Part shown: one piece after another, positions 1 through 64,000 of the stretch
Numbering within the stretch: position 1 is the stretch's first letter
Layout: every line of letters starts with the position of its first letter
Assembly: GCA_963666285.1 (NCBI GenBank)
Contig: OY762711.1
DNA length: 64,000 nt
Reading direction: 5' to 3' (one strand)
Source of the DNA: Sedimentisphaerales bacterium
Lineage (GTDB): Bacteria; Planctomycetota; Phycisphaerae; Sedimentisphaerales; SM23-30
The notes under the pieces: model-generated
Databases searched by the model: none
What the model saw: the letters and a program-made list of their open reading frames with translations, nothing else
Told to the model about the DNA's origin: nothing
Made by a program: the position numbers and the translations under genes

Positions 1-383
1 CTCATTGCCGCCACGGCATTTACTATGTTTTCCACCGCTCGCGCAGACTCGCTGAAACTGCCTCTGCCAAACCTGGTGCCGCCCAGCCGGATTAGGCCGC
101 GCCTGATCTCTGGCTGAAATGCTACCGTGGATATTACCATTACTGATACCAGGAAATATTTCATCAGAAGCTGGATACGTTCCAGTTCAAGATCGAGATT
201 GGTTGCTATTATACGCAGTACCCAGACACCCAGCAATACAACAATCAAACCGCGAAATAGTTTCTCGCCGCCGGTACCACGCAGAAATCGCATAACTGAC
301 CAGACCACAAAACCGATCAAAAGCATTTCGATCATGATCGGGCCCAGCTCGTATGTCTTTAGATATTCAAAATATTCACGCAA
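1..383 (-). CDS. cdaA: Diadenylate cyclase CdaA/DacA, N-terminal part (runs off the window edge)
   Basis: Manual translation from TTG at 383 gives MREYFEYLKTYELGPIMIEMLLIGFVVWSVMRFLRGTGGEKLFRG...VAFQPEIRRGLIRLG: three TM segments and the FQPE(L/I)RR motif. Not in the ORF track. Confidence 0.85.
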   Translation of the reverse strand, partial: MREYFEYLKTYELGPIMIEMLLIGFVVWSVMRFLRGTGGEKLFRGLIVVLLGVWVLRIIATNLDLELERIQLLMKYFLVSVMVISTVAFQPEIRRGLIRLGGTRFGRGSFSESARAVENIVNAVAAM

Positions 384-495
384 TTAATTCTTGTCTCTCG
401 TAATAAATGAATGGCTGCAAGATGCAAAGCCATAATACAAGGTCGCGTTAGCGACACCTTAACTTTTCTCTCGGTTGATTTTGGCAAAGCCGAAA

Positions 496-1251
496 TCAAT
501 CAAACTCATCTCCCCTGAACGACTGACCCAGGTAGGTCTTTCTCACCAGCTCGTTATTTACCAGCTCCTTCGGTGTTCCAGATGCCAAAACCTGGCCTTC
601 ATTAATAATGTAAGCACGGTCCACAACCTCTAGCGTACGTTCGACATTATGGTCCGTTATCAATATACTTATCCCGCGGTCCTGCAGGCTGCGGATCTCC
701 TTCTGAAGATCCTCAACTGCTATCGGGTCAACTCCGCTGAACGGTTCATCCAGCAGTATTAGTGATGGGTTTGTTACCAGCGACCTGGCAATCTCCAGCT
801 TACGCCTTTCACCGCCGCTGAGTACACGGGCCTCTGATTTGCGTACTTTTTCCAGGCTGAATTGGCTGATTAGCTCGCTGGTCTTACGGAGCCGGTCATT
901 CCTGGTCAGGCTCATTGTCTCCAATATCGCCAGCAGGTTCTGCTCTACTGTCAATCTCTGGAATACACTCGGCTCCTGCGACAAATAGCCGATCCCCATT
1001 CGTGCCCGGCGATACATTGGCAGCTTGGTAATATCATGACCTTCAAAAATGACCTTACCTTCTTCTGGTTGTACCATTCCGATTGTCATCCGAAACGAGG
1101 TCGTTTTACCGGCACCATTTCGACCAAGCAGACCAATACTCTCACGACCGTAAACTGCTAACGAAACTCCGTTTACGACCCTTCGGCCTGAATAGCTCTT
1201 TACAAGGTTCCGGGTTTCCAGCAGAACCATATCCATAGGGCACACTTCCAA
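496..1251 (-). CDS. lptB: LPS export ABC transporter ATP-binding protein
   Basis: Walker A GRNGAGKTT, YLSQEPSVFQRLTV, LSGGERRKLEIAR, DEPFSGVDP, ITDHNV. True start may be the ATG at about 1236. Confidence 0.93.
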   Translation of the reverse strand: MEVCPMDMVLLETRNLVKSYSGRRVVNGVSLAVYGRESIGLLGRNGAGKTTSFRMTIGMVQPEEGKVIFEGHDITKLPMYRRARMGIGYLSQEPSVFQRLTVEQNLLAILETMSLTRNDRLRKTSELISQFSLEKVRKSEARVLSGGERRKLEIARSLVTNPSLILLDEPFSGVDPIAVEDLQKEIRSLQDRGISILITDHNVERTLEVVDRAYIINEGQVLASGTPKELVNNELVRKTYLGQSFRGDEFD

Positions 1252-1651
1252 ACTATATAAATCGCGGACATGCTGACCCGCTTGTTTATAACTCTATTAT
1301 TTACAAACTATTACGCAATATGTTGTCTCATTTTACGCAATATGATATTTTTGTAACTCCAATCGTAAACCATTATAATTCTAACCGTAAAAACCGTCAA
1401 AGAAAATACGCAATAATATCTAACCGATAGTATATATATGGTATGTCCTAAAACCTGCTGTATCCAATATATTGATTTGGCAATCTATTACGCTATTTGA
1501 TTGTTCATAAAGCATTGATAATTATTGTGTTATGTAAAGTTGCTGACTAAGCTCAGGTTTACCTGGTTTTGACACAATACAAAAAACATACATATTTTCT
1601 ACCATTCATTTTTCTTTTTCATTTTCACTCAATCAAACTTCCCATATATGG

Positions 1652-1680
1652 TTGACATTTAGATGTATCTGTTCTATAAT
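1652..1680 (+). promoter_or_regulatory. Consensus sigma70-type promoter
   Basis: TTGACA (1652-1657), 17 bp, TATAAT (1675-1680), upstream of ORF 1732. Confidence 0.75.
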
Positions 1681-1731
1681 GCGTGTCTTGCATTTATCAC
1701 TATTTAACTGGAAGAAAAGGTAGCAACAGTT

Positions 1732-1953
1732 ATGCGTAAATTTACAAAATCGATTTTAGCATTGACTCTGGCGGTAACTGTACTCGCTCTGGCCGGTTGT
1801 GAATCTACTACTCACAGCAGCGAGCAGCAGGCCAAGAAGTATGGTCGTATCTTCGATGTCCATAAAAAGATGGCTGTTGATGATTTCGATAAATTCTTCC
1901 TGCTGGAAAGAAACTCCCGCCTGGGCAGATGGCACACCATCACTGCTGAATAA
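1732..1953 (+). CDS. Small putative lipoprotein
   Basis: Basic N-terminus, hydrophobic stretch, lipobox LAGC; upstream consensus promoter and AAGG RBS. Confidence 0.75.
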   Translation: MRKFTKSILALTLAVTVLALAGCESTTHSSEQQAKKYGRIFDVHKKMAVDDFDKFFLLERNSRLGRWHTITAE

Positions 1954-2113
1954 TCCCGCCAAAAGCACTCTCTCCTTAAAAGGTACTACCATTTACCTGT
2001 TATTGTCTGAAGTCTTCGCTTTAGCGTGAGGCAGATCGTCAAAGAGTTTATTTTGGCTTGCAGGCATTCAGACTACTTTATACACTTAGTGTATTATATA
2101 TGGTGGCACCAAT

Positions 2114-3394
2114 TTGCAACTATTGAAATGGTACAATTCATTACCCAGGCGTTCTCGGCTCAGTCTTAACCGGGAGTTTACCGCTTGTGTACCAATGGCT
2201 ATTGTCTATGGCGTTATGAGCAACAGCTTTGTCGGGCTCGTCGGTCACAAAGCTCTTGGAATGTCTGGCAATCAGGTCGCTGTTCTTCAATCTATTAGTT
2301 TTGCCGGATACGCTTTTTCTGGTATCGGCGCTTCTTATCTGCTGCGATATAGCAAACCTCTGGTTCTAAAATATATCTTCATTATTGTTAGTCTTTTATT
2401 AGCAAGTGTATATGTATCTTGCGGCAGGCCGTTCAGCTCTTATCTGTTTATCGCGCAAATGTTTCTGCTGCAAACTCTTATCGCTTCAACCGGGGTGCTT
2501 CGTTCCGCGATCTGGAGAATTAACTATCCCGACAGCCAGCGGGCAAAGATGCTCGTTTCCGTTTATCTCACTATCGGGATTATTAGCAGCCTTTCCGCGA
2601 AAGCCTATGGACGTACCATGGATATGGGCGTTTCCTACAGCTCGATTTTCCTGTTTTGTGCCGTCGCTTCTATTCTGACAGCCTGGGGGTTCGGCAGAAT
2701 AAGGGTCTCCAATGAAGTCAATGACATCATCAGATACCGGCATGAATCTAATAAAGAAAAGCAGTTTGCGAAGTTTTTCACCGGGCTCAAAGTTCTCAAA
2801 GAAGATCCTCGGTTCCGACGATTTATGTCATGGCAGTTCCTCAACGGTCTTTGCTGCCTTTCAATTGATATCGGTGCGCTGATTATAATTATACCAAAAG
2901 TGGTTGACGGCTATGAGCGGGCGACCGACATTCTCGTTACGATACACCTTATCGTATCAGCCATCGCATCGCCGCTTTGGGCCAGGTTCTTTGACAACAA
3001 AGATATTTTTACTGTGCGTACTATCGCTGCTCTATGCTGGGCTGGCAGCCGAATTGTTCTGGCCGCAGGGCTGTATTTGCTTGATATCAGAATTATTATC
3101 TTTTCACGGGTACTTTCAGGTATCAGTGCTTCGCTCGGCCAGCTTGCCTGGCGGCTCGGACATATGACTTTTGCTCCGCCCGATCGTGACGGTGAATATA
3201 TGAGCTCGCACCTTATGCTCACCGGCATCCGCGGCATGCTCGCGCCCCTTATTGGAATCTTCCTGCTCAAATTCTCTTGGGCCGGACCCAACGGCTCTGG
3301 GCTGGTATTGCTCTCCGCCGCCGGGCTGATGCTCTCGGCATTCGCTTTCCACCGTATGAAGCACGACTATCCCGACCTCGCCGCTAAAAAATGA
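2114..3394 (+). CDS. MFS-type transporter
   Basis: 426 aa with about 12 hydrophobic segments and a central hydrophilic loop. Confidence 0.75.
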   Translation: MQLLKWYNSLPRRSRLSLNREFTACVPMAIVYGVMSNSFVGLVGHKALGMSGNQVAVLQSISFAGYAFSGIGASYLLRYSKPLVLKYIFIIVSLLLASVYVSCGRPFSSYLFIAQMFLLQTLIASTGVLRSAIWRINYPDSQRAKMLVSVYLTIGIISSLSAKAYGRTMDMGVSYSSIFLFCAVASILTAWGFGRIRVSNEVNDIIRYRHESNKEKQFAKFFTGLKVLKEDPRFRRFMSWQFLNGLCCLSIDIGALIIIIPKVVDGYERATDILVTIHLIVSAIASPLWARFFDNKDIFTVRTIAALCWAGSRIVLAAGLYLLDIRIIIFSRVLSGISASLGQLAWRLGHMTFAPPDRDGEYMSSHLMLTGIRGMLAPLIGIFLLKFSWAGPNGSGLVLLSAAGLMLSAFAFHRMKHDYPDLAAKK

Positions 3395-3573
3395 TACTGG
3401 CTATCTTCTCACCAGTTGATACAATATCATTCTGACAAAAACATAAGTGCGAAACCACACTATTAGTGAATGCGATTAATATTAAATCTGTGGATAAGTA
3501 AGTATAAAATAAGTTTCGGCGTAGCCGTTACCTTTCCTTATGCCTTATCCCATATCCCTTATGCCTGATTTAT

Positions 3574-4155
3574 ATGCGTATCATAGCCGGAAAAAAAGCT
3601 CGTTATAAACTTATCTCGCCCAAGGATAAAACTACGCGCCCCATACCAGACATGGTAAAGGAGGCTCTGTTCTCTATCCTGGGTAAAGAGATCGAAAACA
3701 AAACCGTTGCCGACCTTTTCAGTGGCACAGGCTCCATCGGGCTAGAGGCCGTCAGTCGCGGCGCCGCTCATGCCGTATTCGTCGATATGGACCGCGAAGC
3801 TGTCATTCGCCTCAAGCAGAACATTGACAAGCTGGAGTTCCATAACGAAAGCACCGTAGTCTCTGCCGATATCTTTAAGTTCGGGCTGCCCAACGACCGG
3901 TTCTCCGGCGGCCATTCCGATTATGATATTGTCTTCTGTGATCCGCCGTTCCCGCTCGCCCGTGAAACCGACGAACAGTCTAAGCTCGGCAAACTCATGG
4001 CAAAGATCAACAAACAGGTCAAGCCAGGCGCAACAGTTATCGTACGCAACGAAAAAAAATTCCCCATGCTTGATACCTACGCCGATCTCAAAATATACGA
4101 CCGACGCACCTACGGCATAATGACCCTCAACTTCTACAAAAAAGAAAATGAATAA
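3574..4155 (+). CDS. rsmD: 16S rRNA m2G966 methyltransferase
   Basis: MRIIAG, TRP, DLFSGTGSIGLEAVSRGA, DIVFCDPPF. Confidence 0.93.
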   Translation: MRIIAGKKARYKLISPKDKTTRPIPDMVKEALFSILGKEIENKTVADLFSGTGSIGLEAVSRGAAHAVFVDMDREAVIRLKQNIDKLEFHNESTVVSADIFKFGLPNDRFSGGHSDYDIVFCDPPFPLARETDEQSKLGKLMAKINKQVKPGATVIVRNEKKFPMLDTYADLKIYDRRTYGIMTLNFYKKENE

Positions 4156-4588
4156 TGCTAAAACAAAAGCTTGTTATACCATTCTTATATTAATAGCATT
4201 AATTACGATTTGTAATTTTGTTAGTGGTTGGTTTTATTGGGGTATTGACATTTTCTACAGTATTAAAAATGATAAGATTTCTTGCATAAGTAGGATCGAA
4301 AATGTAATTGTTTTGCTAGTTAATATTATATTGGTTACGTTGTTTTTTACTGCAATTTCTTTTGCGTTTAAGAAAAAAGTGAAATGTTTTGGTGTGTTTG
4401 CCATAGCATTTATAGCGTCAATATTTTTATTTATTATAGAAATCAATTTTATGGAACCGCAATACAGAAACCCTGTAACTCACATTGGAAATCAATATTA
4501 TGATATGACAGTTGGATACAGAAAATATTATTACAACTGGCTTTGGTATAATGAAACAGAATTAATTTGGAAAGAAAATATAAACTAA
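4148..4588 (+). CDS. Hypothetical membrane protein (low GC)
   Basis: 146 aa, three hydrophobic segments, overlaps the rsmD stop. Confidence 0.6.
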   Translation: MNNAKTKACYTILILIALITICNFVSGWFYWGIDIFYSIKNDKISCISRIENVIVLLVNIILVTLFFTAISFAFKKKVKCFGVFAIAFIASIFLFIIEINFMEPQYRNPVTHIGNQYYDMTVGYRKYYYNWLWYNETELIWKENIN

Positions 4589-4599
4589 ATTCAAAATTT

Positions 4600-4630
4600 A
4601 TTCGTGAAAATTCGTGTCCATTCGTGGTTG
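4600..4630 (+). repeat. Decamer tandem repeat (ATTCGTGNNN)x3
   Basis: ttcgtgaaaa ttcgtgtcca ttcgtggttg. Confidence 0.8.
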
Positions 4631-4752
4631 AATTTTCTTCATGACCTTCATGGTATAAATACTTTTTTTGTGGTTTTATTTTCCCTCGCCGCAGGCGATA
4701 TAAATTAGCTTGCGAAGACCTTAACTTATATCTTATTACTTGTTACTTATTA

Positions 4753-6087
4753 CTGAACTTTTGCAAAATTAAAAAATTAACGTTAAAATGTGGTATAGAC
4801 CGATAAAATTTGATAGCAGAGCACTCCGAAAACCCAGAAAGGATTTTGGTATGCCAGCTATAGTACAATACCCTACAGTAGTCCAGCAAGCTGTCGATGA
4901 ATTTGGCGATCATTTTCAAAATGAGCCTGAACGTCGTCATTTTGCTGAGTATATCACCGGTCTTATCATTGCCCGCAAGAAAAACGTCTCTGCCATCAAC
5001 AGGGAATTTGCATTTGCCTCTGATCAATCCTGTCTCAACCGGTTTCTCACCGATGTTGAATGGGACGAAGAATCGCTTAACACTGCCAGACTGGAGTGGC
5101 TGCAGAAAGACCCTAAAACCAGATATAGCGATTCTGGGGTTATTGCCCTTGATAATGTTCTGATAGACCATAGTGGTAAACATATTGAGGATGTAGGATA
5201 TTTCTGGGATCATGCAGATCAACGTAATAAAATAGCCCATGATTACCTGATAGCCAATTATGTCTGTAATTCCGGGAAACATTATCCTTTGGAGTTTTAC
5301 AGATTTGTCAAAAAAGAAGATTGTCTGGAACGGGGCATTGAATTTCAGGATCATAATATCCTTTTCCGCAATCTGGTTGACTGGACTGTAGCTAACGATA
5401 TTCCCGGTGACTTTACCTTCGATAGCTGGTTTACCCATAGCGACAACCTTAACCATATAAACCAGTATGAACGTAATTATGTTGGTGATTTGAAAACAAA
5501 TCGTAAGACTATATTTCAGGGCAAAGTAATAAAGGCTGAAGAAGTAGCCAAATCTATTGACCCTGAAATCAAAAAACTCATAACTATTGGCAAGCATCGC
5601 CAATATTACTTTACTAAAAGTATCAGGATTCCTGGTGTAGACCACAAAGTACGTATCCTGATTATCTGGCATAAAAAGAATGATATTGAACCTAAAAAGA
5701 TTCTGGTTTGCAATCGATGCAACTGGGAAGCGATTCGTATCCTGAAGGTCTATCGCTGCCGCTGGCAAGGCACAGAGTGCTTTCATCGAGACGGCAAGCA
5801 GTATTTGGGCATGGGCGACTGTCAGCTTAGAAGCGGCCTGGGTCAGACAAGACACATGTACATGGTGTTTCTGGCGTATAGCGTACTTTTGACTCAAATG
5901 CAGCAGAACCGTGTGTGTGAATGGGCACGAGAACGCCTGACGACCATAGGACAATCTTGTATGGCAGTTATGCGAGAAACTCTCAGCAATACAATCGCTT
6001 GGGTGGTTGATCAAATCGAATCCAACGGAACAAGTTTTAAACGTATTAAAGTACAATTAGCTTTACCCTAATTTTGCAAAAGTTCAG
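4753..6087 (+). mobile_element. IS701-family insertion sequence
   Basis: Perfect 19-bp terminal IRs CTGAACTTTTGCAAAATTA (4753-4771 and 6069-6087); 6-bp flanking direct repeat TTATTA (4747-4752, 6088-6093). Confidence 0.9.
4851..6071 (+). CDS. DDE transposase (IS701-like)
   Basis: VIALDNVLIDHSGKHIEDVG, FTFDSWF, YRCRWQGTECFHRDGKQYLGMGDCQLR. Likely start is ATG 4851; the ORF track starts at 4788. Confidence 0.88.
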   Translation: MPAIVQYPTVVQQAVDEFGDHFQNEPERRHFAEYITGLIIARKKNVSAINREFAFASDQSCLNRFLTDVEWDEESLNTARLEWLQKDPKTRYSDSGVIALDNVLIDHSGKHIEDVGYFWDHADQRNKIAHDYLIANYVCNSGKHYPLEFYRFVKKEDCLERGIEFQDHNILFRNLVDWTVANDIPGDFTFDSWFTHSDNLNHINQYERNYVGDLKTNRKTIFQGKVIKAEEVAKSIDPEIKKLITIGKHRQYYFTKSIRIPGVDHKVRILIIWHKKNDIEPKKILVCNRCNWEAIRILKVYRCRWQGTECFHRDGKQYLGMGDCQLRSGLGQTRHMYMVFLAYSVLLTQMQQNRVCEWARERLTTIGQSCMAVMRETLSNTIAWVVDQIESNGTSFKRIKVQLALP

Positions 6088-6100
6088 TTATTACTTTCTT

Positions 6101-7303
6101 ATGACAATCGAAAACAAAAAAGCAGCACTCAAAGTCATTACGACCCTCCATCAGGCAGGCCATCAGGCACTGCTCGCCGGCGGTTGTGTACGCGATATGC
6201 TGCTCAATATAGACGCCAACGACTACGATGTCGCTACCAGCGCCCATCCCGACCAGGTCGCCAAATTGTTCCGCAAAACTCTTATGGTAGGGGCCCAGTT
6301 CGGCGTTGTCGTCATCATCCTCAACAAACAGCAGATCGAAGTTGCCACCTTCCGCAACGATGGCGGCTATGCCGATGGCCGCCGCCCTGACTCAGTACAC
6401 TTTACCAACGCCGAAGAAGATGCACAACGCCGCGACTTCACCATCAACGGCATGTTCTACGACCCAATCGAAGATAAAGTCATCGATTACGTCAATGGTC
6501 AGCCGGACCTCGCCGCCGGTATCATCCGTGCCATCGGCAACCCCGTCGAACGTTTCACTGAAGACCATCTGCGTATGCTGCGCGCTGTCCGGTTCGCTGC
6601 CCGGTTCGATTACCAGATCGAGCCCGACACTTTCAACGCTATCTGTGACCATGCCGAAAAGATCAAAAAGATCTCTGCCGAACGCATCGCCGCCGAGCTC
6701 GAAAAAATTCTTACCCACCCCAACCGCCTGCTAGGCATGCAGATGACCCAGTCTTCCGGCATGCTCGACCATATTATACCATACGACCAGACCAAACTAA
6801 CCGACGGCATAAACCTGCTCAATGAACTCCCCAAAGCCGACTTTGCCCTCGCTCTTGCCGCGGTACTTATCAACCTCGACGCGAAAGCCGTCCAAAACAT
6901 ATGCCGCGACCTGAAACTCAGTAACGATGTCCGCAAAAAAACCGCATGGCTGCTCATCAGCCTGCCCGAACTGCTCGATGCTCTGCCGCTCACTAAAGGC
7001 AACCTCAAACTCTGGCTCGCAAACGAATATTTCGACGATCTGCTGACCCTCGTCTATGCTCGCACCTGCCAGACCGGCCGACCAACCGATCCGCTCGATC
7101 GGCTCGCCCAACAGATCACCGACCTCGGTGATGAGGAGATCACACCAGTCCCGCTGCTCGACGGCAATGAGCTCATGGCTCTTGGCATCCCCCAGGGCCC
7201 ACTGCTTGGCAAAGCTGTCGCCCAAACCTACCTCGCCCAGCTCGAAGGTCAAATCACCACAAAAGCTTCCGCTACCGAATGGGTTAAATGCAATTTGATA
7301 TAA
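6101..7303 (+). CDS. cca: CCA tRNA nucleotidyltransferase / poly(A) polymerase family
   Basis: GGCVRDMLL, DYDVAT, EVATFR, RRDFTING, EDHLRMLRAVRF. The ORF-track start at 6074 lies inside the IS end, so the real start is ATG 6101. Confidence 0.9.
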   Translation: MTIENKKAALKVITTLHQAGHQALLAGGCVRDMLLNIDANDYDVATSAHPDQVAKLFRKTLMVGAQFGVVVIILNKQQIEVATFRNDGGYADGRRPDSVHFTNAEEDAQRRDFTINGMFYDPIEDKVIDYVNGQPDLAAGIIRAIGNPVERFTEDHLRMLRAVRFAARFDYQIEPDTFNAICDHAEKIKKISAERIAAELEKILTHPNRLLGMQMTQSSGMLDHIIPYDQTKLTDGINLLNELPKADFALALAAVLINLDAKAVQNICRDLKLSNDVRKKTAWLLISLPELLDALPLTKGNLKLWLANEYFDDLLTLVYARTCQTGRPTDPLDRLAQQITDLGDEEITPVPLLDGNELMALGIPQGPLLGKAVAQTYLAQLEGQITTKASATEWVKCNLI

Positions 7304-7408
7304 GTCTTTTATTAATAATTATTTACCAGTTATTGTTGCTTTTTATGCACATTTGTCCGAAAATAATGCTAATCCGTTATTACGGAGGTGGATGGCCATG
7401 TGCTATTG

Positions 7409-7432
7409 AAGCCCCAATTTGGGGCTTTTTTT
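7409..7432 (+). terminator. Intrinsic terminator after cca
   Basis: AAGCCCC-AATTT-GGGGCTT followed by a T run. Confidence 0.7.
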
Positions 7433-7553
7433 ATGGGAAATTGAAATTAATTATGTTTTTGGGAGAAAAAATCTCTTAAAGTTTGTGTTTATTGTCTACG
7501 ATTGCTATAATATTGCAAGCTAATGAGTTATTTTCTCTTAAATTGGAGTAGTT

Positions 7554-8882
7554 ATGTTACTGAGTTTTACAGTTGAAAACTGGATGTCATTTAAAGAGCG
7601 GGCTTCATTTTCCATGGTTGCGACTCGTGAGAAGCAACATGGTGAAAGAGTTCCTTTTGTCAATAAGTATAAAACTAAAATATTACCTGTCGCTGCAATA
7701 TATGGTGGTAATGCTTCTGGTAAAACCAATTTTTTTAAAGCATTAAATTTTATTAAAAATATGGTTATTGACGTTAGGAAACCTGACAGTACTATTCCTG
7801 TCGAGCAATACCGCTTAGATAAAAAATGTTTATCTGTTCCTTCTTCTTTTGTGGTTGTGATTCTAGTCGATAATGAAATATATGAGTTTGCTTTTTCTTT
7901 AACAAAGACTTCGATTATTGAGGAAAAACTTGTACATATTAAAAGTGCAAGTGAAAAAGTATTGTATCATCGCAGAGGAAATAAAATTAATTTCACTGAA
8001 CCATTAACTAAAAACGATAGGCTTAAATTTGTGTTTGAAGGTACAAGGGATAATCAACTTTTTCTTTCAAACTCAATTATGCAAAAAATTGATATCTTTA
8101 AACCGGTATATGATTGGTTCAATGATAGACTTGAATTGATTGCGCCCGATACTCGTTTTGCATCATTTGAATATTTTTTTGATAGTGATAATCCTTTGTA
8201 CAATACAATGAATGAAATGTTGCCATTGCTTGATACCGGTATTTCTTTTTTGGGTGGCGAAGAAATTCCAATTGAAAATATATCGTTTCCTGATGAAATA
8301 AATAATGACATATTAGCGGATATTAAAGAGGGCATGTCAGCAAGAATAATTGATGTTAATAATAATGACCGCTTTATTGTTTCCAGAAAAGATGATAATC
8401 TGATTATAAAAAAAATGATTACAAAACATTCTACAATTGACGGAACTGATATAAAATTTGATATGAAACAAGAGTCTGATGGTTCGCAAAGGATTATAGA
8501 TCTACTACCAGCTTTTTTGAATATTTCTGACTCTAAATCACAAAAAGTATTTGTAATTGATGAACTTGATAGAAGTTTGCATACTTTATTGACAAGTAGG
8601 ATCTTGAATGCATACTTGGACAGTTGTTCCACGGAAAGCCGTTCTCAGTTATTATTTACTACTCATGACGTTCTACTTATGAATCAAGACCTGTTTAGGC
8701 GGGACGAAATGTGGGTAACTGAAAGAAATAGGCATGGAGCTTCAAAGCTTTGTTGTTTTAGTGAATACAAAGATGTTAGAAATGACAAAGATATTCGCAA
8801 AAGCTATCTTCAGGGAAGACTTGGCGGTATCCCTAAAATACTATTTAGTGGCAATCAACTATCGCTGAAAGGTGGTGGCTGA
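7554..8882 (+). CDS. AAA_21-type ABC-like ATPase (RloA/AbiLi-like)
   Basis: [65 protein letters not shown]; low GC. Confidence 0.85.
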
Positions 8883-9475
8883 TGGTGAAAAATAGAAGAA
8901 GTCTCACTAGGCCGCAAGGTCAACGCCGCTATAAAAGGATGTACATTCTTGCCGTAGAAGGGGCTGTTACTGAAATTCAATATTTCAACATCCTCAATAA
9001 TGAAAATATTGTAGTTCATATTCATTGTTTAAGAGGTAATCATAAAAGTGCTCCAAAAAATGTCTTAGAAAGAATGGAAAAATATCTTAATATTAACGAA
9101 CTGAATGATAATGATCAGGCGTGGCTTGTTGTTGATAAGGATCAGTGGACTGACGGACAGTTAAATGAATTGTTTCAATGGTCACAACAAAAAGATAATT
9201 ACGGTTTTGCACTTAGTAATCCTAAATTTGAATATTGGCTTTTATTGCATTTTGAAGATGGGAATGGTGTTTCTAATTCAAGGCAGTGTACAGATAAGTT
9301 AAAACTCCATCTACCTGATTACCAAAAGCATATAAATCCACGAGAATTTACTATTGATAAAATTAAGCGTGCAATTCAAAGAGCAAAAATAAAGGATAAT
9401 CCTCCTTGTTCTGATTGGCCCCGTTCAACGGGAACCACTGTTTATCGTCTGGTGGAGCAAATTATGAAGTGTTGA
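8882..9475 (+). CDS. RloB-like (AbiLii-like) protein
   Basis: LAVEGAVTEIQYF, WLVVDKD, SNPKFEYWLLLHF; translationally coupled to the ATPase. Confidence 0.85.
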   Translation: MVKNRRSLTRPQGQRRYKRMYILAVEGAVTEIQYFNILNNENIVVHIHCLRGNHKSAPKNVLERMEKYLNINELNDNDQAWLVVDKDQWTDGQLNELFQWSQQKDNYGFALSNPKFEYWLLLHFEDGNGVSNSRQCTDKLKLHLPDYQKHINPREFTIDKIKRAIQRAKIKDNPPCSDWPRSTGTTVYRLVEQIMKC

Positions 9476-9844
9476 ATAACAAATTTTCTAATTGTAAAAG
9501 TTGTTGGTCAAATCACCACCAAAACCGATGCCGCAAACTGGGTTAAACAAAATATTTTATAATTTTGCTCGATCTCCCATCATATCCGGCATAACCGTTA
9601 CAATTGAAATAGCTTTAATATTACATAATACTATATCCTTTAGTAGGTGGTGTAACTTTCTATTTACCAAGGGTATATGTGTTTTAACCTTGTCGCTTGA
9701 AATGATTATTATTTGACATTTACGTCAACTTAAAAACTAGGTTGCTTCTACAACATCTAAACTTCTTACTTTTCACTATTAGTTATTCACTTAAAATTCC
9801 TCTTACTTGCTGTTTAAACCCTTTTCATATATAATGTTTCGACT

Positions 9845-10300
9845 ATGAATAATGAATTTAACAAAGAAAAAGAACAGACCGCTGATTGGAAGCACGACCC
9901 CGCGGCCAGCAAGCAGCTTGCCATCGACATGGCTCGTATCGCGCATGACAGCCGTTGCACCGACATTGTGGTACTAGACCTCAACGGCCGCAGCCCGGTA
10001 GCACGATATTTCGTCATCGCAACCGGTACCAGTACCCAACAGGTAAGGGCCGTTGCCGACGAGATCGAAATCGCCGGCAAGCATTCCGGCAACAAGGCAT
10101 ACGGCAACGCTGGTCTCCAGGAAGGGCGATGGGCTATCATCGATTTCGTTGATGTCATCGTTCACATTTTCGACGATGAATTTCGTCATTTCTATGATCT
10201 CGAAATGCTTTGGGGCGATGCTCCCAAAGTTGAATGGCAGCGTGAGGGCGATGATGATACTCCCCATTCCGGATTTGGTCCCGGCGTCGAAATCCATTAG
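9845..10300 (+). CDS. rsfS: Ribosome silencing factor
   Basis: DIVVLDL, YFVIATGTS, WAIIDFVDVIVHIF, FYDLEMLWGD. Confidence 0.92.
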   Translation: MNNEFNKEKEQTADWKHDPAASKQLAIDMARIAHDSRCTDIVVLDLNGRSPVARYFVIATGTSTQQVRAVADEIEIAGKHSGNKAYGNAGLQEGRWAIIDFVDVIVHIFDDEFRHFYDLEMLWGDAPKVEWQREGDDDTPHSGFGPGVEIH

Positions 10301-10450
10301 TAGTTTATTATGTAAAAGGTGTCTGCTTTATCATTTTTATAACTTTGGTGCTGGCTTTAAAATAGGGTCGCGCAGCGACACCTTCCCTAATACCAAAACC
10401 TGGTACCTGATACCTTCAAGCTGACTCAAGGTCTGTTTGAGCAATTAATT

Positions 10451-12208
10451 ATGTATCCATTAATAGAACAACTCGAAGATCGTGTTAGTAAAGTAATGTC
10501 AGAGATCGCTGGCGAACCCGTCTCGGCTATCGTCAAACTCTCGCAAAATCCCAAGTTCGGCGACTACCAGGTCAACGGCGTAATGGCTCTTGCCAAAAAG
10601 TTGGACATGAACCCTCGCCAGCTCGCTGACAAGGTTGTTACCCATTGCGACCTCTCCGACATCTGTGAAGATCCAGAGATCGCCGGTCCAGGCTTTATCA
10701 ACCTTCGCGTCAAAACCGAATGGCTGCTGGCTCAACTTACTGCTGCCGCCGCTGACTGCGAACGCATTGGCGTCGATGTCAAACCTGACACCGTCACCAC
10801 CGTTGTCGATTTCTCCAGCCCAAATCTGGCCAAGGAGATGCACGTCGGCCACCTCCGCAGCACGATCATTGGTGATGTTATTGCCAAGGTGCTCGAATTC
10901 ATCTCAGACGACTCTGCCAGGGTTATCCGCCAGAACCATGTTGGCGATTGGGGTACACCGTTCGGCATGCTCGTCAGCTATATCCAGTCTACCGACCCGG
11001 AAACCTATAACAATCCGCAGAACCTGAACGTCTCTGACCTTGAGCAGTTCTATAAAAAAGCCAAACAGCTGTTCGATACCGTCGAAAGCTTTAAGGAACT
11101 GGCATACCAGAATACTGTTAAGCTTCACGAAAAAGATCCCCAGACCCTCGCCGTCTGGCAGGCGGTTCTCGATGAATCACGCCGATATTGCAGTGAGATC
11201 TACGATCGGCTCAAGATCAGGCTCGACCGCAATGATGAACGAGGCGAAAGCTGCTACAGCGACGAGCTGCCCGGGGTTATCGCAGATCTCGCCGCCGCAG
11301 GGTTAACCCAGGAATCCGACGGTGCCCAGTGTGTGTTCATGGACGGCTATAAAACCGCCGAAGGCGAACCTATGCCGCTTATCGTTCAGAAATCGGACGG
11401 GGCATATCTCTACGCCACTACCGACCTGGCCGCTATCCGATATCGTGTCGGCCACCTCGGCGCCGGGCGTGTCATATACGTTGTCGGCGCTCCGCAGAAG
11501 CTCCATTTCCAGATGGTCTTCGAATGTGCCGCTAAGGCCGGCTGGGTTGGCGACGCTTCGCTCGAACACGTTCCGTTCGGTTCGGTTCTCGGCGATGACG
11601 GCAAAATGTTCAAGACCCGTTCCGGCGAATCTGTCAAACTTGCCGCGCTGCTCGACGAAGCCGAAACCCGCGCGATGAAAGTTGTCGAACAGAAGAACCC
11701 GGACCTGTCCGATCAGGAAAAAACTGAAATTGCCCGAGCCGTTGGTATCGGTGCTGTTAAATATTCCGACCTTTCCAATAACCTGATAAGCGATTATGTT
11801 TTCAACTGGGACAAGATGCTCGCCATGGAAGGCAACACCGCTCCATACATGCAGTATGCCTACGCCCGTGTCCGCAGTATCTTCCGTAAAGGCGAGATCG
11901 ATACCGCTGCTTTAGTAACCCAGACCGACAAACTTGATCTTAACGACCAGACCGAGGTCGCCCTCGCCAAGGTCCTCGTTCGCTATGCCGAAACTATCTC
12001 TGCGGTCGCCCGCGAGCTTCGTCCGCATCTGCTCACCGGCTACCTTTACGATCTTGCCGGTGCGTTCAGTACGTTCTATAACGCCTGCCCGGTCCTCAAG
12101 GAAGATGAGCCGACCCGCACCAGCCGACTGCTGCTCTGCCAGCTGACCGCCCAGACCCTCAAGCACGGTCTAGACCTGCTGGGCATAGAAACTATCGAAC
12201 AAATGTAA
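10451..12208 (+). CDS. argS: Arginyl-tRNA synthetase
   Basis: FGDYQ, AGPGFIN, VDFSSPNLAKEMHVGHLRSTIIGD, KMFKTRSG, GNTAPYMQYAYAR. Confidence 0.97.
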   Translation: MYPLIEQLEDRVSKVMSEIAGEPVSAIVKLSQNPKFGDYQVNGVMALAKKLDMNPRQLADKVVTHCDLSDICEDPEIAGPGFINLRVKTEWLLAQLTAAAADCERIGVDVKPDTVTTVVDFSSPNLAKEMHVGHLRSTIIGDVIAKVLEFISDDSARVIRQNHVGDWGTPFGMLVSYIQSTDPETYNNPQNLNVSDLEQFYKKAKQLFDTVESFKELAYQNTVKLHEKDPQTLAVWQAVLDESRRYCSEIYDRLKIRLDRNDERGESCYSDELPGVIADLAAAGLTQESDGAQCVFMDGYKTAEGEPMPLIVQKSDGAYLYATTDLAAIRYRVGHLGAGRVIYVVGAPQKLHFQMVFECAAKAGWVGDASLEHVPFGSVLGDDGKMFKTRSGESVKLAALLDEAETRAMKVVEQKNPDLSDQEKTEIARAVGIGAVKYSDLSNNLISDYVFNWDKMLAMEGNTAPYMQYAYARVRSIFRKGEIDTAALVTQTDKLDLNDQTEVALAKVLVRYAETISAVARELRPHLLTGYLYDLAGAFSTFYNACPVLKEDEPTRTSRLLLCQLTAQTLKHGLDLLGIETIEQM

Positions 12209-12235
12209 GGTTTAGCAGTTTACTGATATAAATAA

Positions 12236-12345
12236 GTTTACTTTCGCAGTTTTTAAGTTGCAATAACGAAGTGCCTCTGGTAAATCGCCTATAAGGGCCT
12301 TCCTGCAACGCTTTAATATTAAACAAAACGTGAGACGATAGCGAA
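12236..12345. repeat. Dispersed intergenic element, copy 1
   Basis: ACTTTCGCAGTTTTTAAGTTGCAA...CGCCTA(T/A)AAGGGCCTTCCTGCA...TTAAACAAAAC(G/A)TGAGAC, shared with copies at 14679 and 24355. Confidence 0.85.
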
Positions 12346-12416
12346 TTATTCCTGAGGTCAACGTACATCAGGACACCTTAACTTATATCTTATGTCTTGT
12401 TACTTATTACTTTGAT

Positions 12417-12896
12417 ATGATCCGTAAAGCCAAAACATCTGAAGCTGAGCTGCTCACCGATATCTCATTCGCTGCCAAGCGATACTGGAACTATCCCGAG
12501 TCGAACTTCGATATCTGGCGCGAAGAGCTTACCATCACCAAAAAGTATATCGATGACAATGCCGTATTCGTCTATCTGCAGTCCGACCGGCCCGTCGCCT
12601 ACTATTCCATCGTTCAGCTCGAAAACGACGTCATCATCAACGGCATAACCATCACCGCCGGGCTATGGCTCGAGCATATGTTTGTACTGCCGGAATTTAT
12701 CGGCCGGGGCATCGGTCGCGAAATGTTCAAACACATGACCGATACTCTAAAGCAGTACGATGTCAGATCCATCGGCATACTCGCCGACCCGAACGCCAAA
12801 GGCTTCTATGAAACTCTCGGCTGTCGCTATCTCGGCGAATATCCGTCCAGTATCGAAGGCCGTTCAACCCCGTACTTTGAGTATGTAATAACATGA
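12417..12896 (+). CDS. GNAT N-acetyltransferase
   Basis: LEHMFVLPEFIGRGIGR, ADPNAKGFYE. Confidence 0.88.
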   Translation: MIRKAKTSEAELLTDISFAAKRYWNYPESNFDIWREELTITKKYIDDNAVFVYLQSDRPVAYYSIVQLENDVIINGITITAGLWLEHMFVLPEFIGRGIGREMFKHMTDTLKQYDVRSIGILADPNAKGFYETLGCRYLGEYPSSIEGRSTPYFEYVIT

Positions 12897-12928
12897 AACC
12901 AGGCATGAGCCATAAGACGAAACATTTT

Positions 12929-12960
12929 TTTTCATAATTCAGCATTCATAATTCATAATT
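12929..12960 (+). repeat. Heptamer-type repeat, exact 32-bp copy at 14768-14799
   Basis: TTTTCATAATTCAGCATTCATAATTCATAATT at both sites. Confidence 0.85.
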
Positions 12961-13009
12961 ATCAAATATAACATGCATCTAAAGTTTCGATAAAACAAGA
13001 GAGTTTACA

Positions 13010-13744
13010 ATGGCACAAAAAGATACGATATTTTCTACATACCAATCCGAAGTGTCACGCTTCGTATTCGATGAAAAGGTCGTCTCCGTCTTCGATGATA
13101 TGATCCGCCGTTCGGTCCCAGGCTATTCTACTGTGCTTGCCATGACCGCCGTGCTCGCCGAACGCTACGCCCAGCCCGGCACCAACTGCTACGATCTCGG
13201 CTGCTCGCTCTGTGCCGGCACCATCGCGCTCCGCCACGGCATCCAGGCCCCCGACTGCCAAATCATCGCCGTTGACAACTCCGAAGCCATGATCACCCGT
13301 GCCGCCGATATCCTCGAAAGCGACATCAGCAAAACTCCCGTCGAACTGCTCGTTGCCGATATAGCCGATATAAATATCGAAAACGCGTCGATCGTCATTA
13401 TGAACTATACCCTCCAGTTCTTCGACCCGGCCAAACGAGACGAACTTGTCAAAAATATCTACAACGGGCTCCGTCCCGGCGGCATATTCATCCTCTCGGA
13501 AAAAATGAAATTTGAAACCGACGCCGAACAAAACTTCCAGGACGATATCTATTACGAGTTCAAAGCCTACAACGGCTACTCCCAGACCGAGATCAGCCAG
13601 AAACGCAAGGCTCTCGAAAACGTACTCATACCCGACACACTCGACACTCACATGGCCCGCCTCAAAGCCGCCGGGTTCGATTATTCCTACAAATGGTTCC
13701 AGTGCTTCAACTTCACATCTATCTTCGCCCAAAAGCTGGAGTGA
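13010..13744 (+). CDS. cmoA: Carboxy-S-adenosylmethionine synthase
   Basis: FVFDEKVVSVFDDMIRRSVPGY, YDLGCS, NYTLQF, EISQKRKALENVL, WFQCFNF. Confidence 0.93.
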   Translation: MAQKDTIFSTYQSEVSRFVFDEKVVSVFDDMIRRSVPGYSTVLAMTAVLAERYAQPGTNCYDLGCSLCAGTIALRHGIQAPDCQIIAVDNSEAMITRAADILESDISKTPVELLVADIADINIENASIVIMNYTLQFFDPAKRDELVKNIYNGLRPGGIFILSEKMKFETDAEQNFQDDIYYEFKAYNGYSQTEISQKRKALENVLIPDTLDTHMARLKAAGFDYSYKWFQCFNFTSIFAQKLE

Positions 13745-13927
13745 TTTGTTTAGAGATAGCCTTTAGAGTTTTGTCAGTAAATAAGAAATTCAATGCTAGG
13801 CGATGCTCTTCCAATATTGGCCAATGGATATTATTTTCAAACTTGTCCGTTCAGAATAAACGGTCATAAATAATTCAAAATCAATTACTCGCCGAACTCT
13901 GCTTGCCTGAGACCGGTCTGGTCAAGG

Positions 13928-14335
13928 CTATGCCTTGCGTACCCAGTTTTCCAACTTCAAGCCATTAATCCTTTTGAACTCTCTCATATTGTTTGTTACT
14001 AATGTTAAGTCAAGCGATAGAGCGTGCGAGGCAATTAAAGTGTCCATCGGCCCGATAGGTGTTCCTTTACTTTCCTGGCCAAAGCGAACATAACCATAAG
14101 CTGCCGCCGCATCATTGTCAAAAGGTAATATTGTAAAAGGGGCACAAAATTTTATTATCGCTCGATTGTTTTTTGCCGGGTCAGCACTTTTTGCTGCACC
14201 AAATTGTAATTCAGCCAAAACAATTGTCGACAGATATATTTCTCCAGAAGCTATCGAAGATATTTTAGAAATCAATTTCGGGTTTCGCTTCCTGATAACT
14301 TCTATACAGATATTTGTATCCAGCATATATCCCAT
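13928..14335 (-). CDS. vapC: PIN-domain toxin
   Basis: YMLDTNICI, ELQFGAAKS, GTPIGPMDTLIASHA, LVTNNMREF. Confidence 0.93.
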   Translation of the reverse strand: MGYMLDTNICIEVIRKRNPKLISKISSIASGEIYLSTIVLAELQFGAAKSADPAKNNRAIIKFCAPFTILPFDNDAAAAYGYVRFGQESKGTPIGPMDTLIASHALSLDLTLVTNNMREFKRINGLKLENWVRKA

Positions 14336-14355
14336 TGAAATTTTCCCGCAACTTC

Positions 14356-14586
14356 TTAAAAAGATTTTCTTCCGTCAAATTCCTCAGGTTGTCCTCTATC
14401 CGACATAAAGTCATCTGTAAATTCATTCAATGATTCAGAAAACATATCCCAGGCTTTGTCCAGTGGATACAGGATAACCATATTGCCAATTTTATTAATA
14501 CCTACCTCATCACCATCGAACCTGTATTCCTTTGGCAATCGTACTGCCTGGCTGCGTCCATTTTGAAATAATTTTGCTGTATTCAT
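14356..14586 (-). CDS. vapB: AbrB-type antitoxin
   Basis: MNTAKLFQNGRSQAVRLPKEYRF; GGAG RBS before ATG 14586. Confidence 0.92.
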   Translation of the reverse strand: MNTAKLFQNGRSQAVRLPKEYRFDGDEVGINKIGNMVILYPLDKAWDMFSESLNEFTDDFMSDRGQPEEFDGRKSF

Positions 14587-14602
14587 ATTGTTAACTCCTA
14601 AA

Positions 14603-14645
14603 ATGGTATCTATCATAGTATATACCATATTTTGCGGTATGTCAA
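14603..14645 (-). promoter_or_regulatory. vapBC promoter with overlapping palindromic operator
   Basis: TTGACA (14645-14640), 17 bp, TATACT (14622-14617); inverted repeat ATGGTAT/ATACCAT at 14603-14609 and 14622-14628. Confidence 0.75.
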
Positions 14646-14678
14646 ATATGTAGAGTTAATCTTTTCAAACTGCTGTAA

Positions 14679-14754
14679 ACTTTCGCAGTTTTTAAGTTGC
14701 AAATCGCCTAAAAGGGCCTTCCTGCAGCACTTTAACTTAAACAAAACATGAGAC
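14679..14754. repeat. Dispersed intergenic element, copy 2
   Basis: Near-identical to 12239-12336 apart from an internal deletion. Confidence 0.85.
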
Positions 14755-14817
14755 ACACTAACACGAATTTTCATAATTCAGCATTCATAATTCATAATTT
14801 TTAGCTTCTAACTCTTC

Positions 14818-15954
14818 CTATTTCCTCCCCGCCTTATGTCTATACAGCATTCTGTTTACCCGCCTCATTATCTCCCGGTGCCGTTTCGCTGCACTTTTCT
14901 TTTCCTTGCCAAATGCTTTCTTCAACCTTGCCGCTTCCTCGACCGTCAGTTTCACTACGCACCCGTGCCTGGCATCCGCCGGGCCGCTTACATCCGGCAA
15001 AATCTGCCATTGCACCATATCCGGCGACCACGAAATCCCAAAGTCATTACTCATACAAAAATCATACAGCAGCAGCCAGCCTTTCTTCATCGGGTCAGGC
15101 ATAAGCGACGGCCCCTCGGTTATCGTCGGCACCAGCTGGCCGCCGTTCAAATTTCCCTCGACTGTCTCGTACGGCCCCTCAAGTTTATCCGCCACCGCCA
15201 GTCGTATCGCTCGCCGCTCGCCGGTTATCGCGCCAAACTCCTCTTCCTTATGCAGCAGGTAATACTTACCGCCTATATTATGCAGTGTCCCGTCAATCAC
15301 CGAGTAGTCCGGGTCGAACAACACCTTCGCCTCACTAAACTCTTGCCAGTCTTTCGTCCTCGCATACCATAGCCTGCTCTTCTTCCAGCCCGCATCCTCA
15401 AACGATGATGACCACAACAAAACAATATCGCCTGTCAGCTCATCATAAAACCATTCCGGCGCCCAGATATTACCGGCTAACTTCCCGTCCTCACGCACAT
15501 CTTTCATCAGCGGCAAATATCCTTCCACCTTCCATTTCACCAGGTCCGCCGAACTGGCATGCAGACAGCTCGGCCCAAACTTCGCCCGGTCTATCTCACC
15601 GCTGCCGCCGGTTGCTACCATATGCCATTTCCCGTCCGGCCCGCGATTAATAAATGAGTCCCGGACAAAATGACCCCATACCGGCTTATTATTGTTCAGC
15701 GGCTGCCAGTCTCTGCCGTCGGTTGACAACGCATAATGCAGCTTCTCTTCTTTCATCGGGTTCGGCAGCGGCACCTCACGCACCGTACCGTCCGCATCTA
15801 TCTCAACCCTGGTCGGATACCGCTGGCGAAAATAGCCCAGCAGCCATACTTCCTTACCCGCTCTCTTGGAGCTTCCGCCGGAACCGCAGCCCGGCATGAT
15901 TGTCACCAGTATTACCATCGCCAGGAGCGACACAAATAATCTTTTTATATTCAT
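14818..15954 (-). CDS. GH43-like five-bladed beta-propeller glycoside hydrolase (lipoprotein)
   Basis: Lipoprotein-like MPGC, LHYALSTDG, RDSFI, IWAPEW, SVIDG, TEGPS. Confidence 0.8.
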   Translation of the reverse strand: MNIKRLFVSLLAMVILVTIMPGCGSGGSSKRAGKEVWLLGYFRQRYPTRVEIDADGTVREVPLPNPMKEEKLHYALSTDGRDWQPLNNNKPVWGHFVRDSFINRGPDGKWHMVATGGSGEIDRAKFGPSCLHASSADLVKWKVEGYLPLMKDVREDGKLAGNIWAPEWFYDELTGDIVLLWSSSFEDAGWKKSRLWYARTKDWQEFSEAKVLFDPDYSVIDGTLHNIGGKYYLLHKEEEFGAITGERRAIRLAVADKLEGPYETVEGNLNGGQLVPTITEGPSLMPDPMKKGWLLLYDFCMSNDFGISWSPDMVQWQILPDVSGPADARHGCVVKLTVEEAARLKKAFGKEKKSAAKRHREIMRRVNRMLYRHKAGRK

Positions 15955-16338
15955 AAAGAATCCTTTTACTTTTGTTATTCTTTAACTTGTATGACATACA
16001 ATAATCCAAAAAGGTCTGAATTTCGATTATTTTTTCGAACTTTTCTGGCTTAGTTCTTGCAAAAGATTATGAATTTATGACTTATTCTCATACCACATAA
16101 CGGCCTATAACATAGTTTGCTGCTTGGCTTTTGTCGGTTTAATTTGCTTTGTTATTGGACGAAATTTTAGTTTTATATTTAAAATATCCATCAAAATCTG
16201 ACTTTTCAGCATTATTATTTATCATACAATAAGATTTTTGTTTCATTCGATTTTATTTTAATGTTTTGCATATATATTCCTGCCGACTATTGAAATATAC
16301 AATGCCGTATTTGGGGTAAGGTTTAATATTAATTAATA

Positions 16339-16755
16339 ATGGGGGCATGTATGCAGCATAAACGTTTAATGAGTGTAGTACTTCTCAGAAACTTATTTGA
16401 GGCTCATGGCTGGCAATGCAAAACCAGGGGTGATACTGAATTGTATTTTACCAAAGACGGTGAAGATTCTGTCTTCGTTTCTACTGATTCCTGTAATAAG
16501 TCTCATGTAAACATTTATCCATTACTCAATTCAATCTCTTCTAATATGCGCGCTGTTATTTCTTCTGTAGCTGACAGTATTAGTTTCGGAATTGATCTGT
16601 GCATAAATCCTGGCTCCGCTGACCGGGAAGATATCAGTAACCTGTTAAATGCTGTATTTGAACTCAATATCGCCTTAGGCGGCGACACTATCTACCCGGA
16701 ACTGATTCCCTGTGATAATAGCGGACAGGCTGCCGCCGTCAAGGAGATGGTATGA
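16339..16755 (+). CDS. Hypothetical protein
   Basis: 138-aa ORF overlapping the next gene (ATGA). Confidence 0.55.
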   Translation: MGACMQHKRLMSVVLLRNLFEAHGWQCKTRGDTELYFTKDGEDSVFVSTDSCNKSHVNIYPLLNSISSNMRAVISSVADSISFGIDLCINPGSADREDISNLLNAVFELNIALGGDTIYPELIPCDNSGQAAAVKEMV

Positions 16756-18140
16756 AAGATAACAAACCTCAAAAGAGACGCGGTATGCCGTGTGTGAGAT
16801 TGTCAAATATAGTCCTTGATGCCAAAGCTTACAGGAAAAAAGGTAAATCTCTACCGTATATCGCCGGTTTTATTCTCACCGGTCTGAAAGAGTTTGTCGT
16901 TAATAATATCTCTACTATTATTGACGATACTCTTGATGTCAGGGAAGCAGTGGTTGATAGTATCCTGAAAAAACTGCTGGCCGAAAAAAAGATTGCTGAT
17001 AATGCAGCAAACGATGAAGCTTCGCAAGACAATTTCATGCTTGAACCGAAAATCCGTATCGATCATGACCGGATCTCCGAGATACTTACACGTATCAAGG
17101 AATATGCAAATATTATCTGTCGAAAAGGCGGGTCTGTTAAATTTGAACATGATCAATTGGTAAGTATCATGCTCTCGGATTTTAACCCTTCTGATAAGTT
17201 GCATTTCGAGTTATGTAAAAGTTACCTTATTGATAAGGTCGTGGAAAAACGCGGTGCCGAAATATCGGTACCGATTATTGATGAGATTAACACCCATGAA
17301 GATTTGCCTTCTTCTTTTGAGGTTGTATCACAGATAATCAGTAAAATATCCAGCCCGGGCTATGAGATAAAAGAACTCGTAGAGATCGTCAAAACTGACC
17401 CCGCCCTGGCCGCGAAACTTATAAAGCTTGCCAATTCTTCTATTTTCGGACGCACTACAAAAACCAGCAGTCTTGACAATGCGATTATCTATCTTGGCAA
17501 AAATATCCTTCGCTGTACTGCTGTCGCGATCGCTCTTAAACCGCAGGAATATTTGTGCGAGCATTTTGATTATGAAAATTTCTGGGCCCAGGCCCGGGCC
17601 AGATCGATTGCTGCCAAATATTCTGTTACTAAAAAACTTGGCAAAACGGATAACAAGTATACCGCCAGCGAATCTGAGAGGATTAGCCGGGCGTTTACCG
17701 CCGGGCTGCTGGCAAAACTCGGAACCCTTGTTTACGCTTCTATCTGGCATAATGATTATTCGGTGATAAATGTTTTAGCTTGCGGCAATAATACCATGCT
17801 CAAAAGGTTCGAAAAATTCAGGTTCGAACTCGACCATAACAATCTGACCGCGGAACTTATGAAATCCTGGGGATTTGACGAAGATATCTGTATGGCTGTC
17901 CGTCTGCAGGATGACAAAGAGCAAAGCGGCTTATACATTGATGAAGAATATGAAGTCTTAAGTGCTCTTGTTAACTCTCCTCGTTTTATTCCTGTTATAC
18001 TCGAAAGTGTAAAATCCGGACTGATTCCTTCAGCTGGATCAGGCCCGGCAGAAAAAGCCGCCACTCAATATCCCGATATACCGCCTGAAGATCTGGAATA
18101 TATGGTTGCCGAGTATAACGATCTGGTAGAAATATTTTAG
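16752..18140 (+). CDS. HDOD-domain signal-transduction protein
   Basis: DLPS, DPALAAKLIKLANS, AIIYLG, AFTAGLL, DHNNLTAELMKSWGF. Confidence 0.85.
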   Translation: MKDNKPQKRRGMPCVRLSNIVLDAKAYRKKGKSLPYIAGFILTGLKEFVVNNISTIIDDTLDVREAVVDSILKKLLAEKKIADNAANDEASQDNFMLEPKIRIDHDRISEILTRIKEYANIICRKGGSVKFEHDQLVSIMLSDFNPSDKLHFELCKSYLIDKVVEKRGAEISVPIIDEINTHEDLPSSFEVVSQIISKISSPGYEIKELVEIVKTDPALAAKLIKLANSSIFGRTTKTSSLDNAIIYLGKNILRCTAVAIALKPQEYLCEHFDYENFWAQARARSIAAKYSVTKKLGKTDNKYTASESERISRAFTAGLLAKLGTLVYASIWHNDYSVINVLACGNNTMLKRFEKFRFELDHNNLTAELMKSWGFDEDICMAVRLQDDKEQSGLYIDEEYEVLSALVNSPRFIPVILESVKSGLIPSAGSGPAEKAATQYPDIPPEDLEYMVAEYNDLVEIF

Positions 18141-18265
18141 TACTTTCTCAAACTGACCAATCAGAGTCGACATGTTGTTGTAACATGTTTTTAGACAATA
18201 CATTAAACTTAAATTAAAATTAGTCTGCCGTATGCCATGAGTTCATCAAAGGGCTGCGGTTTTCC

Positions 18266-18303
18266 TTCCCTTATCCCTTATCCCTTATCCCTTATGCCTT
18301 ATC
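18266..18303 (+). repeat. Heptamer tandem repeat (CCTTATC/G)n
   Basis: ttcccttatcccttatcccttatcccttatgccttatc; related tracts at 3536-3566, 36291-36321 and 36856-36886. Confidence 0.85.
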
Positions 18304-18693
18304 TATTATACCTCTCAAACTGAACATCGGTTAGTTTGAGTAAATTAGTTTGCCGCCTGTTCTGAATTCATCGGAGGTCTTCACTGGCCCCCGGCATATG
18401 TCTGTTAATCTCATATTCCAGCTATTAGTTGACAAATATCAATATTTAGTGCATATTAATGACATATTTACGTTAGAAGAATATTGTACTACTAAAAGTT
18501 ACCCGGTTTTACACTTTGTTTAGCAGTAATAAATTATATTACAATATGTTGTATTAGTAATTAAAACGGTTGCCGCTCTGCGGCTTTCCTTACCTAATAC
18601 TTCACAAACTGACCGATGGTAAGTCTGAGTAGTACTAACATGAAATGAGAATCTGATTCTTGTTGGTTCCGATTTGAAAGAAAGTATATCGTT

Positions 18694-21600
18694 ATGACCA
18701 GAAAAATAATTTCTATGTTCGTTGTTCTTATCGCTGTTATTTCTACTGTATCGGCCTTCAACGGTCACAATGTCACGGAAGGGCCGCTGACAATTGAAAT
18801 TGCTCCCGTCCCTGACATTCAGAAGTATAATGAGCCTGTAACCATAACAGTCTGCCTTGCCAATTCATCTGGAGACTCGCTCGAGGTGAATTTACTGCTT
18901 AACGGGCTCGTCGATGAAACTATTGCTCTTGGCCGCACCAGAAAAACCATAACCATACCTGCGAACGGCAAAACAGATTGCGACTTCTCTATCGCTTTCG
19001 GTACCGGCGCATTCTCTGCCTTGTACCCGGTCCATATCTTCGCCGATTTCAATGCCGAAGGTTCCGATCATCATGCCCATGCCGTGCGTATCGTCCAGAC
19101 TGATTTTATCAATCAGGATTCGCCCGCTGTCGAACAAACTCTTTCTCCCGTTATCGTATCTGATAACGGTTCTGTTAATCTGCTGTCTTCATCTTCACGC
19201 AGGGTTATTTGGCAATATATAGATGGCCCGCAAAACATAATGCCTGTCAACTGGTCCGGCTCAGACCAGACCAGCGGCACATTCGCTGCTGTCGAAAATG
19301 TCTTCCGCGGCGAATTCAAACCGGCTCTCACGGTCCATCCGCCTTGGCGGACTCGTCCCGGCACGGCATTCATCGAATTTCGTGTTAAACTGCCTGATAC
19401 CAGACCGCTTACTCTTACCTTTGCCAACGCTATCCGCGACAGCCATGAACCGGAACCTTCCAGCGATGGTGTTACCTTCTGCGTATGGGCCGACTCTGAC
19501 AAAATCTTCGACCGACATACCGATTCCAAATCATGGCTGCCCGCCGTTGTCGATCTTTCTCAATATGCCGGCCATGAAATATCACTCAAGCTCGAATCTC
19601 ATCCCGGCCCCAAAAATGATACTACCTGCGACTCCTCATACTGGGCTCAGCCAATGATCATCTCCGGTTCGCTGCCGGTTATAAAATCTGCTCAGCAATG
19701 GCAGCAGCAGCGGCAGCTCGCTGCCGAACTGATCGCCGGCAAAACGCACCAGGCTCCCAATGAAATGTCATTCCCGCTGGCCGACAATTATCATGCCGCT
19801 GTCGTTCTTGGCCCCAACGGACTGCTCGATGCCTCCATTGCCATCGGCACCACTGACAAGTTCGTTATCTTCGACGGGCTCGACCTTGCCATCCTGAAAC
19901 AACAGATCGGCAAATCATTCTCCGGCATAAAACTGCTGAAATTCAATCTATCTCGACTGCCCGACAATACGGTCCAGGTTGACCATCTGCTTTCTATCAA
20001 CGGCAAATCTGCAACACTGACTGTTTCACTTTCTCCCGCGCAAACCGGGCTAAAAATTTCGTGTGAATGTTCCGAACGCATAACCGACTTTGCTCTCGGC
20101 TCTGCCGACCAGATCGCCGACCGCATCTATTACGGCCATGGCTATTGCATCGAAAAGCCCAAACCGTTCCGAGCCGGGTTCGGCGGTCATAATCTATCCA
20201 CCAGCTACGTCGGCTTCGATTTCGCTTCCGGCATATCGCTGGTCACCGCTTCTGACAATCCGCCCGATTGCCTCGTTGTCAACCCCGCAGCCAAAACCTA
20301 CGCTTTGCATACCCATATGAACGCCGCCCTTACTCTCGTTCCCGGCATAGGCGGCGCGTTTGATGCTGCTCTGCGCTATCGTCCACTATACGACAAAAAG
20401 CCTGCGTCCGCTTTCAACCGCAAGGCCGGTCGCTTCGTCTTCGATATTTGGGGCGGTCGCTACGCCGACAACGCTCGCGCCATGCAGAAGCTGATCGACT
20501 ACGGGCTTACCGATTCCATGCTCACCCTGCACGTCTGGCAGTGGTGGGGCTACGACTATCGCCTGCCCGATATCTATCCGCCCAACCCCGACCTCGGCTC
20601 ACTCGCCGACCTCCAGGCTCTATCCGAACTATGCCGCAGCCATAACATACCATGGGGTCTGCACGACAACTATATCGACTTCTATCCCGATGCCGACGAT
20701 TACAGCTACGATCATATCGCCTTCACCGAGTCCGGTCAACCCGTCAAGGCATGGATCAACGAAGGACGCGACGCCCAGTCTTACCGCTGGCGACCGGACC
20801 GCATCATGCCGTTTGTCAAACGAAACCTCGATCTCATCAAACCAAACCTCCGGCCCGACCATTATTTCATCGATGTCTTTACCTCAATCGACTGTTTCGA
20901 TTTCTACGACCGCTCCGGCGCGTTCCACTCCTTCCTCGAAACCCGCAAATGCTGGGGCGAAGCCTTCAGCTGGATCCGCGACTATCTCGGCGGTTCGGCC
21001 ATAATGACCAGCGAAGCTGGCGACGATCTGCTCGTCGGTTACATCGAAGGCTCCGACTGTCAGTTCCTCTCTCTTTCAGATTCGCCACGCAACTTCTCTA
21101 TACACTTGCCCTGTGAAAACTGGGAAAGAGTTCCCTGGTACGATGTCGTCCTGCACGACAGGTTCAGCCTTCATGGCGTAGGCTATTCCGGTCGATACCA
21201 GGGCGGCCGCGACCGACAGGACCATGGCATCCAGTCTGACGACTATATCTCTGCCGAGCTGCTCACCGGCCATGCCCTTATGACCGATATCGAAGCTTTC
21301 GGACGTGACGCCATCCGCAAATACTATCTCGCCCAGGATTTCATCCGCTCTATCGCCGCCGACACTATCAAATCGGTCGAGTTCATCGACGATGATATCC
21401 ATCACCAGAAAATAACATGGAACTCAAACGCAGTTGTCTATGTCAACCGGTCCGACAAACCCTGGCATATCGCCGGTAAAACCCTGCCGACTTTCGGCTA
21501 CTACGCCCAAAGCGGCCCCATCAGATCCAGTATCGAAACCATCGACAATATCGTGGTCGAGCAGTCTTCAACCGCTGGTCATTTTTATGTCAACGCCCGC

Positions 21601-22353
21601 GGCTATAGCGACGACAGCCAGCTGGAAATATCGCCCAGCGCCGAGCGTATCGAGCAGCTGGACTCTAACAGCTTCAAGTTGTTTATCAACTGGCGGATCG
21701 ACCGGCCCGGCCCCAAAGATGCCAGGGTATTCCTGCACTTTACCGACCGTTCCAGCAACCATAAGGAAGACATTGTCTTCCAGGGCGACTTCTCACCTTC
21801 GGTCCCGATAGCTAATTGGTCCGGCTCAGTTACTACCGGCGCAAACCGTATCATCCATATCCCGGCTGATATCCAGCCCGGCGAATACAACGTTCTCGTT
21901 GGCATGTGGAGCCCCAAAGAAGGACGACGGTTCAGGCTCAGAGGTGAAAATACCGGCGGCAACAGATACCTCATCGCCACACTGACCGTCGAAAAAAATG
22001 ATAATGATATCGCCACCCTGAAACTCAAACCGCACCGGCTGCAGCTCCAAAAGCCGTGGGGCAATATCGCCCGCACCCCGGTCAATTTCGGCCGGGCAGC
22101 AACTTCCGGCGCGTTCCGTTGCGAACTCAACGGCGATAAACTCCGTATCATCCCGCTGCCCGATCTCGACCCGTTCGAGATCACGCTCGATCTGCCGGCT
22201 GTCTTCCGCAAAACCGCCGTTCCGGTTTCCTTAACCGCTGTCACGCCCGACGGCAAATCCATTGGCACTGTTAACTACACAATTACCAATAACCGCCTGA
22301 CCTTCCAGGCCAAACCTGGAACCTTCGCCTACGAACTAAACTTTAAACCATAA
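18694..22353 (+). CDS. Large secreted multidomain putative glycoside hydrolase (DUF5696/GH129-like barrel plus beta-sandwich modules)
   Basis: Signal peptide; GYDYRLPD, GLHDNYIDFYPDA, YFIDVFTS; NPCBM-like segment SDGVTF...VDLSQYAG. Confidence 0.6.
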   Translation: MTRKIISMFVVLIAVISTVSAFNGHNVTEGPLTIEIAPVPDIQKYNEPVTITVCLANSSGDSLEVNLLLNGLVDETIALGRTRKTITIPANGKTDCDFSIAFGTGAFSALYPVHIFADFNAEGSDHHAHAVRIVQTDFINQDSPAVEQTLSPVIVSDNGSVNLLSSSSRRVIWQYIDGPQNIMPVNWSGSDQTSGTFAAVENVFRGEFKPALTVHPPWRTRPGTAFIEFRVKLPDTRPLTLTFANAIRDSHEPEPSSDGVTFCVWADSDKIFDRHTDSKSWLPAVVDLSQYAGHEISLKLESHPGPKNDTTCDSSYWAQPMIISGSLPVIKSAQQWQQQRQLAAELIAGKTHQAPNEMSFPLADNYHAAVVLGPNGLLDASIAIGTTDKFVIFDGLDLAILKQQIGKSFSGIKLLKFNLSRLPDNTVQVDHLLSINGKSATLTVSLSPAQTGLKISCECSERITDFALGSADQIADRIYYGHGYCIEKPKPFRAGFGGHNLSTSYVGFDFASGISLVTASDNPPDCLVVNPAAKTYALHTHMNAALTLVPGIGGAFDAALRYRPLYDKKPASAFNRKAGRFVFDIWGGRYADNARAMQKLIDYGLTDSMLTLHVWQWWGYDYRLPDIYPPNPDLGSLADLQALSELCRSHNIPWGLHDNYIDFYPDADDYSYDHIAFTESGQPVKAWINEGRDAQSYRWRPDRIMPFVKRNLDLIKPNLRPDHYFIDVFTSIDCFDFYDRSGAFHSFLETRKCWGEAFSWIRDYLGGSAIMTSEAGDDLLVGYIEGSDCQFLSLSDSPRNFSIHLPCENWERVPWYDVVLHDRFSLHGVGYSGRYQGGRDRQDHGIQSDDYISAELLTGHALMTDIEAFGRDAIRKYYLAQDFIRSIAADTIKSVEFIDDDIHHQKITWNSNAVVYVNRSDKPWHIAGKTLPTFGYYAQSGPIRSSIETIDNIVVEQSSTAGHFYVNARGYSDDSQLEISPSAERIEQLDSNSFKLFINWRIDRPGPKDARVFLHFTDRSSNHKEDIVFQGDFSPSVPIANWSGSVTTGANRIIHIPADIQPGEYNVLVGMWSPKEGRRFRLRGENTGGNRYLIATLTVEKNDNDIATLKLKPHRLQLQKPWGNIARTPVNFGRAATSGAFRCELNGDKLRIIPLPDLDPFEITLDLPAVFRKTAVPVSLTAVTPDGKSIGTVNYTITNNRLTFQAKPGTFAYELNFKP

Positions 22354-22912
22354 ATATACTTTGCCTTTGCTATTTAAATTTACAATTTACCCTTTTAATC
22401 TCAGCCCCGTAATATAAGGTACAAAAATTCTTCTTCATGCCCTTTACTATCTTCATGGTAAAAGAGATCTTATCTGTGCCAGTCCGTAACCGTCCGTGTT
22501 TGTCCTTTAATCAAAATCTTGAGTGCATAAAATAACGTCCTTGTGATATGGAAGAGTAGATAGTATCCAAACTGTTATTGTTGCTTTGTAGTAAAAAAAG
22601 ATGAGGAATATGCTTGATTGACTGGTTGCAGAGAGGTAGAATAAGAGAAACTGAAAGATTGAATGCAGATTACTATTTTGTGGAGCAAAGGGAATCGGAT
22701 GTGTCTCTTGGTTTTAGCGATTTTTGTCTCATTTTTGCTGACGATATACATTAGCACTTACAAATAACTAAATGTGACCTATGGAATTGCTTATGATGTG
22801 ATAGTTTAAGATTTTGGTTGCTGACAAGGAATTTGAAATCGTGCATATTGGGCTATTTTCAATGTTTTATATTATGCACGTCAGCAGGAAAAAGAAAAAC
22901 TAGCCGCTCAAA

Positions 22913-24274
22913 ATGAATTTTCAGAGTGTGACTAAAATATTTATAGGAAATGTTATGAGGAAGATTTGTCTCAAAAGTATTTTTTGTCTGGTTTCGATAA
23001 TCATGACGACTTCGTTAATTGCTGGCGTACAGGAGGGCATAGCTGCTATCAACGCTGGAGATTATGATGCTGCTTACGCCGAGTTCAGCAAACTTGCAGA
23101 AAACGGTGATTCTAAAGCAATGGTTACAATAGGAACCTGGTATCTAAATGGACAGGGTTTTGAGCAGGATTATTCAAAGGCGATGGTATGGTATTTAAAG
23201 GCATTTGCCGAGAATAACCCAGACTCAATGAATAATATTGGTGTAATGTATCGTGATGGACTGGGGGTTACTCAGGATTTGGAAATTGCCTATGCCCTTT
23301 TTCATCTGACGATAAAAAATACCGATAGTGATGACATTCTGGCTAGAGTTGATCGGAATCTTAATACATTAGATAATATTATTACAAAGGACCAGATAAA
23401 TCGTGCTGAGGTATTATTGAAAGATGGTCTAACAGCTAAGAAATTAAAAGAACATAAAACTGAAAAGTCTGCTGCACGTCAACAGATAAATTTATTACCA
23501 AAGGATATTTTTGATACAATTCCAGATACTTATAAATTAACCAATAATAATGCTCGATCAAAAGTTAATATCGTTTCTGTTTATAACGATTCTTATGAAG
23601 AGATGCCGGGGTTTGTCGGCTTTTCTGGAGAAGCTGTTGAGGATACGAACGGGATAATTATTGATAGTCAGTATATTTGTAAAGACGGTCGCTTTTCTGT
23701 TATAGTGCCGAAGTTGTCTTTTGGTAACATTGTGATACGACAAACGGTATTCAGAGGGGGCGTAGACCATCAGGTTCGTTTTTTTGAAGAAGGCTCAGAC
23801 CCTACGATACCTTGGATAGTTAACAAAAACTATGGCCATGCAGCAGTTAGTACTACAAAACTGCCGAAAGAATGGGAAAATAAAGAAAAGGATGTTTTAA
23901 AGATTATTCAGGAAATGCAGCTTGGATTTGTAATGTCCCTGCCGGAAGATTATTATCGCTGTACATTAATCAGCGGGCAATCGGGCGATGTATTTCAGAC
24001 GGTCGTTCTAAATAGAATTCCTAGTATGATGTACCCTCAGACAGATGTAAAAATATGTCCTCCTCGTGAAGGGTTGAAAACGCTCGGCATAAACAGGTTA
24101 TTCTTTAAGGATTGTGTACTTGTCGAGTTGGCTTTAATTCTTTCCCGACCGGATGATATGCCTGAGGGTGAATTCATAAATGATTGTGTGAACCAAATGG
24201 ATGCCTTTATGAGCGGATTTGAACTTTTAAAGGAGTTGCAGGCAAAACAGTCAACTCATCAAACTGAATATTAA
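22913..24274 (+). CDS. Secreted Sel1-repeat protein
   Basis: AMVTIGTWYLNGQGFEQDYSKAMVWY, NIGVMYRDGLGVTQD. Confidence 0.75.
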   Translation: MNFQSVTKIFIGNVMRKICLKSIFCLVSIIMTTSLIAGVQEGIAAINAGDYDAAYAEFSKLAENGDSKAMVTIGTWYLNGQGFEQDYSKAMVWYLKAFAENNPDSMNNIGVMYRDGLGVTQDLEIAYALFHLTIKNTDSDDILARVDRNLNTLDNIITKDQINRAEVLLKDGLTAKKLKEHKTEKSAARQQINLLPKDIFDTIPDTYKLTNNNARSKVNIVSVYNDSYEEMPGFVGFSGEAVEDTNGIIIDSQYICKDGRFSVIVPKLSFGNIVIRQTVFRGGVDHQVRFFEEGSDPTIPWIVNKNYGHAAVSTTKLPKEWENKEKDVLKIIQEMQLGFVMSLPEDYYRCTLISGQSGDVFQTVVLNRIPSMMYPQTDVKICPPREGLKTLGINRLFFKDCVLVELALILSRPDDMPEGEFINDCVNQMDAFMSGFELLKELQAKQSTHQTEY

Positions 24275-24354
24275 TGGGTATCTGGAAATTAGTTCATCCG
24301 CATTCATCATTGGCTCTGTTTCTCAGCATTTCCATTTCTTCTTCATGCGCTTCA

Positions 24355-24552
24355 GTTTACTTTCGCACTCTTCAAGTTGCAATAAACGCCTAAAAGGGCC
24401 TTCCTGCAACGCTTTAAATTTGCAAGCATTCACAGGTGCGTTATTTGTGTCAGATTCTGTAGCTTATTTCTTTTTACTTATATCTTATTATTGTAACTGT
24501 GTGAACGGTTGCTTAAATTTAAACAAAACGTGAGACGATAGTCGAACACCTT
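24355..24552. repeat. Dispersed intergenic element, copy 3 (with an internal insert of about 90 bp)
   Basis: Same conserved blocks as 12236-12345; followed by a (CTTAC..)n heptamer tract to 24600. Confidence 0.8.
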
Positions 24553-24622
24553 ACTTCTTACCTCTTACCTTTTACTTTTTACCTCTTACTTCTTACCTGT
24601 ATCCTCTCTCTTCTCGCTCTGC

Positions 24623-25591
24623 TTACTGCTTGCTCCATATACGCCGGTTAAGGTTCAGCTCTTCGATAATACTCACTGCCAGCATAAGATCATCATAATA
24701 CTTCTCGATCGGCTTGAAACTCAGCAGTGTCTTATACAGGTTCGGCTCAAATATCTCTTCGTCCATTGTTATCGCGACAAAAACAAAGGATGCCGTAAAA
24801 CTCAGCCCGATCTCTTTTCCCGTCTTATACTTATAATTCTTTATCCGCTGCATCAGTGCCGGGCTAAGAATATACCTCGCCTCGATCTGGTCGGTACTAT
24901 AAACCACAAACACACTGTCAAACTCCGGGTCCTCCAGCTTCACCCGCTCCGCCGACGAATCTGCATCTCTCAGAAACTTCAACGGCTTTTTAAAATAATG
25001 GAAACCCGTATTCGGTATCACCAGCGTATAACCGTCGAAGTCCTTATTGAAATCCCCCATGAAATAGATTCCCTTGAATATCGTTCCGATCGGCTTTTCA
25101 TCATCATCTTCATCTCTTGTGCCGACATATTCGGTACACAACTCCGAAAACATAAACTTAGTCTTACCGACCTGCCCTTTTACCAGGTCCTTGCCCCGAT
25201 ATCGGTTATGAACCTCCGGAAACAGCCTGCTTATATTATACAGCGGACTTTCTATATGCTTTTTAGGATAATATTCAAGCTCCGGATCGACAAACTTTAT
25301 TATCCGCTCGATGATATCATCCTTAAAGAATGTGCGGTACGACCCGGCATAATATTTACGCAGCAGAACATAAACACTGCTTATCGCCATTATCGGCAAT
25401 ATCGCACAAAACTTGAACACACCCGTACCAAAAACGCCGATTGCGATAGCTCCTGCTATCGCTGTAACTGTCAGCATCAGGGCATACTTATGCATCTGGC
25501 CCAAAATCGACACCCGGGCATTCTCATACCGTTTCAGGATACCGGCCAGCTCTTTCTCGTAATACTCTTTCAGTTGCTCTTTATTTTTCAC
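24623..25591 (-). CDS. DUF3137-like membrane protein
   Basis: Two N-terminal TMs; VKLEDPEFDSVFVVYSTDQIEARYILSPALM; ELNLNRRIWSK. Confidence 0.8.
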   Translation of the reverse strand: MKNKEQLKEYYEKELAGILKRYENARVSILGQMHKYALMLTVTAIAGAIAIGVFGTGVFKFCAILPIMAISSVYVLLRKYYAGSYRTFFKDDIIERIIKFVDPELEYYPKKHIESPLYNISRLFPEVHNRYRGKDLVKGQVGKTKFMFSELCTEYVGTRDEDDDEKPIGTIFKGIYFMGDFNKDFDGYTLVIPNTGFHYFKKPLKFLRDADSSAERVKLEDPEFDSVFVVYSTDQIEARYILSPALMQRIKNYKYKTGKEIGLSFTASFVFVAITMDEEIFEPNLYKTLLSFKPIEKYYDDLMLAVSIIEELNLNRRIWSKQ

Positions 25592-25898
25592 TTCGACCGC
25601 CTGTCATATCTGCTATTACCAAAACCGTCCCAAAACTAAGGACACCTTCTCCCAGCCATTATACCGCAACTTCTCTCCATGCCATACACCTTTTTTCCAT
25701 CCTCTTTGAGGCCAGGTATACAACAAATATACATCTTGTATAATAGGCAGGGTTGGCACAGTCACCACACAACCATTACTATTTCAAAACCGCCAATTCT
25801 CGCGTCAGCTTTAAATTTAATCGTCCGCAAATGCGGAAACCTTCTATCCATTTCATATTTTTTTCGTGAATTTTTGTGTATTTCTATGAAGCCAGAAT

Positions 25899-26282
25899 GC
25901 AACATTAATTTTCTAATTTTATTCATTTTTGCTATAATTCCTTTATCTTGCAAAGGATAGGGCTCTGCTGAGGAGCAACCCGAGCGTTGCAAGTTGTCGA
26001 GAAGCCGGGGCGGTTTTACACCGCCTCGTTTTTTGCTTTTTGACCTTATGCGATAAACCTATTTAAAACAATTTTCGCGTAGCGAATCATTATTTACCTG
26101 ATTGTTTCATCTTTCTATCCGGAGTGTCCGAGGCTGTATTTTACGCCATGGTTCCATTATATATATTGCGATACGGCTTAATTTTCGTGTCAGGTTCAAA
26201 ACCCAAATGCACGACCAAGGTTCCGTATCGATTTCAATCGGGCAAAATCATAGGTAATATTTATATTTTACTTATATTGGTA
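25899..26282 (-). ncRNA. Putative bridge/seekRNA region of IS110 element A (boundaries approximate)
   Basis: Stem 26169-26176/26223-26230 encloses two arms matching the insertion-site flanks, around an inner hairpin at 26193-26203. Confidence 0.65.
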
Positions 26283-27329
26283 TCAAACACTTTGCAATTC
26301 AGGCATCTGCCAACTTGTCCCATCTCGCATCATCGCCCACAATCGTACGAACAACCGTCGGGCTGTAGCTACTATCGCTATTTTTGCACGAGTTTTACTT
26401 CCCCTCTTTATTCTTTCGTATGTTTCTTTTATCCATGGATTCCAACGCAAACCCAGCCAGCAAACCTCAACAAGTAATGCTCGCAATAACCTATTGCCAT
26501 ATTTACTTATCCGCCCATGACGGTCTGTATTACCTGATTGGTACTGACGCGGTGTCATACCAATATAGCTGCCAACTTGTTTGCAATTCTTAAATCTATG
26601 TGGATCATCAATATAAGCTGCAACTGCCTCTGCCAGACGTGGGCCAACTCCGGGAACAGTCTGTAATAGTTTTACCTTTTCATCAGTACTATTTAACTCT
26701 TCCAGTTTATCTTCAACTACTTGCAAAGCGTCTGTTAATTGTTCCAGTAATATAAGCTCGCTCCATAGATTGCCTTTCCAGAGCTCATCTGGTTTAACTT
26801 TATCCATTGGCATAGCCATACTTCTTAACTGTTCCAGATTCTGCTTAGACCAGCACTTTCTGCCTGACGGCAACGAATACGCCTGGGCATTTAATAAAGA
26901 ACGAATAGTATTTTTTACCTGAGTTATCCGTTCTGTAAGGCTCTGGCGATAATTAATTAAAGATCGTTTCTCTCGAATTTCCTTTTTAGGAACATAGACA
27001 GTTGATAAATCTCCTAAAGCAGCACGCTTGGCCAGCCAAAATGCATCCTTTTTATCTGTTTTCTTCTTCAATTTTCTGCCAGACCATTCGCCGGTATTAG
27101 TATTTGCCACTTCATATTTTAATTCCAGGGTGTCAAAAAGGTCACAAATCCAGCCTATGATATCACAAGCCTCAAATACAATAAGATCAGCAGGGTGAGA
27201 TACTGCCAGGTCATGAAGCTCTTGAGGGTTAGTCTTAAACGACTTATATATAGCCTTACAGCTTTTTACCTCATAAAAACAAACTACACTCTTGAATTTT
27301 CCTAAATCAATTGACATAATAGTCTTCAT
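26283..27329 (-). CDS. IS110-family DEDD transposase/recombinase
   Basis: SIDLGK, VFEAC, KTDKKDA, LQTVPGVG, GMTPRQYQSG, GRISKYGN, AIVATARRL. Confidence 0.95.
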   Translation of the reverse strand: MKTIMSIDLGKFKSVVCFYEVKSCKAIYKSFKTNPQELHDLAVSHPADLIVFEACDIIGWICDLFDTLELKYEVANTNTGEWSGRKLKKKTDKKDAFWLAKRAALGDLSTVYVPKKEIREKRSLINYRQSLTERITQVKNTIRSLLNAQAYSLPSGRKCWSKQNLEQLRSMAMPMDKVKPDELWKGNLWSELILLEQLTDALQVVEDKLEELNSTDEKVKLLQTVPGVGPRLAEAVAAYIDDPHRFKNCKQVGSYIGMTPRQYQSGNTDRHGRISKYGNRLLRALLVEVCWLGLRWNPWIKETYERIKRGSKTRAKIAIVATARRLFVRLWAMMRDGTSWQMPELQSV

Positions 27330-27537
27330 AGCCAGAATACTCCGTATAAAATTGGTTAAATATTTGAGCGTCCCTGTGACAGCTCGTGCTAAAATTATTG
27401 TGTATTATAACACAAGCCATGCTACAGGAATATTCTGGCTTTCATTGTATTTTCGTGGTTCTAAAAAAATATTAAAGTACAAGCGTTCTTATCGAGCTAT
27501 AGCTTTAGCGAAGCCTGAAATGAGTATCCTCTTTATT

Positions 27538-28000
27538 CTTTGCGATCTTTGCGGCCTTTGCGAGAGACAAATCCTATCAAAACCACTCTGCTTAATATCA
27601 TTCCAATCTCCAACCAAACCAGCATCGTTAAGGACATAGTAGTTCAGGCATCCCTGCCTGACAATAAACCAGCCGTCACGCAAGCGACTCCTAATTCCTG
27701 GGAACGCCGAGCACCAGCTCGGCATATTCGGCGCCAGCCGATTTAAACTTGGTCACACACCTGTCCTGAGCGAGCGATGCGAGTCGAATAACAGCAATAC
27801 CATCTTTTCTCAGATCTCAGACTTTATTTGTCCTATCTGTCCTATATGTCACATGCGTCATATATGTCCTATTTCCTTTTTCCGTCTCTTCAGTTATTTC
27901 AGTAGTAAAGCATTTTCCCGCCCGCACCAGCTTTAAAAAAAGTTGTAAGCCGTTAGGCGAACACCTTAATTTTTCATTTTTCACTATTCATTTTTCATTT
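27538..28000. repeat. Cluster of REP-like palindromes and 7/9-mer tracts between the two IS110 elements
   Basis: (CTTTGCGNN)x3 at 27538; TCAGGCA..TGCCTGA; GCCGAGC..GCTCGGC; (TGTCCTAT.)n at about 27829; (TTTTCA.)n at about 27970. Confidence 0.6.
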
Positions 28001-28118
28001 AACGAAGCCTCTCTTCTCCCTCCTCGCTTCTAACTCTCTTCATTCGTGAAAATATGAAGAAAAGGCATCCTAAGGTATAATATATACCAAAACAAACTTT
28101 TATACGAAAGGATGCCTC

Positions 28119-29150
28119 ATGAACAACATACATTATATTGGAACAGATTTGCATAGCAACAATATTGAGCTGGCAATTCGTTACAGGCAGAAGGTAATCC
28201 AGAGATATTCTCTGCCGACATCGTTGCCTCCTGTTTTGGAGGTTATAAGCTCCATCAAAGGCAAAAAACAGATGGCAGTAGAGGAAGGCCCCATGGCAGG
28301 CTGGCTTTATCGCGGCGTATTTGGCAAAGTTGACAGGTTTGTAATCGCAGAACCTCGCCGTAACAAGCTGATAAGCTCAGAAGGCGATCATGATGATGAA
28401 ATTGATTCTGCAAAACTTGCAATGCTGCTGGAAGGAGGCCTTTTGAAGGAAGTTTATCATCCTCTAAATAGAGAGCAAGCGGTATTTAAAAAGTGGGTAA
28501 CTCTTTACCATGACAATGTTAAGGATGCAGTAAGAAGTATTAACAAAATCAGAGCCTGTTGTCGTATGGAAGCCATAAGAATACCCAGATATGTAATAAA
28601 AAACCCTGACAAACGTGACAAATGGCTTTCGGAGCTTGAATATACAGACATTGCCGAGCAATTAATGTTGCTGCTTATCGGCTACGATGCAGCTTCCTGC
28701 CAGTGTAGACTTGCCAGGCAAAAAATCATGACTCTAAGTAAATCTTATCCGGTAATTAAGCAATTTCAGGAGCTGCCCGGAGTTGGCATAATACGAGCAG
28801 TAACCTTCCTGGCATATATCGATACGCCATGGAGGTTTAAGAAAAAAAGTCAATTATGGAAATATTGCGGCATTGGACTTGAACGTACAACCAGCGGCAA
28901 AGACAAATATGGCAACTCAAAACCGGCAAAACTTAAATTGCCTTACAACTGTAATCGCACTCTTAAAAATGTAATAATTGGTGCCGCTTTAAGTGCTATC
29001 AGGCAAAAGAATAGTACATATGCCCAGGATTATGAAAGGATGATCTCAAATGGTGTAAATAGATCAAATGCTCGCCATACCGTTGCCAGGAAAATACTGA
29101 CAACTATGTGGGGGATTTGGAAAAGCAGCTTTCAGTATAATACGGATTAA
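28119..29150 (+). CDS. IS110-family DEDD transposase/recombinase
   Basis: YIGTDLH, AVEEG, HDDEIDS, ELPGVG, KYCGIGLERTTSG, HTVARKI. Confidence 0.92.
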   Translation: MNNIHYIGTDLHSNNIELAIRYRQKVIQRYSLPTSLPPVLEVISSIKGKKQMAVEEGPMAGWLYRGVFGKVDRFVIAEPRRNKLISSEGDHDDEIDSAKLAMLLEGGLLKEVYHPLNREQAVFKKWVTLYHDNVKDAVRSINKIRACCRMEAIRIPRYVIKNPDKRDKWLSELEYTDIAEQLMLLLIGYDAASCQCRLARQKIMTLSKSYPVIKQFQELPGVGIIRAVTFLAYIDTPWRFKKKSQLWKYCGIGLERTTSGKDKYGNSKPAKLKLPYNCNRTLKNVIIGAALSAIRQKNSTYAQDYERMISNGVNRSNARHTVARKILTTMWGIWKSSFQYNTD

Positions 29151-29540
29151 GATATCGTAATTTATACTCTTTCAAAATATTATGATTTTCTAATAGTCTT
29201 TTTGCATAACAGCAAAGAGTTCCGTTTCAACCACTGGACAGGCAAGAACTTGAACCCGATTCGTGAATGAACCTTTGCTTTTAGACGTGCCTCTTTTCTT
29301 TTTATGAACTGCCCAAAGGGCATGTTCCCAATAGATGGTTGGCAGCATAATTTAATTTACGGCTATACACAATTTTATAAAAGAATTGACCGAACAGAAA
29401 ATTGTAGTTATTGAAAAAATCGCAAAATTACAAAAAAGATATCTATGACATGTACCTGCTGATGCAATAACTTACAACAAACGTATGGATGCCCTCAAAG
29501 TAATTCATTCGAATTAGAAATTTTTTAACTTGACTTTGAG
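29151..29540 (+). ncRNA. Putative bridge/seekRNA region of IS110 element B (boundaries approximate)
   Basis: Target-like loop 29211-29279 and donor-like loop 29288-29344, with arms matching the target and the element end. Confidence 0.7.
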
Positions 29541-29735
29541 TTCTTCATAGATGGTTTAGCTCTTAGCCCGCCCGCGCGATTCTAAACAATCTCGGCAAAG
29601 CCGGATTAATTATTACTAGTCCCGCCATGAACGACAACATACAGCTGCTGCCAGCAAGCCCGTGGAACAAAAGCCACCCAAAACATCTCAAGCCCTGTCA
29701 AGGGCGACAGAAACTATACTTCATAATGATTTTTC

Positions 29736-31607
29736 TTATTTAAATAATTCTGGAGCAATTAATTTGAGTTCATTATCAACTTCTGTGCGATCATATCCTA
29801 AATCAATTAAAAGATTGCCGTAATTATTAATTGAATCAATTAAATTAGTATGTTGATGGCCGGTTTTACGTGAAAACTCAAGAAATATTTCTATTACCCT
29901 TTTAGCTATTGAAAGAGCTTCTTTTGTTCTGCTGGTTGCCTGGTACAGCATAGCTAGATTGTTTAGGTCTTTAGCTAGGTTCGGATGGTTTGGGCCAAAT
30001 AAAACTTCATCTATTTCTATTGCTCTTAACATTAGTGGTTCAGCCTTTGAATATTGTTTAGAGTAATTGTATAGAGCTGCGAGATTACTTATTGCTGTTG
30101 CTAGACTCGGATGTTGCATTCCATAAGCTTCTTCATAAATAGATATAGATTTGGTAAGTAAGCGTTCAGCTTCAGAAAAGCGACTTATATCTAGGTAATA
30201 ATTTGCAATATTGTTTAAATCTCTCGCTACTGCTGGATGATTTGGCCCGTACAATTTTTGGTCAATTTCAAGTGCTTGTATAAACAGTGGTTCAACTTTT
30301 GACATTTGGCCCGTATGTTCATAATAGGCACCCAGATTATTTAGAGAAAGTGCGGTATTGGGGTGTATTTCTCCATAAGCATTTTTATCAATTTCCAGTG
30401 TACGAAGTAATAGTGGTTCTACCTCAGAAAGTCGATTTGTATCTTTATAAATCATCGCAAGATTATTATACCATGGGGCTAAAATTGAATTATCTTTTCC
30501 TAATGTCTTTATTCCTATTGATATTGCTTTAGTCAACAAATCCTCTGCTTCTGCTAAGCGATTTGTCGCTTGGAATAATTGAGCTAAAACATTATATGCG
30601 ATAGCAATGCTATGATGATCCTCTCCGTAGTATCTATCATATATGTCAATAGCTTTTTTAATATATGACTCAGCAATTTTAAATTTATTAATAGTTTTAT
30701 AAAGTTGTGCTAAGTTAAGATATGCCGAAGCTAAACCTATATAGTCTTTGCCATAATTAGATTTAAATATTTCAATTGCGCGAATCATAAGCTGTTCAGC
30801 TTTAAAAATTCGTCCGGTATTAAAGTACAATTGGGCAAGATTATTTAATGTGATTCCTGTATTGGGATGGTTTTCTCCATATTTAAGTTTATCAGTTTCC
30901 AGTATATTGAGGATAAATGATTCAGCTTTCACGTATTGAGCTGTATGAATGTAAATGCAGGCAAGTTCATTTTTTCTACGATCAATAATATCCTGTAATT
31001 GACTGTATTTTGGTGGGTTATTTAACCATTGCTCTAATTCTGATTGACGGTTAAGCAAATCCTCATGACTCATTGAATTGATTAGTTCCGCATAATCATT
31101 ATTTGATATAGGTGGTAAGTCATCTATTCGCTTTTGCCAATTTGACATGTCTGAAAAATATAAATGATGACTTATCCATGCCCAAAAGTCTCTTGCGATT
31201 CTAGAAATGATAGTTGTTAAATATTCGGGTAGCCAGAATATAACTGGGCTTTGAAAGTGACGTTTCCATTTTTCTCTTGATAAATTTAGTTCCTGAATTA
31301 AATTTATGTTAGTATGGTTGTTGGTTACTAGTGATTCTATATTAGTAATGAAGATAGCTGTTGGTTTATGGTATTTAATTTTAAGCAGAACTTGATCTAA
31401 AATACTTCTACTTGAATCAGTAATTTCAATTATAAGAATATTTTTGTGAATTGCATTTATATTTGAAATAATGCTATTTCTAATTTCGATTGTTTGGAAT
31501 GTAGCAACTGCAAAAGAGCATGTACCTTCGCTTATTTCAATCAGTTTATTAAGATGGTTGAAGTTTTGTTTACTTTCATCAGTTAATATTGTATCAATGT
31601 CTATCAT
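29736..31607 (-). CDS. TPR-repeat protein (kinesin-light-chain-like 42-aa repeats) with a degenerate N-terminal alpha/beta domain
   Basis: Repeated YGxxHPxxAxxLNNLAxLY; N-terminal LNLSRE...IFWLP...ARDFWAW; low GC. Confidence 0.85.
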   Translation of the reverse strand: MIDIDTILTDESKQNFNHLNKLIEISEGTCSFAVATFQTIEIRNSIISNINAIHKNILIIEITDSSRSILDQVLLKIKYHKPTAIFITNIESLVTNNHTNINLIQELNLSREKWKRHFQSPVIFWLPEYLTTIISRIARDFWAWISHHLYFSDMSNWQKRIDDLPPISNNDYAELINSMSHEDLLNRQSELEQWLNNPPKYSQLQDIIDRRKNELACIYIHTAQYVKAESFILNILETDKLKYGENHPNTGITLNNLAQLYFNTGRIFKAEQLMIRAIEIFKSNYGKDYIGLASAYLNLAQLYKTINKFKIAESYIKKAIDIYDRYYGEDHHSIAIAYNVLAQLFQATNRLAEAEDLLTKAISIGIKTLGKDNSILAPWYNNLAMIYKDTNRLSEVEPLLLRTLEIDKNAYGEIHPNTALSLNNLGAYYEHTGQMSKVEPLFIQALEIDQKLYGPNHPAVARDLNNIANYYLDISRFSEAERLLTKSISIYEEAYGMQHPSLATAISNLAALYNYSKQYSKAEPLMLRAIEIDEVLFGPNHPNLAKDLNNLAMLYQATSRTKEALSIAKRVIEIFLEFSRKTGHQHTNLIDSINNYGNLLIDLGYDRTEVDNELKLIAPELFK

Positions 31608-32914
31608 CTTTTATCTTTTGATTGGTAAGGATTATCTGGTAAAAGAGGGTTAAGGTTGTACCACTCATTTCCATTTCTATATTGTAAGACAGCTCTCATG
31701 CTCAATAGGTCCATACAAATACGGTCATTATCTACAGATCGTTCAAATTGATGTTTGTGTCTAACTATTTCAATTTCTTTCCAATGTTCTTTAAATAGCT
31801 GACGACTATATGAGTTTGTTATGTTTTTAGCTGCGTTGTTGATATCGTCTTTATTTATTGGCCAATTTCCAACTGTCATAGCTGATCGAATAAGAACCAT
31901 TAATTCTCTTGGTTGTCCTCCAGATTTAGTAATTATTTCCTTTAATACATTTGTCTCATCAGAAAAAATATCACCCATTTGAACATTTGCGACATGAATA
32001 CGTTTTTTTACTATTTCTTCAAATAATTGAAATCCTTCTGTTTCATGATTGTCGCTATCATAAATTTGTGTCATTGGTATTATTGGTGGAGCTGTAGCAC
32101 CAAAACTTGTAGCTATACTTCTTTCTGATTTTGAATATGCCAAATCTATTGGTATCGTATATAACATATGGCAGTTTAATGACCTTAATTGAGTTTCCCA
32201 ATTTTCAAATAGTCTTTCGGCGCATGGCTTTTGTGTAAGATCAATGCTTGTTGTAAGTTTATCTAAGCCATCTACAATTATGACTAAGCCAGAATAGTGA
32301 TAGTTTGCAACAATCTCTCGAGCTTTATCAATATATGAATTTGCAGCATCAATCCATTGATTTGCTTTAGGTGACACGCTTTTTCTAAGGTTTTTTCGCA
32401 GCTCAGGATTTTTGGACAATGCTCCTGAAAGTTTGGCAAATCCTATGCTAAGATCAATTTCAGTAAAGTCTATTTCACTTACCATGATATTTTTTATATC
32501 TTTAAGTAACTCTTTTAAATATGTGTCCTTGATATCATGTTTAAATGCTTTTTTGATTTCCTGCGCTAGGTGAGATATTATTGCTAGTAAAACTTCTGAA
32601 AACTCTACATCTTGTGGCTCAATATTTCCTGCATCAACTATATCAAATGAGACAACAAAATATTTTTCGTCACCATTTTTAAGTTCATTCTTTAACCGTA
32701 TAAGTTCTGTGCTTTTTCCACTCCCTCGATGGCCGGCAAGTAACTGATAAGTGGGCTTTTCTGAAAGGTATATTTTGTTAGCTAGGTCTTTAATGACATT
32801 TTGACTTCCACGTGCCTTATCAAGAGATACATACAGATTATCTTGACATACATCTGGGTCAAAAAGCCTGTATAGTTTTTTTTGGAGCTCTTTGGTATCT
32901 TTCATTTGTGTCAC
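31604..32914 (-). CDS. P-loop ATPase
   Basis: Walker A GHRGSGKSTEL, Walker B IIVDGLDK, SGGQPREL; overlaps the TPR gene start. Confidence 0.85.
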   Translation of the reverse strand: MTQMKDTKELQKKLYRLFDPDVCQDNLYVSLDKARGSQNVIKDLANKIYLSEKPTYQLLAGHRGSGKSTELIRLKNELKNGDEKYFVVSFDIVDAGNIEPQDVEFSEVLLAIISHLAQEIKKAFKHDIKDTYLKELLKDIKNIMVSEIDFTEIDLSIGFAKLSGALSKNPELRKNLRKSVSPKANQWIDAANSYIDKAREIVANYHYSGLVIIVDGLDKLTTSIDLTQKPCAERLFENWETQLRSLNCHMLYTIPIDLAYSKSERSIATSFGATAPPIIPMTQIYDSDNHETEGFQLFEEIVKKRIHVANVQMGDIFSDETNVLKEIITKSGGQPRELMVLIRSAMTVGNWPINKDDINNAAKNITNSYSRQLFKEHWKEIEIVRHKHQFERSVDNDRICMDLLSMRAVLQYRNGNEWYNLNPLLPDNPYQSKDKR

Positions 32915-33082
32915 CCTATAAGTTATTTATTTGGATTATAGAAGTAATTGTATTCCTATCTAATTTTAGCATTAATACTGTTTGGGGAAAAGTTCAATTT
33001 AATATGAAATGAATACATGGCATTAGAAAATGGTAATATGATTTATGTATTTATAATAGCTAAATGCAATCATGGCCTAAAC

Positions 33083-33112
33083 AAAAAAAGCCGCTTCTTT
33101 CGAAGCGGCTTT
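33083..33112 (-). terminator. Intrinsic terminator after tRNA-Glu
   Basis: AAAGCCGCTTC-TTTC-GAAGCGGCTTT with an A tract (U tract on the minus strand). Confidence 0.85.
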
Positions 33113-33116
33113 CAAG

Positions 33117-33191
33117 TACCCCCTACGGGATTCGAACCCGTGTCGCAGGCATGAAAAGCCTGTGTCCTAGGCCTGACTAGACGAAGGGGGC
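33117..33191 (-). tRNA. tRNA-Glu (TTC), CCA not encoded
   Basis: GCCCCCT acceptor stem, CAGGC-TTTTCAT-GCCTG anticodon arm, GGTTCGAATCC T-arm. Confidence 0.97.
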
Positions 33192-33552
33192 ATGTCAGGT
33201 TTGAGCCAAGTATTATAGCATTCTTATGGATTATGTCAATATGAAATCCATCAAAATAATTAATTTTTAACTGATCTCGGAAATCACCCCAATTCAATAA
33301 TTACGCCCATACTATTAATATCGACTATCTGTCATCCCAACCTTATCTAATAATCTGACCCATCAGAAAAATAATACATCTGGTACTACCAGAGCCAATT
33401 TAGCCGAAAAATCCCAAAAATCATAGTGTTTCCTTACCCCGCCGCGCCCCGTCCGTTCGCCGCCGCTGCTCGTCGCATACCCGCCGTTGCCGTTTTCAGC
33501 TCGCCGTTTGCGTCCGCGCAAATCCGTATATAAATCCAGTATTTACAAGACT

Positions 33553-34590
33553 TTAAATTACATTTTCAAAAACACCCTCAATTTTCGCGCCGCAGCCCAT
33601 ACACGACCCGTTCAGGATATTATACTGGTCCAGCTGATAACCTTTCCGGTCAATTATCACATGCCCGCAGTCATGGCAATACGAGCTTTCCATACCCGAT
33701 CCCGGCAGATTACCGACAAAAGCATACCGCAAGCCAACATCCTTAGCTATCTGATAGGCCTTCTGCAGCGTCTCGATATCGGTCGCACCCCGGTCTGTAC
33801 ACAAATAACAAGGGCGGAACCGGCTTATATGCCAGGGCACATTAATACCCAGCTCCTTTGCTATAAACTCTGCTATTTCAGTTAGTTCTGCGCGACTGTC
33901 GTTCAACCCCGGTATCACCAGCGTCGTCACTTCCAGCCATATATGATCAGCCTGGGCAAAATATTTCAGCGTCTCCAGTACCGGCCCCAGCGTCGCCTTA
34001 CAATACGTCTTATAGAAACTGTTGGAAATGCTTTTAAGATCGATATTTGCGGCATCAAGAAAACCCGCGGCATGCTCTGCCGACTCAGCCGTCATATACC
34101 CGTTACTCACAAATATATTCTTCAATCCGTTCTCATGTGCCAGTTTTCCACAGTCTTCCGCCAGCTCCATAAATATCGTCGGCTCGGTGTAAGTATATGC
34201 TATTGCTGAACATCTGTTAGCATACGCCTGGTCGACAACCTGTTCCGGGCTCAATGTCTGACCTCTGCCGATCGGCAGTATATCCAGGTTTGGTCGGCTT
34301 ATCTGCCAGTTCTGACAGAAGTCACATTGCAAATTACAACCTGGCGTAGCGATACTCATCACCTTACTGCCCGGCAGAAAATGAAACAGCGGCTTTTTCT
34401 CCACCGGATCGACCGCAGCACTGCAAACATCGTAATAGCAAGTGCTTACAAGCTCACCATTGTCGTTGCGGCGCCCCAGGCATATACCTGTTTTGCCCGG
34501 CTTTAGCTCACAGCCGTGCGGGCAAAGCCTGCATCTTACCTTGCCATCTTCTAATTTATCCCACAATATCGCACTATGAGTCTTAGCCAT
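33553..34590 (-). CDS. amrS: AmmeMemoRadiSam system radical SAM enzyme
   Basis: CRLCPHGC, DPVEKKPLFHF, GCNLQCDFCQNWQIS, AYTYTEP, WHISRFRP. Confidence 0.92.
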   Translation of the reverse strand: MAKTHSAILWDKLEDGKVRCRLCPHGCELKPGKTGICLGRRNDNGELVSTCYYDVCSAAVDPVEKKPLFHFLPGSKVMSIATPGCNLQCDFCQNWQISRPNLDILPIGRGQTLSPEQVVDQAYANRCSAIAYTYTEPTIFMELAEDCGKLAHENGLKNIFVSNGYMTAESAEHAAGFLDAANIDLKSISNSFYKTYCKATLGPVLETLKYFAQADHIWLEVTTLVIPGLNDSRAELTEIAEFIAKELGINVPWHISRFRPCYLCTDRGATDIETLQKAYQIAKDVGLRYAFVGNLPGSGMESSYCHDCGHVIIDRKGYQLDQYNILNGSCMGCGAKIEGVFENVI

Positions 34591-34949
34591 TTCGGCTCCT
34601 TCATTAGCTATTATTATATATTCGTTTCTTATGCTATATTTATAAGTTTATAAATTGTAGATGTTTATAGTAAAACTGACTTTCGCGTCAGCTTTAAAAC
34701 AAGGTCACGATGTACATCGGGACACCTTAATTCTTCACTCTTAGTTCTTACTTCTTAACTTGTTATGTAATTATATCTCCAATATTAACACCTTGCAATA
34801 GGCACTCAAAAAGTCCTTGTGAGCTTTCCGGGCAGGTTGTATAATGTTTATTTCAACTTATATACAGTTATTGAATATATCTGTTGTATTGTTCTAAGCC
34901 TAATAAATTTAATATGTTATATTTTTTTGATTGAGAGGATTTTTATCTC

Positions 34950-36257
34950 ATGGGTCAGTTTCAACCAGTTAGTGCGATGGATTATTTACCGGTCGATCAA
35001 TTACGTGAAATTCAATTCGAGCGACTCAAAGCGATGGTCCAGCGGGCATACCATAACGTGAAATTGTTTAGCGAACGCATGGAAGATATCAATATGACAC
35101 CGGCAGACCTCAAATCGCTGGAAGATATCGCTAAACTGCCGTTTACCGTAAAGAATGATCTGAGAGATACTTACCCGTACGGCCTGTTCGCCAGCCCGCT
35201 AAACGAGGTCGTTCGCCTGCACGCTTCGTCAGGCACAACCGGCAAACCGATCGTCGTTGGCTATACCCAGTCCGATGTCGATGTCTGGGCTAGCGTTATG
35301 CACCGAACCTTTGCTTGCTGCGAACTCAACAGCAGCGATATCGTCCAGAACTCCTACGGCTACGGACTATTCACCGGCGGACTCGGTGCCCACTATGGTG
35401 CTGAAACAATGGGTGCAACTGTTATACCAACCTCTGGCGGCAATACCGAACGGCAAATCATGGTATTAAAAGACTTTGGCGTCACCGCTATCTGCAGTAC
35501 CCCTAGCTATTTCCTTCATATCCTCGATAAGGCTTCCAGTATGGGCATCGAGCTCAGCGAACTGCCGCTGCGTGCCGGTATCTTCGGTGCCGAGCCGTGG
35601 ACTGACCAGATGCGTGTCAGAATTGAAGAAGCTGCCAATATCAAAGCCTATGATATATATGGACTTAGCGAAATAATCGGACCCGGCGTTGCCAGTGCCT
35701 GTTCTGAACGCGACGGACTCCACATCTTCGAAGACCATTTCTATCCGGAGATCATCGATCCTCAAACCGGCGAAGTGCTGCCCGACGGCACAGAAGGCGA
35801 GCTAGTACTCACAACATTGAGCAAACAGGCAATGCCTATGATCAGGTACCGTACCCGCGATATTACCATGCTGAAGACAGAAAAATGTGCGTGCGGGCGT
35901 ACCATCCGTCGTATCCGCCGTATCGGCAGACGCAGCGACGACATGTTCATTATCCGCGGCGTTAACGTATTCCCATCACAGATCGAAGAAGCTTTGCTTC
36001 GCGTCGAAGGCACCGCGCCGCACTATCAAATCGTTCTTACCCGTGAAAAAGATCTCGACAAGATGGAAGTTCAGGTCGAGATTACTCCGGAAATGTTCAG
36101 CGATAACTATAGTGAAATGGAAGGGTTAAAGAAAAAAATCGCTCACGAAATTCATAATATTGTCAACATCAACGCCAATGTCAACCTGGTATCGCCAAAT
36201 ACTATCGCTCGCAGCGAAGGTAAGGCCAAACGCCTGATCGACAACCGCGAAATGTAA
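34950..36257 (+). CDS. paaK: Phenylacetate-CoA ligase family protein, paralog 1
   Basis: HASSGTTGKP, YGYGLFTGGLG, YGLSE, RYRTRD, GRRSDDMFIIRGVNVFPSQIE. Confidence 0.9.
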   Translation: MGQFQPVSAMDYLPVDQLREIQFERLKAMVQRAYHNVKLFSERMEDINMTPADLKSLEDIAKLPFTVKNDLRDTYPYGLFASPLNEVVRLHASSGTTGKPIVVGYTQSDVDVWASVMHRTFACCELNSSDIVQNSYGYGLFTGGLGAHYGAETMGATVIPTSGGNTERQIMVLKDFGVTAICSTPSYFLHILDKASSMGIELSELPLRAGIFGAEPWTDQMRVRIEEAANIKAYDIYGLSEIIGPGVASACSERDGLHIFEDHFYPEIIDPQTGEVLPDGTEGELVLTTLSKQAMPMIRYRTRDITMLKTEKCACGRTIRRIRRIGRRSDDMFIIRGVNVFPSQIEEALLRVEGTAPHYQIVLTREKDLDKMEVQVEITPEMFSDNYSEMEGLKKKIAHEIHNIVNINANVNLVSPNTIARSEGKAKRLIDNREM

Positions 36258-36273
36258 TTATACCCGGCATAAC

Positions 36274-36321
36274 CGAAGCGAATTCCTTCACTTATGCCTT
36301 ATCCCGTATCCCTTATGCCTT
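36274..36321 (+). repeat. 48-bp direct repeat, left copy
   Basis: CGAAGCGAATTCCTTCACTTATGCCTTATCCCGTATCCCTTATGCCTT, identical to 36839-36886. Confidence 0.95.
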
Positions 36322-36384
36322 GAGTATGATGTCGCTGACTTATTATTTATTGGTGTTTAAAAAATCATAAGAAAGAACAAAAAA

Positions 36385-36765
36385 ATGAGTGAATATAAGA
36401 TTAAGTCATTTAGAGACTTACATGTGTGGCAAAAATCGAAGGTATTAGTTAAAACAATTTATACTATTAGCAATAGTTTTCCGAAAGATGAAATATACGG
36501 TTTAACTAACCAGTTAAGAAGAAGTGCTGTATCTGTACCAAGCAATATTGCTGAGGGCTATGGTAGAGGCTCTCGAACAGATTATCTTAGATTTCTGAAA
36601 ATAGCAAGCGGTTCGTTATTTGAGTTAGAAACTCAAATCGAGATTGCATGTGATCTTGAGTTTATCGATCAGTTAACGCGTCAGCGTGTTATTTCAGATT
36701 CAAATGAGATTGAAAGAATGTTAGCAAGTTTAATAAAAAAATTAACAGATAAATATGATGCATAA
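36385..36765 (+). CDS. Four-helix-bundle protein (23S rRNA IVP / bAvd-like family)
   Basis: SFRDLHVWQKS, FPKDEIYGLTNQLRRSAVSVPSNIAEG, FLKIASGSLFELETQ. Confidence 0.93.
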   Translation: MSEYKIKSFRDLHVWQKSKVLVKTIYTISNSFPKDEIYGLTNQLRRSAVSVPSNIAEGYGRGSRTDYLRFLKIASGSLFELETQIEIACDLEFIDQLTRQRVISDSNEIERMLASLIKKLTDKYDA

Positions 36766-36838
36766 AATTGAAATATATCTCAAGATTTAGTAGAAGCTTA
36801 CGGTTTGCGAAGCTTTAAATATAATTAATTTGCATGAG

Positions 36839-36886
36839 CGAAGCGAATTCCTTCACTTATGCCTTATCCCGTATCCCTTATGCCTT
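36839..36886 (+). repeat. 48-bp direct repeat, right copy
   Basis: Identical to 36274-36321. Confidence 0.95.
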
Positions 36887-36905
36887 TATTATTAAGGAGT
36901 TAAAT

Positions 36906-37343
36906 ATGAAATTGAACCAATTATCTGTATTCCTCGAAAACCAGCCGGGCAGACTTAGCGAGCCTTGCGGCATATTAGCAGAAGCCGGCATAAATATCCT
37001 GACTCTGTCTCTGGCAGACACTCAACAGTTTGGCATACTTAGACTTATCGTTCGTGATTGGGAAGGTGCCAAAAAGGCGCTGACCGGTGCCGGATGCCTG
37101 GTCAAGCAGACAGAAGTGGTTGCCGTGGAAGTGCCTGATAGTCCCGGCGGGCTCGAAGAGCTGTTAAAAGTACTGGAAGAAGGAAAGGTTAACGTTGAAT
37201 ATATGTACGCATTTAGCTATCGCAGCGGCAACAAAGCCATTATGGTTTTCTGTTTCGGGAACCCTGACAAAGCGATAGAAGTCCTTCAGGCAAAAGGGAT
37301 TAACATAATGAGCAGTGTAGAACTATTCGACAAGGTCGAATAA
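36906..37343 (+). CDS. Tandem ACT-domain protein
   Basis: MKLNQLSVFLENQPGRL, ADTQQFGILRLIV, NVEYMYAF; AAGGAG RBS before ATG 36906. Confidence 0.9.
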   Translation: MKLNQLSVFLENQPGRLSEPCGILAEAGINILTLSLADTQQFGILRLIVRDWEGAKKALTGAGCLVKQTEVVAVEVPDSPGGLEELLKVLEEGKVNVEYMYAFSYRSGNKAIMVFCFGNPDKAIEVLQAKGINIMSSVELFDKVE

Positions 37344-37385
37344 TTTTATTTCCTTAAACGATTTCATTGTTGCTGATTAATCTTT

Positions 37386-37853
37386 ATGGTAAATAAAGTT
37401 ATAATTAGAACTTTCACTATTGATGACTTACAGCCTGTTGTCAGTCTGCTGCATAGAACTATTGATACTTGCTACAAACAGGTATATTCTCAGGAATGTA
37501 TTGACCGATACAAGGAATATCATTGCGTTGATAATATTATCAAAGACAGCCTCGAAGGATATACGATAGTTCTGGTAAATAATAATGTTATCGTTGGTGT
37601 TGGCGCTTCAGTAGATAACGATATAAGAAGAGTTTATGTTGATCCGAATTGCCAGAGGTCAGGTTTTGGATGCCTGATTATGGAGAATCTGGAAAACAAC
37701 ATTAAGCAGTCTGGCTTCAATGAAGCAGATTTGGCTTCATCTACTCCTTCGATAGATTTCTATCTTAGGCTGGGCTATGAAGTTCTGGAAGAGACCTATA
37801 TTGAATTGGAAAATGACAGGCTGCATTATTATAAAATGAGAAAACAATTATAA
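37386..37853 (+). CDS. GNAT N-acetyltransferase
   Basis: RRVYVDPNCQRSGFG, FYLRLGY. Confidence 0.82.
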   Translation: MVNKVIIRTFTIDDLQPVVSLLHRTIDTCYKQVYSQECIDRYKEYHCVDNIIKDSLEGYTIVLVNNNVIVGVGASVDNDIRRVYVDPNCQRSGFGCLIMENLENNIKQSGFNEADLASSTPSIDFYLRLGYEVLEETYIELENDRLHYYKMRKQL

Positions 37854-37910
37854 GTCAGGTATTTAGCTATATTTATACCTGGTGCAAAGATTTGAAGGCG
37901 GTATTTTGAA

Positions 37911-39239
37911 TTGGATATTAGTAAGATAGAGAATAAGATCTGGGATGATGCCGAGTGTATGAGTCGGGATGAGTTGGAAGCTCTTCAGCTTCAAAGACTT
38001 AAAGATACTATCAGAAGGGCCGGCACTGTTCCTTTCTATAAAAAAGTGTTCGAAGATAACAGGATCAATGCCGATGAGATTAACTCTTTATCTGATCTGG
38101 CTAAAATTCCGTTTACCAATAAAGCTGACCTGCGCGAGCATTATCCGCTTGGGTTCCTGGCCGTAGAAAAAAAAGATATTGCCAGGGTTCACGGCTCCTC
38201 CGGCACAACCGGTAAGCCGACTTTCGTCGCATATACCGAGCAGGATCGAGCTCTTTGGGCCAATCTGTGTGCCCGGTTCCTCACCGCCGGCGGGCTTCGC
38301 CCGGAACATTTGGTGCAGGTATCCTTTGGCTACGGCTTGTTTACTGGCGGGTTCGGGCTTCATTATGGTATCGAACGGGTAGGGGCCTCGGTTGTACCGG
38401 TTTCCGCCGGCAATACCCCTCGACAAGTCATGATACTCAAAGACCTTGGTGCTGATGCACTTATATGCACGCCGAGCTATGCCCTTCAGATTGCTGAAGC
38501 TGCCACCGAGCAGGGTATCGATGTTACTTCGCTCCGACTTAAGATCGGTCACTTTGGGGGCGAGCCTTGGACCGAAGATATGAGAATTCGTATCGAGAAG
38601 GAGCTGGATATAGCCGCTTTCAATAACTATGGTCTCAGCGAGATCATCGGCCCCGGTGTGAGTGGTGAATGTATCTATCGTAAAGGCATGCACATACAGG
38701 AAGATCACTTTATTGTCGAATGTATCGATCCGAGAACCGGCGAGCTGGTGGCCCCCGGCAATCACGGTGAGCTGGTATTTACTTCGCTTACCAAACAGGC
38801 AATGCCGATCATCCGATATCGTACCCGTGATATATCTTTCCTGGACTACGACAAGTGCGATTGCGGACGGACTACCTGCCGTATGGGACGAGTAGTTGGC
38901 CGTAGCGACGATATGCTTATTATACGCGGCGTTAACGTATTTCCGTCACAGATCGAAGAGGCTCTTTTGCAGGTTGAAGGAACCGCACCGCATTATTTAA
39001 TTGAAGTGGATAGGCCAAACAATCTCGATGAAGTTATCGTACATGTAGAGATGCTCGAAGAATATTTTTCTGATAAGATGAGCGATATGCAGGTGTTACG
39101 TGATCGAATATTGCATGAAATTCGTGTTGTTGCTAATATTAGTGTCAAGATCAACCTCGTCGCACCAAAATCTATTGAACGTGGGTTTGGTAAGGCCAAA
39201 CGTGTTATAGATCGTCGTAAAGAAAAAGGGATGATTTAA
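37911..39239 (+). CDS. paaK: Phenylacetate-CoA ligase family protein, paralog 2
   Basis: HGSSGTTGKP, FGYGLFTGGFG, NYGLSE, GRSDDMLIIRGVNVFPSQIE. Confidence 0.9.
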   Translation: MDISKIENKIWDDAECMSRDELEALQLQRLKDTIRRAGTVPFYKKVFEDNRINADEINSLSDLAKIPFTNKADLREHYPLGFLAVEKKDIARVHGSSGTTGKPTFVAYTEQDRALWANLCARFLTAGGLRPEHLVQVSFGYGLFTGGFGLHYGIERVGASVVPVSAGNTPRQVMILKDLGADALICTPSYALQIAEAATEQGIDVTSLRLKIGHFGGEPWTEDMRIRIEKELDIAAFNNYGLSEIIGPGVSGECIYRKGMHIQEDHFIVECIDPRTGELVAPGNHGELVFTSLTKQAMPIIRYRTRDISFLDYDKCDCGRTTCRMGRVVGRSDDMLIIRGVNVFPSQIEEALLQVEGTAPHYLIEVDRPNNLDEVIVHVEMLEEYFSDKMSDMQVLRDRILHEIRVVANISVKINLVAPKSIERGFGKAKRVIDRRKEKGMI

Positions 39240-39286
39240 TAAGTCCTTTATAATAACGTAGATATGTTGAGAGAGAGTAGATATTT

Positions 39287-40123
39287 GTGACTGAAGATTT
39301 AGGATTGTTTCAATTAACCTGGCTGTTCTTCACATTAATTGTGATGGGCAAATGGCTATTGCGTAATAATTGGGGTAAAACCGCTCTCGATGGTTGTGAG
39401 TTGCCGGAGAATGAGTTCAATCCGGCTGATGCAGCTATTGCTTTTGCTATGTTTTTTGGTTTTTTACTGTTTTCAAATTTGTTAATAAGTGAAGACAGTG
39501 CATTTGAAAATAAAATGATCGTTACTTCATCTATCAGTTTTGCTGCGTCATTAGTGATGTTAGCTTTTCTGAACAAACGACTTAAAGATGGAGTGGGGCC
39601 GCTGTTCAAAAAAAATCCGGTTATGGTTATTGGCCAGGCAATTATATATAGTATTCCCGCTATTTGTTTGTCTGCGATTGTATTTTTTATAACGATATTG
39701 ATTTGCAGGGTATTTGGTTACGATCAGGTAGAGAAGCATCAATATCTCGAAGAAGTTTTTGGTGCCGGCAATCCTGAAACAAACAAGGTTATTCTTCTTT
39801 ATGTCTCGGCTGGAATTGTAACTCCTTTAATAGAAGAGACTTTGTTTCGAGGACTTCTACAGAATATTCTTTCTAAAGCTATCGGCATGAAATGGCCGGC
39901 TATTTTTATTGCCGCTTCCTTTTTTGCTCTTATGCATGGAAATGTTCAACACTGGCCGGCACTGTTTGTTCTGGGGTCATTTTTCGGATACACTATGATA
40001 AAGACCAGGTCGCTGGCTGTACCAATGGTTATGCATGCGATTTTTAACTGCTATTCAATTACTAATTCACTTTTATCCGAGATGTCAAAGCAAACCGAGA
40101 CTATTCAGGCACTTATCAAATAA
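39287..40123 (+). CDS. CPBP (CAAX/Abi) intramembrane metalloprotease
   Basis: PLIEETLFRG, FALMH, MHAIFN. Confidence 0.88.
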   Translation: MTEDLGLFQLTWLFFTLIVMGKWLLRNNWGKTALDGCELPENEFNPADAAIAFAMFFGFLLFSNLLISEDSAFENKMIVTSSISFAASLVMLAFLNKRLKDGVGPLFKKNPVMVIGQAIIYSIPAICLSAIVFFITILICRVFGYDQVEKHQYLEEVFGAGNPETNKVILLYVSAGIVTPLIEETLFRGLLQNILSKAIGMKWPAIFIAASFFALMHGNVQHWPALFVLGSFFGYTMIKTRSLAVPMVMHAIFNCYSITNSLLSEMSKQTETIQALIK

Positions 40124-40862
40124 CTTTACTTTGCTTGACCTTACCGTCTACTGATATGATGTCCTCGGTTACCGGCAATCCGCTGCCGCTGTTGTCTCGT
40201 GCCTGACTTACCATTGCGGTCAGTCCGGAGCAGCATGGCACTTCCATTCGTAAAATCGTTACACTGTTTGGTTTACTTTCTGCAAAGATACGAGTTAGTT
40301 TTTCGAGGTAACCATCCTGAACATCTAATTTGGGACATGCTATAACCAGTCCGCGACCGGCTAGATAGTCCTGGTGAAAGCTGCCGAATGAGAATGCGCT
40401 GCATGAAGCGGCTATAAGGATATCTGCTCCCTGGAATTGCGGTGCTTCAGGGCGTACCAGGTGAAGCTGAATAGGCCAGGCTGTAAGTTCTGATTCTACC
40501 TTTGCTTCTGGATGCATAGTACATGTGGAGCCGCCCCTGTCAAAGCTCTTATTCTGTGTCGAAGGACAGCCGCCGACAGGCTGACGGTTAAGCTGGACAT
40601 TCTGAGCTGATGGACAACCACTGCTGTATTGGTGACTGTGAACCGGCTGAGGAACAGAATCGTTCGTTTCGATTTCTATAAATTCAATTGCATCAACCGG
40701 GCATTTGCCGATGCATTTGCCGATACCGTCGCACATATTCTCTCGTACCATTTTGGCCTTGCCGTCAACCATTTCCAGGGCACCGCCTGGGCATGCGTTA
40801 ACACATTTGCCGCAACCGACGCATTTTTCATCATCAATTTTAATTATAGTTCTTTTTGCCAT
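40116..40862 (-). CDS. 4Fe-4S ferredoxin-domain protein
   Basis: CVGCGKCVNACP, CDGIGKCIGKCP, WPIQLHL, IACPKLD, MEVPCC. Confidence 0.88.
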   Translation of the reverse strand: MAKRTIIKIDDEKCVGCGKCVNACPGGALEMVDGKAKMVRENMCDGIGKCIGKCPVDAIEFIEIETNDSVPQPVHSHQYSSGCPSAQNVQLNRQPVGGCPSTQNKSFDRGGSTCTMHPEAKVESELTAWPIQLHLVRPEAPQFQGADILIAASCSAFSFGSFHQDYLAGRGLVIACPKLDVQDGYLEKLTRIFAESKPNSVTILRMEVPCCSGLTAMVSQARDNSGSGLPVTEDIISVDGKVKQSKVI

Positions 40863-41087
40863 GTCTTATCCTCACTGCTGGTTATTTTGTGAGTAATTAT
40901 AGCGATGTAAATTCTCATAAGGCAAGGAGTTCCAAAAAACTATATGGGTATTTTCCGACCTATTTGGCTCGAAAGGTCTTATGCCGGCATAAATCGTTTA
41001 ATGGTCAATATTTGAAAATAAATAACCGTAAAACACATTTTTTGAGTAGGTCTCCCAAGCGTAATAAACCAGTTCACATTAACAAAT

Positions 41088-41114
41088 AAAAAAGGGCGGA
41101 TATTACTCCGCCCT
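41088..41114 (-). terminator. Intrinsic terminator
   Basis: A tract plus AGGGCGGA/TCCGCCCT hairpin. Confidence 0.75.
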
Positions 41115-41148
41115 GTTAATATTGTGGATAAGTTGTGCAAAACCTGTT

Positions 41149-42159
41149 TTATGCGTGTGCCATACCGCCTTTTTTATGTTCGGCCAATTCGCATAATGTT
41201 TTCATCTTTTCACGTACTTCCTCAGCCATTCTGCTGTTTGGATATTCCTTAACTATTGCCTGGCCAAGCTTTAATGCTTTTGCCCATTCTTTGCTGGTCA
41301 CAGCAATTGAGAACTGGACACCCATATTATGCAGCCTGGTTTTTAGGACATCCCGGGCGGTTTCCTGCAGGGCGGCAGCTTCTGTTGGTGTCAGGTGGTT
41401 ATCAAGCATCTTAAGTATCTCAACACTGCGATCGTGATCATTTTTCTTGGAGGCATCGTCGAGTTTCTGTAGAAGTTCCTGCTTGTGTTCGAGGCGTTTC
41501 TTTTCGGTCTGCCCATGCAGCTTCTTTACACTATCCTGATCTGGGTATTTATTGATCAAAGCAGCTTCTTCAGCCTGGGCAACTTTATAATCATGGATCA
41601 TCCAGAGCGATTCCAGATGCTTAATATGTTCTAAAGCCTGTTCTTCCACAGACATCTGCATCGTACGAGTCATTTCGTTTTTTAGTTTTTCTGCCAGCTC
41701 TTCCGCACCAAGTTTGGTTCGAATTTGCTCGATCAGCCATTCGGCGGTTTCGTTATCTCCTTTTCTTATACTCTGCATAGCAGTATCTTCGATTGTTTTG
41801 AGATCTTTATCTCTAAAAGCGATAGATTTTAAGGTATCACTGAGCAATACATTTTCACTCAGACTGTTAAGAATCGCCTCTTCATGGGTTTGGCTGGTAC
41901 GCATCCTTCGCAAATCATCTACCATGCTTTCAAGGTTTTCATTTACTCTTTGCAAGTAGCTGAGAGCTGAGAGGAAAAATATGAATGTGCCGGCAGAGAA
42001 CAATACCCAGAACATACCACGCGTGATAGACTGAAATTTTGTTGAATCCTGGGTGATTGGATTGCCTGGACTGCTAACAATTAGTGAGAAAAAGGCCGCT
42101 ATGAAAATAATCAGAAGCAGGAAGAATATTCCGGTATTATTGTTATCGTGCTTAATCAT
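41149..42159 (-). CDS. Membrane-anchored helical hypothetical protein
   Basis: Two N-terminal TMs followed by a coiled/TPR-like region (YPNSRMAEEVR). Confidence 0.7.
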   Translation of the reverse strand: MIKHDNNNTGIFFLLLIIFIAAFFSLIVSSPGNPITQDSTKFQSITRGMFWVLFSAGTFIFFLSALSYLQRVNENLESMVDDLRRMRTSQTHEEAILNSLSENVLLSDTLKSIAFRDKDLKTIEDTAMQSIRKGDNETAEWLIEQIRTKLGAEELAEKLKNEMTRTMQMSVEEQALEHIKHLESLWMIHDYKVAQAEEAALINKYPDQDSVKKLHGQTEKKRLEHKQELLQKLDDASKKNDHDRSVEILKMLDNHLTPTEAAALQETARDVLKTRLHNMGVQFSIAVTSKEWAKALKLGQAIVKEYPNSRMAEEVREKMKTLCELAEHKKGGMAHA

Positions 42160-42457
42160 GATATGGCCTCCGCAATTATATTTCTATATCGATATGATAT
42201 TTGAGTACCGTCATATAAGACATTTTACATTTAGTAAAACGCTAAAAATTCAGATAGAATTTCATTGATTCTATAAAATTATATCATATCTAAGAAATAA
42301 AGTCAATTTTAGCTATATTTACATTTTTTTGTAAGTTCATATATAGAACAATTTTACAGACTGCTTGTTTAGCAGTTACACATAGGTAATGCTGAAACAA
42401 TTTTAAGTTTGATATCCTACTAATAATGTCGGCAAATGGGGTAGGGAGTTTACTTGT

Positions 42458-43141
42458 TTATTGGAATTTACCATCGATTAAAGATATAACCCGGTGTGCC
42501 TGCTGAGCTATATTCAGGTCATGAGTTACCATTACAATGGTCTGTCCATTTTTGTTGAGGTTGTGCAGGATGTCAAGAATGGCCGCACCAGATTTGCTGT
42601 CAAGGTTTCCAGTAGGTTCATCCGCCAGCAGCAATCTGGGATTATTGGCAAGAGAACGGGCTAAAGCTATACGCTGACGTTCTCCTCCTGACATTGTAGT
42701 TACTTTTTGTTTGGCATGTCCACTTAGTCCGACTAACTCAATAAGTTCGCTAGCTCGTTTGATTGCCTTAGGTTTTTCAATAGTCCATCGCCAGGCCGGG
42801 CATTTTATCATTATCGGAAGCATAATATTTTCCAAAGCATTCAGCTCCGGCAGTAAATGATAGAACTGAAAGACAAATCCTGTTTCCTGGTTCCGAATTT
42901 TATCTTTTGCCCGGTTATTTATCCTGGCGGTATCTTTGCCATTTATGATTACCTGCCCGCTGTCGGGAGAGTCCAGAAGTCCCAGGATGTGGAGTAAAGT
43001 ACTTTTTCCTGAGCCACTAGCACCCATAATAGCAACAAATTCACCCGGTTCAGCATTTAGATCCAAGTCTATCAGAACAGGGTGCTTAGTAGTTCCTTCT
43101 TTGAAACTTTTGTTAATTTTTGTTGCTTTCAGCATTATCAA
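42458..43141 (-). CDS. ABC ATP-binding protein (LolD/MacB-type)
   Basis: GASGSGKST, GFVFQFYHLL, MSGGERQR, ADEPTGNLD, VTHD. Confidence 0.92.
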   Translation of the reverse strand: MIMLKATKINKSFKEGTTKHPVLIDLDLNAEPGEFVAIMGASGSGKSTLLHILGLLDSPDSGQVIINGKDTARINNRAKDKIRNQETGFVFQFYHLLPELNALENIMLPIMIKCPAWRWTIEKPKAIKRASELIELVGLSGHAKQKVTTMSGGERQRIALARSLANNPRLLLADEPTGNLDSKSGAAILDILHNLNKNGQTIVMVTHDLNIAQQAHRVISLIDGKFQ

Positions 43142-43165
43142 TATTTGGGAGAATAAATAAGACTA

Positions 43166-45367
43166 TTAGAGCCATACATCCAGAGCAATTAGCCTGAGCA
43201 GCGAATCTTTACTCCACTTAAACAGGGTTGATTTGCCACAGTCAATATTAACTTTACCGGACATATATGCAATCGCAGATTCATTAAGCTGGCCTGGCTC
43301 GATATCTATGGTAACCTCATATACTACTTCCATTGGTTTAATTTGCCCAATTGAAGAGTCATATTCTGAAAGTACTTCACCACCGACTTTGTTACTTAGG
43401 GCAAGTCTTTCACCATATTGGCCAAAATCCTGTTCGCTATGAACGGAAACAGATTTAACTTTTCCTTTAAATTTATCATCTAAAAAGCCATACAGCATCA
43501 TTTCAGCCTCTGGCTGAAGCCCTTCTTTTAATCCATTTATCCTAGAGAGTGTTTCTTCAGGGACCAGTACCTTGGCTTGCAGGGTCCTGGTATCAGCAAC
43601 CATCATGATGGGAGTGCCCTGGGGCACATAAGCGCCGCGAATTTTATCAATATCCTGATCCAGGGATAAAATTTGACCTTCGAAAGGAGTTTGAATTTTG
43701 AACTTTTCTATTAGCTCATTCTGACTGGCAAGTTGTTTATTTAAAGATACAAGTCTTCTATCCAGCTGGTTAACCAATTCAGCAGCGTTTTTCAGCTTTG
43801 CAATTTCTCTTTCGATTCTGGTTTTCTCAATATTTGCTTTAATAATTTTAACGTCATTTATAATTTCCGGGTTATTTAGTTCCGCAACCAGCGATTTATT
43901 TTTGAGCCATTTACCCTGGGCAATATTTTGGTCCAGAGCGATTATGCCGGACACTTCAGCTCTTATCATTTTGATATTGGTTGGTTCCAGGATAAAATTC
44001 AAAGTAACCTGCTGTTGGAAGGGAATAAACATAACCATTCCTGTCACAGCAAATACGATAGCCAGTAAAGTCAACAGCCTGGTGTTTGTAATACCCAAAG
44101 CTTCTCTTCTTCTAATAACCATATTTCCACCTTTAAAAACCGGCAATAAAACCATGCTTAAAACAGAGAATATCATCAGTGTTTTACCCAGCAGTTCCAG
44201 TTTGACAGAAGCAAACATTTTATACAGCATAAATGTAATTGAATAAGTAAGGAAAAGCCTGTAGCAAAATGAAAAAACAGCATACATAGGAAATAGCATT
44301 TTATACCTATGTTCTTCGGGAGATTCAGTCGGGTTGCCACCAAAAATATATTTAACCCAAAGATTGGTAATTGCATTGGAAGCTCTCTGCCGTAAGTTAG
44401 GAATTTCCATTATATCCATAACAATATAGTAACCGTCAAATTTCATAAGCGGGTTTGCATTCATCATGACAGTTGTAATTGAGCATGTCAGGATAATATT
44501 GAAACACAACGCATGCAGAAACTGAGGTCGGTCGGTTATATACCAGATAATAGTCGCAACAGCGGCGATGAATAATTCTACAAGGATGCCGGCAGCAGTA
44601 GCCATAACTCTGTGCAGTTTATTACGGAAAATCCATGAATCTGTGATATTGCAATAAAGCATTGGCATAAAGACAAGAATCAGAAATCCGATCTCATGAA
44701 CTTCACCGCCATAATGTTTACATGTGAAGCCGTGCCCAAATTCGTGTATAACTTTGGTAATCCAGAAAGCAGCAAATAACAAAGATGCATTCCAAATAGT
44801 AAAGAAATCATCATTAAACATGTTGGCAAAGTCATTCCACCTGTCAACAATAAGAGTTCCCGCTAAAATGAGAATTAAAAGGTAAAATATTAAGAAGGCA
44901 GGAGTCCATATAAAGCTTAATTTGTCAACTATTTTACCTATATGTTTGTCAGGGTCGTAAATCGGTATTTTCAGGTACAGAAAACTTGCGAATTTACCAA
45001 TAAGTTTCTTTTTGCGAATTTTTTTAGCTGAGTTATACAGCAATTCATCTCTGTCCGGATGATTTATGACCAAAATATTCTTAGCCAAGAGAGATCTGAT
45101 AAATTCGGCTATTTCTCTTCCGTCTAAATTCTGGCTGTTAAACTGTTTCTGATGCTTTTCGATCAGCTCACCAAGAGTTATATTATTGGAAAGCTGCTCG
45201 ATAAGAAAATGCTCTTCCCTGTTAAACCTGTAATATCTAAGGCTCATAGGGTCTTTATAAACCCAATAAGGCTGTCCATCATAAATTTGCTGATAGACTT
45301 TCATTTCAGGCCTGATGCGAGGCAGCATTTGAGCATCAGACAGCACTTTTTCATTTAATTCTGACAT
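43166..45367 (-). CDS. Site-2 protease (M50) / HlyD-type membrane-fusion hybrid protein
   Basis: HEFGH, NANPLMKFDGYY, multiple TMs, C-terminal lipoyl/coiled-coil adaptor (IQTPFEGQI). Confidence 0.85.
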   Translation of the reverse strand: MSELNEKVLSDAQMLPRIRPEMKVYQQIYDGQPYWVYKDPMSLRYYRFNREEHFLIEQLSNNITLGELIEKHQKQFNSQNLDGREIAEFIRSLLAKNILVINHPDRDELLYNSAKKIRKKKLIGKFASFLYLKIPIYDPDKHIGKIVDKLSFIWTPAFLIFYLLILILAGTLIVDRWNDFANMFNDDFFTIWNASLLFAAFWITKVIHEFGHGFTCKHYGGEVHEIGFLILVFMPMLYCNITDSWIFRNKLHRVMATAAGILVELFIAAVATIIWYITDRPQFLHALCFNIILTCSITTVMMNANPLMKFDGYYIVMDIMEIPNLRQRASNAITNLWVKYIFGGNPTESPEEHRYKMLFPMYAVFSFCYRLFLTYSITFMLYKMFASVKLELLGKTLMIFSVLSMVLLPVFKGGNMVIRRREALGITNTRLLTLLAIVFAVTGMVMFIPFQQQVTLNFILEPTNIKMIRAEVSGIIALDQNIAQGKWLKNKSLVAELNNPEIINDVKIIKANIEKTRIEREIAKLKNAAELVNQLDRRLVSLNKQLASQNELIEKFKIQTPFEGQILSLDQDIDKIRGAYVPQGTPIMMVADTRTLQAKVLVPEETLSRINGLKEGLQPEAEMMLYGFLDDKFKGKVKSVSVHSEQDFGQYGERLALSNKVGGEVLSEYDSSIGQIKPMEVVYEVTIDIEPGQLNESAIAYMSGKVNIDCGKSTLFKWSKDSLLRLIALDVWL

Positions 45368-45434
45368 ATTTATTACTTATTTTCTGTGCCTGTAAATTCA
45401 ATGTATAGGCATTTTGAAAATTAAAAAACAAAAT

Positions 45435-46430
45435 TTAGAGAAGTTCTACTCTTACTCTCATACCTGGTCTATAGGTGAAAGGATATTTGTTATCCTGGTC
45501 ATCTTTAATTGTCGGATTGTCCATCTGAACTTCAATATAAAATTCGTCAATCGCTTCGATAATAGTAGGTTCAATATAAACAACAGTTGCGCGTTCTGAT
45601 TTGGTAAACCCTTGAACGTAAACAAGTGCCTTCTGACCAAGTTTAATATTTTCAAGAGACGATCTTGGCTGTTTAAATCTTACCCTGAGTTTATCAACTT
45701 CCATCATTGCTATTGCAGGGCTGGTAGCCTGAACAACCTCTCCCTTTCGAATTTGTTTAAGTGTATAGTTTTCCATACTTTTAACACTGGAGAATGGAAC
45801 GATTACACCATCAACCGGGGCAAAAATAGTATAGAATTCCAATGTTTTCTGTAGATTGGCCAACTGATTTTTAAGCAGTCTCATTTCAAGCTCGGCTTTT
45901 TTGACAGCTTCCCTGGCAAGGTCTCTTTGCTGGATAGCTTCTTTTTTTTCCTTGGCAGATCCAACTTTTGAACCACCGATGGTCTGATTAAACAAATCTT
46001 CAACGATTTTCAGGTTATCTTCGGAAAACTCAAGCTTGATCTTTGCTTCATTCATGGTAGTGCTGAGTTCAATTTTGTCTTTGAGCGATTGAATCTCTAG
46101 TTTCACCAGGTCACTATCTAGTTTAATAAGAGGCTGGTTTTTACTGACATAATCTTGCGGCAGGGCAGAAATTTCAGCTACAAGTCCGTTAACCATCGTG
46201 CTAAGAATAATTATCTGTTCTGCCTGGAAGAAATATGGATAACTTTCTTCGTAACTGGTATCAGAGTTTTCCATACCCAGATCGGCAAAAACTATGTCGC
46301 TGGAAGAAGAGTTTTGCGCAAAGCAGCAATTTCCAACTAATAGAGAAAATATTACAATCAAACTGCATAGAGTTTTTAAATATCTTAGAGACATTGTAAA
46401 AAAATTCCTTTCGATAATGTTTATATCCAA
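45435..46430 (-). CDS. HlyD/RND periplasmic adaptor
   Basis: NGLVAEI...coiled coil...IFAPVDGVI...YRPGMRVRV. Confidence 0.82.
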   Translation of the reverse strand: MDINIIERNFFTMSLRYLKTLCSLIVIFSLLVGNCCFAQNSSSSDIVFADLGMENSDTSYEESYPYFFQAEQIIILSTMVNGLVAEISALPQDYVSKNQPLIKLDSDLVKLEIQSLKDKIELSTTMNEAKIKLEFSEDNLKIVEDLFNQTIGGSKVGSAKEKKEAIQQRDLAREAVKKAELEMRLLKNQLANLQKTLEFYTIFAPVDGVIVPFSSVKSMENYTLKQIRKGEVVQATSPAIAMMEVDKLRVRFKQPRSSLENIKLGQKALVYVQGFTKSERATVVYIEPTIIEAIDEFYIEVQMDNPTIKDDQDNKYPFTYRPGMRVRVELL

Positions 46431-46509
46431 ATTTGTCAGAAGAATAGCCTGGTAATATAACTATTCTATTGACTAGTTAATGTTTATGGTCAATAAAAAA
46501 TAAAATTTG

Positions 46510-48495
46510 TTAGAAGGTGTTGACTCTAATGAAGTCAGTAAATTCGTGAGTTAGCAGGTAAAAGATACTCTTTTTACCGCATTCTATAGCAACTTTACCT
46601 TCCATTCCCTGTCGAAGCTCCATTTGGCTGAGCTCTTCGGGCATGGCGACAGTAACACTGATAACATTTCGATATTTCTGCTGGCCGGTAGTTTCAACAT
46701 GTGCTCGTGAAGATAGATTGACCACTTCAGTATCGAAAATTTTATCCGGATAAGCATCCATGATTACTTTAGCCTTCAGGGTTTCACCTTCTTTAAGTTC
46801 ATGCCAGGAATCCAGTAGGCTGCCGGCTTCATCTTCTGGCACATTAACCTGAAATTGCCATATTGGCGTTGTAGGTATAACTTCCAGGACCAGGTCACCA
46901 GCTTTTAGAGGTTTATTAGTAAGTTCCCTGATTTCAGTCTCTCGAGTGGTAATTATTCCACTAAATGGAGCTTTTATTTCATGGTTTTCTAGTATGAACT
47001 CATATTTAGCCTTTTCAGCTTTCATGCCTGCAATCGATAATTCAAGCCTTTTTGCATCTTCACCAAGACCTTTGCTTAGCGCCTGTCTGCGGGCAATGTT
47101 GCTTTCATCAATAGAATTCGCGATTCTTGTTAGTTCTGTTTCTGTGATACGGGTATCAAATCGAGCTAATACTTCTCCGGCTTTGACCATGCGGTCTTCC
47201 GGAATATTTACGGAATCGATAATGCCATCTGTCAAAGCGTAAATATTACGAGCACCTTTGGCTATAAGTTCTGAATTTCCAGTAACTTTTACATTTTTTT
47301 GTATAACATGCGGAAGGGTTACTATAGCTAGTAGTACTATAGCCCATGTGAGTTTTTTATATTTACTTGATCTAAAAGTTTTGTCTCTGAGTGAGGCAAG
47401 CAGTTTCATACAAGCCAGAAGAGGCAACTCATTGTATTTCTGGCAGTTTTTTATAGCGATACCGGCTTCAGCCATAAGCCCTTCAATTTGTTGAAGCTGG
47501 TTATTGCTAAAATCTTCTTCCAGAGCTTTTTCTACAATTAGAGCTCCAACGATATGTCCTTCTGGTGCTTTTATTGGAAAGATGCCTAGCATTACAGAAT
47601 CTACCTGGAGCATATAGAGCCTGGTAGCGGTAATAAGTTCATTATCATCGGTTGTCTCAGCTTTTTTAGCGGCATGGGGATTATCGACAATGAGAGGTTT
47701 ACCATTTTTGCATACTTCTTTGCTTATAGTTTCAAGATCTTTAAGCATAGCGCTTTTAACGGCAACCGATTCCAGGCCGCTGACAGCCTGTACGCGAAAC
47801 TTGCCATTAGAACTGTAAGTTCCTGCAGTACAACGATATACCTCTAGCAGCTCCTGCGAATAGTTTGCAATCGCATAGCCGCATCGCTTAGGATCAAGAC
47901 TGCTGTGCAGAGCACTGACATAATGCCTGAGTCTGTCGGTTTTACTGGTATATTTCTTTTGCGAACGAAGTTCTTCAGCGAGTATAAATTGTCCGGCTTT
48001 TTGACAAAGTCCGGCCACAAAACCAGCGTAACCTCTTACTGCACGAGGATCCACGCCTTCAGGAGAAATCAAAACCAAAATAGCGGCTACATCGCCGGAA
48101 ACCTTAACCGGGACAAATAACAGGGTATGCGGCGAGTTGTTTATTGCCTGCTGGCCGAGTCCTCCGTCATAGAGGTCAGAAGCGCCATGTGCCGGGAGAA
48201 CAATGGTACCACCAGATTCCTTAACTTTTTTTATCGCCATTTCAGCAAGTTTGAATTGGTTTCCGTTTGGTTCTAAACCTGCAATGGACTGGTTAATATG
48301 GCAAACACAAATTAACTGGTCAGTGTTTACTTTCCATACAGAACCGCCGCTGCCAAGAACAGAGACAATCTGTTCCAAAAATGTCCTGAAATATTCAACA
48401 AAGCTGAGTTCGGATTCGCTTATTAGAGCTATTTCCTGGTCTAAAATGGCCAGCCTGTCTTGAAAAGAATTGACCTGCTGCTGTGCTGTGTTCAT
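46510..48495 (-). CDS. GAF-like domain plus HlyD periplasmic adaptor
   Basis: N-terminal GAF-like regions (VQAVSG, VGALIVE), one TM, DGIIDSV...VKAGEVL, IKAPFSGII, LRQGMEGKVAIECG. Confidence 0.82.
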   Translation of the reverse strand: MNTAQQQVNSFQDRLAILDQEIALISESELSFVEYFRTFLEQIVSVLGSGGSVWKVNTDQLICVCHINQSIAGLEPNGNQFKLAEMAIKKVKESGGTIVLPAHGASDLYDGGLGQQAINNSPHTLLFVPVKVSGDVAAILVLISPEGVDPRAVRGYAGFVAGLCQKAGQFILAEELRSQKKYTSKTDRLRHYVSALHSSLDPKRCGYAIANYSQELLEVYRCTAGTYSSNGKFRVQAVSGLESVAVKSAMLKDLETISKEVCKNGKPLIVDNPHAAKKAETTDDNELITATRLYMLQVDSVMLGIFPIKAPEGHIVGALIVEKALEEDFSNNQLQQIEGLMAEAGIAIKNCQKYNELPLLACMKLLASLRDKTFRSSKYKKLTWAIVLLAIVTLPHVIQKNVKVTGNSELIAKGARNIYALTDGIIDSVNIPEDRMVKAGEVLARFDTRITETELTRIANSIDESNIARRQALSKGLGEDAKRLELSIAGMKAEKAKYEFILENHEIKAPFSGIITTRETEIRELTNKPLKAGDLVLEVIPTTPIWQFQVNVPEDEAGSLLDSWHELKEGETLKAKVIMDAYPDKIFDTEVVNLSSRAHVETTGQQKYRNVISVTVAMPEELSQMELRQGMEGKVAIECGKKSIFYLLTHEFTDFIRVNTF

Positions 48496-48853
48496 CTGGT
48501 TCTCCGTAAAAAGCGTTATAAGTGATTTTGTATAAATTACTTATATAGGCCAATCCCTGGCATTATAAGCAAGCGGCGGTCATTTGACTATAAAACAGTC
48601 CAATGACAGATTGACATCATACTCGATTGACATGGTAATGCCAAATCAAAAGCAAAATAGAGCACCACTCAAATCATCATAACTAATAATATTGGTACGA
48701 ACAGTATTTTAATGAAAAATCAATCATGGACAACCAAAAATCCAAATTAAAAGGTATCATGTGAAATATAATTTGTGACACAGCGATAAATTAAAAAGAT
48801 TTTAATGTTTGGACTATTTTGTAAGAATAGGTAACTTTTTTTGAAAATTATGG

Positions 48854-48881
48854 TTGACGTATCAGTACAATTTAGTATAAA
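48854..48881 (+). promoter_or_regulatory. Candidate sigma70 promoter for the long leader and giant gene
   Basis: TTGACG, 16 bp, TATAAA. Confidence 0.5.
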
Positions 48882-48889
48882 TAATACCG

Positions 48890-50058
48890 AGGAAGAGAGT
48901 TTGAGAGTTTAGTGGAAGAGTTTGTCATCATGGCGTTTAGGGTTTTTTGCTATGGAAAAGTAAAACCCTGATGCTGAAAAACCGGTAATTGGCAACGACA
49001 TTCCGTTTTAGTCGGAGATTGCCTTTTGTGACAGACTATCCAAAAGTTGGAAAGTGTATATTGTGATCGCAGCACAGGAAGCGAGCGGCGAATATTATTA
49101 ACAGTATTATTAGCTGGAATTTAATACATGTTCCTGTTAATAATCAGGAGTGACATTACGAGTGTAACTTTGTCCAGAGTGATCAAAGTTACGAAAGGCG
49201 CAATATGGGCAGAGAAAATTTTTCTACTGGCGGTGAAAACTGTTTCATTGTCTTCCAGATGGGATAGCTGTTCTGAGCAAAAAAGCTGATATCAGTATTG
49301 AAAATCACTGTTGATGCATAACGCCAATCAAGTGTTTAATCGCTATTGGTTTATGCGTTTTTTGTCATATATAAGTTTTTTAAAAAAATAATGACAAAAA
49401 ACTGAAGTTGTTATGCCTAATGTAGTGATAATACTGAACAAGAAACTGTGTATAGTGCGCATGGACTATGCATAATGTTCTTTTAAAATTGAATATGAGA
49501 AAAAAGATTTAATTTTGGTTTGGGCTTACGTGTTAGATGTCGGCATGAATTTCGATTAAAGAAATGCAGATAAAAACCGCATTATTGAATATGTTATCGA
49601 GCACGTAGTACCAAAATCAAAATAATATGATACTCTTTCTACAAGCTGCAAATAGGCGAGTATGCTGATTTAGGTCTGGTTATCGAATTAAGTTTTATTT
49701 AATAAGATAAAACAGAAGTTATTGGAGCATCAGACTAAATTGTAATGTATACCGGCAGGAGTGCAGGCCTTGGCCTGTAATGGATGGAACCTGAAATTCA
49801 GGGCAAGTATAATGCGAGAAATTCGCAGAGCTGGTATAAGCGGTTAGACGGGCTAACGCCCGGGCTCCTGTTATTATGAGCCAATTGCAGATGAAATATA
49901 TACGTTATTATTCAGAAATTATGGAATCTAGAGAAACAAATTTATTCGAATGAGCCTTAGTGCGTTGCTGAGGTACAAAATTACGAAACACTCTCTTAAA
50001 ATTAAATGCACAAAAACGATTATAAAAGTTTGTCGCTTTTTATAAAGGAGATTAAATT
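48890..50058 (+). ncRNA. Putative large structured RNA or 5' leader (about 1.15 kb)
   Basis: No ORF in the track; many nested inverted repeats with G-U pairs favouring the + strand (see findings). Confidence 0.55.
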
Positions 50059-53000
50059 ATGGCTAATGGGCTAAGTAAACTTATTAAAAGAGCAAGGAAA
50101 GCCAACGAGAGCAATATTCTCGCAAAGCTTGCTCGCAACAGATTTAGAGTTGAAGAACTCGAAGATCGTATCGCTCCCGCGGCTGGTGCAATTACAAATA
50201 CTGGCGCAGCACTTTCAAATGGTAATTTAACTTATACGCTTGGAAGTGGAGACGATGTGACCCTTGATCTTGGTACAGATCAATATACTATCACTACGTC
50301 AGGCGGTTACACCGGCGAAGGCGTCTCAATTACTTTTGATGCTGTTAGTGGTAGTGCAACAAAAATTACAGAAATTGATTTTGGTAGTTCTGTAGCTCTT
50401 GATGCTGCTACTACTCTGACAATTACAAGTAACAATGGTGCCGTCACAAATACTCTGACCGTTGACTCAGTTGTTGATACAAATGATAATACTGGAACAG
50501 CTAGTATTGTATTTACCAACAACGCTATTATGTCAGCGTTGTCAGTTGGTACTGTGACATTGAGCAATACAGGAATTGCAAACTGGGAATCTGGAGCAGT
50601 AACAGGAATTACAACTGAGACAGTTTCGGGTTCTATGACTGTTGGTGCAGTAGGTGCAACCGGTATAACAGCTAGTTCATCTTTTGCTGGTTCACTGACA
50701 GTTACCGGTTCTCTGGCCGGCCCTGTAACTTCAGCTAATGGCATAGGAGCGGTTACATTAGAGGCAGGAAGTACAGCTGCTGGTGCCATCACTGCAACAT
50801 CTGGTGCTATCACATCTATTACTATTGGTAACGGCGCAGGTGCGAATGATATTACTGTTGCCGGCGATATCGAAGCTGCAGGTTCTATTGGTGCTATAAA
50901 TGGTACAACAGGTGAAGGTACTATTGCAATTTCTGGTGCTATAACAGCAGGTACAAACCTTGCTGCAATTGGTGACTCAAATGATTATATCGATGGTATT
51001 ACAGGTGCTATTACAGCTCAGACTATTGCGGGAATCAATATGTCCGGTAATCTGACTGGCGGTGTAACAGCCAGCGGTGGTGCCGGTACTATTGGTAGCA
51101 TCGATATTGGTTCTGGTACTCTTGGTACTGTCAGTGCTACAGGTACAACAGGTAGTATTGGTGATATCACAGCGGCTGCTATCACTGGTGGTATTACAGC
51201 TACAGATTCAGATACTGGTGGAACTGATAATGCAATTGGTGCAATCATAACTTCAGGTGCAGTTTCTGGAAATATCAGTGGTTACTCAATCGATGATCTG
51301 GCTATTACAGGCGCACTTTCCGGTACAATTACAGTAGTAAATGGTTTTGACGATAATAACGGCCTGGCGATTGGCAGTGTTTCATCTACAGGTGGAATAG
51401 TTGTTACTACAGGTGACCTTGATGGTAGTGATGATATTGCGGTCAGTGGTGACATGGCAGGATCAATAACAGCTACTGCAGGTGCGATTGCTGCTGATGT
51501 TACTATCACAGGTGCTCTAACAGGTAAGATCGAAGCTACCGCGGGCAGTATTAGCGGAGCAATTACAGCCAAGAGCATTTCCGGTGGTACAGAAACAACA
51601 CCTAATATCAAAGCTAATACTTCTGTTGGCAATATCATAGTTACTGATGGCGATTTCGGCGGTTATGCTGTTTCCAGTACTACTATGGGTAACATTGATG
51701 TACGTGATGGTAACCTGTCAGCTACAGTTGTCTCAGGCAGTACAATTGGCACCATTGATGTTACAGATGATGTCGAAAACAATGGCACAACAGAAACTAC
51801 TGATGATGGTAACATCTCTGGTACTATTACCGCAACCGGAACAATTGGCGAGATTGTTATAGAAGATACACTTAGTGGTACAATTACTGCTTCAGGTTAT
51901 TCAGGAGCCATTTCTACAGGTGCTGATGAAGCTGTAGACGATCCATCGGCACTGCCGTCCGGCGGTATTTCAAGTACTGGTAGTATCACAGCAACAACAG
52001 GTAACTTTGCAGAATTGATCAGAATTTATGATGGTGGTATGGCTGGTACTATTACAGCTACTGACGGTGATATTCTTGGCGGTATTCAGATATTAGACAC
52101 AGTTACATCAAGTACAACTAATGGTGTAGATAATGACGCTGTTCTTTCTGGTACTGTTTCAGCCGGTGATGAAATTAAAACAGGTGCAATTACAATATCT
52201 GATGGTATTTCTTCAACCGGTCAGATTTCAGCTACAACAGACTTGGCATCTGATATTACTGTAACAGAAGGCGGCATGGCCGGTACAATTACTTCTGCTA
52301 CACTGGTTTCTGGTGATATTACTATCTCAGACGGCGGAATGTCAGGTACTATTTCAGCTACCGGAACTTCAGCTGACATCTCAGGTCAGATTCAGATACT
52401 GGATAGCGACGCTGATGATGACGGAACCTTCTCTGGAACCATTTCTGCCCTTGGTACGATCAGTGGTGCCGGTATTAGCGTATCAGATGGTATTACCTCA
52501 ACCGGTGCTGTATCTGCAGTTGATGATATTTCAGCTACAGTTACAGTAACTGACGGCGGTATGGCCGGTACTATTTCAGCTACTACCCTGATTTCTGGTG
52601 AATTGATTGTGACAGACGGCGGTATGAGCGGTACCCTAACATCAGCATCACTTGCCGGTTGTGATATAACAATTGGTGATGGCGCGACAGCTGCTGACGA
52701 TACAGATGATACTCTTAGCGGTACAATTCAGGCTACCAGCAGCAATGGTGTTAATGTTATAGATTCTCCTATCAAGATTGATGGCGGTATTACCGCAGAT
52801 GGTAAGATTATTTCTGGTGATAACATCTCAAGTGCAATCACAATTGGTACAGGCAGCACAACAGCTGATATGGCCGGTAAGATTGAAGCCAGCGGTGATG
52901 TTACCAGTGCTATAGTAATTGATGACGATTTGTCTGGTACAATCCAGGCTCTTACCGGTGCTTTTGGTACTGGCGATAATGCATTCTTAACAGTTGGCGG

Positions 53001-56000
53001 TGATATTACTTCTACAGCTACTCTGTCAGCGAAAACAGATCTTGCAGGTAGAATCGCTGTTACCGGCACTGTAAATATCCCTCTGACATTTGAAGGTGAT
53101 GTAACATCTACAATCACTGCTCAGTCATTTACAGGTGCTATCACAGTTGGTGGTGACCTGGGTGCTAATGTAAGTGCTATCTCTGGCACTACTGGTGTAA
53201 TTGGTAACATTTCTGCAGAAACAATAGGTAAAAACGGCAATGTTACTATCCAGGCTGATGACGGCATTGGTGCTATCACAACTACTGGTGCAATAGGTAC
53301 AACAGGTGCTAATACAGTAACAATTACTGCAGATCAGGACGGAGATAATACTGGTGATTTGACATCAGTAACTTCAGGCGGCTTAATGAGAGTTGCTATT
53401 ACTGGTGAAAACATTGGTGCTATCACATCAGGCGGAACTGCTGCCGATGATATTGAAGGTACAATTAGAGCTGCTAGTGATATCGACGGCGTTGATGCCG
53501 GTTTTGGTACAGTTATGGCTACAGTATCTGCCGGTGCCGCAACATCAGGTTCTCCATTAGCATGGGTTGTAGCTGAAGGTGTTACATACGCAGTATGGGC
53601 ATTGGATCCGACAACCGGCGCTGAAATGGCCGGAGTAACTGCAAATGTAGAATTTGCTCTTGATACAGCCGGCGACGGTGTTGACAATGCTGGTGATCAG
53701 CCAACAATTACAATTACCGGTATAACCGGCACAACAAGTGCTGCTCCAATTGATCTGAAAGTTGTTACAACAGCAGACAATGGTACAGCTACTCCAACAC
53801 TGACAGATGCAGATCTTGATATCGATGCGATTGGCAGTGATGTAATAGTTGCCTTATCTTCTGCTACACCTATATATATCAATGACCTTGATATTGAAGG
53901 CCAATATACAACATCTGGTTCAGACCCAGACATAATTGTTGCCGGTGCAACAACTGTTGAAGGTGGTATTGGTGGTACATTTACTCTGAATTTAGCTAAT
54001 CAGACCAGCTATACATTCAAGAGTATTGCTGCAAACACTACATTGACATTTACTGGTACTGGTACAGTTGATCCTACAATTACAATACTGGAAGGTATTG
54101 ACGATACAGGCGGAAATGTAACACTGACAATTGCGGGCAGTAATGTTGCCGCGTTAAATGTTGGTGATGCATCTCAGAACAAGACTGCTGATGTTGGTGC
54201 TGCAGGTGGTAACCTGACAACTATCAATGCCGGAACCAATACTATTGGTGAAATCGTCGTTGCAGGTAACCTGTATGGTACAGTTTCTGCTGCTTCTATC
54301 GGTAACGTTATCGTTGACGGTAACCTTGGCGATACAGTAGCTTCACAACTGCACGCAACTGCCGGAAGCATTGGTAATGTAAATGTCAAGGGCAGTATTG
54401 ACCTTACCTTGATCAAAGCAGAAAATGCTGCTGATCAGTCAACTGCAACTATAGGCTACATCGCAGCCGGTGCAAACCTTGCTGATGGTGCTAGCATGAC
54501 AATCAGTGCCGGTGGTGCTATCAGCGGTATCCATGCCGGCGGTTATATCGGTGATAATGGTGCCGGACATCTGGTTACAATTACTACTCTAAATGGTGGT
54601 ATAGCTGAGATTATTGCTGACGGTAATGATGGTGTCGACGATGCGATGAACTTAGACGTTGATGTTGCTGGCGATATTGATCTGATCAGTGCTAACAGTG
54701 ACGGCAATGCACCTATCGAAGGTGTTAAGATTCAGTCTCGTACAGGTAATATTGGTACTATCCAGACTGTTGACTCTGCTATTGATATCGATATCAAGGC
54801 TCTTGCCGGAGATATTGATAATATCCTGGTTAACGATGGTCCGACCGATGCCGACCTGGTTGCATCTGCTGGTATTGCCAATAACCTGACAATTCTGGCT
54901 GGTGGCGATATCGATTCTATCGTTGCCAATGCTATTGGAGCATTGACAACAATCACAGCCGAAGCAGCAACAGCTAATTCTCCTGTAACAACATGGCTGA
55001 TCGGTACAACACTTTATAGCCTGGAAGCCGAAGGTGGTACAGATAATACTACATACGGTTATAACTGGGTTAACGGTGTTCTTGATCTGACAATCAATAA
55101 TGCAGCTGATGCAGATGCAACTGATGACACATTGATTGAAATCAGTTTGACAACTGAGTATTCAGTAGGTGTTACAGACGCTGATAACGAAATGTTGGAT
55201 GATACTCAGTTTGATCTTGCAACTCTGAACTTTACTGCTGGCAGTATAGCAGATGACCTGGCTTCTCTGACTGTTGAAGGTGAGATTACCGGTCTGGTTC
55301 AGATTGGTTCTGTAGCAACTCTGCTTGTTGAAGGTAACGTTGCCCAGCCAATCCAGATAGTTGACAATGCTGCTAATCCGATTGAAGCTGTAGCTATGGC
55401 AACTGCTATGGGTGTTGATGACCCGGATGCAACAGCATTGGCCCAGATGTTCTCTGGTACTGCTGTTGCCTTTGAAGCTCCTGCTGTTGGCACAACATAC
55501 CAGGTACCAGTTACAGGTGCAAATGGTGATGTCAGCTTTGCAATCTATGATGCAGAATCAAGTGCATTTATAACTCCTGTTGTTCTGAGCCTGGGTAACG
55601 ATGGTGCAGGTAATGACGCAGTAGGTTTCTTTGATGTAACTGTTCTTGAAGGTGATGCATTGGATATTGATGCCGCTCGTTGGGCAGCAGGTGCTATCAC
55701 AATCGAAGGTGACCTTGATTATATTATCTTTGGTACTAATGTTGACGCAGTAACTATTACTGGTTCTATCCTTGAAGGTGCCGGTATTAACGCTTATAAC
55801 ATTGACGCTATCAATATTGGTGTAAATAACTCATTTACTGGTGGCGATCTGAATGGTTTCATTAGAGTTGTTATGCCTGATGATGAACAGTTTGACTTGG
55901 AACTTGATGGTGACTTCGATGCGGCTGACACAGCTCTTATGGGAATGTGCGGCGCTATCACAGTATTTGGTTCTGTTGGAGCAACCGGTGAAATCTACGT

Positions 56001-58845
56001 TGAAGGCGACCTGACCAGCTTAACAGTTGGTGATGCTGACTTCGATTATGGTGAGCTCGATGCTATAGGAACCGATGAAACCAATGAAGATAACTTCAGT
56101 GACGATGGTTCTCTGGTAGGAACATTTGCCGGTAACCTTGCAGTATTAGGTGACAGTGGTAATATTACCAGCATGTCAACTCTTGGCGGTACCATCATGG
56201 TTGGTGGCGACTGTGGAGACCTGCTATCAACTTATGACGATGTTACTGCTAACATTTTCATCGGTGGTACAAACGGTGCTGACGATGTAGCAATTACCGG
56301 TGATGCAATCTCCGGCAACATCGTTGTTGGTGCTATCGGTGGTATCGATACTTTGACTCTGACTGTAAGAGAAGGAGTTGAAAACAACGATCAGGAAACT
56401 TACACAGTATCTTCTTCAGCCGGTCATGCCATAATGGTTAATATAGCTGCTGGAAACGTAACTGGTTCAGCTCTGACTGTTGATTCAATTACATCGTTCG
56501 GTCCTGCTACAGCTCTGAACGCTACATCAGCTAACTTTATGGATAACGTAACTGTTGATAATATCTTCTTCCTGGCTAATTCAGGTGCTGACTGTGAAAT
56601 AGACGTTGAAGGTACTATCGGCGATATCGTTGGTGCGGACGGACTACCTCAGTTCCAGTCATCAGCAACTATTATGGCAGGTATTTCAGCTAATTATGAT
56701 CTGTTGAAATATGATGCTGTAACTGCTTTGGATGCCGCTAACGATGATAATACCGATACTAATCTTGATCTTGAATTTACTACTAACCTGCTGGGTATTG
56801 ACAATATTGTCGCTACAGGTGACATCACAGTTACAAGCACAGCAGATGGTCAGTTGATTCTTGACAATACTGATTTCGGTAATGTTGTTTCACTTGACGG
56901 TGCAGTTACTATAGACCTGGATGCAGAAAATATCGGTCATGTATTTGCTTACGGCAATGTAGAAAATGGTAACCTGCTTGCTCAGGGTACTGTTGCTGTT
57001 GGTGATGCTACCGCTTTGACAGCATCTCTAACCACTTACGGCCTGACACTGCCAGCTAACTTTACTGGTGGTATCATGAGTGCTTCCGGTTATGTAGGTA
57101 ACGGTGCTCTGGTTATTACAGGCATGGACCTTAGTGCTCCAGAATATGCAACTGAAGGTTACGTAGTTGGTGCAGTAACGGCTCTTGTTGGTGATGTTGA
57201 TGCAGATATCAATGCGACCGGCGGTGACTTCGGCGGACTGATTATTCCTCTTGGTGACTATGAAGGTGCGTTAGCTGCTTCTGAAAACATTGACCTGATT
57301 CTAATACCGGGTTATGATGCAGCAGATGGTACCTACACTAACGGTGAGACAACAGCTGTAGCTGTTTCTCTGACAGTTGCTGAGGCTGCCGGTGACCTGG
57401 ATGCAGAGACCACATTGATTGCTGGTGAAACAGTAATTTCTAACGGTCAGAGCTATGATGATGGTAACCTGGAAGTTTCAACAGATGACTCAGGTGTTCT
57501 TGCTTATGTAAATAATGCTGGAAATGCTTTGACTGTTATTAACGGTCTGGCTGCAAATAACACAATTAGTGTTGTTGGTAACCTGACAACTCTTACAGTT
57601 GACGGTACCTGGGCTGGAACAGTTGATATGATGAGTGATTCTGCTGGTGCATTGGGTCAGACATCTGAAGCCACTGGTTATACAGTTGGTACAGTAAATG
57701 CTCTTGGTGATATTGATGCATCAACAGCTCAGTTGTTGGCGGTAGATTTCACTACCTTCAATCAGCCTGCTATGTACTCACTGATCAATGATAGTGCAAC
57801 TGACAATTTCGTAATTGGCGGTCAGCTAAATTCAGATAATAATTCAGTACAGTTTACTAACACAGCTGGTGAAACTCAGACTGTTGTATTGATTGCCGGT
57901 AAGGCAGTTGCAATGGACTATGAAATGTACTTTGGTAAGATCACTGAAGCTACTTTGACTGGTCGCGGTGGTGTTTCAATTGTAAGTACAACTGAAAATG
58001 TCGTTGGTGCTACAGCTAATGAAACTGTTAAGAATGCTAAGGCTGTTCTTAAGAATGCAGCTCGCTACGGTGTAAGTGCTGACGATGGTACAGCTAACCT
58101 TGGTGACATTTCAGTTCATGGCACAGATAAGGTTAATATCAATGGCATGGTTGTTGATGGTAATCTGACATCATTGAACAGCGGTCTTGCTGATGTTAAA
58201 GACCTGTATGTAAATGGTTCAGTTAGTGCATTGACTATTGGTGATGATATCAATAATGCCTTCATTAGTGGTCAGGTAACTGATTTGGTTGTTAAAGACT
58301 CTCTGAAGGATCTAACCATGCTTGGTACTGGTACAGCAAGCATTACAGCCAATAAGATTAACAATCTGTATGTAGATGGTGCTATCAATGATCTACAGGC
58401 TTCTGTTGCAAGTAAGGTCGTAATTGATGGTAATGTTAACCTTGACTTTACAGCTGTAAAAGCTTCAGATGTAGTTATTGACGGTAATATTACTGACTTC
58501 TCAGTTGCTAATATTAACGGACTTATTATCGATGGCAATGCTACTAATTTCCATGCTGCTAACATCAAGAATGCTTCAGTTAGTGAAGTTGGTACTCTCA
58601 CAATGCAGAGTAATGGTTCTATCATTAACTCTACATTTGCGGAAGGTGCTGCTGGTAACGTTGATACTACTAAGAGGATCACTTACATGGCTGCTGCTAA
58701 TGGTACAGGAGCTGGTGGTGCAGTTGGTGATTTGGTACTTAAGAAGGTTGGAGTCAGAAACAATCCTGATTATATCAAGGTTCGTAATTCTGCTCTTGAT
58801 CCTGCCCTGTTTGCTAACAGTGCTCCAGTTGTATACATGGACTAA
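50059..58845 (+). CDS. Giant (2928 aa) LEPR-XLL/Planctomycete-extracellular-leader surface protein, S-layer- or adhesin-like
   Basis: N-terminal RNRFRVEELEDRIAPA; G/T/A/I/D-rich beta-solenoid-like repeats; AAGGAG RBS; strong terminator. Confidence 0.8.
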   Translation: MANGLSKLIKRARKANESNILAKLARNRFRVEELEDRIAPAAGAITNTGAALSNGNLTYTLGSGDDVTLDLGTDQYTITTSGGYTGEGVSITFDAVSGSATKITEIDFGSSVALDAATTLTITSNNGAVTNTLTVDSVVDTNDNTGTASIVFTNNAIMSALSVGTVTLSNTGIANWESGAVTGITTETVSGSMTVGAVGATGITASSSFAGSLTVTGSLAGPVTSANGIGAVTLEAGSTAAGAITATSGAITSITIGNGAGANDITVAGDIEAAGSIGAINGTTGEGTIAISGAITAGTNLAAIGDSNDYIDGITGAITAQTIAGINMSGNLTGGVTASGGAGTIGSIDIGSGTLGTVSATGTTGSIGDITAAAITGGITATDSDTGGTDNAIGAIITSGAVSGNISGYSIDDLAITGALSGTITVVNGFDDNNGLAIGSVSSTGGIVVTTGDLDGSDDIAVSGDMAGSITATAGAIAADVTITGALTGKIEATAGSISGAITAKSISGGTETTPNIKANTSVGNIIVTDGDFGGYAVSSTTMGNIDVRDGNLSATVVSGSTIGTIDVTDDVENNGTTETTDDGNISGTITATGTIGEIVIEDTLSGTITASGYSGAISTGADEAVDDPSALPSGGISSTGSITATTGNFAELIRIYDGGMAGTITATDGDILGGIQILDTVTSSTTNGVDNDAVLSGTVSAGDEIKTGAITISDGISSTGQISATTDLASDITVTEGGMAGTITSATLVSGDITISDGGMSGTISATGTSADISGQIQILDSDADDDGTFSGTISALGTISGAGISVSDGITSTGAVSAVDDISATVTVTDGGMAGTISATTLISGELIVTDGGMSGTLTSASLAGCDITIGDGATAADDTDDTLSGTIQATSSNGVNVIDSPIKIDGGITADGKIISGDNISSAITIGTGSTTADMAGKIEASGDVTSAIVIDDDLSGTIQALTGAFGTGDNAFLTVGGDITSTATLSAKTDLAGRIAVTGTVNIPLTFEGDVTSTITAQSFTGAITVGGDLGANVSAISGTTGVIGNISAETIGKNGNVTIQADDGIGAITTTGAIGTTGANTVTITADQDGDNTGDLTSVTSGGLMRVAITGENIGAITSGGTAADDIEGTIRAASDIDGVDAGFGTVMATVSAGAATSGSPLAWVVAEGVTYAVWALDPTTGAEMAGVTANVEFALDTAGDGVDNAGDQPTITITGITGTTSAAPIDLKVVTTADNGTATPTLTDADLDIDAIGSDVIVALSSATPIYINDLDIEGQYTTSGSDPDIIVAGATTVEGGIGGTFTLNLANQTSYTFKSIAANTTLTFTGTGTVDPTITILEGIDDTGGNVTLTIAGSNVAALNVGDASQNKTADVGAAGGNLTTINAGTNTIGEIVVAGNLYGTVSAASIGNVIVDGNLGDTVASQLHATAGSIGNVNVKGSIDLTLIKAENAADQSTATIGYIAAGANLADGASMTISAGGAISGIHAGGYIGDNGAGHLVTITTLNGGIAEIIADGNDGVDDAMNLDVDVAGDIDLISANSDGNAPIEGVKIQSRTGNIGTIQTVDSAIDIDIKALAGDIDNILVNDGPTDADLVASAGIANNLTILAGGDIDSIVANAIGALTTITAEAATANSPVTTWLIGTTLYSLEAEGGTDNTTYGYNWVNGVLDLTINNAADADATDDTLIEISLTTEYSVGVTDADNEMLDDTQFDLATLNFTAGSIADDLASLTVEGEITGLVQIGSVATLLVEGNVAQPIQIVDNAANPIEAVAMATAMGVDDPDATALAQMFSGTAVAFEAPAVGTTYQVPVTGANGDVSFAIYDAESSAFITPVVLSLGNDGAGNDAVGFFDVTVLEGDALDIDAARWAAGAITIEGDLDYIIFGTNVDAVTITGSILEGAGINAYNIDAINIGVNNSFTGGDLNGFIRVVMPDDEQFDLELDGDFDAADTALMGMCGAITVFGSVGATGEIYVEGDLTSLTVGDADFDYGELDAIGTDETNEDNFSDDGSLVGTFAGNLAVLGDSGNITSMSTLGGTIMVGGDCGDLLSTYDDVTANIFIGGTNGADDVAITGDAISGNIVVGAIGGIDTLTLTVREGVENNDQETYTVSSSAGHAIMVNIAAGNVTGSALTVDSITSFGPATALNATSANFMDNVTVDNIFFLANSGADCEIDVEGTIGDIVGADGLPQFQSSATIMAGISANYDLLKYDAVTALDAANDDNTDTNLDLEFTTNLLGIDNIVATGDITVTSTADGQLILDNTDFGNVVSLDGAVTIDLDAENIGHVFAYGNVENGNLLAQGTVAVGDATALTASLTTYGLTLPANFTGGIMSASGYVGNGALVITGMDLSAPEYATEGYVVGAVTALVGDVDADINATGGDFGGLIIPLGDYEGALAASENIDLILIPGYDAADGTYTNGETTAVAVSLTVAEAAGDLDAETTLIAGETVISNGQSYDDGNLEVSTDDSGVLAYVNNAGNALTVINGLAANNTISVVGNLTTLTVDGTWAGTVDMMSDSAGALGQTSEATGYTVGTVNALGDIDASTAQLLAVDFTTFNQPAMYSLINDSATDNFVIGGQLNSDNNSVQFTNTAGETQTVVLIAGKAVAMDYEMYFGKITEATLTGRGGVSIVSTTENVVGATANETVKNAKAVLKNAARYGVSADDGTANLGDISVHGTDKVNINGMVVDGNLTSLNSGLADVKDLYVNGSVSALTIGDDINNAFISGQVTDLVVKDSLKDLTMLGTGTASITANKINNLYVDGAINDLQASVASKVVIDGNVNLDFTAVKASDVVIDGNITDFSVANINGLIIDGNATNFHAANIKNASVSEVGTLTMQSNGSIINSTFAEGAAGNVDTTKRITYMAAANGTGAGGAVGDLVLKKVGVRNNPDYIKVRNSALDPALFANSAPVVYMD

Positions 58846-58888
58846 TAATCTGACCAAGGTTAGACGTAATAGTCTATATTGTAAAATT

Positions 58889-58922
58889 AAAAGGTCTCCG
58901 GCTTTGCCGGGGGCCTTTTTTT
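58889..58922 (+). terminator. Intrinsic terminator after the giant gene
   Basis: AAAAGGTCTCCGGC-TTT-GCCGGGGGCCTTTTTTT. Confidence 0.88.
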
Positions 58923-59245
58923 GTGTCCAAAGCTTAGATGTTGAGTAGTTTTCTCACTTGTACTAATGCAAACAATTATCTGGTGCTACCATATTTGTAA
59001 CAGGATGTTTGTTTAATTATTTAATTGAGTTCGATTTGAAATATCTATAAAGCATATATTTGCATATGGGCCTACCTGAAAATATTCAATTTCTCTAGAA
59101 TTTATAAGTATTTGCTATCAAAAGTGTAATCTTATGTTTGCATTATTTCGTTATCATAAAATATCTGTTATTGGCCATTTTCTTGTAACTTTCCAGGCAC
59201 ATCTGTCGTAATAAAGGTAAATCGTTACTCCCGGTAACAAATGTC

Positions 59246-59273
59246 TTGACATTTTGGGATTTTGGAGTATAAT
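59246..59273 (+). promoter_or_regulatory. Sigma70-type promoter upstream of folC
   Basis: TTGACA, 16 bp, TATAAT. Confidence 0.65.
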
Positions 59274-59493
59274 TTGCTAATCTGCCAGTCTATTCTGGCT
59301 TTGACAAGACGGTTACTACAGTACCGGTTGAAGTTATAATGTTAGCAGATAAAAAATTTGTGTGGCGTGAGAGTAAAACACCACAGATGGGGCGTTGGTT
59401 ATTGATGGAATTTATGGTGAAAAATGGAATAAGTAATGTTAAACAAAACCTAAGTTCCTGTTAATAATCAACTTGAAGAAAAAGTAAGGAAAA

Positions 59494-60975
59494 ATGGCTA
59501 CTACCAGAAAAATCACACGGAAGAAGAGCTCAAAAACTGAACTACTAAAACCTGCCGAGAAAGCCAACCCAAACAGAACTAAAACTACCCGTAGATCATC
59601 TGCAATAAAAAGTTATGATGATGCATTGGAGTTTCTGTTTAGCAATACAAATTACGAAAATGCCAAGCGTTTCAGGTATAACGCTGACACTTTCAACCTT
59701 GACAGGATGTATCGCTTGTTGGAGCCTCTAAAGGATCCGCACACCAAACTGGCTGCGATTCACGTTGCCGGTACCAAGGGTAAGGGTTCTACTTGTATGA
59801 TGCTCTCAAACATGCTTTCTGCCAATGGCTATAAAGTTGGACTTTATACCTCTCCACATGTAATTGATATTCGTGAGCGAATCAAGATAAATGATGTGAT
59901 GATCAGTGAAGAAGATATGACAAAGCTGATCAAAAAGGTCTCAACTGTTGTTAAGAGCATGCAGGATGATCCGCCTACCTTTTTCGAGATATTAACTGCT
60001 ATGGCATTGTTCTACTTTGCGAAGGAAAAGGTAGATTTTGCTATAATGGAGACAGGTCTTGGCGGCAGGCTTGACAGTACCAATGTTGTCAATCCGATAG
60101 CCGTTGGGCTGACAAGTATTAGTATGGACCATCATCGTCAGCTTGGCAATACAGTGCGTGAGATTGCTGCTGAAAAAGCAGGAATTATCAAAAAGGGCGT
60201 ACCAACTGTATCTGTTCTGCAGGATCCTGATGTGATGGATATCATCAAAAAACAGGCAAATTCCCTTAAGGCACCTCTGGTATTTACCGGCAAAGAGATC
60301 GATTTTTCTTGCAGGTTCGAATCTTCCAGGGAGCTTGGCCCGCATAATAGAATATGCTTGTCAACCCCAACCAGCCAGTATGACCATTTGCCGGTACCTT
60401 TGTATGGTGAGCATCAGGCCGAAAACTGTGGCCTTGCCTTGGCAATTCTGGATATTTTGAAGACTAGTGGCTACAAAATCGATGATAAGTTGGTGGTCTC
60501 TGGTCTTGCAGAGACCAAACTACCCGGCAGGATGGAAATAGTATGTGAGAATCCGCGTGTTTTAATCGACGCGGCTCATAATTCATCCAGTATGAGAGCT
60601 TTAGTGCATGCTATCGGACAGCACATACCATATGATTCAATGGTAGTTATTTTTGGCTGCTGTGAGGATAAAGATGTTGATGGTATGCTGCGTGAGCTAA
60701 GATATGGCGCAGATAAAGTTATTTTTACCAGGATTAAGTCTCCACGATCGATGGATCCGGAGATTTTAGCTGCAAAATACACCGAACTTAGTGGTAAAAT
60801 GTGCCAGACAGCTCTTACGTTCCGTAAGGCAATGGAAATTGCTGAGCCGGCGGTAACCCAGGGTGACATTATATGTGTTACCGGCAGCTTCTACCTTATT
60901 GGTGAGGCTAAGAAAATTATGGAAGCTCGGGTAGCAGCTGAGAAAGAAGCAGAAGCAGCGGCTGCGTCGGCGTAG
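59494..60975 (+). CDS. folC: Folylpolyglutamate/dihydrofolate synthase
   Basis: IHVAGTKGKGST, YTSPH, ETGLGGRLDSTN, IAAEKAGIIK, DAAHN, VTGSFYLIG. Confidence 0.95.
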   Translation: MATTRKITRKKSSKTELLKPAEKANPNRTKTTRRSSAIKSYDDALEFLFSNTNYENAKRFRYNADTFNLDRMYRLLEPLKDPHTKLAAIHVAGTKGKGSTCMMLSNMLSANGYKVGLYTSPHVIDIRERIKINDVMISEEDMTKLIKKVSTVVKSMQDDPPTFFEILTAMALFYFAKEKVDFAIMETGLGGRLDSTNVVNPIAVGLTSISMDHHRQLGNTVREIAAEKAGIIKKGVPTVSVLQDPDVMDIIKKQANSLKAPLVFTGKEIDFSCRFESSRELGPHNRICLSTPTSQYDHLPVPLYGEHQAENCGLALAILDILKTSGYKIDDKLVVSGLAETKLPGRMEIVCENPRVLIDAAHNSSSMRALVHAIGQHIPYDSMVVIFGCCEDKDVDGMLRELRYGADKVIFTRIKSPRSMDPEILAAKYTELSGKMCQTALTFRKAMEIAEPAVTQGDIICVTGSFYLIGEAKKIMEARVAAEKEAEAAAASA

Positions 60976-61006
60976 TGTTGTGCTGCTTAGTAATTATCGA
61001 ATTATT

Positions 61007-61042
61007 AAAGGCAACAGTTTGTTATAACTAGTTGCCTTTTTT
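61007..61042 (+). terminator. Intrinsic terminator after folC
   Basis: AAAGGCAAC...GTTGCCTTTTTT. Confidence 0.7.
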
Positions 61043-61179
61043 ATATTTAAATTGAATTGTTATAGTATTTTGACCAGATATTATCATAGATCTTATTATG
61101 ATCATCTATAGTTTTTTCTTTATAAACGTGTCATATTAGCTAAAATTTGTAATTTAAGCTCTATTGAAACAAGCAGCGA

Positions 61180-62184
61180 ATGTCTTATGCTGCAAGCTAT
61201 GTAGATAATGAGGTAATAGTGAGCGACGAAATCGAAAAAATCGAGTCAGAAGGTTTGTCAGAAGACGATAAAGCAGATATCGAAGCAGAGTCTAAGGGTA
61301 ATAATTCATCAGTGGATGAATTAGATGAAACTGCTGCTGAAAGTGTCGACGATCTTTCAGAAGCTTATTCAAATGTAGTCACAGAATCCGGTAATGGGAA
61401 GGAAGAGGATTCTGATCAGAATAATCCTGATGCAACTGATGACGAATCTTTAGACAGTGAACCTGGTACTGAGCAGGATGAAAAGTTGGCAGAAGAGAAC
61501 TCTGTTGATAAAGAAGATATTGAAGAAGAGCAGGAGCAATCTGTTGAAAGTGAATCTATATCAGGTTCAACTATGGAAACTGAGGTACAGCCGGAAGATG
61601 TTGACGATAGTGAAGATGAAGATTCAGAAGATTCTGGTAATGAGGAAGGCATTTCAGAGTCAGAATCGGTTGAGATATCAACATGTTCAGTGATTGAGGC
61701 AATATTATTTGCTGCTGATGAGCCGGTAAATGCTCGTAAACTGGTCGAAATTCTAAATGCCGGTGGTGTTAAGGAAGTCAAAAAGCATATAAAGGATCTT
61801 AATAAGAAATATAAGAAAATGGATTGTGCTTTCAGGATAGAAGAATTGGCGGGAGGGTATCAGCTATTGACACTTTCGGCATATAAGCCATGGTTGAGCA
61901 AGTTGATAAAAGTTCGCAGTGAAAGTAAGCTTACCTCTGCTGCTATGGAAACACTTTCTATTATAGCGTATAAACAGCCGATAATGCGGGTTGAAATTGA
62001 AAATATTCGCGGTGTGGCTGCTGGTGAAATGATTCGCCAGCTTATTGAAAAAGGCATGGTTAAGATAGTTGGCAGGGCAGAAGAACTAGGTCGTCCATTG
62101 CTGTATGGAACAACCCAGAAATTCCTCGATATTTTCGGGCTGGGCAGTCTGAAAGATTTACCGCAGCCGGAAGAGCAGAAATAA
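61180..62184 (+). CDS. scpB: SMC-Scp complex subunit ScpB with a long acidic N-terminal extension
   Basis: IEAILFAA, AGGYQL, ETLSIIAYKQP, IENIRGV, GRPLLYGTT. Confidence 0.92.
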   Translation: MSYAASYVDNEVIVSDEIEKIESEGLSEDDKADIEAESKGNNSSVDELDETAAESVDDLSEAYSNVVTESGNGKEEDSDQNNPDATDDESLDSEPGTEQDEKLAEENSVDKEDIEEEQEQSVESESISGSTMETEVQPEDVDDSEDEDSEDSGNEEGISESESVEISTCSVIEAILFAADEPVNARKLVEILNAGGVKEVKKHIKDLNKKYKKMDCAFRIEELAGGYQLLTLSAYKPWLSKLIKVRSESKLTSAAMETLSIIAYKQPIMRVEIENIRGVAAGEMIRQLIEKGMVKIVGRAEELGRPLLYGTTQKFLDIFGLGSLKDLPQPEEQK

Positions 62185-62226
62185 CTATTCGGGTTGATAT
62201 AATTATTTATGCAAATTGGTTTTACA

Positions 62227-62457
62227 TCAACTCTCCCGGATAACATGGATGCCATAAGCAGTAAGTAATCCGCCGGATATTGCTTTCGCGCCAAGGTATG
62301 TCCAATAAAGGTCAGCTTTTTGGCTTCTTTCTACAGTGACAACTCCTCTGTCAGGTCCTCGACGTTTATAGTATATGGCTTTTCCAGAAATAAGCTCCCA
62401 GCCGCAAATCAGTAAAAACAATATTCCAATTATCAATGATGTATATTTGCCTCTCAT
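62227..62457 (-). CDS. Small hypothetical membrane protein
   Basis: 76 aa, two hydrophobic segments. Confidence 0.5.
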   Translation of the reverse strand: MRGKYTSLIIGILFLLICGWELISGKAIYYKRRGPDRGVVTVERSQKADLYWTYLGAKAISGGLLTAYGIHVIRES

Positions 62458-62740
62458 TTGCTTTATCTTTCATGTAAGCATGATAGTTTCAGTTTAAACA
62501 ATTAGGTACTGATATCCTTTTAATTAATCGGTAAAAACACAACAAAACCCAGCCATATATATTAATAAAACATATCAGTGCTTATCGTAGCAAAAGAACT
62601 AATAAAAACCAAGTAATATATGTTAAATAAAGCATATATGAATTGGTTTAATATTTTTGTCAATTGTGGTATAATTCAGAGTTTGTAATACAGACAAGGG
62701 AATATGTTATTTAATTTAACTTTAGTGGAAGCAAATATTT

Positions 62741-63496
62741 ATGACAATAGAAGACTATGTTTTTATAGGTTTGTTGGTACTGTCAGCCTACCTGGTTGGT
62801 GCTATTCCTTTTGGCCTGATTATCAGTAAAATGAAAGGTGTAGATATTCGCCGGCATGGCAGTGGTAACATTGGTGCTACAAATGTTACTCGTGTTCTTG
62901 GCAAACGCTATGGTTATACCTGTTTTGGTTTTGACGTTTTAAAAGGGTTTGTTCCAACCCTAATTGCAGGTATGCAGATAGCAGCTCGCTTAGGCATCAA
63001 GGCTGAGGGTATAGATGGAGAGCATATAACTGGAGTAGAGACTACTGAAGGCCAGATTGCCTGGCTTGCAATTGGCACGGCTACAATTATCGGACATGTT
63101 TTTCCTGTTTATCTGAAGTTTAAAGGCGGCAAGGGGGTGGCAACCTCACTTGGTGTTGTACTTGGCATATGGCCGTATTATACACTGACTGGCCTGGTAG
63201 TATTTCTAATATGGATTGCAATATGGGGTTGGACCAGAACTGTTTCAATTGCGTCTATTATGGCCGCTGCCGCATTTCCGATATTTCTTGCTATTTTGAC
63301 GTCGAAAAATTCAGACTGGCATTTTAAAGATATGTATCCATTGTTTATTTTTAGTATTATATTGGCATTGCTTGTTATTATCCGGCATAAAAGTAATATC
63401 TCCCGATTGCTGGCAGGTACGGAACATAGCGGCAGGTCAAATACTGGGCTGACCGAATCTGAGGATATGTCAAAGGATAAGCCTTCGGCTGAGTAA
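62741..63496 (+). CDS. plsY: Glycerol-3-phosphate acyltransferase
   Basis: DIRRHGSGNIGATNVTR, FDVLKG, GHVFP, FKGGKGVAT, RHKSNISRL. Confidence 0.95.
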   Translation: MTIEDYVFIGLLVLSAYLVGAIPFGLIISKMKGVDIRRHGSGNIGATNVTRVLGKRYGYTCFGFDVLKGFVPTLIAGMQIAARLGIKAEGIDGEHITGVETTEGQIAWLAIGTATIIGHVFPVYLKFKGGKGVATSLGVVLGIWPYYTLTGLVVFLIWIAIWGWTRTVSIASIMAAAAFPIFLAILTSKNSDWHFKDMYPLFIFSIILALLVIIRHKSNISRLLAGTEHSGRSNTGLTESEDMSKDKPSAE

Positions 63497-63584
63497 TGAC
63501 AGTTTTCTGTATCAAAGAGGGGTACAGAAATAACCGATAAGAATTGTAACAATAAAGAGAGACACCATATAGGAAGCATGCAAA

Positions 63585-64000
63585 ATGACGAAGAAACAGA
63601 TCCAATATAATCCTTTGGAAATGAGTGACTGGCAAATCGCACAGGCTGCTGAAGCAGGTATGAAAACCTTCGAACAGCTGGGCAAAGAGATGGGGCTAAA
63701 GCCAAAAGAGTTAATTCCTTATGGACATTATATGGGTAAGGTTGATGCCGCACATGTTATTGACCGTTTGAATGGTGCTCCGCTTGGAAAATATATTGAT
63801 GTTACTGCTATTACTCCCACTCCTTTGGGTGAGGGAAAGACAACAACGGTTCTCGGCCTGGTTCAGGGGCTTGGCGCCTTGGGGCAGAAAGTATGCGGAA
63901 CAATACGCCAACCAAGTGGCGGCCCGACATTTAACATTAAAGGATCAGCAGCCGGCGGCGGATTAAGTCAATGCTTACCAATGACACCGTTTTCGCTTGG
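63585..64000 (+). CDS. fhs: Formate-tetrahydrofolate ligase, N-terminal part (runs off the window edge)
   Basis: Manual translation [19 protein letters not shown]...[20 protein letters not shown]...[20 protein letters not shown]. Not in the ORF track. Confidence 0.93.

Follow-up and report, generated by a model that had tools for sequence, protein, structure and literature searches.

The window analysed here, a stretch of 64,000 nucleotides from a Sedimentisphaerales bacterium, carries a complete insertion sequence, referred to as element A (Table 1). The preliminary description had placed it at 25861-27460; the element is indeed present, but this extent carries 20 and 11 bases of flank, and the points at which its copies diverge, together with five empty sites, set narrower limits. 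The ends are ambiguous by three to four bases because of a shared A-run. Nine full copies of element A with 99-100% identity were found in the genome, the 348-aa frame being open in all of them, and not a single base differs among the nine between window positions 26000 and 26242. The non-coding DNA of the element comprises 402 nt downstream of the transposase gene compared with 120 nt upstream. No solo guide region was found in the genome, where the search returned the nine full copies and one 35-nt fragment.

Table 1. Features of element A and its flanks, in window coordinates.
Feature	Position	Strand	Basis or remark
Element A, complete IS1111-type insertion sequence, 1569 bp	25881..27449	-	Copy divergence points and five empty sites
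Transposase gene, 348 aa, DEDD/IS110-family RNA-guided recombinase	26283..27329	-	Domain and family profiles
Left subterminal inverted repeat ATGAAAGCCAGAAT	27432..27445	-	Preceded by 4-base extension TACA (27449-27446)
Right subterminal inverted repeat ATTCTGGCTTCAT	25886..25898	-	Followed by AGAAA (25885-25881)
TTGCAT, -35-like hexamer at right end (putative)	25897..25902	-	Sequence reading
Terminator-like hairpin with T-run, strand opposite the transposase	26006..26038	+	Consensus match only
Long seekRNA / bridge RNA (predicted), ~145 nt, bounded by closing stem P1 and its partner	26097..26242	-	Block conserved in 17 elements
Junction strand GAUAGAAAGAUGAAA, with AUAGAAA at 26118-26112	26105..26119	-	AUAGAAA identical to right end CATAGAAA
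Junction strand CAAUAUAUAUAA plus UGGA, base of P4, paired with UCCG (26123-26120)	26153..26168	-	RNAalifold
Target-binding stem-loop: P2 CGAUACGG/CCGUAUCG, P2a CUUG/UAAG, inner hairpin P3 (26205-26191)	26169..26230	-	Compensatory changes in P2a and P3
3' guide arm (B arm), loop ACACGAAAAU	26181..26190	-	Flank match and relatives
5' guide arm (T arm), loop GUCGUGCAUU plus paired U at 26205	26206..26215	-	Flank match and relatives
Left target half ACCACGAAAA, in transposase orientation	27450..27459	-	Identical in 9/9 copies
Right target half, window copy, TACACAAAAA TTCACGAAAA, first unit degenerate	25861..25880	-	Flank reading

The transposase scored 213.5 bits against the NCBIfam profile NF033542 ('IS110 family RNA-guided transposase'; cut-off 140), and the Pfam matches PF01548, for the N-terminal DEDD domain (residues 7-147, E = 1.1e-13), and PF02371, for the C-terminal domain (E = 1.5e-26), were detected. 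Its C-terminal half resembles the solved transposases of ISCro4 (9t56) and IS621 (8wt6, E = 3.5e-14). Transposases of the IS1111 group are 330-350 aa long and carry the motif GL-P----S(t)G (PMC11187229); the sequence GMTPRQYQSG of element A fits G-x-x-P-x-x-x-x-S-G, with M replacing the L of the group motif. Protein identity to the IS110-family genes found on sequenced plasmids does not exceed 42%, and apart from one cyanobacterial relative it stays at about 30% or below, placing element A in a distant, unnamed clade. A contig search with the protein alone returned only two distant loci from Spirochaetota, with 28-32% identity.

The placement of element A in the IS1111 group rests on its architecture, namely the subterminal inverted repeats, the long downstream non-coding region and the site-specific insertion in one orientation. 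The two repeats, for which the length criterion of the group is 7-17 bp, comprise 13 bp with one extra A and lie 4 and 5 bases in from the ends. Protein family and DNA architecture agree on the IS1111-type identity that had been proposed, and these sequence features support the assignment of element A to the IS1111 group of the IS110 family of RNA-guided DEDD recombinases.

Target site in decamer arrays

Removal of element A restores three decamers in phase, as had been claimed, with TTTTCGTGAA TTTTTGTGTA at 25861-25880 and TTTTCGTGGT at 27450-27459. All nine copies follow ACCACGAAAA, lie inside phased CACGAAA decamer arrays and have the same orientation relative to the array. In seven of the other copies the right flank reads (A)TTCACGAAAG AACACGAAAA, (A)TTCACGAAAG being present in 7/9. 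The genome also contains five unoccupied sites, which are uninterrupted and read CCACGAAAATTCACGAAA, that is, the left flank followed by the right flank, indicating that element A inserts without target duplication. The 15-mer that is spelled by both arms of the guide described below has no exact match genome-wide and six matches with one mismatch, where 0.5 are expected by chance; five of these six are the empty CCACGAAAATTCACGAAA sites. CACGAAA occurs 459 times in the genome, and its decamer arrays lie within the long, repeat-filled intergenic DNA of this planctomycete. Taken together, the copies and the empty sites support one unit boundary in the phased CACGAAA decamer arrays as the programmed target of element A.

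Predicted guide RNA and target-binding loop

The non-coding DNA downstream of the transposase gene contains a stem-loop whose parts the preliminary description had listed, and all the coordinates it gave for element A were correct on re-reading. The 8-bp stem is perfect (CGATACGG, 26169-26176; CCGTATCG, 26223-26230) and the inner hairpin GGTT/AACC (26193-26196 and 26200-26203) is present, while ATTTTCGTG at 26181-26189 is identical to 27449-27457 and the reverse complement of AAATGCACGA (26205-26214) matches 25874-25883 at 8/10 positions. Comparison with relatives added the 4-bp helix P2a, in which CUUG (26219-26216) pairs with UAAG (26180-26177) and which narrows the loop to 10 + 10 nt.

The two arms of this loop correspond to the two halves of the target site. 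The T arm, UCGUGCAUUU, complements the right half-site on its top strand, AAAT-x-CACGA, and fits AAATTCACGA at 9/10 positions in seven of the nine copies and at 8/10 in the other two, the window copy among them. The B arm, CACGAAAAU, reproduces the left half-site together with the element's first base, with an exact 9-mer in 9/9 copies; being identical to the left half-site, it would pair with the bottom strand. The T arm lies 5' of the B arm, and the two overlap on AAAT at the insertion point. As the target lies at the boundary between units of a direct tandem array, the arms are also complementary to each other (UCGUG/CACGA), as had been pointed out; in the minimum-energy fold they pair.

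How often such matches arise by chance was determined by mononucleotide shuffles of the 362-nt non-coding region, using the window copy alone. Of 2000 shuffles, 1267 gave an 8/10 match to the right junction, which by itself is thus not unusual, 82 gave an exact 9-mer at the left junction, and 5 gave both in the observed geometry. The arm-flank evidence from the window copy alone is modest, and since the single-copy match exceeds chance only to this degree, the case for the guide arms rests on the nine copies and the relatives.

The predicted RNA is closed by P1, in which GAUUG (26239-26235) pairs with CAAUC (26104-26100) and for which the relatives carry compensatory variants. The sequences of P1 and P2 vary with pairing kept in every element, and P2a shows compensatory changes at 4/5 pairs. 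Folding of the single sequence did not distinguish the strands (z-scores -2.04 for sense and -2.44 for antisense). What assigns the fold to the transposase-sense strand are two G-U pairs, kept in 17/17 sequences, which on the opposite strand would become A-C mismatches.

These data bear on whether the guide could instead act as single-stranded DNA, with subterminal segments pairing with the target as in the IS200/IS605 family. An RNA and a DNA of the same strand read alike in sequence, and the two strands of the region fold about equally well, as such a guide would allow. However, the conserved G-U pairs lie on the transcribed-sense strand, the protein belongs to the IS110 RNA-guided family and not to the HUH transposases, the guide is situated about 170-360 bp inside the element rather than at its tip, and the architecture is that of experimentally shown seekRNAs, as far as these are described in PMC11187229. 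We consider a DNA guide very improbable.

Two strands of the predicted three-way junction were considered as readers of the element's own ends. In the first, the identity of AUAGAAA to the right end makes this stretch a probable candidate for a donor-binding guide. In 14/17 aligned elements the three bases that come after AUAG agree with the right end, and in the other three there is one mismatch, although these bases fall into only 4-5 classes that track clades; a fifth class, TCG, was seen by eye in the cyanobacterial plasmid relative. From these sequence comparisons, the AUAGAAA strand is probably the donor-binding part. The second strand forms the base of P4 in the RNAalifold consensus, where compensatory changes include a pair that is GC in 11 and AU in 6 sequences; this helix is absent from the minimum-energy fold of element A itself. 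The strand may represent a second donor guide. A specific candidate pairing, between 26168-26157 and the reverse complement of the left end, gave only 3-5-base matches in a shifting register on inspection by eye of element A, relative G017 and the majority group. Rfam searches returned no family in the whole window (gathering thresholds) or in 25800-27500 (E ≤ 10), the sole match in the latter region being a snoRNA at E = 3.4, which is attributed to chance.

Guide-target covariation in related elements

Among 401 genomes of the same order, 18 contain a homologue of element A at E ≤ 1e-70, a count that includes the genome of the window itself. The comparison set consisted of 16 relatives with 46-66% protein identity, the same subterminal repeats and other flanks; the repeat cores ATGAAAGCCAG and CTGGCTTCAT are kept in all relatives whose end is on the contig, while the flanks differ. 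On average, a T arm agrees with the right junction of its own element at 8.91/10 positions and with the junctions of other elements at 5.64 (11 representatives); for the B arms and left junctions the averages are 9.00 and 5.70 (10 representatives). When arms, defined by alignment columns, and flanks were permuted, none of 100,000 permutations reached the observed value for either T or B, figures that overstate independence because the relatives are kin. In the 66%-identical relative, for instance, the B arm reads CGUGAAGAU and the left flank CGTGAAGAT.

The fit is not uniform. The T arm of relative G398 matches its right flank at only 5/10 positions, and the T arm of G129a and the B arm of G038 reach 7/10 each. 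In G017, the T arm shares no more than 6 contiguous bases with the adjacent flank and has a better fit, at 9/10, one repeat further on. By eye, the T loop of the Acaryochloris relative has no match to the right flank, which may not be original because another transposase gene lies just downstream. Several relatives in other genomes carry guides against tandem units of 9-11 bp.

The check for guide-target covariation that had been suggested therefore turned out positive, with homologous loop arms matching each relative's own flanks. Together with the common site of 9/9 copies, this supports the proposal that the RNA is programmed against the host repeat family. Our comparisons support the view that the guide segments in the loop arms change with the target in related elements, which amounts to natural reprogramming. 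With over 10 different targets among 17 related elements, the series defines which loop positions are guide and which are scaffold, and should be useful for modelling the guide rules of IS1111-type elements and for annotating such elements.

It might be argued that the stem-loop is a terminator, an attenuator or a protein-binding site, and that it resembles the flanks owing to a captured host repeat, given the abundance of CACGAAA (the 459 genomic occurrences) and the ease with which short matches arise in an A+T-rich region. A captured repeat, however, would not change in step with the target, whereas in the relatives the same two loop positions carry unrelated targets; moreover, one arm is sense and the other antisense, and they overlap at the insertion point. 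The hairpin of the target-binding stem-loop also lacks a T-run. This explanation is, in our judgement, as implausible as a DNA guide. That the matches are mere chance in low-complexity sequence is the least credible reading, since the frequent right-arm match among shuffles is outweighed by the rarity of the joint geometry and the site common to 9/9 copies, and the cross-element permutations already contradict it.

Proposed mechanism and known systems

By analogy with ISEc11, ISPa11 and ISKpn4, element A would excise as a circle. The joined ends read TTGCAT, a 16-nt spacer and TACAAT (27449-27444) on the minus strand, in agreement with the preliminary description, and relatives have TTGACA at nearly the same position as TTGCAT; read from the sequence, the hexamers are a putative promoter. 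A promoter formed in this way would drive the transposase gene and the downstream non-coding region, from which a folded RNA of about 145 nt (about 26242-26097, minus strand) would be released and bind the transposase. The internal loop of 10 + 10 nt would then read the target, UCGUGCAUUU pairing with the top strand of the right half-site and CACGAAAAU with the bottom strand of the left half-site, while strands of the three-way junction, AUAGAAA at least, would read the element's own ends. Strand exchange is expected where the arms overlap on AAAT, without target duplication. The terminator-like hairpin has a similar counterpart in the relative with 66% identity and may block transcription that enters from outside. 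No RNA run containing the element turned up among the sequencing runs searched. No join of the right to the left end was found in the contigs of three runs from one organism and one wastewater run, which has no bearing on activity or expression; a contig joint that skips 1580 was considered as an excision product and discarded, since 3 and 7 mismatches on its two sides mark it as a paralogous empty site.

The sequence data show the anatomy of the element, the nine copies in one kind of site, the empty sites, the arm-flank matches with their covariation, and the compensatory stems. Transcription and processing of the RNA, its binding to the protein, the circle and the promoter are proposed from the known systems. 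We assign a probability of about 0.92 to the explanation as a whole, namely that element A is an active or recently active IS1111-type element whose predicted guide RNA spells the host decamer repeat into which it inserts.

In the IS1111 family, seekRNAs are encoded by non-coding DNA that lies downstream of the gene for the transposase; the segment that matches the top strand is placed 5' of the one that matches the bottom strand, and the two overlap in the target (Siddiquee et al. 2024, PMC11187229). For 93% of IS1111 elements a bridge RNA is predicted in the right end, and its donor-binding bases are often found in a multi-loop (PMC11208160). Element A resembles ISEc11, ISPa11, ISKpn4 and ISPst6, as presented in PMC11187229, in transposase size and motif, subterminal repeats, long downstream non-coding region, stem with internal loop and hairpin, order and overlap of the arms, insertion without target duplication and the hexamer pair at the joined ends. 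A host repeat, in this case a REP, is also the target of ISPa11. For these four elements the target given is an attC site, a transposon end or a REP, which is palindromic, whereas element A targets the boundary between units of a direct tandem array. Unlike the seekRNAs shown experimentally in that study, element A is known from sequence alone.

As with the IS621 bridge RNA (PMC11208160, PMC11208158), one predicted RNA would read target and donor, on both strands, for a DEDD recombinase. According to the same accounts, the RNA of the IS110 group lies upstream of the gene, the guide strands come in the opposite order and a simple internal loop reads the donor; in element A the RNA lies downstream and the donor-matching bases are in a three-way junction, as in many IS1111 orthologues (PMC11208160). 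ISPpu9 and ISPpu10, IS110-family elements of Pseudomonas putida that insert in REP sequences, share with element A the multiple copies and a target in a host intergenic repeat, and their small RNA gene lies downstream of that for the transposase, like the guide region of element A; ISPpu9 as described in PMC12288879 has additional solo copies of the small RNA gene, whereas none was found for element A.

No prior description of this kind of element was found in the literature searched on IS1111 in Planctomycetes and on tandem-repeat targets of IS110 elements and bridge RNAs, the term 'tandem repeat' in one of the papers found referring to tandem cargo copies. Element A is a clean natural example of the mechanism described in 2024, which it leaves unchanged and which is not new. 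It provides a well-resolved case of natural seekRNA/bridge-RNA targeting in Planctomycetota, with at most 42% protein identity to the elements studied so far.

Three IS1111-like families in the genome are flanked by CACGAA-type decamers, namely element A (nine copies), its neighbour B (three copies) and a 36%-identical family (four copies). In the third IS family (L039-L042), a B-type arm fits at 8/10 positions by eye, and a T-type arm was sought there and could not be placed. At least one RNA-guided element, and probably all three, uses the poorly understood phased arrays of short repeats as specific insertion sites. It is conceivable, if rather speculative, that short tandem-repeat arrays serve as landing pads shared by several independent RNA-guided insertion sequences and that the guides of these elements are self-masked. 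Any guide that targets a tandem repeat must be complementary to itself and may therefore be masked until the protein opens it; if true, this would act as an inherent check on transposition or limit the targets that can evolve. In element A, the predicted closed form with paired arms is 8.3 kcal/mol more stable than the open loop, and in relatives with non-repeat targets the difference between the two forms is 0.

Element A, its copies and its insertion site

Element A, an IS1111-group insertion sequence of the IS110 family lying on the minus strand, is an insert of 1569 bp (25881-27449) between the decamers TTTTCGTGAA and TTTTTGTGTA (25861-25880) on one side and TTTTCGTGGT (27450-27459) on the other. 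Re-reading of the window sequence confirmed all coordinates that the preliminary description had given for it. An A-run closes the left flank and likewise the right end, which leaves an uncertainty of 3-4 bases in where exactly the element begins and ends. The 348-aa ORF (27329-26283, minus strand) matches Pfam PF01548 and PF02371 as well as NCBIfam NF033542 'IS110 family RNA-guided transposase' (213.5 bits, cut-off 140), and in its C-terminal half the transposase is similar to those of ISCro4 and IS621, whose structures are solved. Its best plasmid-borne homologue is 42% identical, the rest at most 31% among the matches listed.

Nine full copies of A, 99-100% identical, and one 35-nt fragment are present in the genome from which the window comes (6.35 Mb in 4 contigs); the transposase frame is open in all nine. 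Read in transposase orientation, ACCACGAAAA precedes every copy. The right flank is TTCACGAAAG AACACGAAAA in five copies, has one extra A in two further copies, and reads AACACGAAAG GCACGAAA in another and TACACAAAAA TTCACGAAAA in the window copy. Five uninterrupted sites elsewhere in the genome read CCACGAAAATTCACGAAA, and therefore A inserts between the first and second decamer with nothing duplicated.

Siddiquee et al. (2024; PMC11187229) report that in four IS1111 elements (ISEc11, ISPa11, ISKpn4, ISPst6) the downstream non-coding region gives rise to a guide RNA (seekRNA) that measures 82-96 nt or, in a longer version, ~150 nt; this RNA co-purifies with the transposase, and the element needs it both to form circles and to insert. 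Within the RNA, the complement of the top strand precedes the complement of the bottom strand in 5' to 3' order, with an overlap between them in the target. The joined ends form a promoter and no bases are duplicated. Element A shares with these four all of the listed features that are readable from sequence. By protein identity it is a distant member of the IS1111-type elements, and it is an additional example of a mechanism already known. Its target differs in kind: it is the boundary between two units of a direct tandem array, and no palindromic REP, attC site or transposon end. Joined on the minus strand, the ends of A give TTGCAT, 16 nt and TACAAT, as noted previously; this is promoter-like in sequence, the rules for this phylum lying outside the coverage of the promoter consensus scan. 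We infer that in A the RNA would be transcribed, processed and bound by protein, and that a circle carrying the promoter would form.

Probable guide arms and their covariation with the target

The 8-bp stem downstream of the transposase gene (P2 in the table), the two arm matches and the inner hairpin were all found where the preliminary description had placed them: ATTTTCGTG (26181-26189) is identical to 27449-27457, the reverse complement of AAATGCACGA (26205-26214) matches 25874-25883 at 8/10 positions, and a small GGTT/AACC hairpin separates the arms. When the non-coding region was shuffled 2000 times by mononucleotide, 82 shuffles contained the left-junction 9-mer exactly, 1267 a right-junction complement at 8/10, and 5 both matches in the observed order and spacing. 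On the window copy by itself the arm-flank match is only modestly beyond chance, and the case for guide arms rests on replication in genome copies and relatives. Taken together, the two arms spell a 15-mer that the genome nowhere contains exactly but contains six times with one mismatch (0.5 expected); five of these six are the uninterrupted sites. The nine copies differ in 29 alignment columns, none of them within 26000-26242.

By protein search, 18 of 401 genomes from the order to which the window's genome belongs, itself among them, yielded homologues at E <= 1e-70; a smaller search found a homologue at E <= 1e-30 in 8 of 61. The relatives are 46-66% identical to A in protein sequence. Their subterminal repeats ATGAAAGCCAG and CTGGCTTCAT are nearly unchanged wherever the contig reaches the end, and their flanks differ from those of A. 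The downstream non-coding region of each relative contains a substring complementary to its own right junction and, ~25-30 nt further 3', a second one identical to its own left junction. In the closest relative (66%) the scaffold surrounding the arms is nearly the same as in A, while the 3' guide arm (B arm, left half-site) is CGUGAAGAU and the left flank CGTGAAGAT, as against CACGAAAAU and CACGAAAAT in A.

Seventeen elements were aligned and the arms defined by column, the 5' guide arm (T arm, right half-site) as the 10 nt ahead of the inner hairpin and the B arm as the 10 nt ahead of a conserved U-R-R-G. Each arm was scored against the junctions of all elements, with one representative kept per target class. 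The T test left out G171 (right flank cut by the contig end) and G305, G185, G398, G078a and G069 (near-duplicates of retained guides); the B test left out G305 and G242 (left end missing) and G185, G398, G078a, G069 and G020a (one arm class shared with G164). T arms (11 representatives) matched their own junction at a mean of 8.91 of 10 positions and those of others at 5.64 (sd 0.99); the B arms (10 representatives) gave 9.00 and 5.70 (sd 1.03). Neither value was reached in 100,000 permutations, a figure that overstates independence because the relatives are kin; the comparison covers more than eight clearly different targets. The covariation that the preliminary description had proposed to look for is thus present. 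The fit is poorer in some elements: the T arm of G398 matches its own flank at 5/10, which is the chance level, the T arm of G129a and the B arm of G038 at 7/10, and the T arm of G017 matches the adjacent flank over 6 contiguous bases only and at 9/10 one repeat further on.

Our results support the earlier interpretation of an IS1111-type guide RNA matched to the host repeat. We consider it very probable (about 0.92) that the guide RNA of A comes from 26097-26242 and recognises the target through its two loop arms.

Predicted RNA fold and probable donor guide

Elements of the predicted guide RNA of element A
Feature	Sequence	Window position	Strand
Closing stem P1	GAUUG / CAAUC	26239-26235 / 26104-26100	minus
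Stem P2	CGAUACGG / CCGUAUCG	26230-26223 / 26176-26169	minus
Bulge	3 nt	26222-26220	minus
Helix P2a	CUUG / UAAG	26219-26216 / 26180-26177	minus
T loop	GUCGUGCAUU	26215-26206	minus
Hairpin P3		26205-26191	minus
B loop	ACACGAAAAU	26190-26181	minus
Single strand	CAAUAUAUAUAA	26168-26157	minus
Second arm, P4 base	UGGA / UCCG	26156-26153 / 26123-26120	minus
Single strand	GAUAGAAAGAUGAAA	26119-26105	minus

P2 pairing is kept in all 17 elements despite differing sequence, and P1 shows compensatory variants in relatives, for example UUUGAUUGG/CCAAUCAAA and AUGAUCG/CGAUCAU. RNAalifold found double changes in 4/5 P2a pairs and 3/4 P4-base pairs, and two G-U pairs invariant in 17/17. As these would be A-C mismatches on the opposite strand, the fold is assigned to the transposase-sense strand; single-sequence folding energies do not discriminate the strands (z -2.04 sense, -2.44 antisense). 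The minimum-energy fold of A contains P1, P2 and P3, with local hairpins in place of the P4 base, so that this helix is supported by comparison only.

AUAGAAA (26118-26112) equals the right end of A, CATAGAAA. In 14 of 17 aligned elements, AUAG is followed by the same three bases as CATAG at the right end; in the other three elements, one of these bases differs. The donor classes, which are AAG, AGG, GAG and, in A only, AAA, track clades and thus perhaps represent four independent events. By eye, the 42% identical Acaryochloris marina plasmid element has ATAGTCG in the equivalent position, with the right end CATAGTCG, and its B loop fits the left flank at 8/10. The AUAGAAA strand is a probable donor guide, and its multi-loop position agrees with the donor-binding bases that Durrant et al. 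(PMC11208160) note there for many IS1111 orthologues. A guide that would partner it was sought and could not be read out. Element A is of value for teaching and annotation, and the natural reprogramming series is of use.

Directly 3' of the stretch predicted to give the guide RNA, at 26074-26086 on the minus strand, there is a small hairpin, TTCGCTACGCGAA, with AATTGTTTTA after it. The hairpin is also conserved in the closest relative (66%), and the long form of the RNA may end here. A 260-nt low-depth contig from a wastewater-metagenome run is identical to 26100-26359 (guide region and transposase gene 3' end), placing A or a near-identical element beyond the source sample.

Repeat arrays and neighbouring elements

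One arm of A reproduces unit n and its counterpart is complementary to unit n+1, so that the two pair mutually. The self-complementarity described earlier was borne out, the closed form being predicted as more stable than the open loop by 8.3 kcal/mol. Other relatives with targets resembling repeats give differences of 3.6-9.4 kcal/mol; the G185/G398/G020a group has a non-repeat target and gives 0. The target arrays of A are located in very long intergenic stretches rich in other short tandem repeats. A modest further possibility is that such guides are self-masked and that repeat arrays act as shared landing pads.

Multi-kb intergenic DNA packed with tandem repeats of 7-11-bp units is found in the genome at C1:712640-719080 and, similarly, near 909000-918500. 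The former holds three CGCAGAG/CGCAAAG 9-mers immediately after CACGAAA decamers, and two A copies separated by 476 bp. Relatives of A in two other genomes (G129, G113) have guides against CGCAAAG- or TTGCGA-type repeats.

Two more IS1111-like families in the genome are also flanked by CACGAA-type decamers. Element B (28044-29553, plus strand; three genome copies; ends TCGTGAAAATATGAAG ... TTCTTCATAGATGG) is an IS110-family element unrelated to A, whose 343-aa transposase (ORF 28119-29150) scores 95 bits with NF033542, under the cut-off, and has PF02371 as its sole Pfam match. Its downstream region contains ATTCGTGAA, matching the left flank CATTCGTGA, and the copy at C1:3804248 lies in the CACGAAA array type targeted by A, in opposite orientation. 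The third family (L039-L042; transposase 36% identical; ends AAGCTATGGTAACCGGAGC ... GCTCCGGTTCATAGGAT) has four copies, at about 1589823, 2394713, 5026826 and 5746309 on G000:C1, three of them flanked by phased CACGAA decamers (AACCACGAAT | GGACACGAAT TCACACC). A B-type arm fits at 8/10 by eye, and a T-type arm was sought and could not be placed in this family. Immediately left of element B lies a ~75-bp sequence (27928-28008) that recurs across the genome over 40 times, with 77-100% identity, as a separate small repeat family.

Follow-up and report, generated by a model that had tools for sequence, protein, structure and literature searches.

A divergent IS1111-group insertion sequence from a Sedimentisphaerales bacterium, probably directed by a downstream guide RNA to the edge of phased heptad repeats

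A 64,000-nucleotide stretch of a Sedimentisphaerales genome (GenBank assembly GCA_963666285.1, contig OY762711.1; the window) carries an insertion sequence, element B, at about 28047-29553 on the + strand. We read it, with a probability of roughly 0.88, as a mobile element of the IS110 family, IS1111 group, whose recombinase is guided by an RNA from downstream of its gene and which inserts at the edge of a heptad array. Membership of the IS1111 group is well supported by the downstream RNA module, the subterminal inverted repeat and the arm order. The first-pass annotation of the window had announced two new candidate programmable recombinases; what is new is the members, and element B is a new member rather than a new kind because the mechanism has been in print since 2024. 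Table 1 collects the parts of the element.

Table 1. Features of element B in the window; the two loop modules belong to the predicted guide RNA.
Feature	Position	Strand	Remarks
Element B body	28049..29553	+	1505 bp including right-hand TG; ends set by three 100%-identical copies
Left target flank ATTCG + core TG	28042..28048	+	From the three copies' flanks; equals target-loop arm 2 (29259-29265)
Right target flank GTT	29554..29556	+	Common to the three copies' flanks
Left subterminal inverted repeat ATGAAGAA	28054..28061	+	Reverse complement of 29541-29548
Right subterminal inverted repeat TTCTTCAT	29541..29548	+	8 bp; AGA then core TG follow
Right end	29530..29553	+	TTGACT 29530-29535 conserved, TTCTTCAT, AGA, core TG
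5' leader hairpin, GGCATCCT (28064-28071) with AGGATGCC (28109-28116)	28064..28116	+	Both halves conserved in 5' alignment
Recombinase gene, 343 aa	28119..29150	+	IS110-family fold (model): RuvC-like N-domain, coiled coil, Tnp domain
Target-binding loop module	29211..29279	+	Stem and arm-flank covariation, energy-model fold
Target-loop closing stem AGCAAAG / CTTTGCT	29211-29217 with 29273-29279	+	
Second target-loop closing stem GTTC / GAAC	29219-29222 with 29269-29272	+	
Target arm 1 (TC)AACCAC	29227-29234 (AACCAC 29229-29234)	+	Complementary to top-strand GTG+GTT(GA)
Target-loop inner hairpin	about 29235-29258	+	
Target arm 2 ATTCGTG	29259-29265	+	Equals left flank plus core
AA beside target arm 2	29266-29267	+	Equals the element's first two bases
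Donor-binding loop module	29288..29344	+	Sequence, fold, covariation
Donor-loop outer stem TGCC / GGCA	29288-29291 with 29341-29344	+	
Donor arm 1 (probable) TTTTTA	29299-29304	+	Complementary to left-end TGAAAA, one G-U
Donor-loop inner stem GAACTGCCC with GGGCATGTTC	29306-29327	+	TGCCC-AAA-GGGCA at 29310-29322
Donor arm 2 ATAGATG	29331-29337	+	Equals right end plus core (29547-29553)
GTT beside donor arm 2	29338-29340	+	Equals right target flank

Element B is one of three genomic copies, which are mutually 100% identical. The 2-bp core TG stands at both junctions, so that the ends may equally be written as 28047-29551, and TG alone is duplicated there, with no target-site duplication beyond the shared core, as in the IS110 family. 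The left flanks of the three copies agree solely in TTCGTG (left flank plus core being ATTCGTG in one further copy and TTTCGTG in the other) and their right flanks solely in GTT; beyond this they are divergent, the insertion site of all three being TTCG-TG-GTT. Uninterrupted paralogous sites in the genome read TTCGTGGTT, in longer context ...TCATTCGTGGTTTAGCTCTTAGCCC... and ...GAATTTTCGTGGTTGACAATC...; they bear out the form of the empty site proposed in the first-pass annotation, but as paralogues they do not include the empty form of this locus. A target for element B would read ATTCGTGGTTGA.

The non-coding ends measure 70 nt on the left (28049-28118) and 403 nt on the right (29151-29553), and across 81 homologous loci (the metagenome loci being among the best 80 of 362) the ends are kept, on the left up to AAGATATG... 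and on the right up to ...CATAGGTG. The subterminal inverted repeat of 8 bp lies 5 nt (left) and 3 nt (right) from the core; in homologues it reads ATGAAGAG with CTCTTCAT, both sides being altered together relative to element B. TTGAC is kept in most of the homologue right ends listed. A conserved TATAAT (28076-28081) lies inside the 5' leader hairpin, which also covers the AGGA ribosome-binding site and could possibly damp translation; an Rfam match of this hairpin to mir-234 (E 0.3) was rejected as chance.

Three identical copies and an intact 343-aa frame mark element B as an intact, recently mobile insertion sequence. It is improbable that it is a correctly built but immobile relic, its copies made by segmental duplication of the surrounding repeat and not by transposition. 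Copies 1 and 2 do have 16 more right-flank bases in common (GTTTAGCTCTTAGCCCGCC), as expected of two copies in the same repeat family, and there are just 3 copies although 20 uninterrupted ATTCGTGGTT sites remain in the genome. Against duplication, the three left flanks differ right outside TTCGTG, the right flank of copy 3 is different, identity ends exactly at the junctions that the guide predicts, and the frame is intact.

The recombinase is, in sequence, a divergent and weak member of the IS110 family. PF02371 matches at E 4.7e-10, and NF033542 covers it at full length (6-336 on residues 1-340 of 343) at E 4.2e-27 and 95.2 bits, below the curated NCBIfam IS110 cut-off of 140 bits; PF01548, which is listed for most homologues, reaches E 0.069. 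Among annotated plasmid-borne genes of the IS110 family, the nearest share 23-26% identity with it. A fold search was needed, since a sequence-profile search of the PDB returned 9mty_A (E 0.0023) as its sole match. The best Foldseek matches of the AlphaFold2 model (pLDDT 86.2) are the IS621 chains 8wt9/8wt6 (E 1.7e-13, TM 0.58-0.62), with alignments to the IS621 and ISCro4 bridge recombinases that span 356-365 columns; the predicted fold is that of the IS621 bridge recombinase, and with the two profile matches it places the protein in the IS110 family. Invariant in 52 clade sequences are D10, E55/E56, D90, D93, D96 and S259-G260, at places comparable, by position alone, to D11, E60, D102, D105 and S241 in the available description of IS621. 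At the IS1111-group motif GL-P----S(t)G, element B has GIGLERTTSG, where SG is kept and the proline is replaced by leucine, and the clade consensus is the same.

The longer non-coding end lies downstream of the gene, the arrangement given for the IS1111 group in the available text of PMC11187229 and PMC11208160, and holds the putative guide RNA module at 29211-29344. The arm and stem strings noticed in the first pass all stand at the positions given for them, and the arm matches withstood a shuffled control: when the 396-nt non-coding region was shuffled 20,000 times with its dinucleotides preserved, ATTCGTG arose in 328 shuffles, AACCAC in 2,340 and ATAGATG in 541; the two target arms stood in their observed order and within 60 nt of each other in 5, and all three matches came together in none. 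The inner CAAG/CTTG stem of that first reading is abandoned, since its loop would be just 2 nt long; UGG/CCG and CAGG/CUUG are paired there by the energy model, and the inner target-loop helix of the family (GGAC/GTCC) is degenerate in the window copy. TTTTTA at 29299-29304, overlooked in the first pass, is most likely the arm for the left end of the element, judged by a match just 6 nt long that includes one G-U. The fold of the single copy over 144 nt is mildly better than that of shuffles (z -1.92; 7/200 as good); the fold of the whole 410 nt (z -1.20) was set aside as support. Rfam, searched with all families over 25500-30500 at E up to 1, has no family for the guide RNA region.

Both target arms, and one donor-arm position, covary with the DNA to be read. 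Loci L006-L010 and close relatives P0001-P0003 were left out of the arm-flank test. On the right, 6 nt of flank were compared with the reverse complement of arm 1 over 58 loci, which matched at 6 positions in 12 loci, 5 in 22, 4 in 17, 3 in 5, 2 in 1 and 1 in 1; the 24 unique guides gave 108/144 matches vs 49.3 +/- 6.2 when shuffled. On the left, the 5 nt before GTG were compared with arm 2 over 66 loci, and the 22 unique guides gave 74/110 matches vs 49.9 +/- 4.5. None of 10,000 shuffles was as high on either side. Covariation of guide and target in homologues, which the first-pass annotation had named as a check, is thus strongly borne out. The fit is poor at a few loci, on the left in L004 and L024 (1/5) and L053, L062 and L075 (2/5), and on the right in L085 (2/6) and L057 and L081 (3/6). 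ARAGORN found no gene at six loci with a tRNA-like target, which is expected if the element splits it and is otherwise uninformative.

These results bear on whether the recombinase might find TTCGTGGTT by protein-DNA contacts alone, the downstream structure serving otherwise (stabilising the mRNA 3' end, or antisense regulation) and the arm matches being incidental. In the clade as a whole the GTG target core hardly varies, and part of the site could therefore be protein-read. As an account of the whole site, protein reading is very improbable: the variable arm positions change with the flanks over 22-24 independent guide variants better than in any of 10,000 shuffles, the three arm matches of the window copy recur together in no shuffle, and published IS1111 elements, in the available text of PMC11187229, require the downstream RNA for transposition.

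On the donor side, ATAGATG occurs in the window alone vs ATAGGTG in 63/63 aligned homologues, and the right end runs parallel (CATAGATG in the window, CATAGGTG in homologues). The left end AAAATATG goes with the arm TTTTTAT in four loci, and AAGATATG with TCTGCAT in the remaining ones. These two donor-side changes count as one evolutionary event each. The donor-arm base after GTG, in element B the G at 29338, tracks the first right-flank base across homologues.

The 3' non-coding region is conserved in homologues: the 81 loci supply 63 distinct segments that align with the window. Its two-loop structure has 97.6% of cells paired, vs 30-46% with partners slid, and compensatory changes on both sides in 17 of 27 pairs; none of 500 shuffles reaches any of the five alignment structure measures, and RNAalifold unaided draws 23 pairs, with compensatory changes in 14. 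Many pairs are G-U (UG 11 at columns 10/83, UG 11 at 103/185, GU 14 at 127/162), and the folded strand should be that of the gene, since on the other strand they would be A-C mismatches. Compensatory structure, arm-flank covariation and the paired changes of donor arms and ends together give the predicted two-loop RNA of the IS110 family and, with the arm order described below, uphold the first-pass reading of an IS1111-type element with a target loop and a donor loop downstream. It is hardly credible that the conserved stems act instead as DNA (single-stranded hairpins or subterminal protein-binding sites): covariation would be the same for RNA and single-stranded DNA and the region is inside the long right end, but the structure stops about 200 nt before the element end, which has its own conserved motif, the many G-U pairs agree with an RNA read from the strand of the gene, and the modelled protein has the fold of a recombinase whose structure was determined together with bridge RNA.

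Drawing on the published bridge RNA and seekRNA work, we propose that the conserved structure acts as an RNA bound to the recombinase. This predicted RNA of roughly 135 nt (29211-29344), transcribed from the gene's strand downstream of the gene, would guide the recombinase through two loops. In the target loop one arm would pair with the core and right flank on the top strand, GTG-GTT[GA], and the other with the left flank and core on the bottom strand, ATTCG-TG; the donor loop would read in the same way the joined ends ...ATAGA-TG-AAAA... of an excised circle, probably the donor form. Recombination at the shared TG core would then insert element B at the 3' edge of arrays of TTCGTG heptads phased at 10 bp. 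Circularised, the ends would bring together TTGACT, a 17-nt spacer and GAAAAT across the junction, a candidate junction promoter with a precedent in the available text of a review (PMC13604230); a consensus promoter scan of the linear element found no site on the + strand.

Element B sequence occurs in Logan contigs of four runs from two studies, none of them RNA runs, and this result is not independent, since the best-matching runs may be the genome's own sample. A 1514-nt contig of the element has a depth of about 80 vs a flank depth of about 30. The contigs of the four runs showed no circle junction, and a joint of 28031 to 29552 has intervening letters that come from a paralogous uninterrupted repeat and not from this locus.

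Close to element B among known systems are the IS1111 elements with a seekRNA (ISEc11, ISPa11, ISKpn4 and ISPst6; Siddiquee et al., 2024, PMC11187229). As far as the available text describes them, these share a recombinase of 330-350 aa (343 in element B), a long non-coding region downstream, a subterminal inverted repeat (7-17 bp in the group, 8 bp here) and two short target matches overlapping at the crossover, the top-strand match lying 5' of the bottom-strand match; here AACCAC (29229) precedes ATTCGTG (29259), and both cover GTG. Long seekRNAs are given as 148-172 nt in the available part of PMC13604230, vs a module of about 135 nt here. Element B is far in sequence from the characterised members, and its target, the edge of a phased heptad array, is unlike those tabulated for the four elements.

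With IS621 and ISCro4 (Durrant et al., 2024, PMC11208160; Hiraizumi et al., 2024, PMC11208158; PDB 8wt6, 8wt9, 9t56), so far as these sources were available, element B shares the modelled overall protein fold, a predicted two-loop RNA whose target and donor loops each read opposite strands on the two sides of a 2-nt core (top on one, bottom on the other), and, in the manner of a handshake guide, a position that would read the non-cognate partner. It differs in that its RNA lies in the right end, with reversed arm order, and not in the left end, in its core (TG, and GTG in most of the clade, vs CT) and in a longer subterminal repeat; the handshake-like base is beside the bottom-strand arm of the donor loop, whereas the handshake guides of IS621 extend top-strand arms. 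ISPpu9 of Pseudomonas putida, also of the IS110 family, inserts in repetitive extragenic palindromes and has a small RNA gene downstream of its transposase (available text of PMC12288879). An abundant intergenic repeat as landing site and a downstream small RNA are thus, by description, common to both; the repeats are palindromic REPs in one case and direct 10-bp-phased heptads in the other.

The same repeat is used by another element of this genome, element A, which is present in 9 copies and has relatives in 2/201 genomes of the phylum, its own included. As the first-pass annotation had held, the two transposases are dissimilar (27% identical across 164 residues, with an hhalign probability of 96% for residues 92-336; element A has GMTPRQYQSG at the IS1111 motif) and the elements sit in opposite orientation at the TTCGTGGTT 9-mer. 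The first-pass claim that one repeat is targeted by both stands for the 9-mer but not for the crossover, which for B is at TTCG-TG-GTT and for A about 2-4 bp to the left, within the TTTC before GTGGTT. Targeting of the repeat by A and B may be convergent, and the abundant repeat may offer a safe harbour.

The clade of element B is divergent and mostly metagenomic; a single-protein scan of the genome collection gave one locus, and 6/61 relatives' genomes, its own included, have a match at E <= 1e-30. A broader reading, to which we give slightly less than an even chance, is that a large uncharacterised IS1111-like clade has come to specialise in the 3' edge of heptad arrays phased at 10 bp, with guides retuned per host and a donor-loop base that reads the first right-flank base. 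Such a base would amount to a handshake made by the bottom-strand arm, or to RNA-RNA contact of the two loops; no description of it was found in the available portions of the IS1111-type RNA literature. The host heptad variants to which the guide arms would be retuned include ATTCGTG, ATCTGTG, ATCCGTG and CTCTGTG (one homologue has the arm pair ATCCGTG / TGTCGG), and 10-bp-phased heptad arrays are themselves a widespread, unexplained class of intergenic repeat.

The known working picture of IS110/IS1111 elements is unchanged by element B. What it adds is a case of natural guide reprogramming, with 22-24 guide variants within one clade, each matching its own insertion site, and a candidate for a wider programmable-recombinase toolbox, since the sequence of its recombinase lies far from those of IS621, ISCro4 and the IS1111 elements that have been tested. 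Phased heptad arrays emerge as landing sites for two unrelated guide-RNA elements, a role that gives a handle on the ends and the stability of these arrays.

In the 6.35-Mb genome, the stretch 28041-29560, which holds the IS1111-type insertion sequence element B, was found by genome-wide sequence comparison in three copies at 100% identity. What all three have in common in their flanks is TTCGTG on the left side and GTT on the right side, and nothing more; the mobile unit is therefore AAAATATG...CATAGA followed by a single TG, and both junctions carry TG. Paralogous flanking repeats that carry no insertion read ...TCATTCGTGGTTTAGCTCTTAGCCC... and ...GAATTTTCGTGGTTGACAATC..., and the insertion site is therefore TTCG-TG-GTT, as a first-pass annotation made from the window had proposed. 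A joint in public contigs that resembles the empty locus was rejected, since it belongs to a paralogue. In a second sample (run X3), a 1171-nt contig matches 28070-28991 exactly and extends leftward by 249 nt unlike the window, with cover missing at 29058-29219, which points to a variant form of the element, or a rearranged copy of it, in that sample.

Features of element B and of element A, the second IS1111-type element in the window
Feature	Position	Strand	Detail
Recombinase open frame	28119-29150	+	343 aa (ORF reading)
Leader		+	70 nt upstream of the gene
Trailer		+	403 nt downstream of the gene
Subterminal inverted repeat	28054-28061 with 29541-29548		8 bp; both sides change within the family
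Leader hairpin	28064-28116	+	GGCATCCT with AGGATGCC
Target arm 1	29229-29234	+	AACCAC
Target arm 2	29259-29265	+	ATTCGTG
Left-end donor arm (most likely)	29299-29304	+	TTTTTA
Right-end donor arm	29331-29337	+	ATAGATG
Element A	25880-27455	minus	IS1111-type, 9 genomic copies
Element A recombinase	26283-27329	minus	213.5 bits, above the NCBIfam IS110 cut-off

Every sequence string quoted in the first-pass annotation was found where it had been placed. Arm 2 agrees with the left flanks of the element's own copies at 7/7 positions in copies 1 and 2 and 6/7 in copy 3, while arm 1 is matched in all three, over 8 nt in copy 3 (GTGGTTGA). As a chance control, the trailer (396 nt) was shuffled 20,000 times with dinucleotides preserved; both target arms, in the correct order and no more than 60 nt apart, arose in five shuffles and all three arms in none, so the annotated matches withstood this control. 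TTTTTA is complementary, with one G-U pair, to TGAAAA at the left end, and is most likely the left-end donor arm, which the annotation missed. Its inner CAAG/CTTG target-loop stem cannot form, because a loop of 2 nt would remain, and the energy model pairs UGG/CCG and CAGG/CUUG instead. The single-copy fold is modestly better than shuffles (z -1.92), and the RNA case hence rests on the family rather than on the energy of this copy.

Of 2465 candidates in a search with the element B protein, 1349 proteins passed E <= 0.001; the 120 best of these are 56-92% identical and lie mostly on contigs of 1.2-3 kb. Homologous DNA was taken from one genome record (L004, 77%) and 80 of 362 confirmed metagenome loci (54-67%), giving 81 loci; five loci from related genomes were left out. 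The left end (AAGATATGAAGAG..., or AAAATATG in four loci) and the right end (...CTTGACTTTGAGCTCTTCATAGGTG) are sharply defined in the alignments, and each locus's flanks were taken from these aligned ends, independently of the loops.

On the right, 58 loci were scored for agreement between the 6 nt after the core and arm 1, taken as its reverse complement: 12 matched at all six positions, 22 at five, 17 at four, five at three, one at two and one at one. With one locus per distinct guide (24), 108/144 positions agree, vs 49.3 +/- 6.2 when flanks were shuffled among loci. On the left, the 5 nt before GTG were compared with arm 2 in 66 loci, and the 22 unique guides agree at 74/110 positions vs 49.9 +/- 4.5. 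Neither score was reached in 10,000 shuffles, and the guide-target covariation named in the first-pass annotation is thus seen on both flanks. The outermost of the five left positions usually has no match to arm 2, so the left guide spans 4 nt and GTG, precisely the ATTCGTG originally read. Poor fits between guide and flank at L004, L024, L053, L057, L062, L075, L081 and L085 count against this tracking.

Several loci have flanks of their own character. In a sub-clade (L030, L033, L042, L050, L067, L080) with guides ATCCGTG / TGTCGG, an anticodon stem-loop (its loop with GAA), variable loop and T-arm, tRNA-Phe-like, can be made out by eye, and the upstream part is unlike a D-arm. ARAGORN found no intact tRNA gene in the flanks of these six loci, which may carry a partial tRNA copy, e.g. 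an integration-site repeat. At L024 (1-20) and L025, ...GCCATAGGT... adjoins the left end and resembles the element's own right end; at L090 the right end abuts diverged left-end-like sequence (a tandem or nested copy), and at L063 its last 15 nt are duplicated.

Conservation of the trailer starts directly 3' of the stop codon. In an alignment of the window with 63 distinct segments, kept from the 81 loci after removal of duplicates and truncated loci, RNAalifold gave 23 pairs, 14 of them compensatory, in the outer target-loop stem and the outer and inner donor-loop stems. In a recount that added a GGAC/GTCC inner target-loop helix, 97.6% of 1724 cells were paired, vs 30-46% with partners slid by 1-3 columns, and both sides change in 17/27 pairs. 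None of 500 column shuffles reached the observed values, so the folding and covariation that the annotation had put forward for checking are borne out across homologues. Frequent G-U pairs indicate that the strand that folds is the gene's own. Upstream, the conserved leader hairpin encloses a conserved TATAAT, pairs with the ribosome-binding site and looks like the read-through protection of other insertion sequences; an Rfam mir-234 match there is a chance product of this hairpin.

The right-end donor arm is ATAGGTG in 63/63 aligned homologues and ATAGATG only in the window copy, where the right end reads CATAGATG vs CATAGGTG in the homologues. Where the left end is AAAATATG (four loci), the other donor arm is TTTTTAT; the remaining loci have TCTGCAT. 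As each of these changes is one evolutionary event, their support is weak but consistent. The donor-arm base after GTG equals the first right-flank base in 17/23 distinct combinations (8.1 when shuffled; 0/10,000 reach 17), and no such tracking is seen at the two positions that follow. This base resembles the handshake guides of IS621 but sits beside the bottom-strand arm; it could be an IS621-type handshake reading of the flank or, equally, an RNA-RNA contact with target arm 1.

At the default threshold, Pfam found only the C-terminal PF02371 domain in the element B protein (DEDD domain, E 0.069), and the NCBIfam model 'IS110 family RNA-guided transposase' matched its full length at 95.2 bits, below the 140-bit cut-off. 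A sequence-profile search of the PDB (profile of 52 clade members) found only 9mty_A. The best structural matches of its AlphaFold2 model (pLDDT 86.2, pTM 0.70) are the IS621 recombinase in its synaptic complexes with bridge RNA, and ISCro4 as well (E 1.7e-13 and below, TM 0.55-0.62, 356-365 columns). Invariant in the clade are D10, E55/E56, D90, D93, D96 and S259-G260, which may correspond to D11, E60, D102, D105 and S241 of IS621. The protein is a divergent yet full-length member of the IS110 family. By the IS1111-type features given in PMC11187229 and PMC11208160, element B has the long RNA-bearing non-coding end downstream of the gene, the subterminal inverted repeat, the protein size and the top-strand match first in the RNA; it departs from the GL-P----S(t)G motif at the proline.

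The recombinases of elements A and B are 27% identical over 164 residues. Element A, oppositely oriented, abuts the TTCGTGGTT 9-mer that also serves element B, with its crossover within TTTC directly left of GTGGTT, a few bases off that of element B. In the trailer of element A, CACGAAA (about 26189) and GTGCATTT both fit its own flanks. Two elements unlike each other thus use one landing site; we infer that this may be convergent, or a safe harbour. Within the genome, this 9-mer lies at the 3' border of arrays in which TTCGTG-like words recur every 10 bp, and a degenerate pattern found 22 + 36 phased triples of such heptads genome-wide. A second heptad copy lies 9-11 nt upstream in 19/61 distinct left flanks of element B homologues vs 17/1620 random positions in the same loci. 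Three-heptad arrays followed by GTT occur, for example, in the window near 4621 (C1:5988621 in genome coordinates) and at C1:4648834, C1:5184420 and C1:5300732. Plain TTCGTG is rarer genome-wide than composition predicts (1489 vs 2809). Right of the target, 29557-29640 is a modular repeat (GTTTAGCTCTTAGCCC..., a short GC hairpin, GCGAATTATTCCTGATGTCAACGTACATCAGGACACC and TTTTCAT runs) that recurs at many sites, e.g. the paralogue C1:5613182.

On the model of the published systems, element B would be excised as a circle joined at TG, which would place the conserved TTGACT (29530-29535) 17 nt from GAAAAT as a candidate promoter, for which a review gives a precedent. The transcript would yield recombinase and guide RNA; the target loop would read TTCG-TG-GTT(GA) and the donor loop the circle junction, with strand exchange at TG. 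Element B is a known mechanism, correctly read, in a new divergent clade, and the interest lies mainly in its natural series of retuned guides, its heptad-array target and its handshake-like position.

What the first reader, a model, noticed from the sequence alone, without database searches (positions are those of the whole stretch)
48890..50058. About 1.15 kb of ORF-free, densely base-paired sequence upstream of the giant gene: possible new large structured RNA
Seen after a candidate promoter (48854-48881): AGTTTGTCA/TGACAGACT (48919/49029) enclosing AGGGTTTT/AAAACCCT and GGCAA/TTGCC; ATTATTAACAG/CTGTTAATAAT (49094/49134); GTAACTTTG/CAAAGTTAC (49164/49184); GTTTTTTGTCAT/ATGACAAAAAAC (49357/49391); TGTGTATAGT/ACTATGCATA (49447/49465). 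There is also a four-way junction, TATACCGGC/GCTGGTATA (49748/49830), holding TGCAGGCC/GGCCTGTA, CCTGA/TCAGG and TGCGA/TCGCA; then CGGGC/GCCCG (49849) and a hairpin abutting the RBS (50020-50045). Several mismatches are G-U on the + strand. A boxA-like TGTTCTTTTAAAA is at about 49476. I do not recognise it as a known RNA class. Inference: an exceptionally long leader for mRNA stability or antitermination of a 9-kb gene, or an independent large ncRNA.
Basis: partly seen in the sequence, partly recalled or inferred. Interest (0 to 1): 0.8.

Follow-up and report, generated by a model that had tools for sequence, protein, structure and literature searches.

The report
Long boxA-bearing leader of giant gene
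The gene-free 1.2 kb in front of a giant surface-protein gene of a planctomycete is most likely a very long untranslated mRNA leader that carries the same "keep transcribing" signal as the cell's ribosomal RNA genes, rather than a new giant folded RNA.

Summary
The sequence features are real. All 12 quoted helices sit at the stated coordinates, no + strand ORF exceeds 53 aa, and the fold is more stable than shuffles (z -5.0). The minus strand folds almost as well (z -4.7). Seven other long intergenic regions of this genome reach z -0.4 to -3.7. Only 2 of the 12 helices are kept in the two congeners that share the region.

Conserved among the three Sedimentisphaerales species are:
- a strong promoter 1.0-1.2 kb upstream of the gene;
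- two copies of an operator-like motif;
- a hairpin followed by a boxA/boxC-like block;
- a 115-nt domain with one compensatory change;
- a hairpin and the ribosome-binding site.

The boxA block matches the genome's own 23S rRNA leader at 20 of 23 bases. Genome-wide only three sites match that well. No shuffled leader did (0 of 5000).

Best reading (0.55): a long 5' leader carrying an rRNA-type Nus/boxA antitermination module for a 10-kb transcript. No Rfam family matched and no RNA data exist. The same module also heads a PEP-CTERM operon and ends a 31-copy repeat, which is unexplained. This scan had noted boxA-headed long leaders before, in phages.

The parts
46510..48495 (-). Divergent neighbour: GAF + HlyD-type membrane-fusion protein. 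It is the first gene of a leftward HlyD-HlyD-HlyD-ABC ATPase cluster. Context only.
   Evidence: Pfam HlyD_3 and GAF; ABC_tran at 42458-43141. The same divergent gene lies upstream in G001 and G003, 67-68% identity by tblastn.
48854..48881 (+). Promoter P1: TTGACG, 16-nt spacer, TATAAA, with an A/T-rich upstream stretch. The inferred transcription start is near 48888-48892.
   Evidence: Sequence. Conserved as TTGACN-16 nt-TATAAR in G003 (-1100) and G001 (-1013), inside otherwise unalignable DNA. It shares TATGGTTGACRTAT with a 16S rRNA upstream promoter of the same genome (read by eye). The -10 element lacks the usual final T, so the scan tool did not list it.
48890..50058 (+). Inferred untranslated leader, about 1.17 kb. 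The congener leaders are about 1.07 kb (G003) and 0.98 kb (G001).
   Evidence: No + strand ORF over 53 aa. No sigma-70-like + strand site between 49500 and 50058. No copy elsewhere in the genome. No Rfam match.
49098..49112 (+). Operator-like motif, site 1 (TTAACAGTATTATTA). This is a weaker copy of TTATCAGTATTGAAA.
   Evidence: It aligns with ATATTAGTACTGAAA (G003) and TTATCAGTGTTGAAA (G001) (read by eye). It lies 180-191 nt upstream of site 2 in all three species.
49290..49301 (+). Operator-like motif, site 2 (TATCAGTATTGA).
   Evidence: Conserved in all three leaders. The near-palindromic form TTATCAGTAYTGATAA recurs at about 30 non-coding sites in the genome. With one mismatch allowed there are 142 hits, 30 of them non-coding; of 9 exact hits, 5 are non-coding.
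49427..49432 (+). Conserved GATAAT (within GATAATAC): a possible -10 element of an internal promoter P2.
   Evidence: Invariant in the three species. It lies 48-50 nt upstream of boxA, the same spacing as the 16S promoter -10 to the rrn boxA (51 nt) (positions counted by hand). No -35 or extended -10 element was found.
   Evidence: A hairpin ends 2-12 nt before boxA in G000, G003 and G001, with different sequences, and also in the 16S and 23S leaders.
49477..49499 (+). boxA plus boxC-like block: GTTCTTTTAAAATTGAATATGAG.
   Evidence: 20 of 23 bases match the genome's own 23S leader 23-mer. Genome-wide only 3 sites match at 3 or fewer mismatches, and 0 of 5000 shuffled leaders do. It matches the G003 23S leader at 21 of 23 (counted by hand). 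Conserved as GTTCATTAACAAGTGAATA (G003) and GCTCATTTAAAAGTAAATA (G001).
49756..49870 (+). Conserved 115-nt 3' domain. The closing helix is CAGGAGT/GCTCCTG. It holds the hairpin GCAGGC-CTTG-GCCTGT (49763-49778), a variable middle with an invariant CAGG, and the hairpin CGGGC-TAAC-GCCCG (49849-49862).
   Evidence: 18 pairs, with 54 of 54 cells paired. There is one compensatory change (G-C to A-U in G001) and two wobble-compatible changes. G-U pairs occur on the + strand only. Covariance model R1 finds one copy each in G000, G003 and G001, and only weak hits (E 0.05-0.08) in 2 of the other 22 family genomes. An alternative long helix between the two conserved arms is also possible.
49955..49973 (+). 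Conserved hairpin CCTTAG-TGCGTTG-CTGAGG.
   Evidence: Seven pairs are kept in the three species through U-A to U-G and U-G to C-G changes. These are compatible only with + strand RNA.
50020..50050 (+). A/U hairpin abutting the ribosome-binding site (AAGGAG at 50045-50050). CTTTTT can pair either with the upstream TTATAAAAG or with the Shine-Dalgarno sequence.
   Evidence: TTTTTATAAAGGAG is invariant in the three species. RNAalifold pairs it with the Shine-Dalgarno sequence. The upstream partner was read by eye.
50059..58845 (+). Giant gene, 2928 aa. The protein is repetitive and rich in T, G, A, I, D and S, with no Pfam or NCBIfam domain. Its N-terminus MANGLSKLIKRARK...VEELEDRIAP is conserved across the family.
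   Evidence: Orthologues were found in 8 of 24 other family genomes.
58889..58919 (+). Intrinsic terminator closing the transcription unit (14-bp stem followed by a T-run).

Best explanation
The region is the untranslated 5' leader of a single-gene transcript of about 10 kb. The transcript runs from promoter P1 (48854-48881) to the terminator at 58889-58919 and encodes a giant secreted or surface protein of a Sedimentisphaerales bacterium (Planctomycetota).

About 590 nt into the leader, the RNA presents a hairpin followed by a boxA/boxC-like sequence almost identical to the one in the cell's own 23S rRNA leader. I infer that NusB-NusE (S10) bind this boxA and, together with NusA, NusG and the other factors of the ribosomal antitermination complex, convert RNA polymerase into a termination-resistant form. 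The polymerase can then cross the long, ribosome-free leader and the 8.8-kb repetitive gene without Rho-dependent or pause-dependent loss.

Downstream, a conserved 115-nt domain, a conserved hairpin and an A/U hairpin at the Shine-Dalgarno sequence probably set mRNA stability and/or translation initiation. One possibility is that the CUCCUG arm of the domain pairs alternately with CAGGAG or with the ribosome-binding site. Two operator-like DNA motifs between P1 and boxA probably bind a transcription factor.

Shown: the sequence features, their conservation in three species, and the match to the rrn leaders. Inferred: the transcription start, Nus binding, the antitermination effect, and the role of the 3' domain.
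For: (1) P1 is conserved in the two congeners at -1100 and -1013, within DNA that otherwise does not align. No sigma-70-like + strand site lies in the last 560 nt. No + strand ORF exceeds 53 aa. No strong terminator lies before the gene, and a strong one follows it.

(2) The boxA block at 49477-49499 matches the genome's own 23S leader 23-mer with 3 mismatches. Only 3 sites in 6.35 Mb (both strands) match that well: the 23S leader itself, this site, and one other. None of 5000 shuffled leaders matches.

(3) The block is conserved in G003 and G001. It fits the published search pattern GYTCTTTAANA (PMC5725501, passages) at 10, 10 and 9 of 11 positions (counted by hand). Positions 4 (C) and 6 (T) are kept; these are the positions that paper mutated to destroy function.

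(4) A hairpin lies directly upstream of boxA in all three leaders and in both rrn leaders.

(5) NusB and Rho are encoded in the genome.

(6) The G-U pairs and wobble-compatible substitutions in the conserved helices work only on the + strand. The + strand folds more stably than the - strand in all three species.

(7) A second boxA-like leader (26 of 29 identical) heads a PEP-CTERM surface-protein operon and is conserved in G001 and G003.

(8) Six of 20 orthologous loci in other genera carry a sense-strand boxA within 2 mismatches in the 1200 nt upstream. The expectation is 1.56, and 1 of 400 shuffles reaches 6.
Against: No RNA data exist, so neither the start site nor read-through is shown.

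The boxA differs from the rrn 12-mer at 2-4 positions in each species, always including position 8, and at position 5 in G003 and G001. Binding is therefore unproven.

boxA lies 590 nt from P1, whereas it is about 25-45 nt from the rrn promoters.

The same hairpin-boxA-TGAATAT module ends a repeat family with 31 hits, and that family shows no orientation bias toward downstream genes: 14 same, 17 opposite. The motif may therefore have another or a wider role.

Several of the boxA-like hits in other genera lie upstream of their likely promoter at -206 to -271.

The covariation support for the 3' domain is one compensatory pair in three sequences, which is not significant: 161 of 500 shuffles do as well.

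The G>C skew of the leader is ordinary for this genome's intergenic DNA, at the 68th percentile.
Confidence: 0.55

Rival explanations
1. There are two transcription units. P1 makes a separate non-coding RNA of about 0.5 kb (48890 to about 49420). The giant gene is transcribed from an internal rrn-style promoter P2 (-10 element GATAAT at 49427-49432), which places the hairpin and boxA at about +10 to +60, as in rRNA operons. The leader would then be about 620 nt.
For: GATAATAC is invariant in the three species. It lies 48-50 nt upstream of boxA, matching the 51 nt between the 16S promoter -10 and the rrn boxA. The 5' half carries its own conserved pieces: a GAGTAnAAGAG-like 5' end and two operator-like motifs.
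Against: No -35 or extended -10 element accompanies GATAAT (read). No terminator-like site lies between P1 and 49420 apart from a weak one at 49001-49017. The 5' half has little conserved structure: helices H1-H4 form only 2-7 of their 5-12 pairs in the congeners.
Confidence: 0.2
2. The region is mainly DNA-level control DNA. It would be a long regulatory stretch with transcription-factor operators (the TATCAGTATTGA sites, the palindromes), shared with the divergent HlyD/ABC operon. The real start of the giant gene would be close to it. The boxA resemblance would be incidental, or a protein-binding DNA site.
For: The excess of inverted repeats is nearly strand-symmetric, z -5.0 against -4.7. 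The TATCAGTATTGA motif is a near-palindrome found at about 30 non-coding sites. Orthologues in other genera have a conserved promoter-like block only 206-271 nt upstream, in 13 of 20 loci.
Against: No promoter-like + strand site lies in the last 560 nt, and nothing resembles the other genera's promoter block (no match at 9 or fewer mismatches). The conserved helices use G-U pairs that exist only in + strand RNA. The boxA match to the rrn leader has a very low chance expectation.
Confidence: 0.12
3. The leader is largely neutral filler. It would be DNA inserted between an ancestral promoter and the gene in this genus, for example a decayed mobile element related to the 31-copy repeat that ends in the same boxA-like module. 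Only the short conserved blocks would have a function.
For: Other genera appear to have about 200-nt leaders. Most of the 1.17 kb does not align between congeners. The boxA module is shared with the end of a dispersed repeat.
Against: A profile of the repeat matches the leader only over the 39-nt boxA module (E 0.15). blastn finds no other copy of the leader in the genome. Leader length (0.98-1.17 kb) and the order and spacing of the blocks are kept in three species.
Confidence: 0.1

Closest known systems
rRNA operon leader antitermination signal (boxB hairpin, boxA, boxC; the NusB-NusE-NusA-NusG-SuhB-S4 complex)
   Same: A hairpin followed by a boxA that matches the organism's own rrn boxA, then a conserved downstream block shared with the 23S leader, on the sense strand downstream of a strong promoter. 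The known function is protection of long untranslated transcripts from Rho (abstracts of PMC4807359 and PMC6614801, search listings).
   Different: Here it precedes a protein-coding gene. It lies about 590 nt from the conserved promoter instead of a few tens of nt. Position 8 of boxA is T or A instead of the rrn G. No leader-trailer processing helix encloses the gene: the best leader/trailer complement is 18 nt at 83%, which is chance level among the 42 pairs found.
boxA elements in mRNA 5' UTRs (suhB, rpsJ and others; Baniulyte et al. 2017, PMC5725501, passages read)
   Same: A boxA-like sequence in the 5' UTR of a protein-coding gene, conserved among relatives.
   Different: Those sites lie within 50 nt of the start codon in gamma-proteobacteria, and for suhB they repress translation and promote Rho termination. 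This one is 582 nt upstream in a planctomycete, in front of a 2928-aa gene. A read-through role therefore seems more likely than repression.
boxA upstream of CRISPR arrays (Stringer et al., known to me only as cited in PMC7862264, passage)
   Same: A boxA placed ahead of a long stretch of untranslated RNA, proposed to block Rho-dependent termination.
   Different: The protected RNA here is a 0.6-kb untranslated stretch followed by a translated giant ORF, not a CRISPR array.
Other processive antitermination leaders for long surface or polysaccharide operons (RfaH/ops, LoaP, EAR RNA). Recalled from memory; only the listing of PMC12691694 was seen.
   Same: A leader-encoded signal that makes RNA polymerase processive over long genes for cell-surface products.
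   Different: No ops-like or EAR-like element was searched for or found. The Rfam library, which holds described RNA families, gave no match. The signal here is of the rrn type.
Long stabilising 5' UTRs of S-layer and surface-protein genes (recalled from memory, no paper read)
   Same: A strong promoter far upstream of an abundant surface-protein gene, with 5' hairpins.
   Different: Those leaders are, as far as I recall, tens to a few hundred nt long. This one is about 1 kb and contains a boxA.

Membership tests
rrn-type boxA antitermination signal | Sequence match to the organism's own rRNA-leader boxA | tested here: met
   The 12-mer core matches the own rrn boxA GTTCTTTGACAA at 10 of 12 in G000 and G003, and at 8 of 12 in G001 (9 of 12 if Y is allowed at position 2). 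The 23-mer matches the own 23S leader at 20 of 23. Only 3 genome-wide sites match at 3 or fewer mismatches, and 0 of 5000 shuffles do.
rrn-type boxA antitermination signal | Fit to the published boxA search pattern GYTCTTTAANA, with C4 and T6 kept | tested here: inconclusive
   10, 10 and 9 of 11 positions fit in G000, G003 and G001. C4 and T6 are kept in all three, but position 8 or 5 deviates (hand count against the pattern quoted in PMC5725501). The pattern was derived from gamma-proteobacteria.
rrn-type boxA antitermination signal | On the transcribed strand, downstream of a promoter, preceded by a boxB-like hairpin | tested here: met
   It is on the sense strand, 590 nt downstream of the conserved P1. 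A hairpin ends 2-12 nt upstream in all three species and in both rrn leaders. Transcription itself is not shown.
rrn-type boxA antitermination signal | Conservation in related genomes | tested here: met
   It is one of the few alignable blocks in three congeners.
rrn-type boxA antitermination signal | NusB-NusE binding and a termination-resistant polymerase | not testable with these tools
   NusB and Rho genes are present.
Any described RNA family (Rfam 15) | Covariance-model score at or above the gathering threshold | tested here: not met
   The best hits in 48300-50300 are snoRNA models at 14.6-23.8 bits, against gathering thresholds of 39-81 bits. The whole window holds only one tRNA.
Large structured non-coding RNA (OLE, GOLLD, ROOL-like class) | A secondary structure conserved with covariation over most of its length | tested here: not met
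   10 of the 12 proposed helices form only 1-7 of their 5-12 pairs in the congeners. Only the GCAGGC hairpin and CGGGC/GCCCG are kept. The alignment of the diverged parts is unreliable.
Large structured non-coding RNA (OLE, GOLLD, ROOL-like class) | A transcription unit of its own, with its own 3' end before the next gene | tested here: inconclusive
   Only weak terminator-like sites were found on the + strand, at 49001-49017 and 49850-49867. There are no RNA data.
Riboswitch-like cis-regulatory domain (49756-49870) | Conserved helices supported by compensatory changes, with an invariant core | tested here: inconclusive
   54 of 54 cells pair. There is 1 compensatory and 2 wobble changes, and 161 of 500 shuffles do as well. 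Only three sequences exist.

The most novel reading that the evidence does not exclude
The hairpin-boxA-TGAATAT module may mark a clade-specific, non-ribosomal antitermination regulon in anaerobic Planctomycetota. It would serve giant and PEP-CTERM surface-protein genes and a family of about 31 non-coding elements. The 115-nt domain at 49756-49870 would be a new riboswitch-like switch that alternately exposes or hides the ribosome-binding site of the giant gene.
Probability: 0.2. Interest if true: 0.75.

Novelty: new variant of a known kind. Interest (0 to 1): 0.5.

Why it matters
Giant repetitive genes and kilobase-long untranslated leaders should be prone to premature termination. How bacteria outside the model phyla protect such transcripts is little studied.

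If this reading holds, a planctomycete has co-opted its rRNA antitermination signal for surface-protein mRNAs. That would extend Nus/boxA control beyond rRNA, the small set of proteobacterial mRNAs, and CRISPR arrays. It would also give a concrete, mutable 23-nt element to test.

The finding also flags a genus-restricted 115-nt RNA domain and a dispersed repeat that carries the same module. For the scan, it shows that the 'dense base-pairing' of this region is largely ordinary for this genome's intergenic DNA, and that only a few blocks are under selection.

Tried and rejected
RNA evidence: the look-up of sequencing runs listed no RNA holder. Four runs were laid as contigs. One (X3) shows chimeric contigs joined at GATC sites, which looks like a proximity-ligation library. 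None informs on expression. Two low-depth strain variants fall in G000-specific helices. C>T at 48968 keeps a G-U pair, and T>C at 49365 breaks a pair. This is too thin to use (hand mapping).

More homologues: the metagenome scan gave 11 orthologous loci, none with a recognisable leader by nhmmer. nhmmer over 17 genome loci found the leader only in the two congeners. The fourth genus member, G002 (72% complete), matched neither the protein nor the model.

Other negative results:
- Leader-trailer helix around the gene: none above chance.
- C-poor composition as an anti-Rho adaptation: the G>C skew is general for transcribed-direction intergenic DNA here, so I dropped it as evidence.
- Coding potential: the 31-53-aa ORFs are not conserved. 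A 9-10-codon ORF starting at the conserved ATG near 49921 is present in all three species, but its peptides are unrelated (read by eye).
- Membership in the 31-copy repeat: only the boxA module matches.
- Homology of P1 with the promoter block of other genera: no match at 9 or fewer mismatches. Only the TTGA-N17-GTATAAAT layout is alike.
- Literature on long leaders or giant genes in Planctomycetes: one search, nothing relevant.
Full report
WHAT IS THERE. The window is G000:C1:5984001-6048000 of a 6.35-Mb genome. Record titles of the orthologous loci place it in Sedimentisphaerales (Phycisphaerae, Planctomycetota). The finding lies in a 1563-nt gap (48496-50058). On one side is a leftward gene for a GAF + HlyD-type membrane-fusion protein (46510-48495). 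This is the first gene of a HlyD-HlyD-HlyD-ABC cluster. On the other side is a rightward 2928-aa gene (50059-58845) that has no Pfam or NCBIfam domain. That protein is repetitive and rich in T, G, A, I, D and S. Its N-terminus, MANGLSKLIKRARK...VEELEDRIAP, is conserved in the family. A strong intrinsic terminator follows the gene at 58889-58919.

CHECK OF THE OBSERVATION. The largest + strand ORF in 48890-50058 is 53 aa.
- The + strand folds at -316.3 kcal/mol, against -274.3 +/- 8.4 for 20 dinucleotide shuffles (z -5.0).
- The - strand gives z -4.7. The surplus is therefore mostly strand-symmetric inverted repeats. The lower absolute energy of the + strand comes from its G+T-rich composition (G 22%, C 13.6%).
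- Measured against this genome, the region is only moderately unusual. Its 200-nt windows average z -1.50, against -1.11 (sd 1.55) for 90 random intergenic windows.
- Seven other intergenic regions of at least 1250 nt, each cut to the same 1169 nt, give z -0.44 to -3.68.
- No Rfam family comes near its threshold, and the region has no other copy in the genome.

COMPARATIVE EVIDENCE. The N-terminus of the giant protein finds orthologues in 8 of 24 other genomes of the family, and in none of 276 genomes of the other families of the order that were sampled. Only the two complete congeners, G003 and G001, share the upstream region. In both, the same GAF/HlyD gene lies divergently upstream. Most of the roughly 1 kb does not align, but a fixed series of blocks does:
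- (a) Promoter P1, TTGACN-16 nt-TATAAR with an A/T-rich upstream stretch, at -1205 (G000), -1100 (G003) and -1013 (G001).
- (b) Two copies of TTATCAGTATTGAAA-like motifs, 180-191 nt apart.
- (c) GATAATAC.
- (e) CAGGAGTGCAGGC...GCCTGT and GACGGGCT...GCCCGGGCTCCTG.
- (f) The hairpin CCTYAGTGYGTTGCTGRGG.
- (g) TTTTTATAAAGGAG plus the start codon.

The other ten form 1-7 of their 5-12 pairs there, which is about chance. The caveat is that the diverged parts align poorly. The congener leaders fold with z -2.1 (G003) and -6.5 (G001) on the + strand, and -1.25 and -2.8 on the - strand.

THE boxA MODULE. I located the genome's 16S and 23S genes, which are unlinked, and those of the congeners. Then I read their leaders.
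- All carry GTTCTTTGACAA, or GTTCTTTGAAAA in the G003 23S leader, behind a hairpin.
- The 23S leaders continue with xTGAATATGAGG or TTTAATATGAGG.
- The giant-gene leader reads GTTCTTTTAAAATTGAATATGAG at 49477-49499. That is 20 of 23 identical to the genome's own 23S leader and 21 of 23 to that of G003.
- Using the own 23S 23-mer as the query, the whole genome (both strands) has three sites with 3 or fewer mismatches: the 23S leader, this site, and C1:3246261. None of 5000 dinucleotide shuffles of the leader has one.
- The congener versions are GTTCATTAACAAGTGAATA and GCTCATTTAAAAGTAAATA. In all three leaders, as in both rrn leaders, a hairpin ends 2-12 nt upstream.
- NusB and Rho are encoded.

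Against the published gamma-proteobacterial pattern GYTCTTTAANA (PMC5725501, passages), the three leaders fit at 10, 10 and 9 of 11 positions and keep C4 and T6. That paper shows that boxA sites occur in mRNA 5' UTRs, and that Nus factors can either prevent or promote Rho action depending on context. A passage in PMC7862264 cites work proposing that boxA ahead of CRISPR arrays blocks Rho.

THE 3' DOMAIN. The segment 49756-49870 can form a closing helix CAGGAGU/GCUCCUG that encloses two invariant GC-rich hairpins and a variable middle.
- All 54 cells of 18 pairs are paired in three sequences. There is one compensatory change (G-C to A-U in G001) and two wobble-compatible changes.
- With three sequences this is not significant: 161 of 500 shuffles do as well.
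- RNAalifold prefers an alternative in which the two conserved 24-nt arms pair with each other. I cannot decide between the two folds.
- A covariance model of the domain finds exactly one copy in each of G000, G003 and G001, and nothing convincing in the other 22 family genomes.
- The G-U pairs here, and in the hairpin at 49955-49973, exist only in + strand RNA.
- CUCCUG could also pair with the AAGGAG ribosome-binding site. That switch idea is inference only.

WIDER CONTEXT. In other genera the orthologue is preceded by a DUF3467 gene 650-850 nt upstream, and by a conserved promoter-like block at -206 to -271 in 13 of 20 loci. Their leaders are therefore probably about 200 nt. In G000 the DUF3467 gene is elsewhere, at C1:5655696-5656037. 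The kilobase leader with its boxA thus looks like a genus-level elaboration. Six of 20 loci of other genera have a sense-strand boxA within 2 mismatches in the 1200 nt upstream, against 1.56 expected. For that count I left out the two congeners and two doubtful orthologues (L036, L037). Some of those hits lie upstream of the likely promoter, so this point is weak.

A second site in G000 (C1:75642) reads ATGTTCTTTTACAAATGAATAGAGAAAA, 26 of 29 identical to the leader block. It lies 485 nt upstream of an array of small proteins, one of which has a PEP-CTERM end. It is conserved in G001 and G003.

AN UNEXPLAINED COMPLICATION. A degenerate pattern that I built from these sites has 9 genome hits, against 1 for its reversed control. 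Several hits are the ends of a dispersed repeat: blastn with a 380-nt query gave 31 hits at 84-100% identity, the query copy included, at E <= 1e-50. Each copy ends in a hairpin (GACGAAAACTTCGTC), a boxA-like GCTCAATAAAAA or GCTCTTTGAAAA, and CTGAATAT. The copies show no orientation bias toward the next gene, 14 same and 17 opposite. A profile of the repeat matches the leader only over the boxA module, at E 0.15. So the module is used more widely than 'leader of a gene'. This lowers my confidence that its role here is simply antitermination for the downstream ORF.

VERDICT. The features are real. The best-supported reading is a very long mRNA leader with an rRNA-type antitermination module and a small conserved 3' regulatory domain. 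It is not a new kilobase-sized structured RNA. The transcription start, Nus binding and the antitermination effect are inferred. No RNA data were available. Earlier notes of this scan describe boxA-headed long leaders in phages. They are leads, not support.

Noticed in passing
G000:C1, 31 blast hits, e.g. 4947436-4947815 (+), 2617209-2617484 (-), 3960212-3960484 (-). Not in the window.: A dispersed, C-rich repeat. A 380-nt query gave 31 blastn hits at 84-100% identity, the query copy included. The copies lie in gaps that run about 0.8-1.3 kb further upstream, and account for some of this genome's long, skewed intergenic gaps. Each copy ends with a hairpin, a boxA-like sequence and CTGAATAT. 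No Rfam match. No orientation bias toward neighbouring genes (14 same, 17 opposite).
   Followed up: partly
G000:C1:75642-75670 (locus L069:1642-1670): A second boxA-like leader element, 26 of 29 identical to the one in the window. It lies downstream of a TTGACT-17-TATATT promoter and 485 nt upstream of an array of small proteins, one of which has a PEP-CTERM end. It is conserved in G001 and G003.
   Followed up: partly
window 49290-49301 and 49098-49112; about 30 non-coding sites genome-wide; also about 480 nt upstream of one 16S gene: A near-palindromic motif TTATCAGTAYTGATAA, probably the operator of an unidentified transcription factor. It occurs twice per leader at conserved spacing, and also overlaps promoter-like sites upstream of orthologues in other genera (L021, L022, L035).
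   Followed up: partly
Loci L021-L035, about 650-1250 nt upstream of the giant-gene orthologues; G000:C1:5655696-5656037: A highly conserved DUF3467 protein of about 115 aa is encoded just upstream of the giant gene in other genera, but is unlinked in this genus.
   Followed up: partly
G000:C1:1183643-1185184 and 1451086-1452627 (16S); 3847989-3850847 (23S): The 16S and 23S rRNA genes are unlinked. Each has its own promoter, hairpin and boxA leader.
   Followed up: partly
window 42458-48495 (- strand): Three consecutive HlyD-type membrane-fusion genes (one with a GAF domain) plus an ABC ATPase lie divergent from the giant gene. The GAF/HlyD gene lies in the same divergent position in G001 and G003. 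This may be the export system for the giant protein.
   Followed up: no
window 49921-49953: A 9-10-codon ORF starts at a conserved ATG in all three species (context AAATYATGG). The peptides are unrelated and there is no Shine-Dalgarno sequence. Read by eye from the alignment.
   Followed up: no
window 50040-50184, run X1: A low-depth contig in the same sample carries a relative's gene start, about 89% identical, with a similar leader end. A further member of the genus therefore probably exists in that sample.
   Followed up: no
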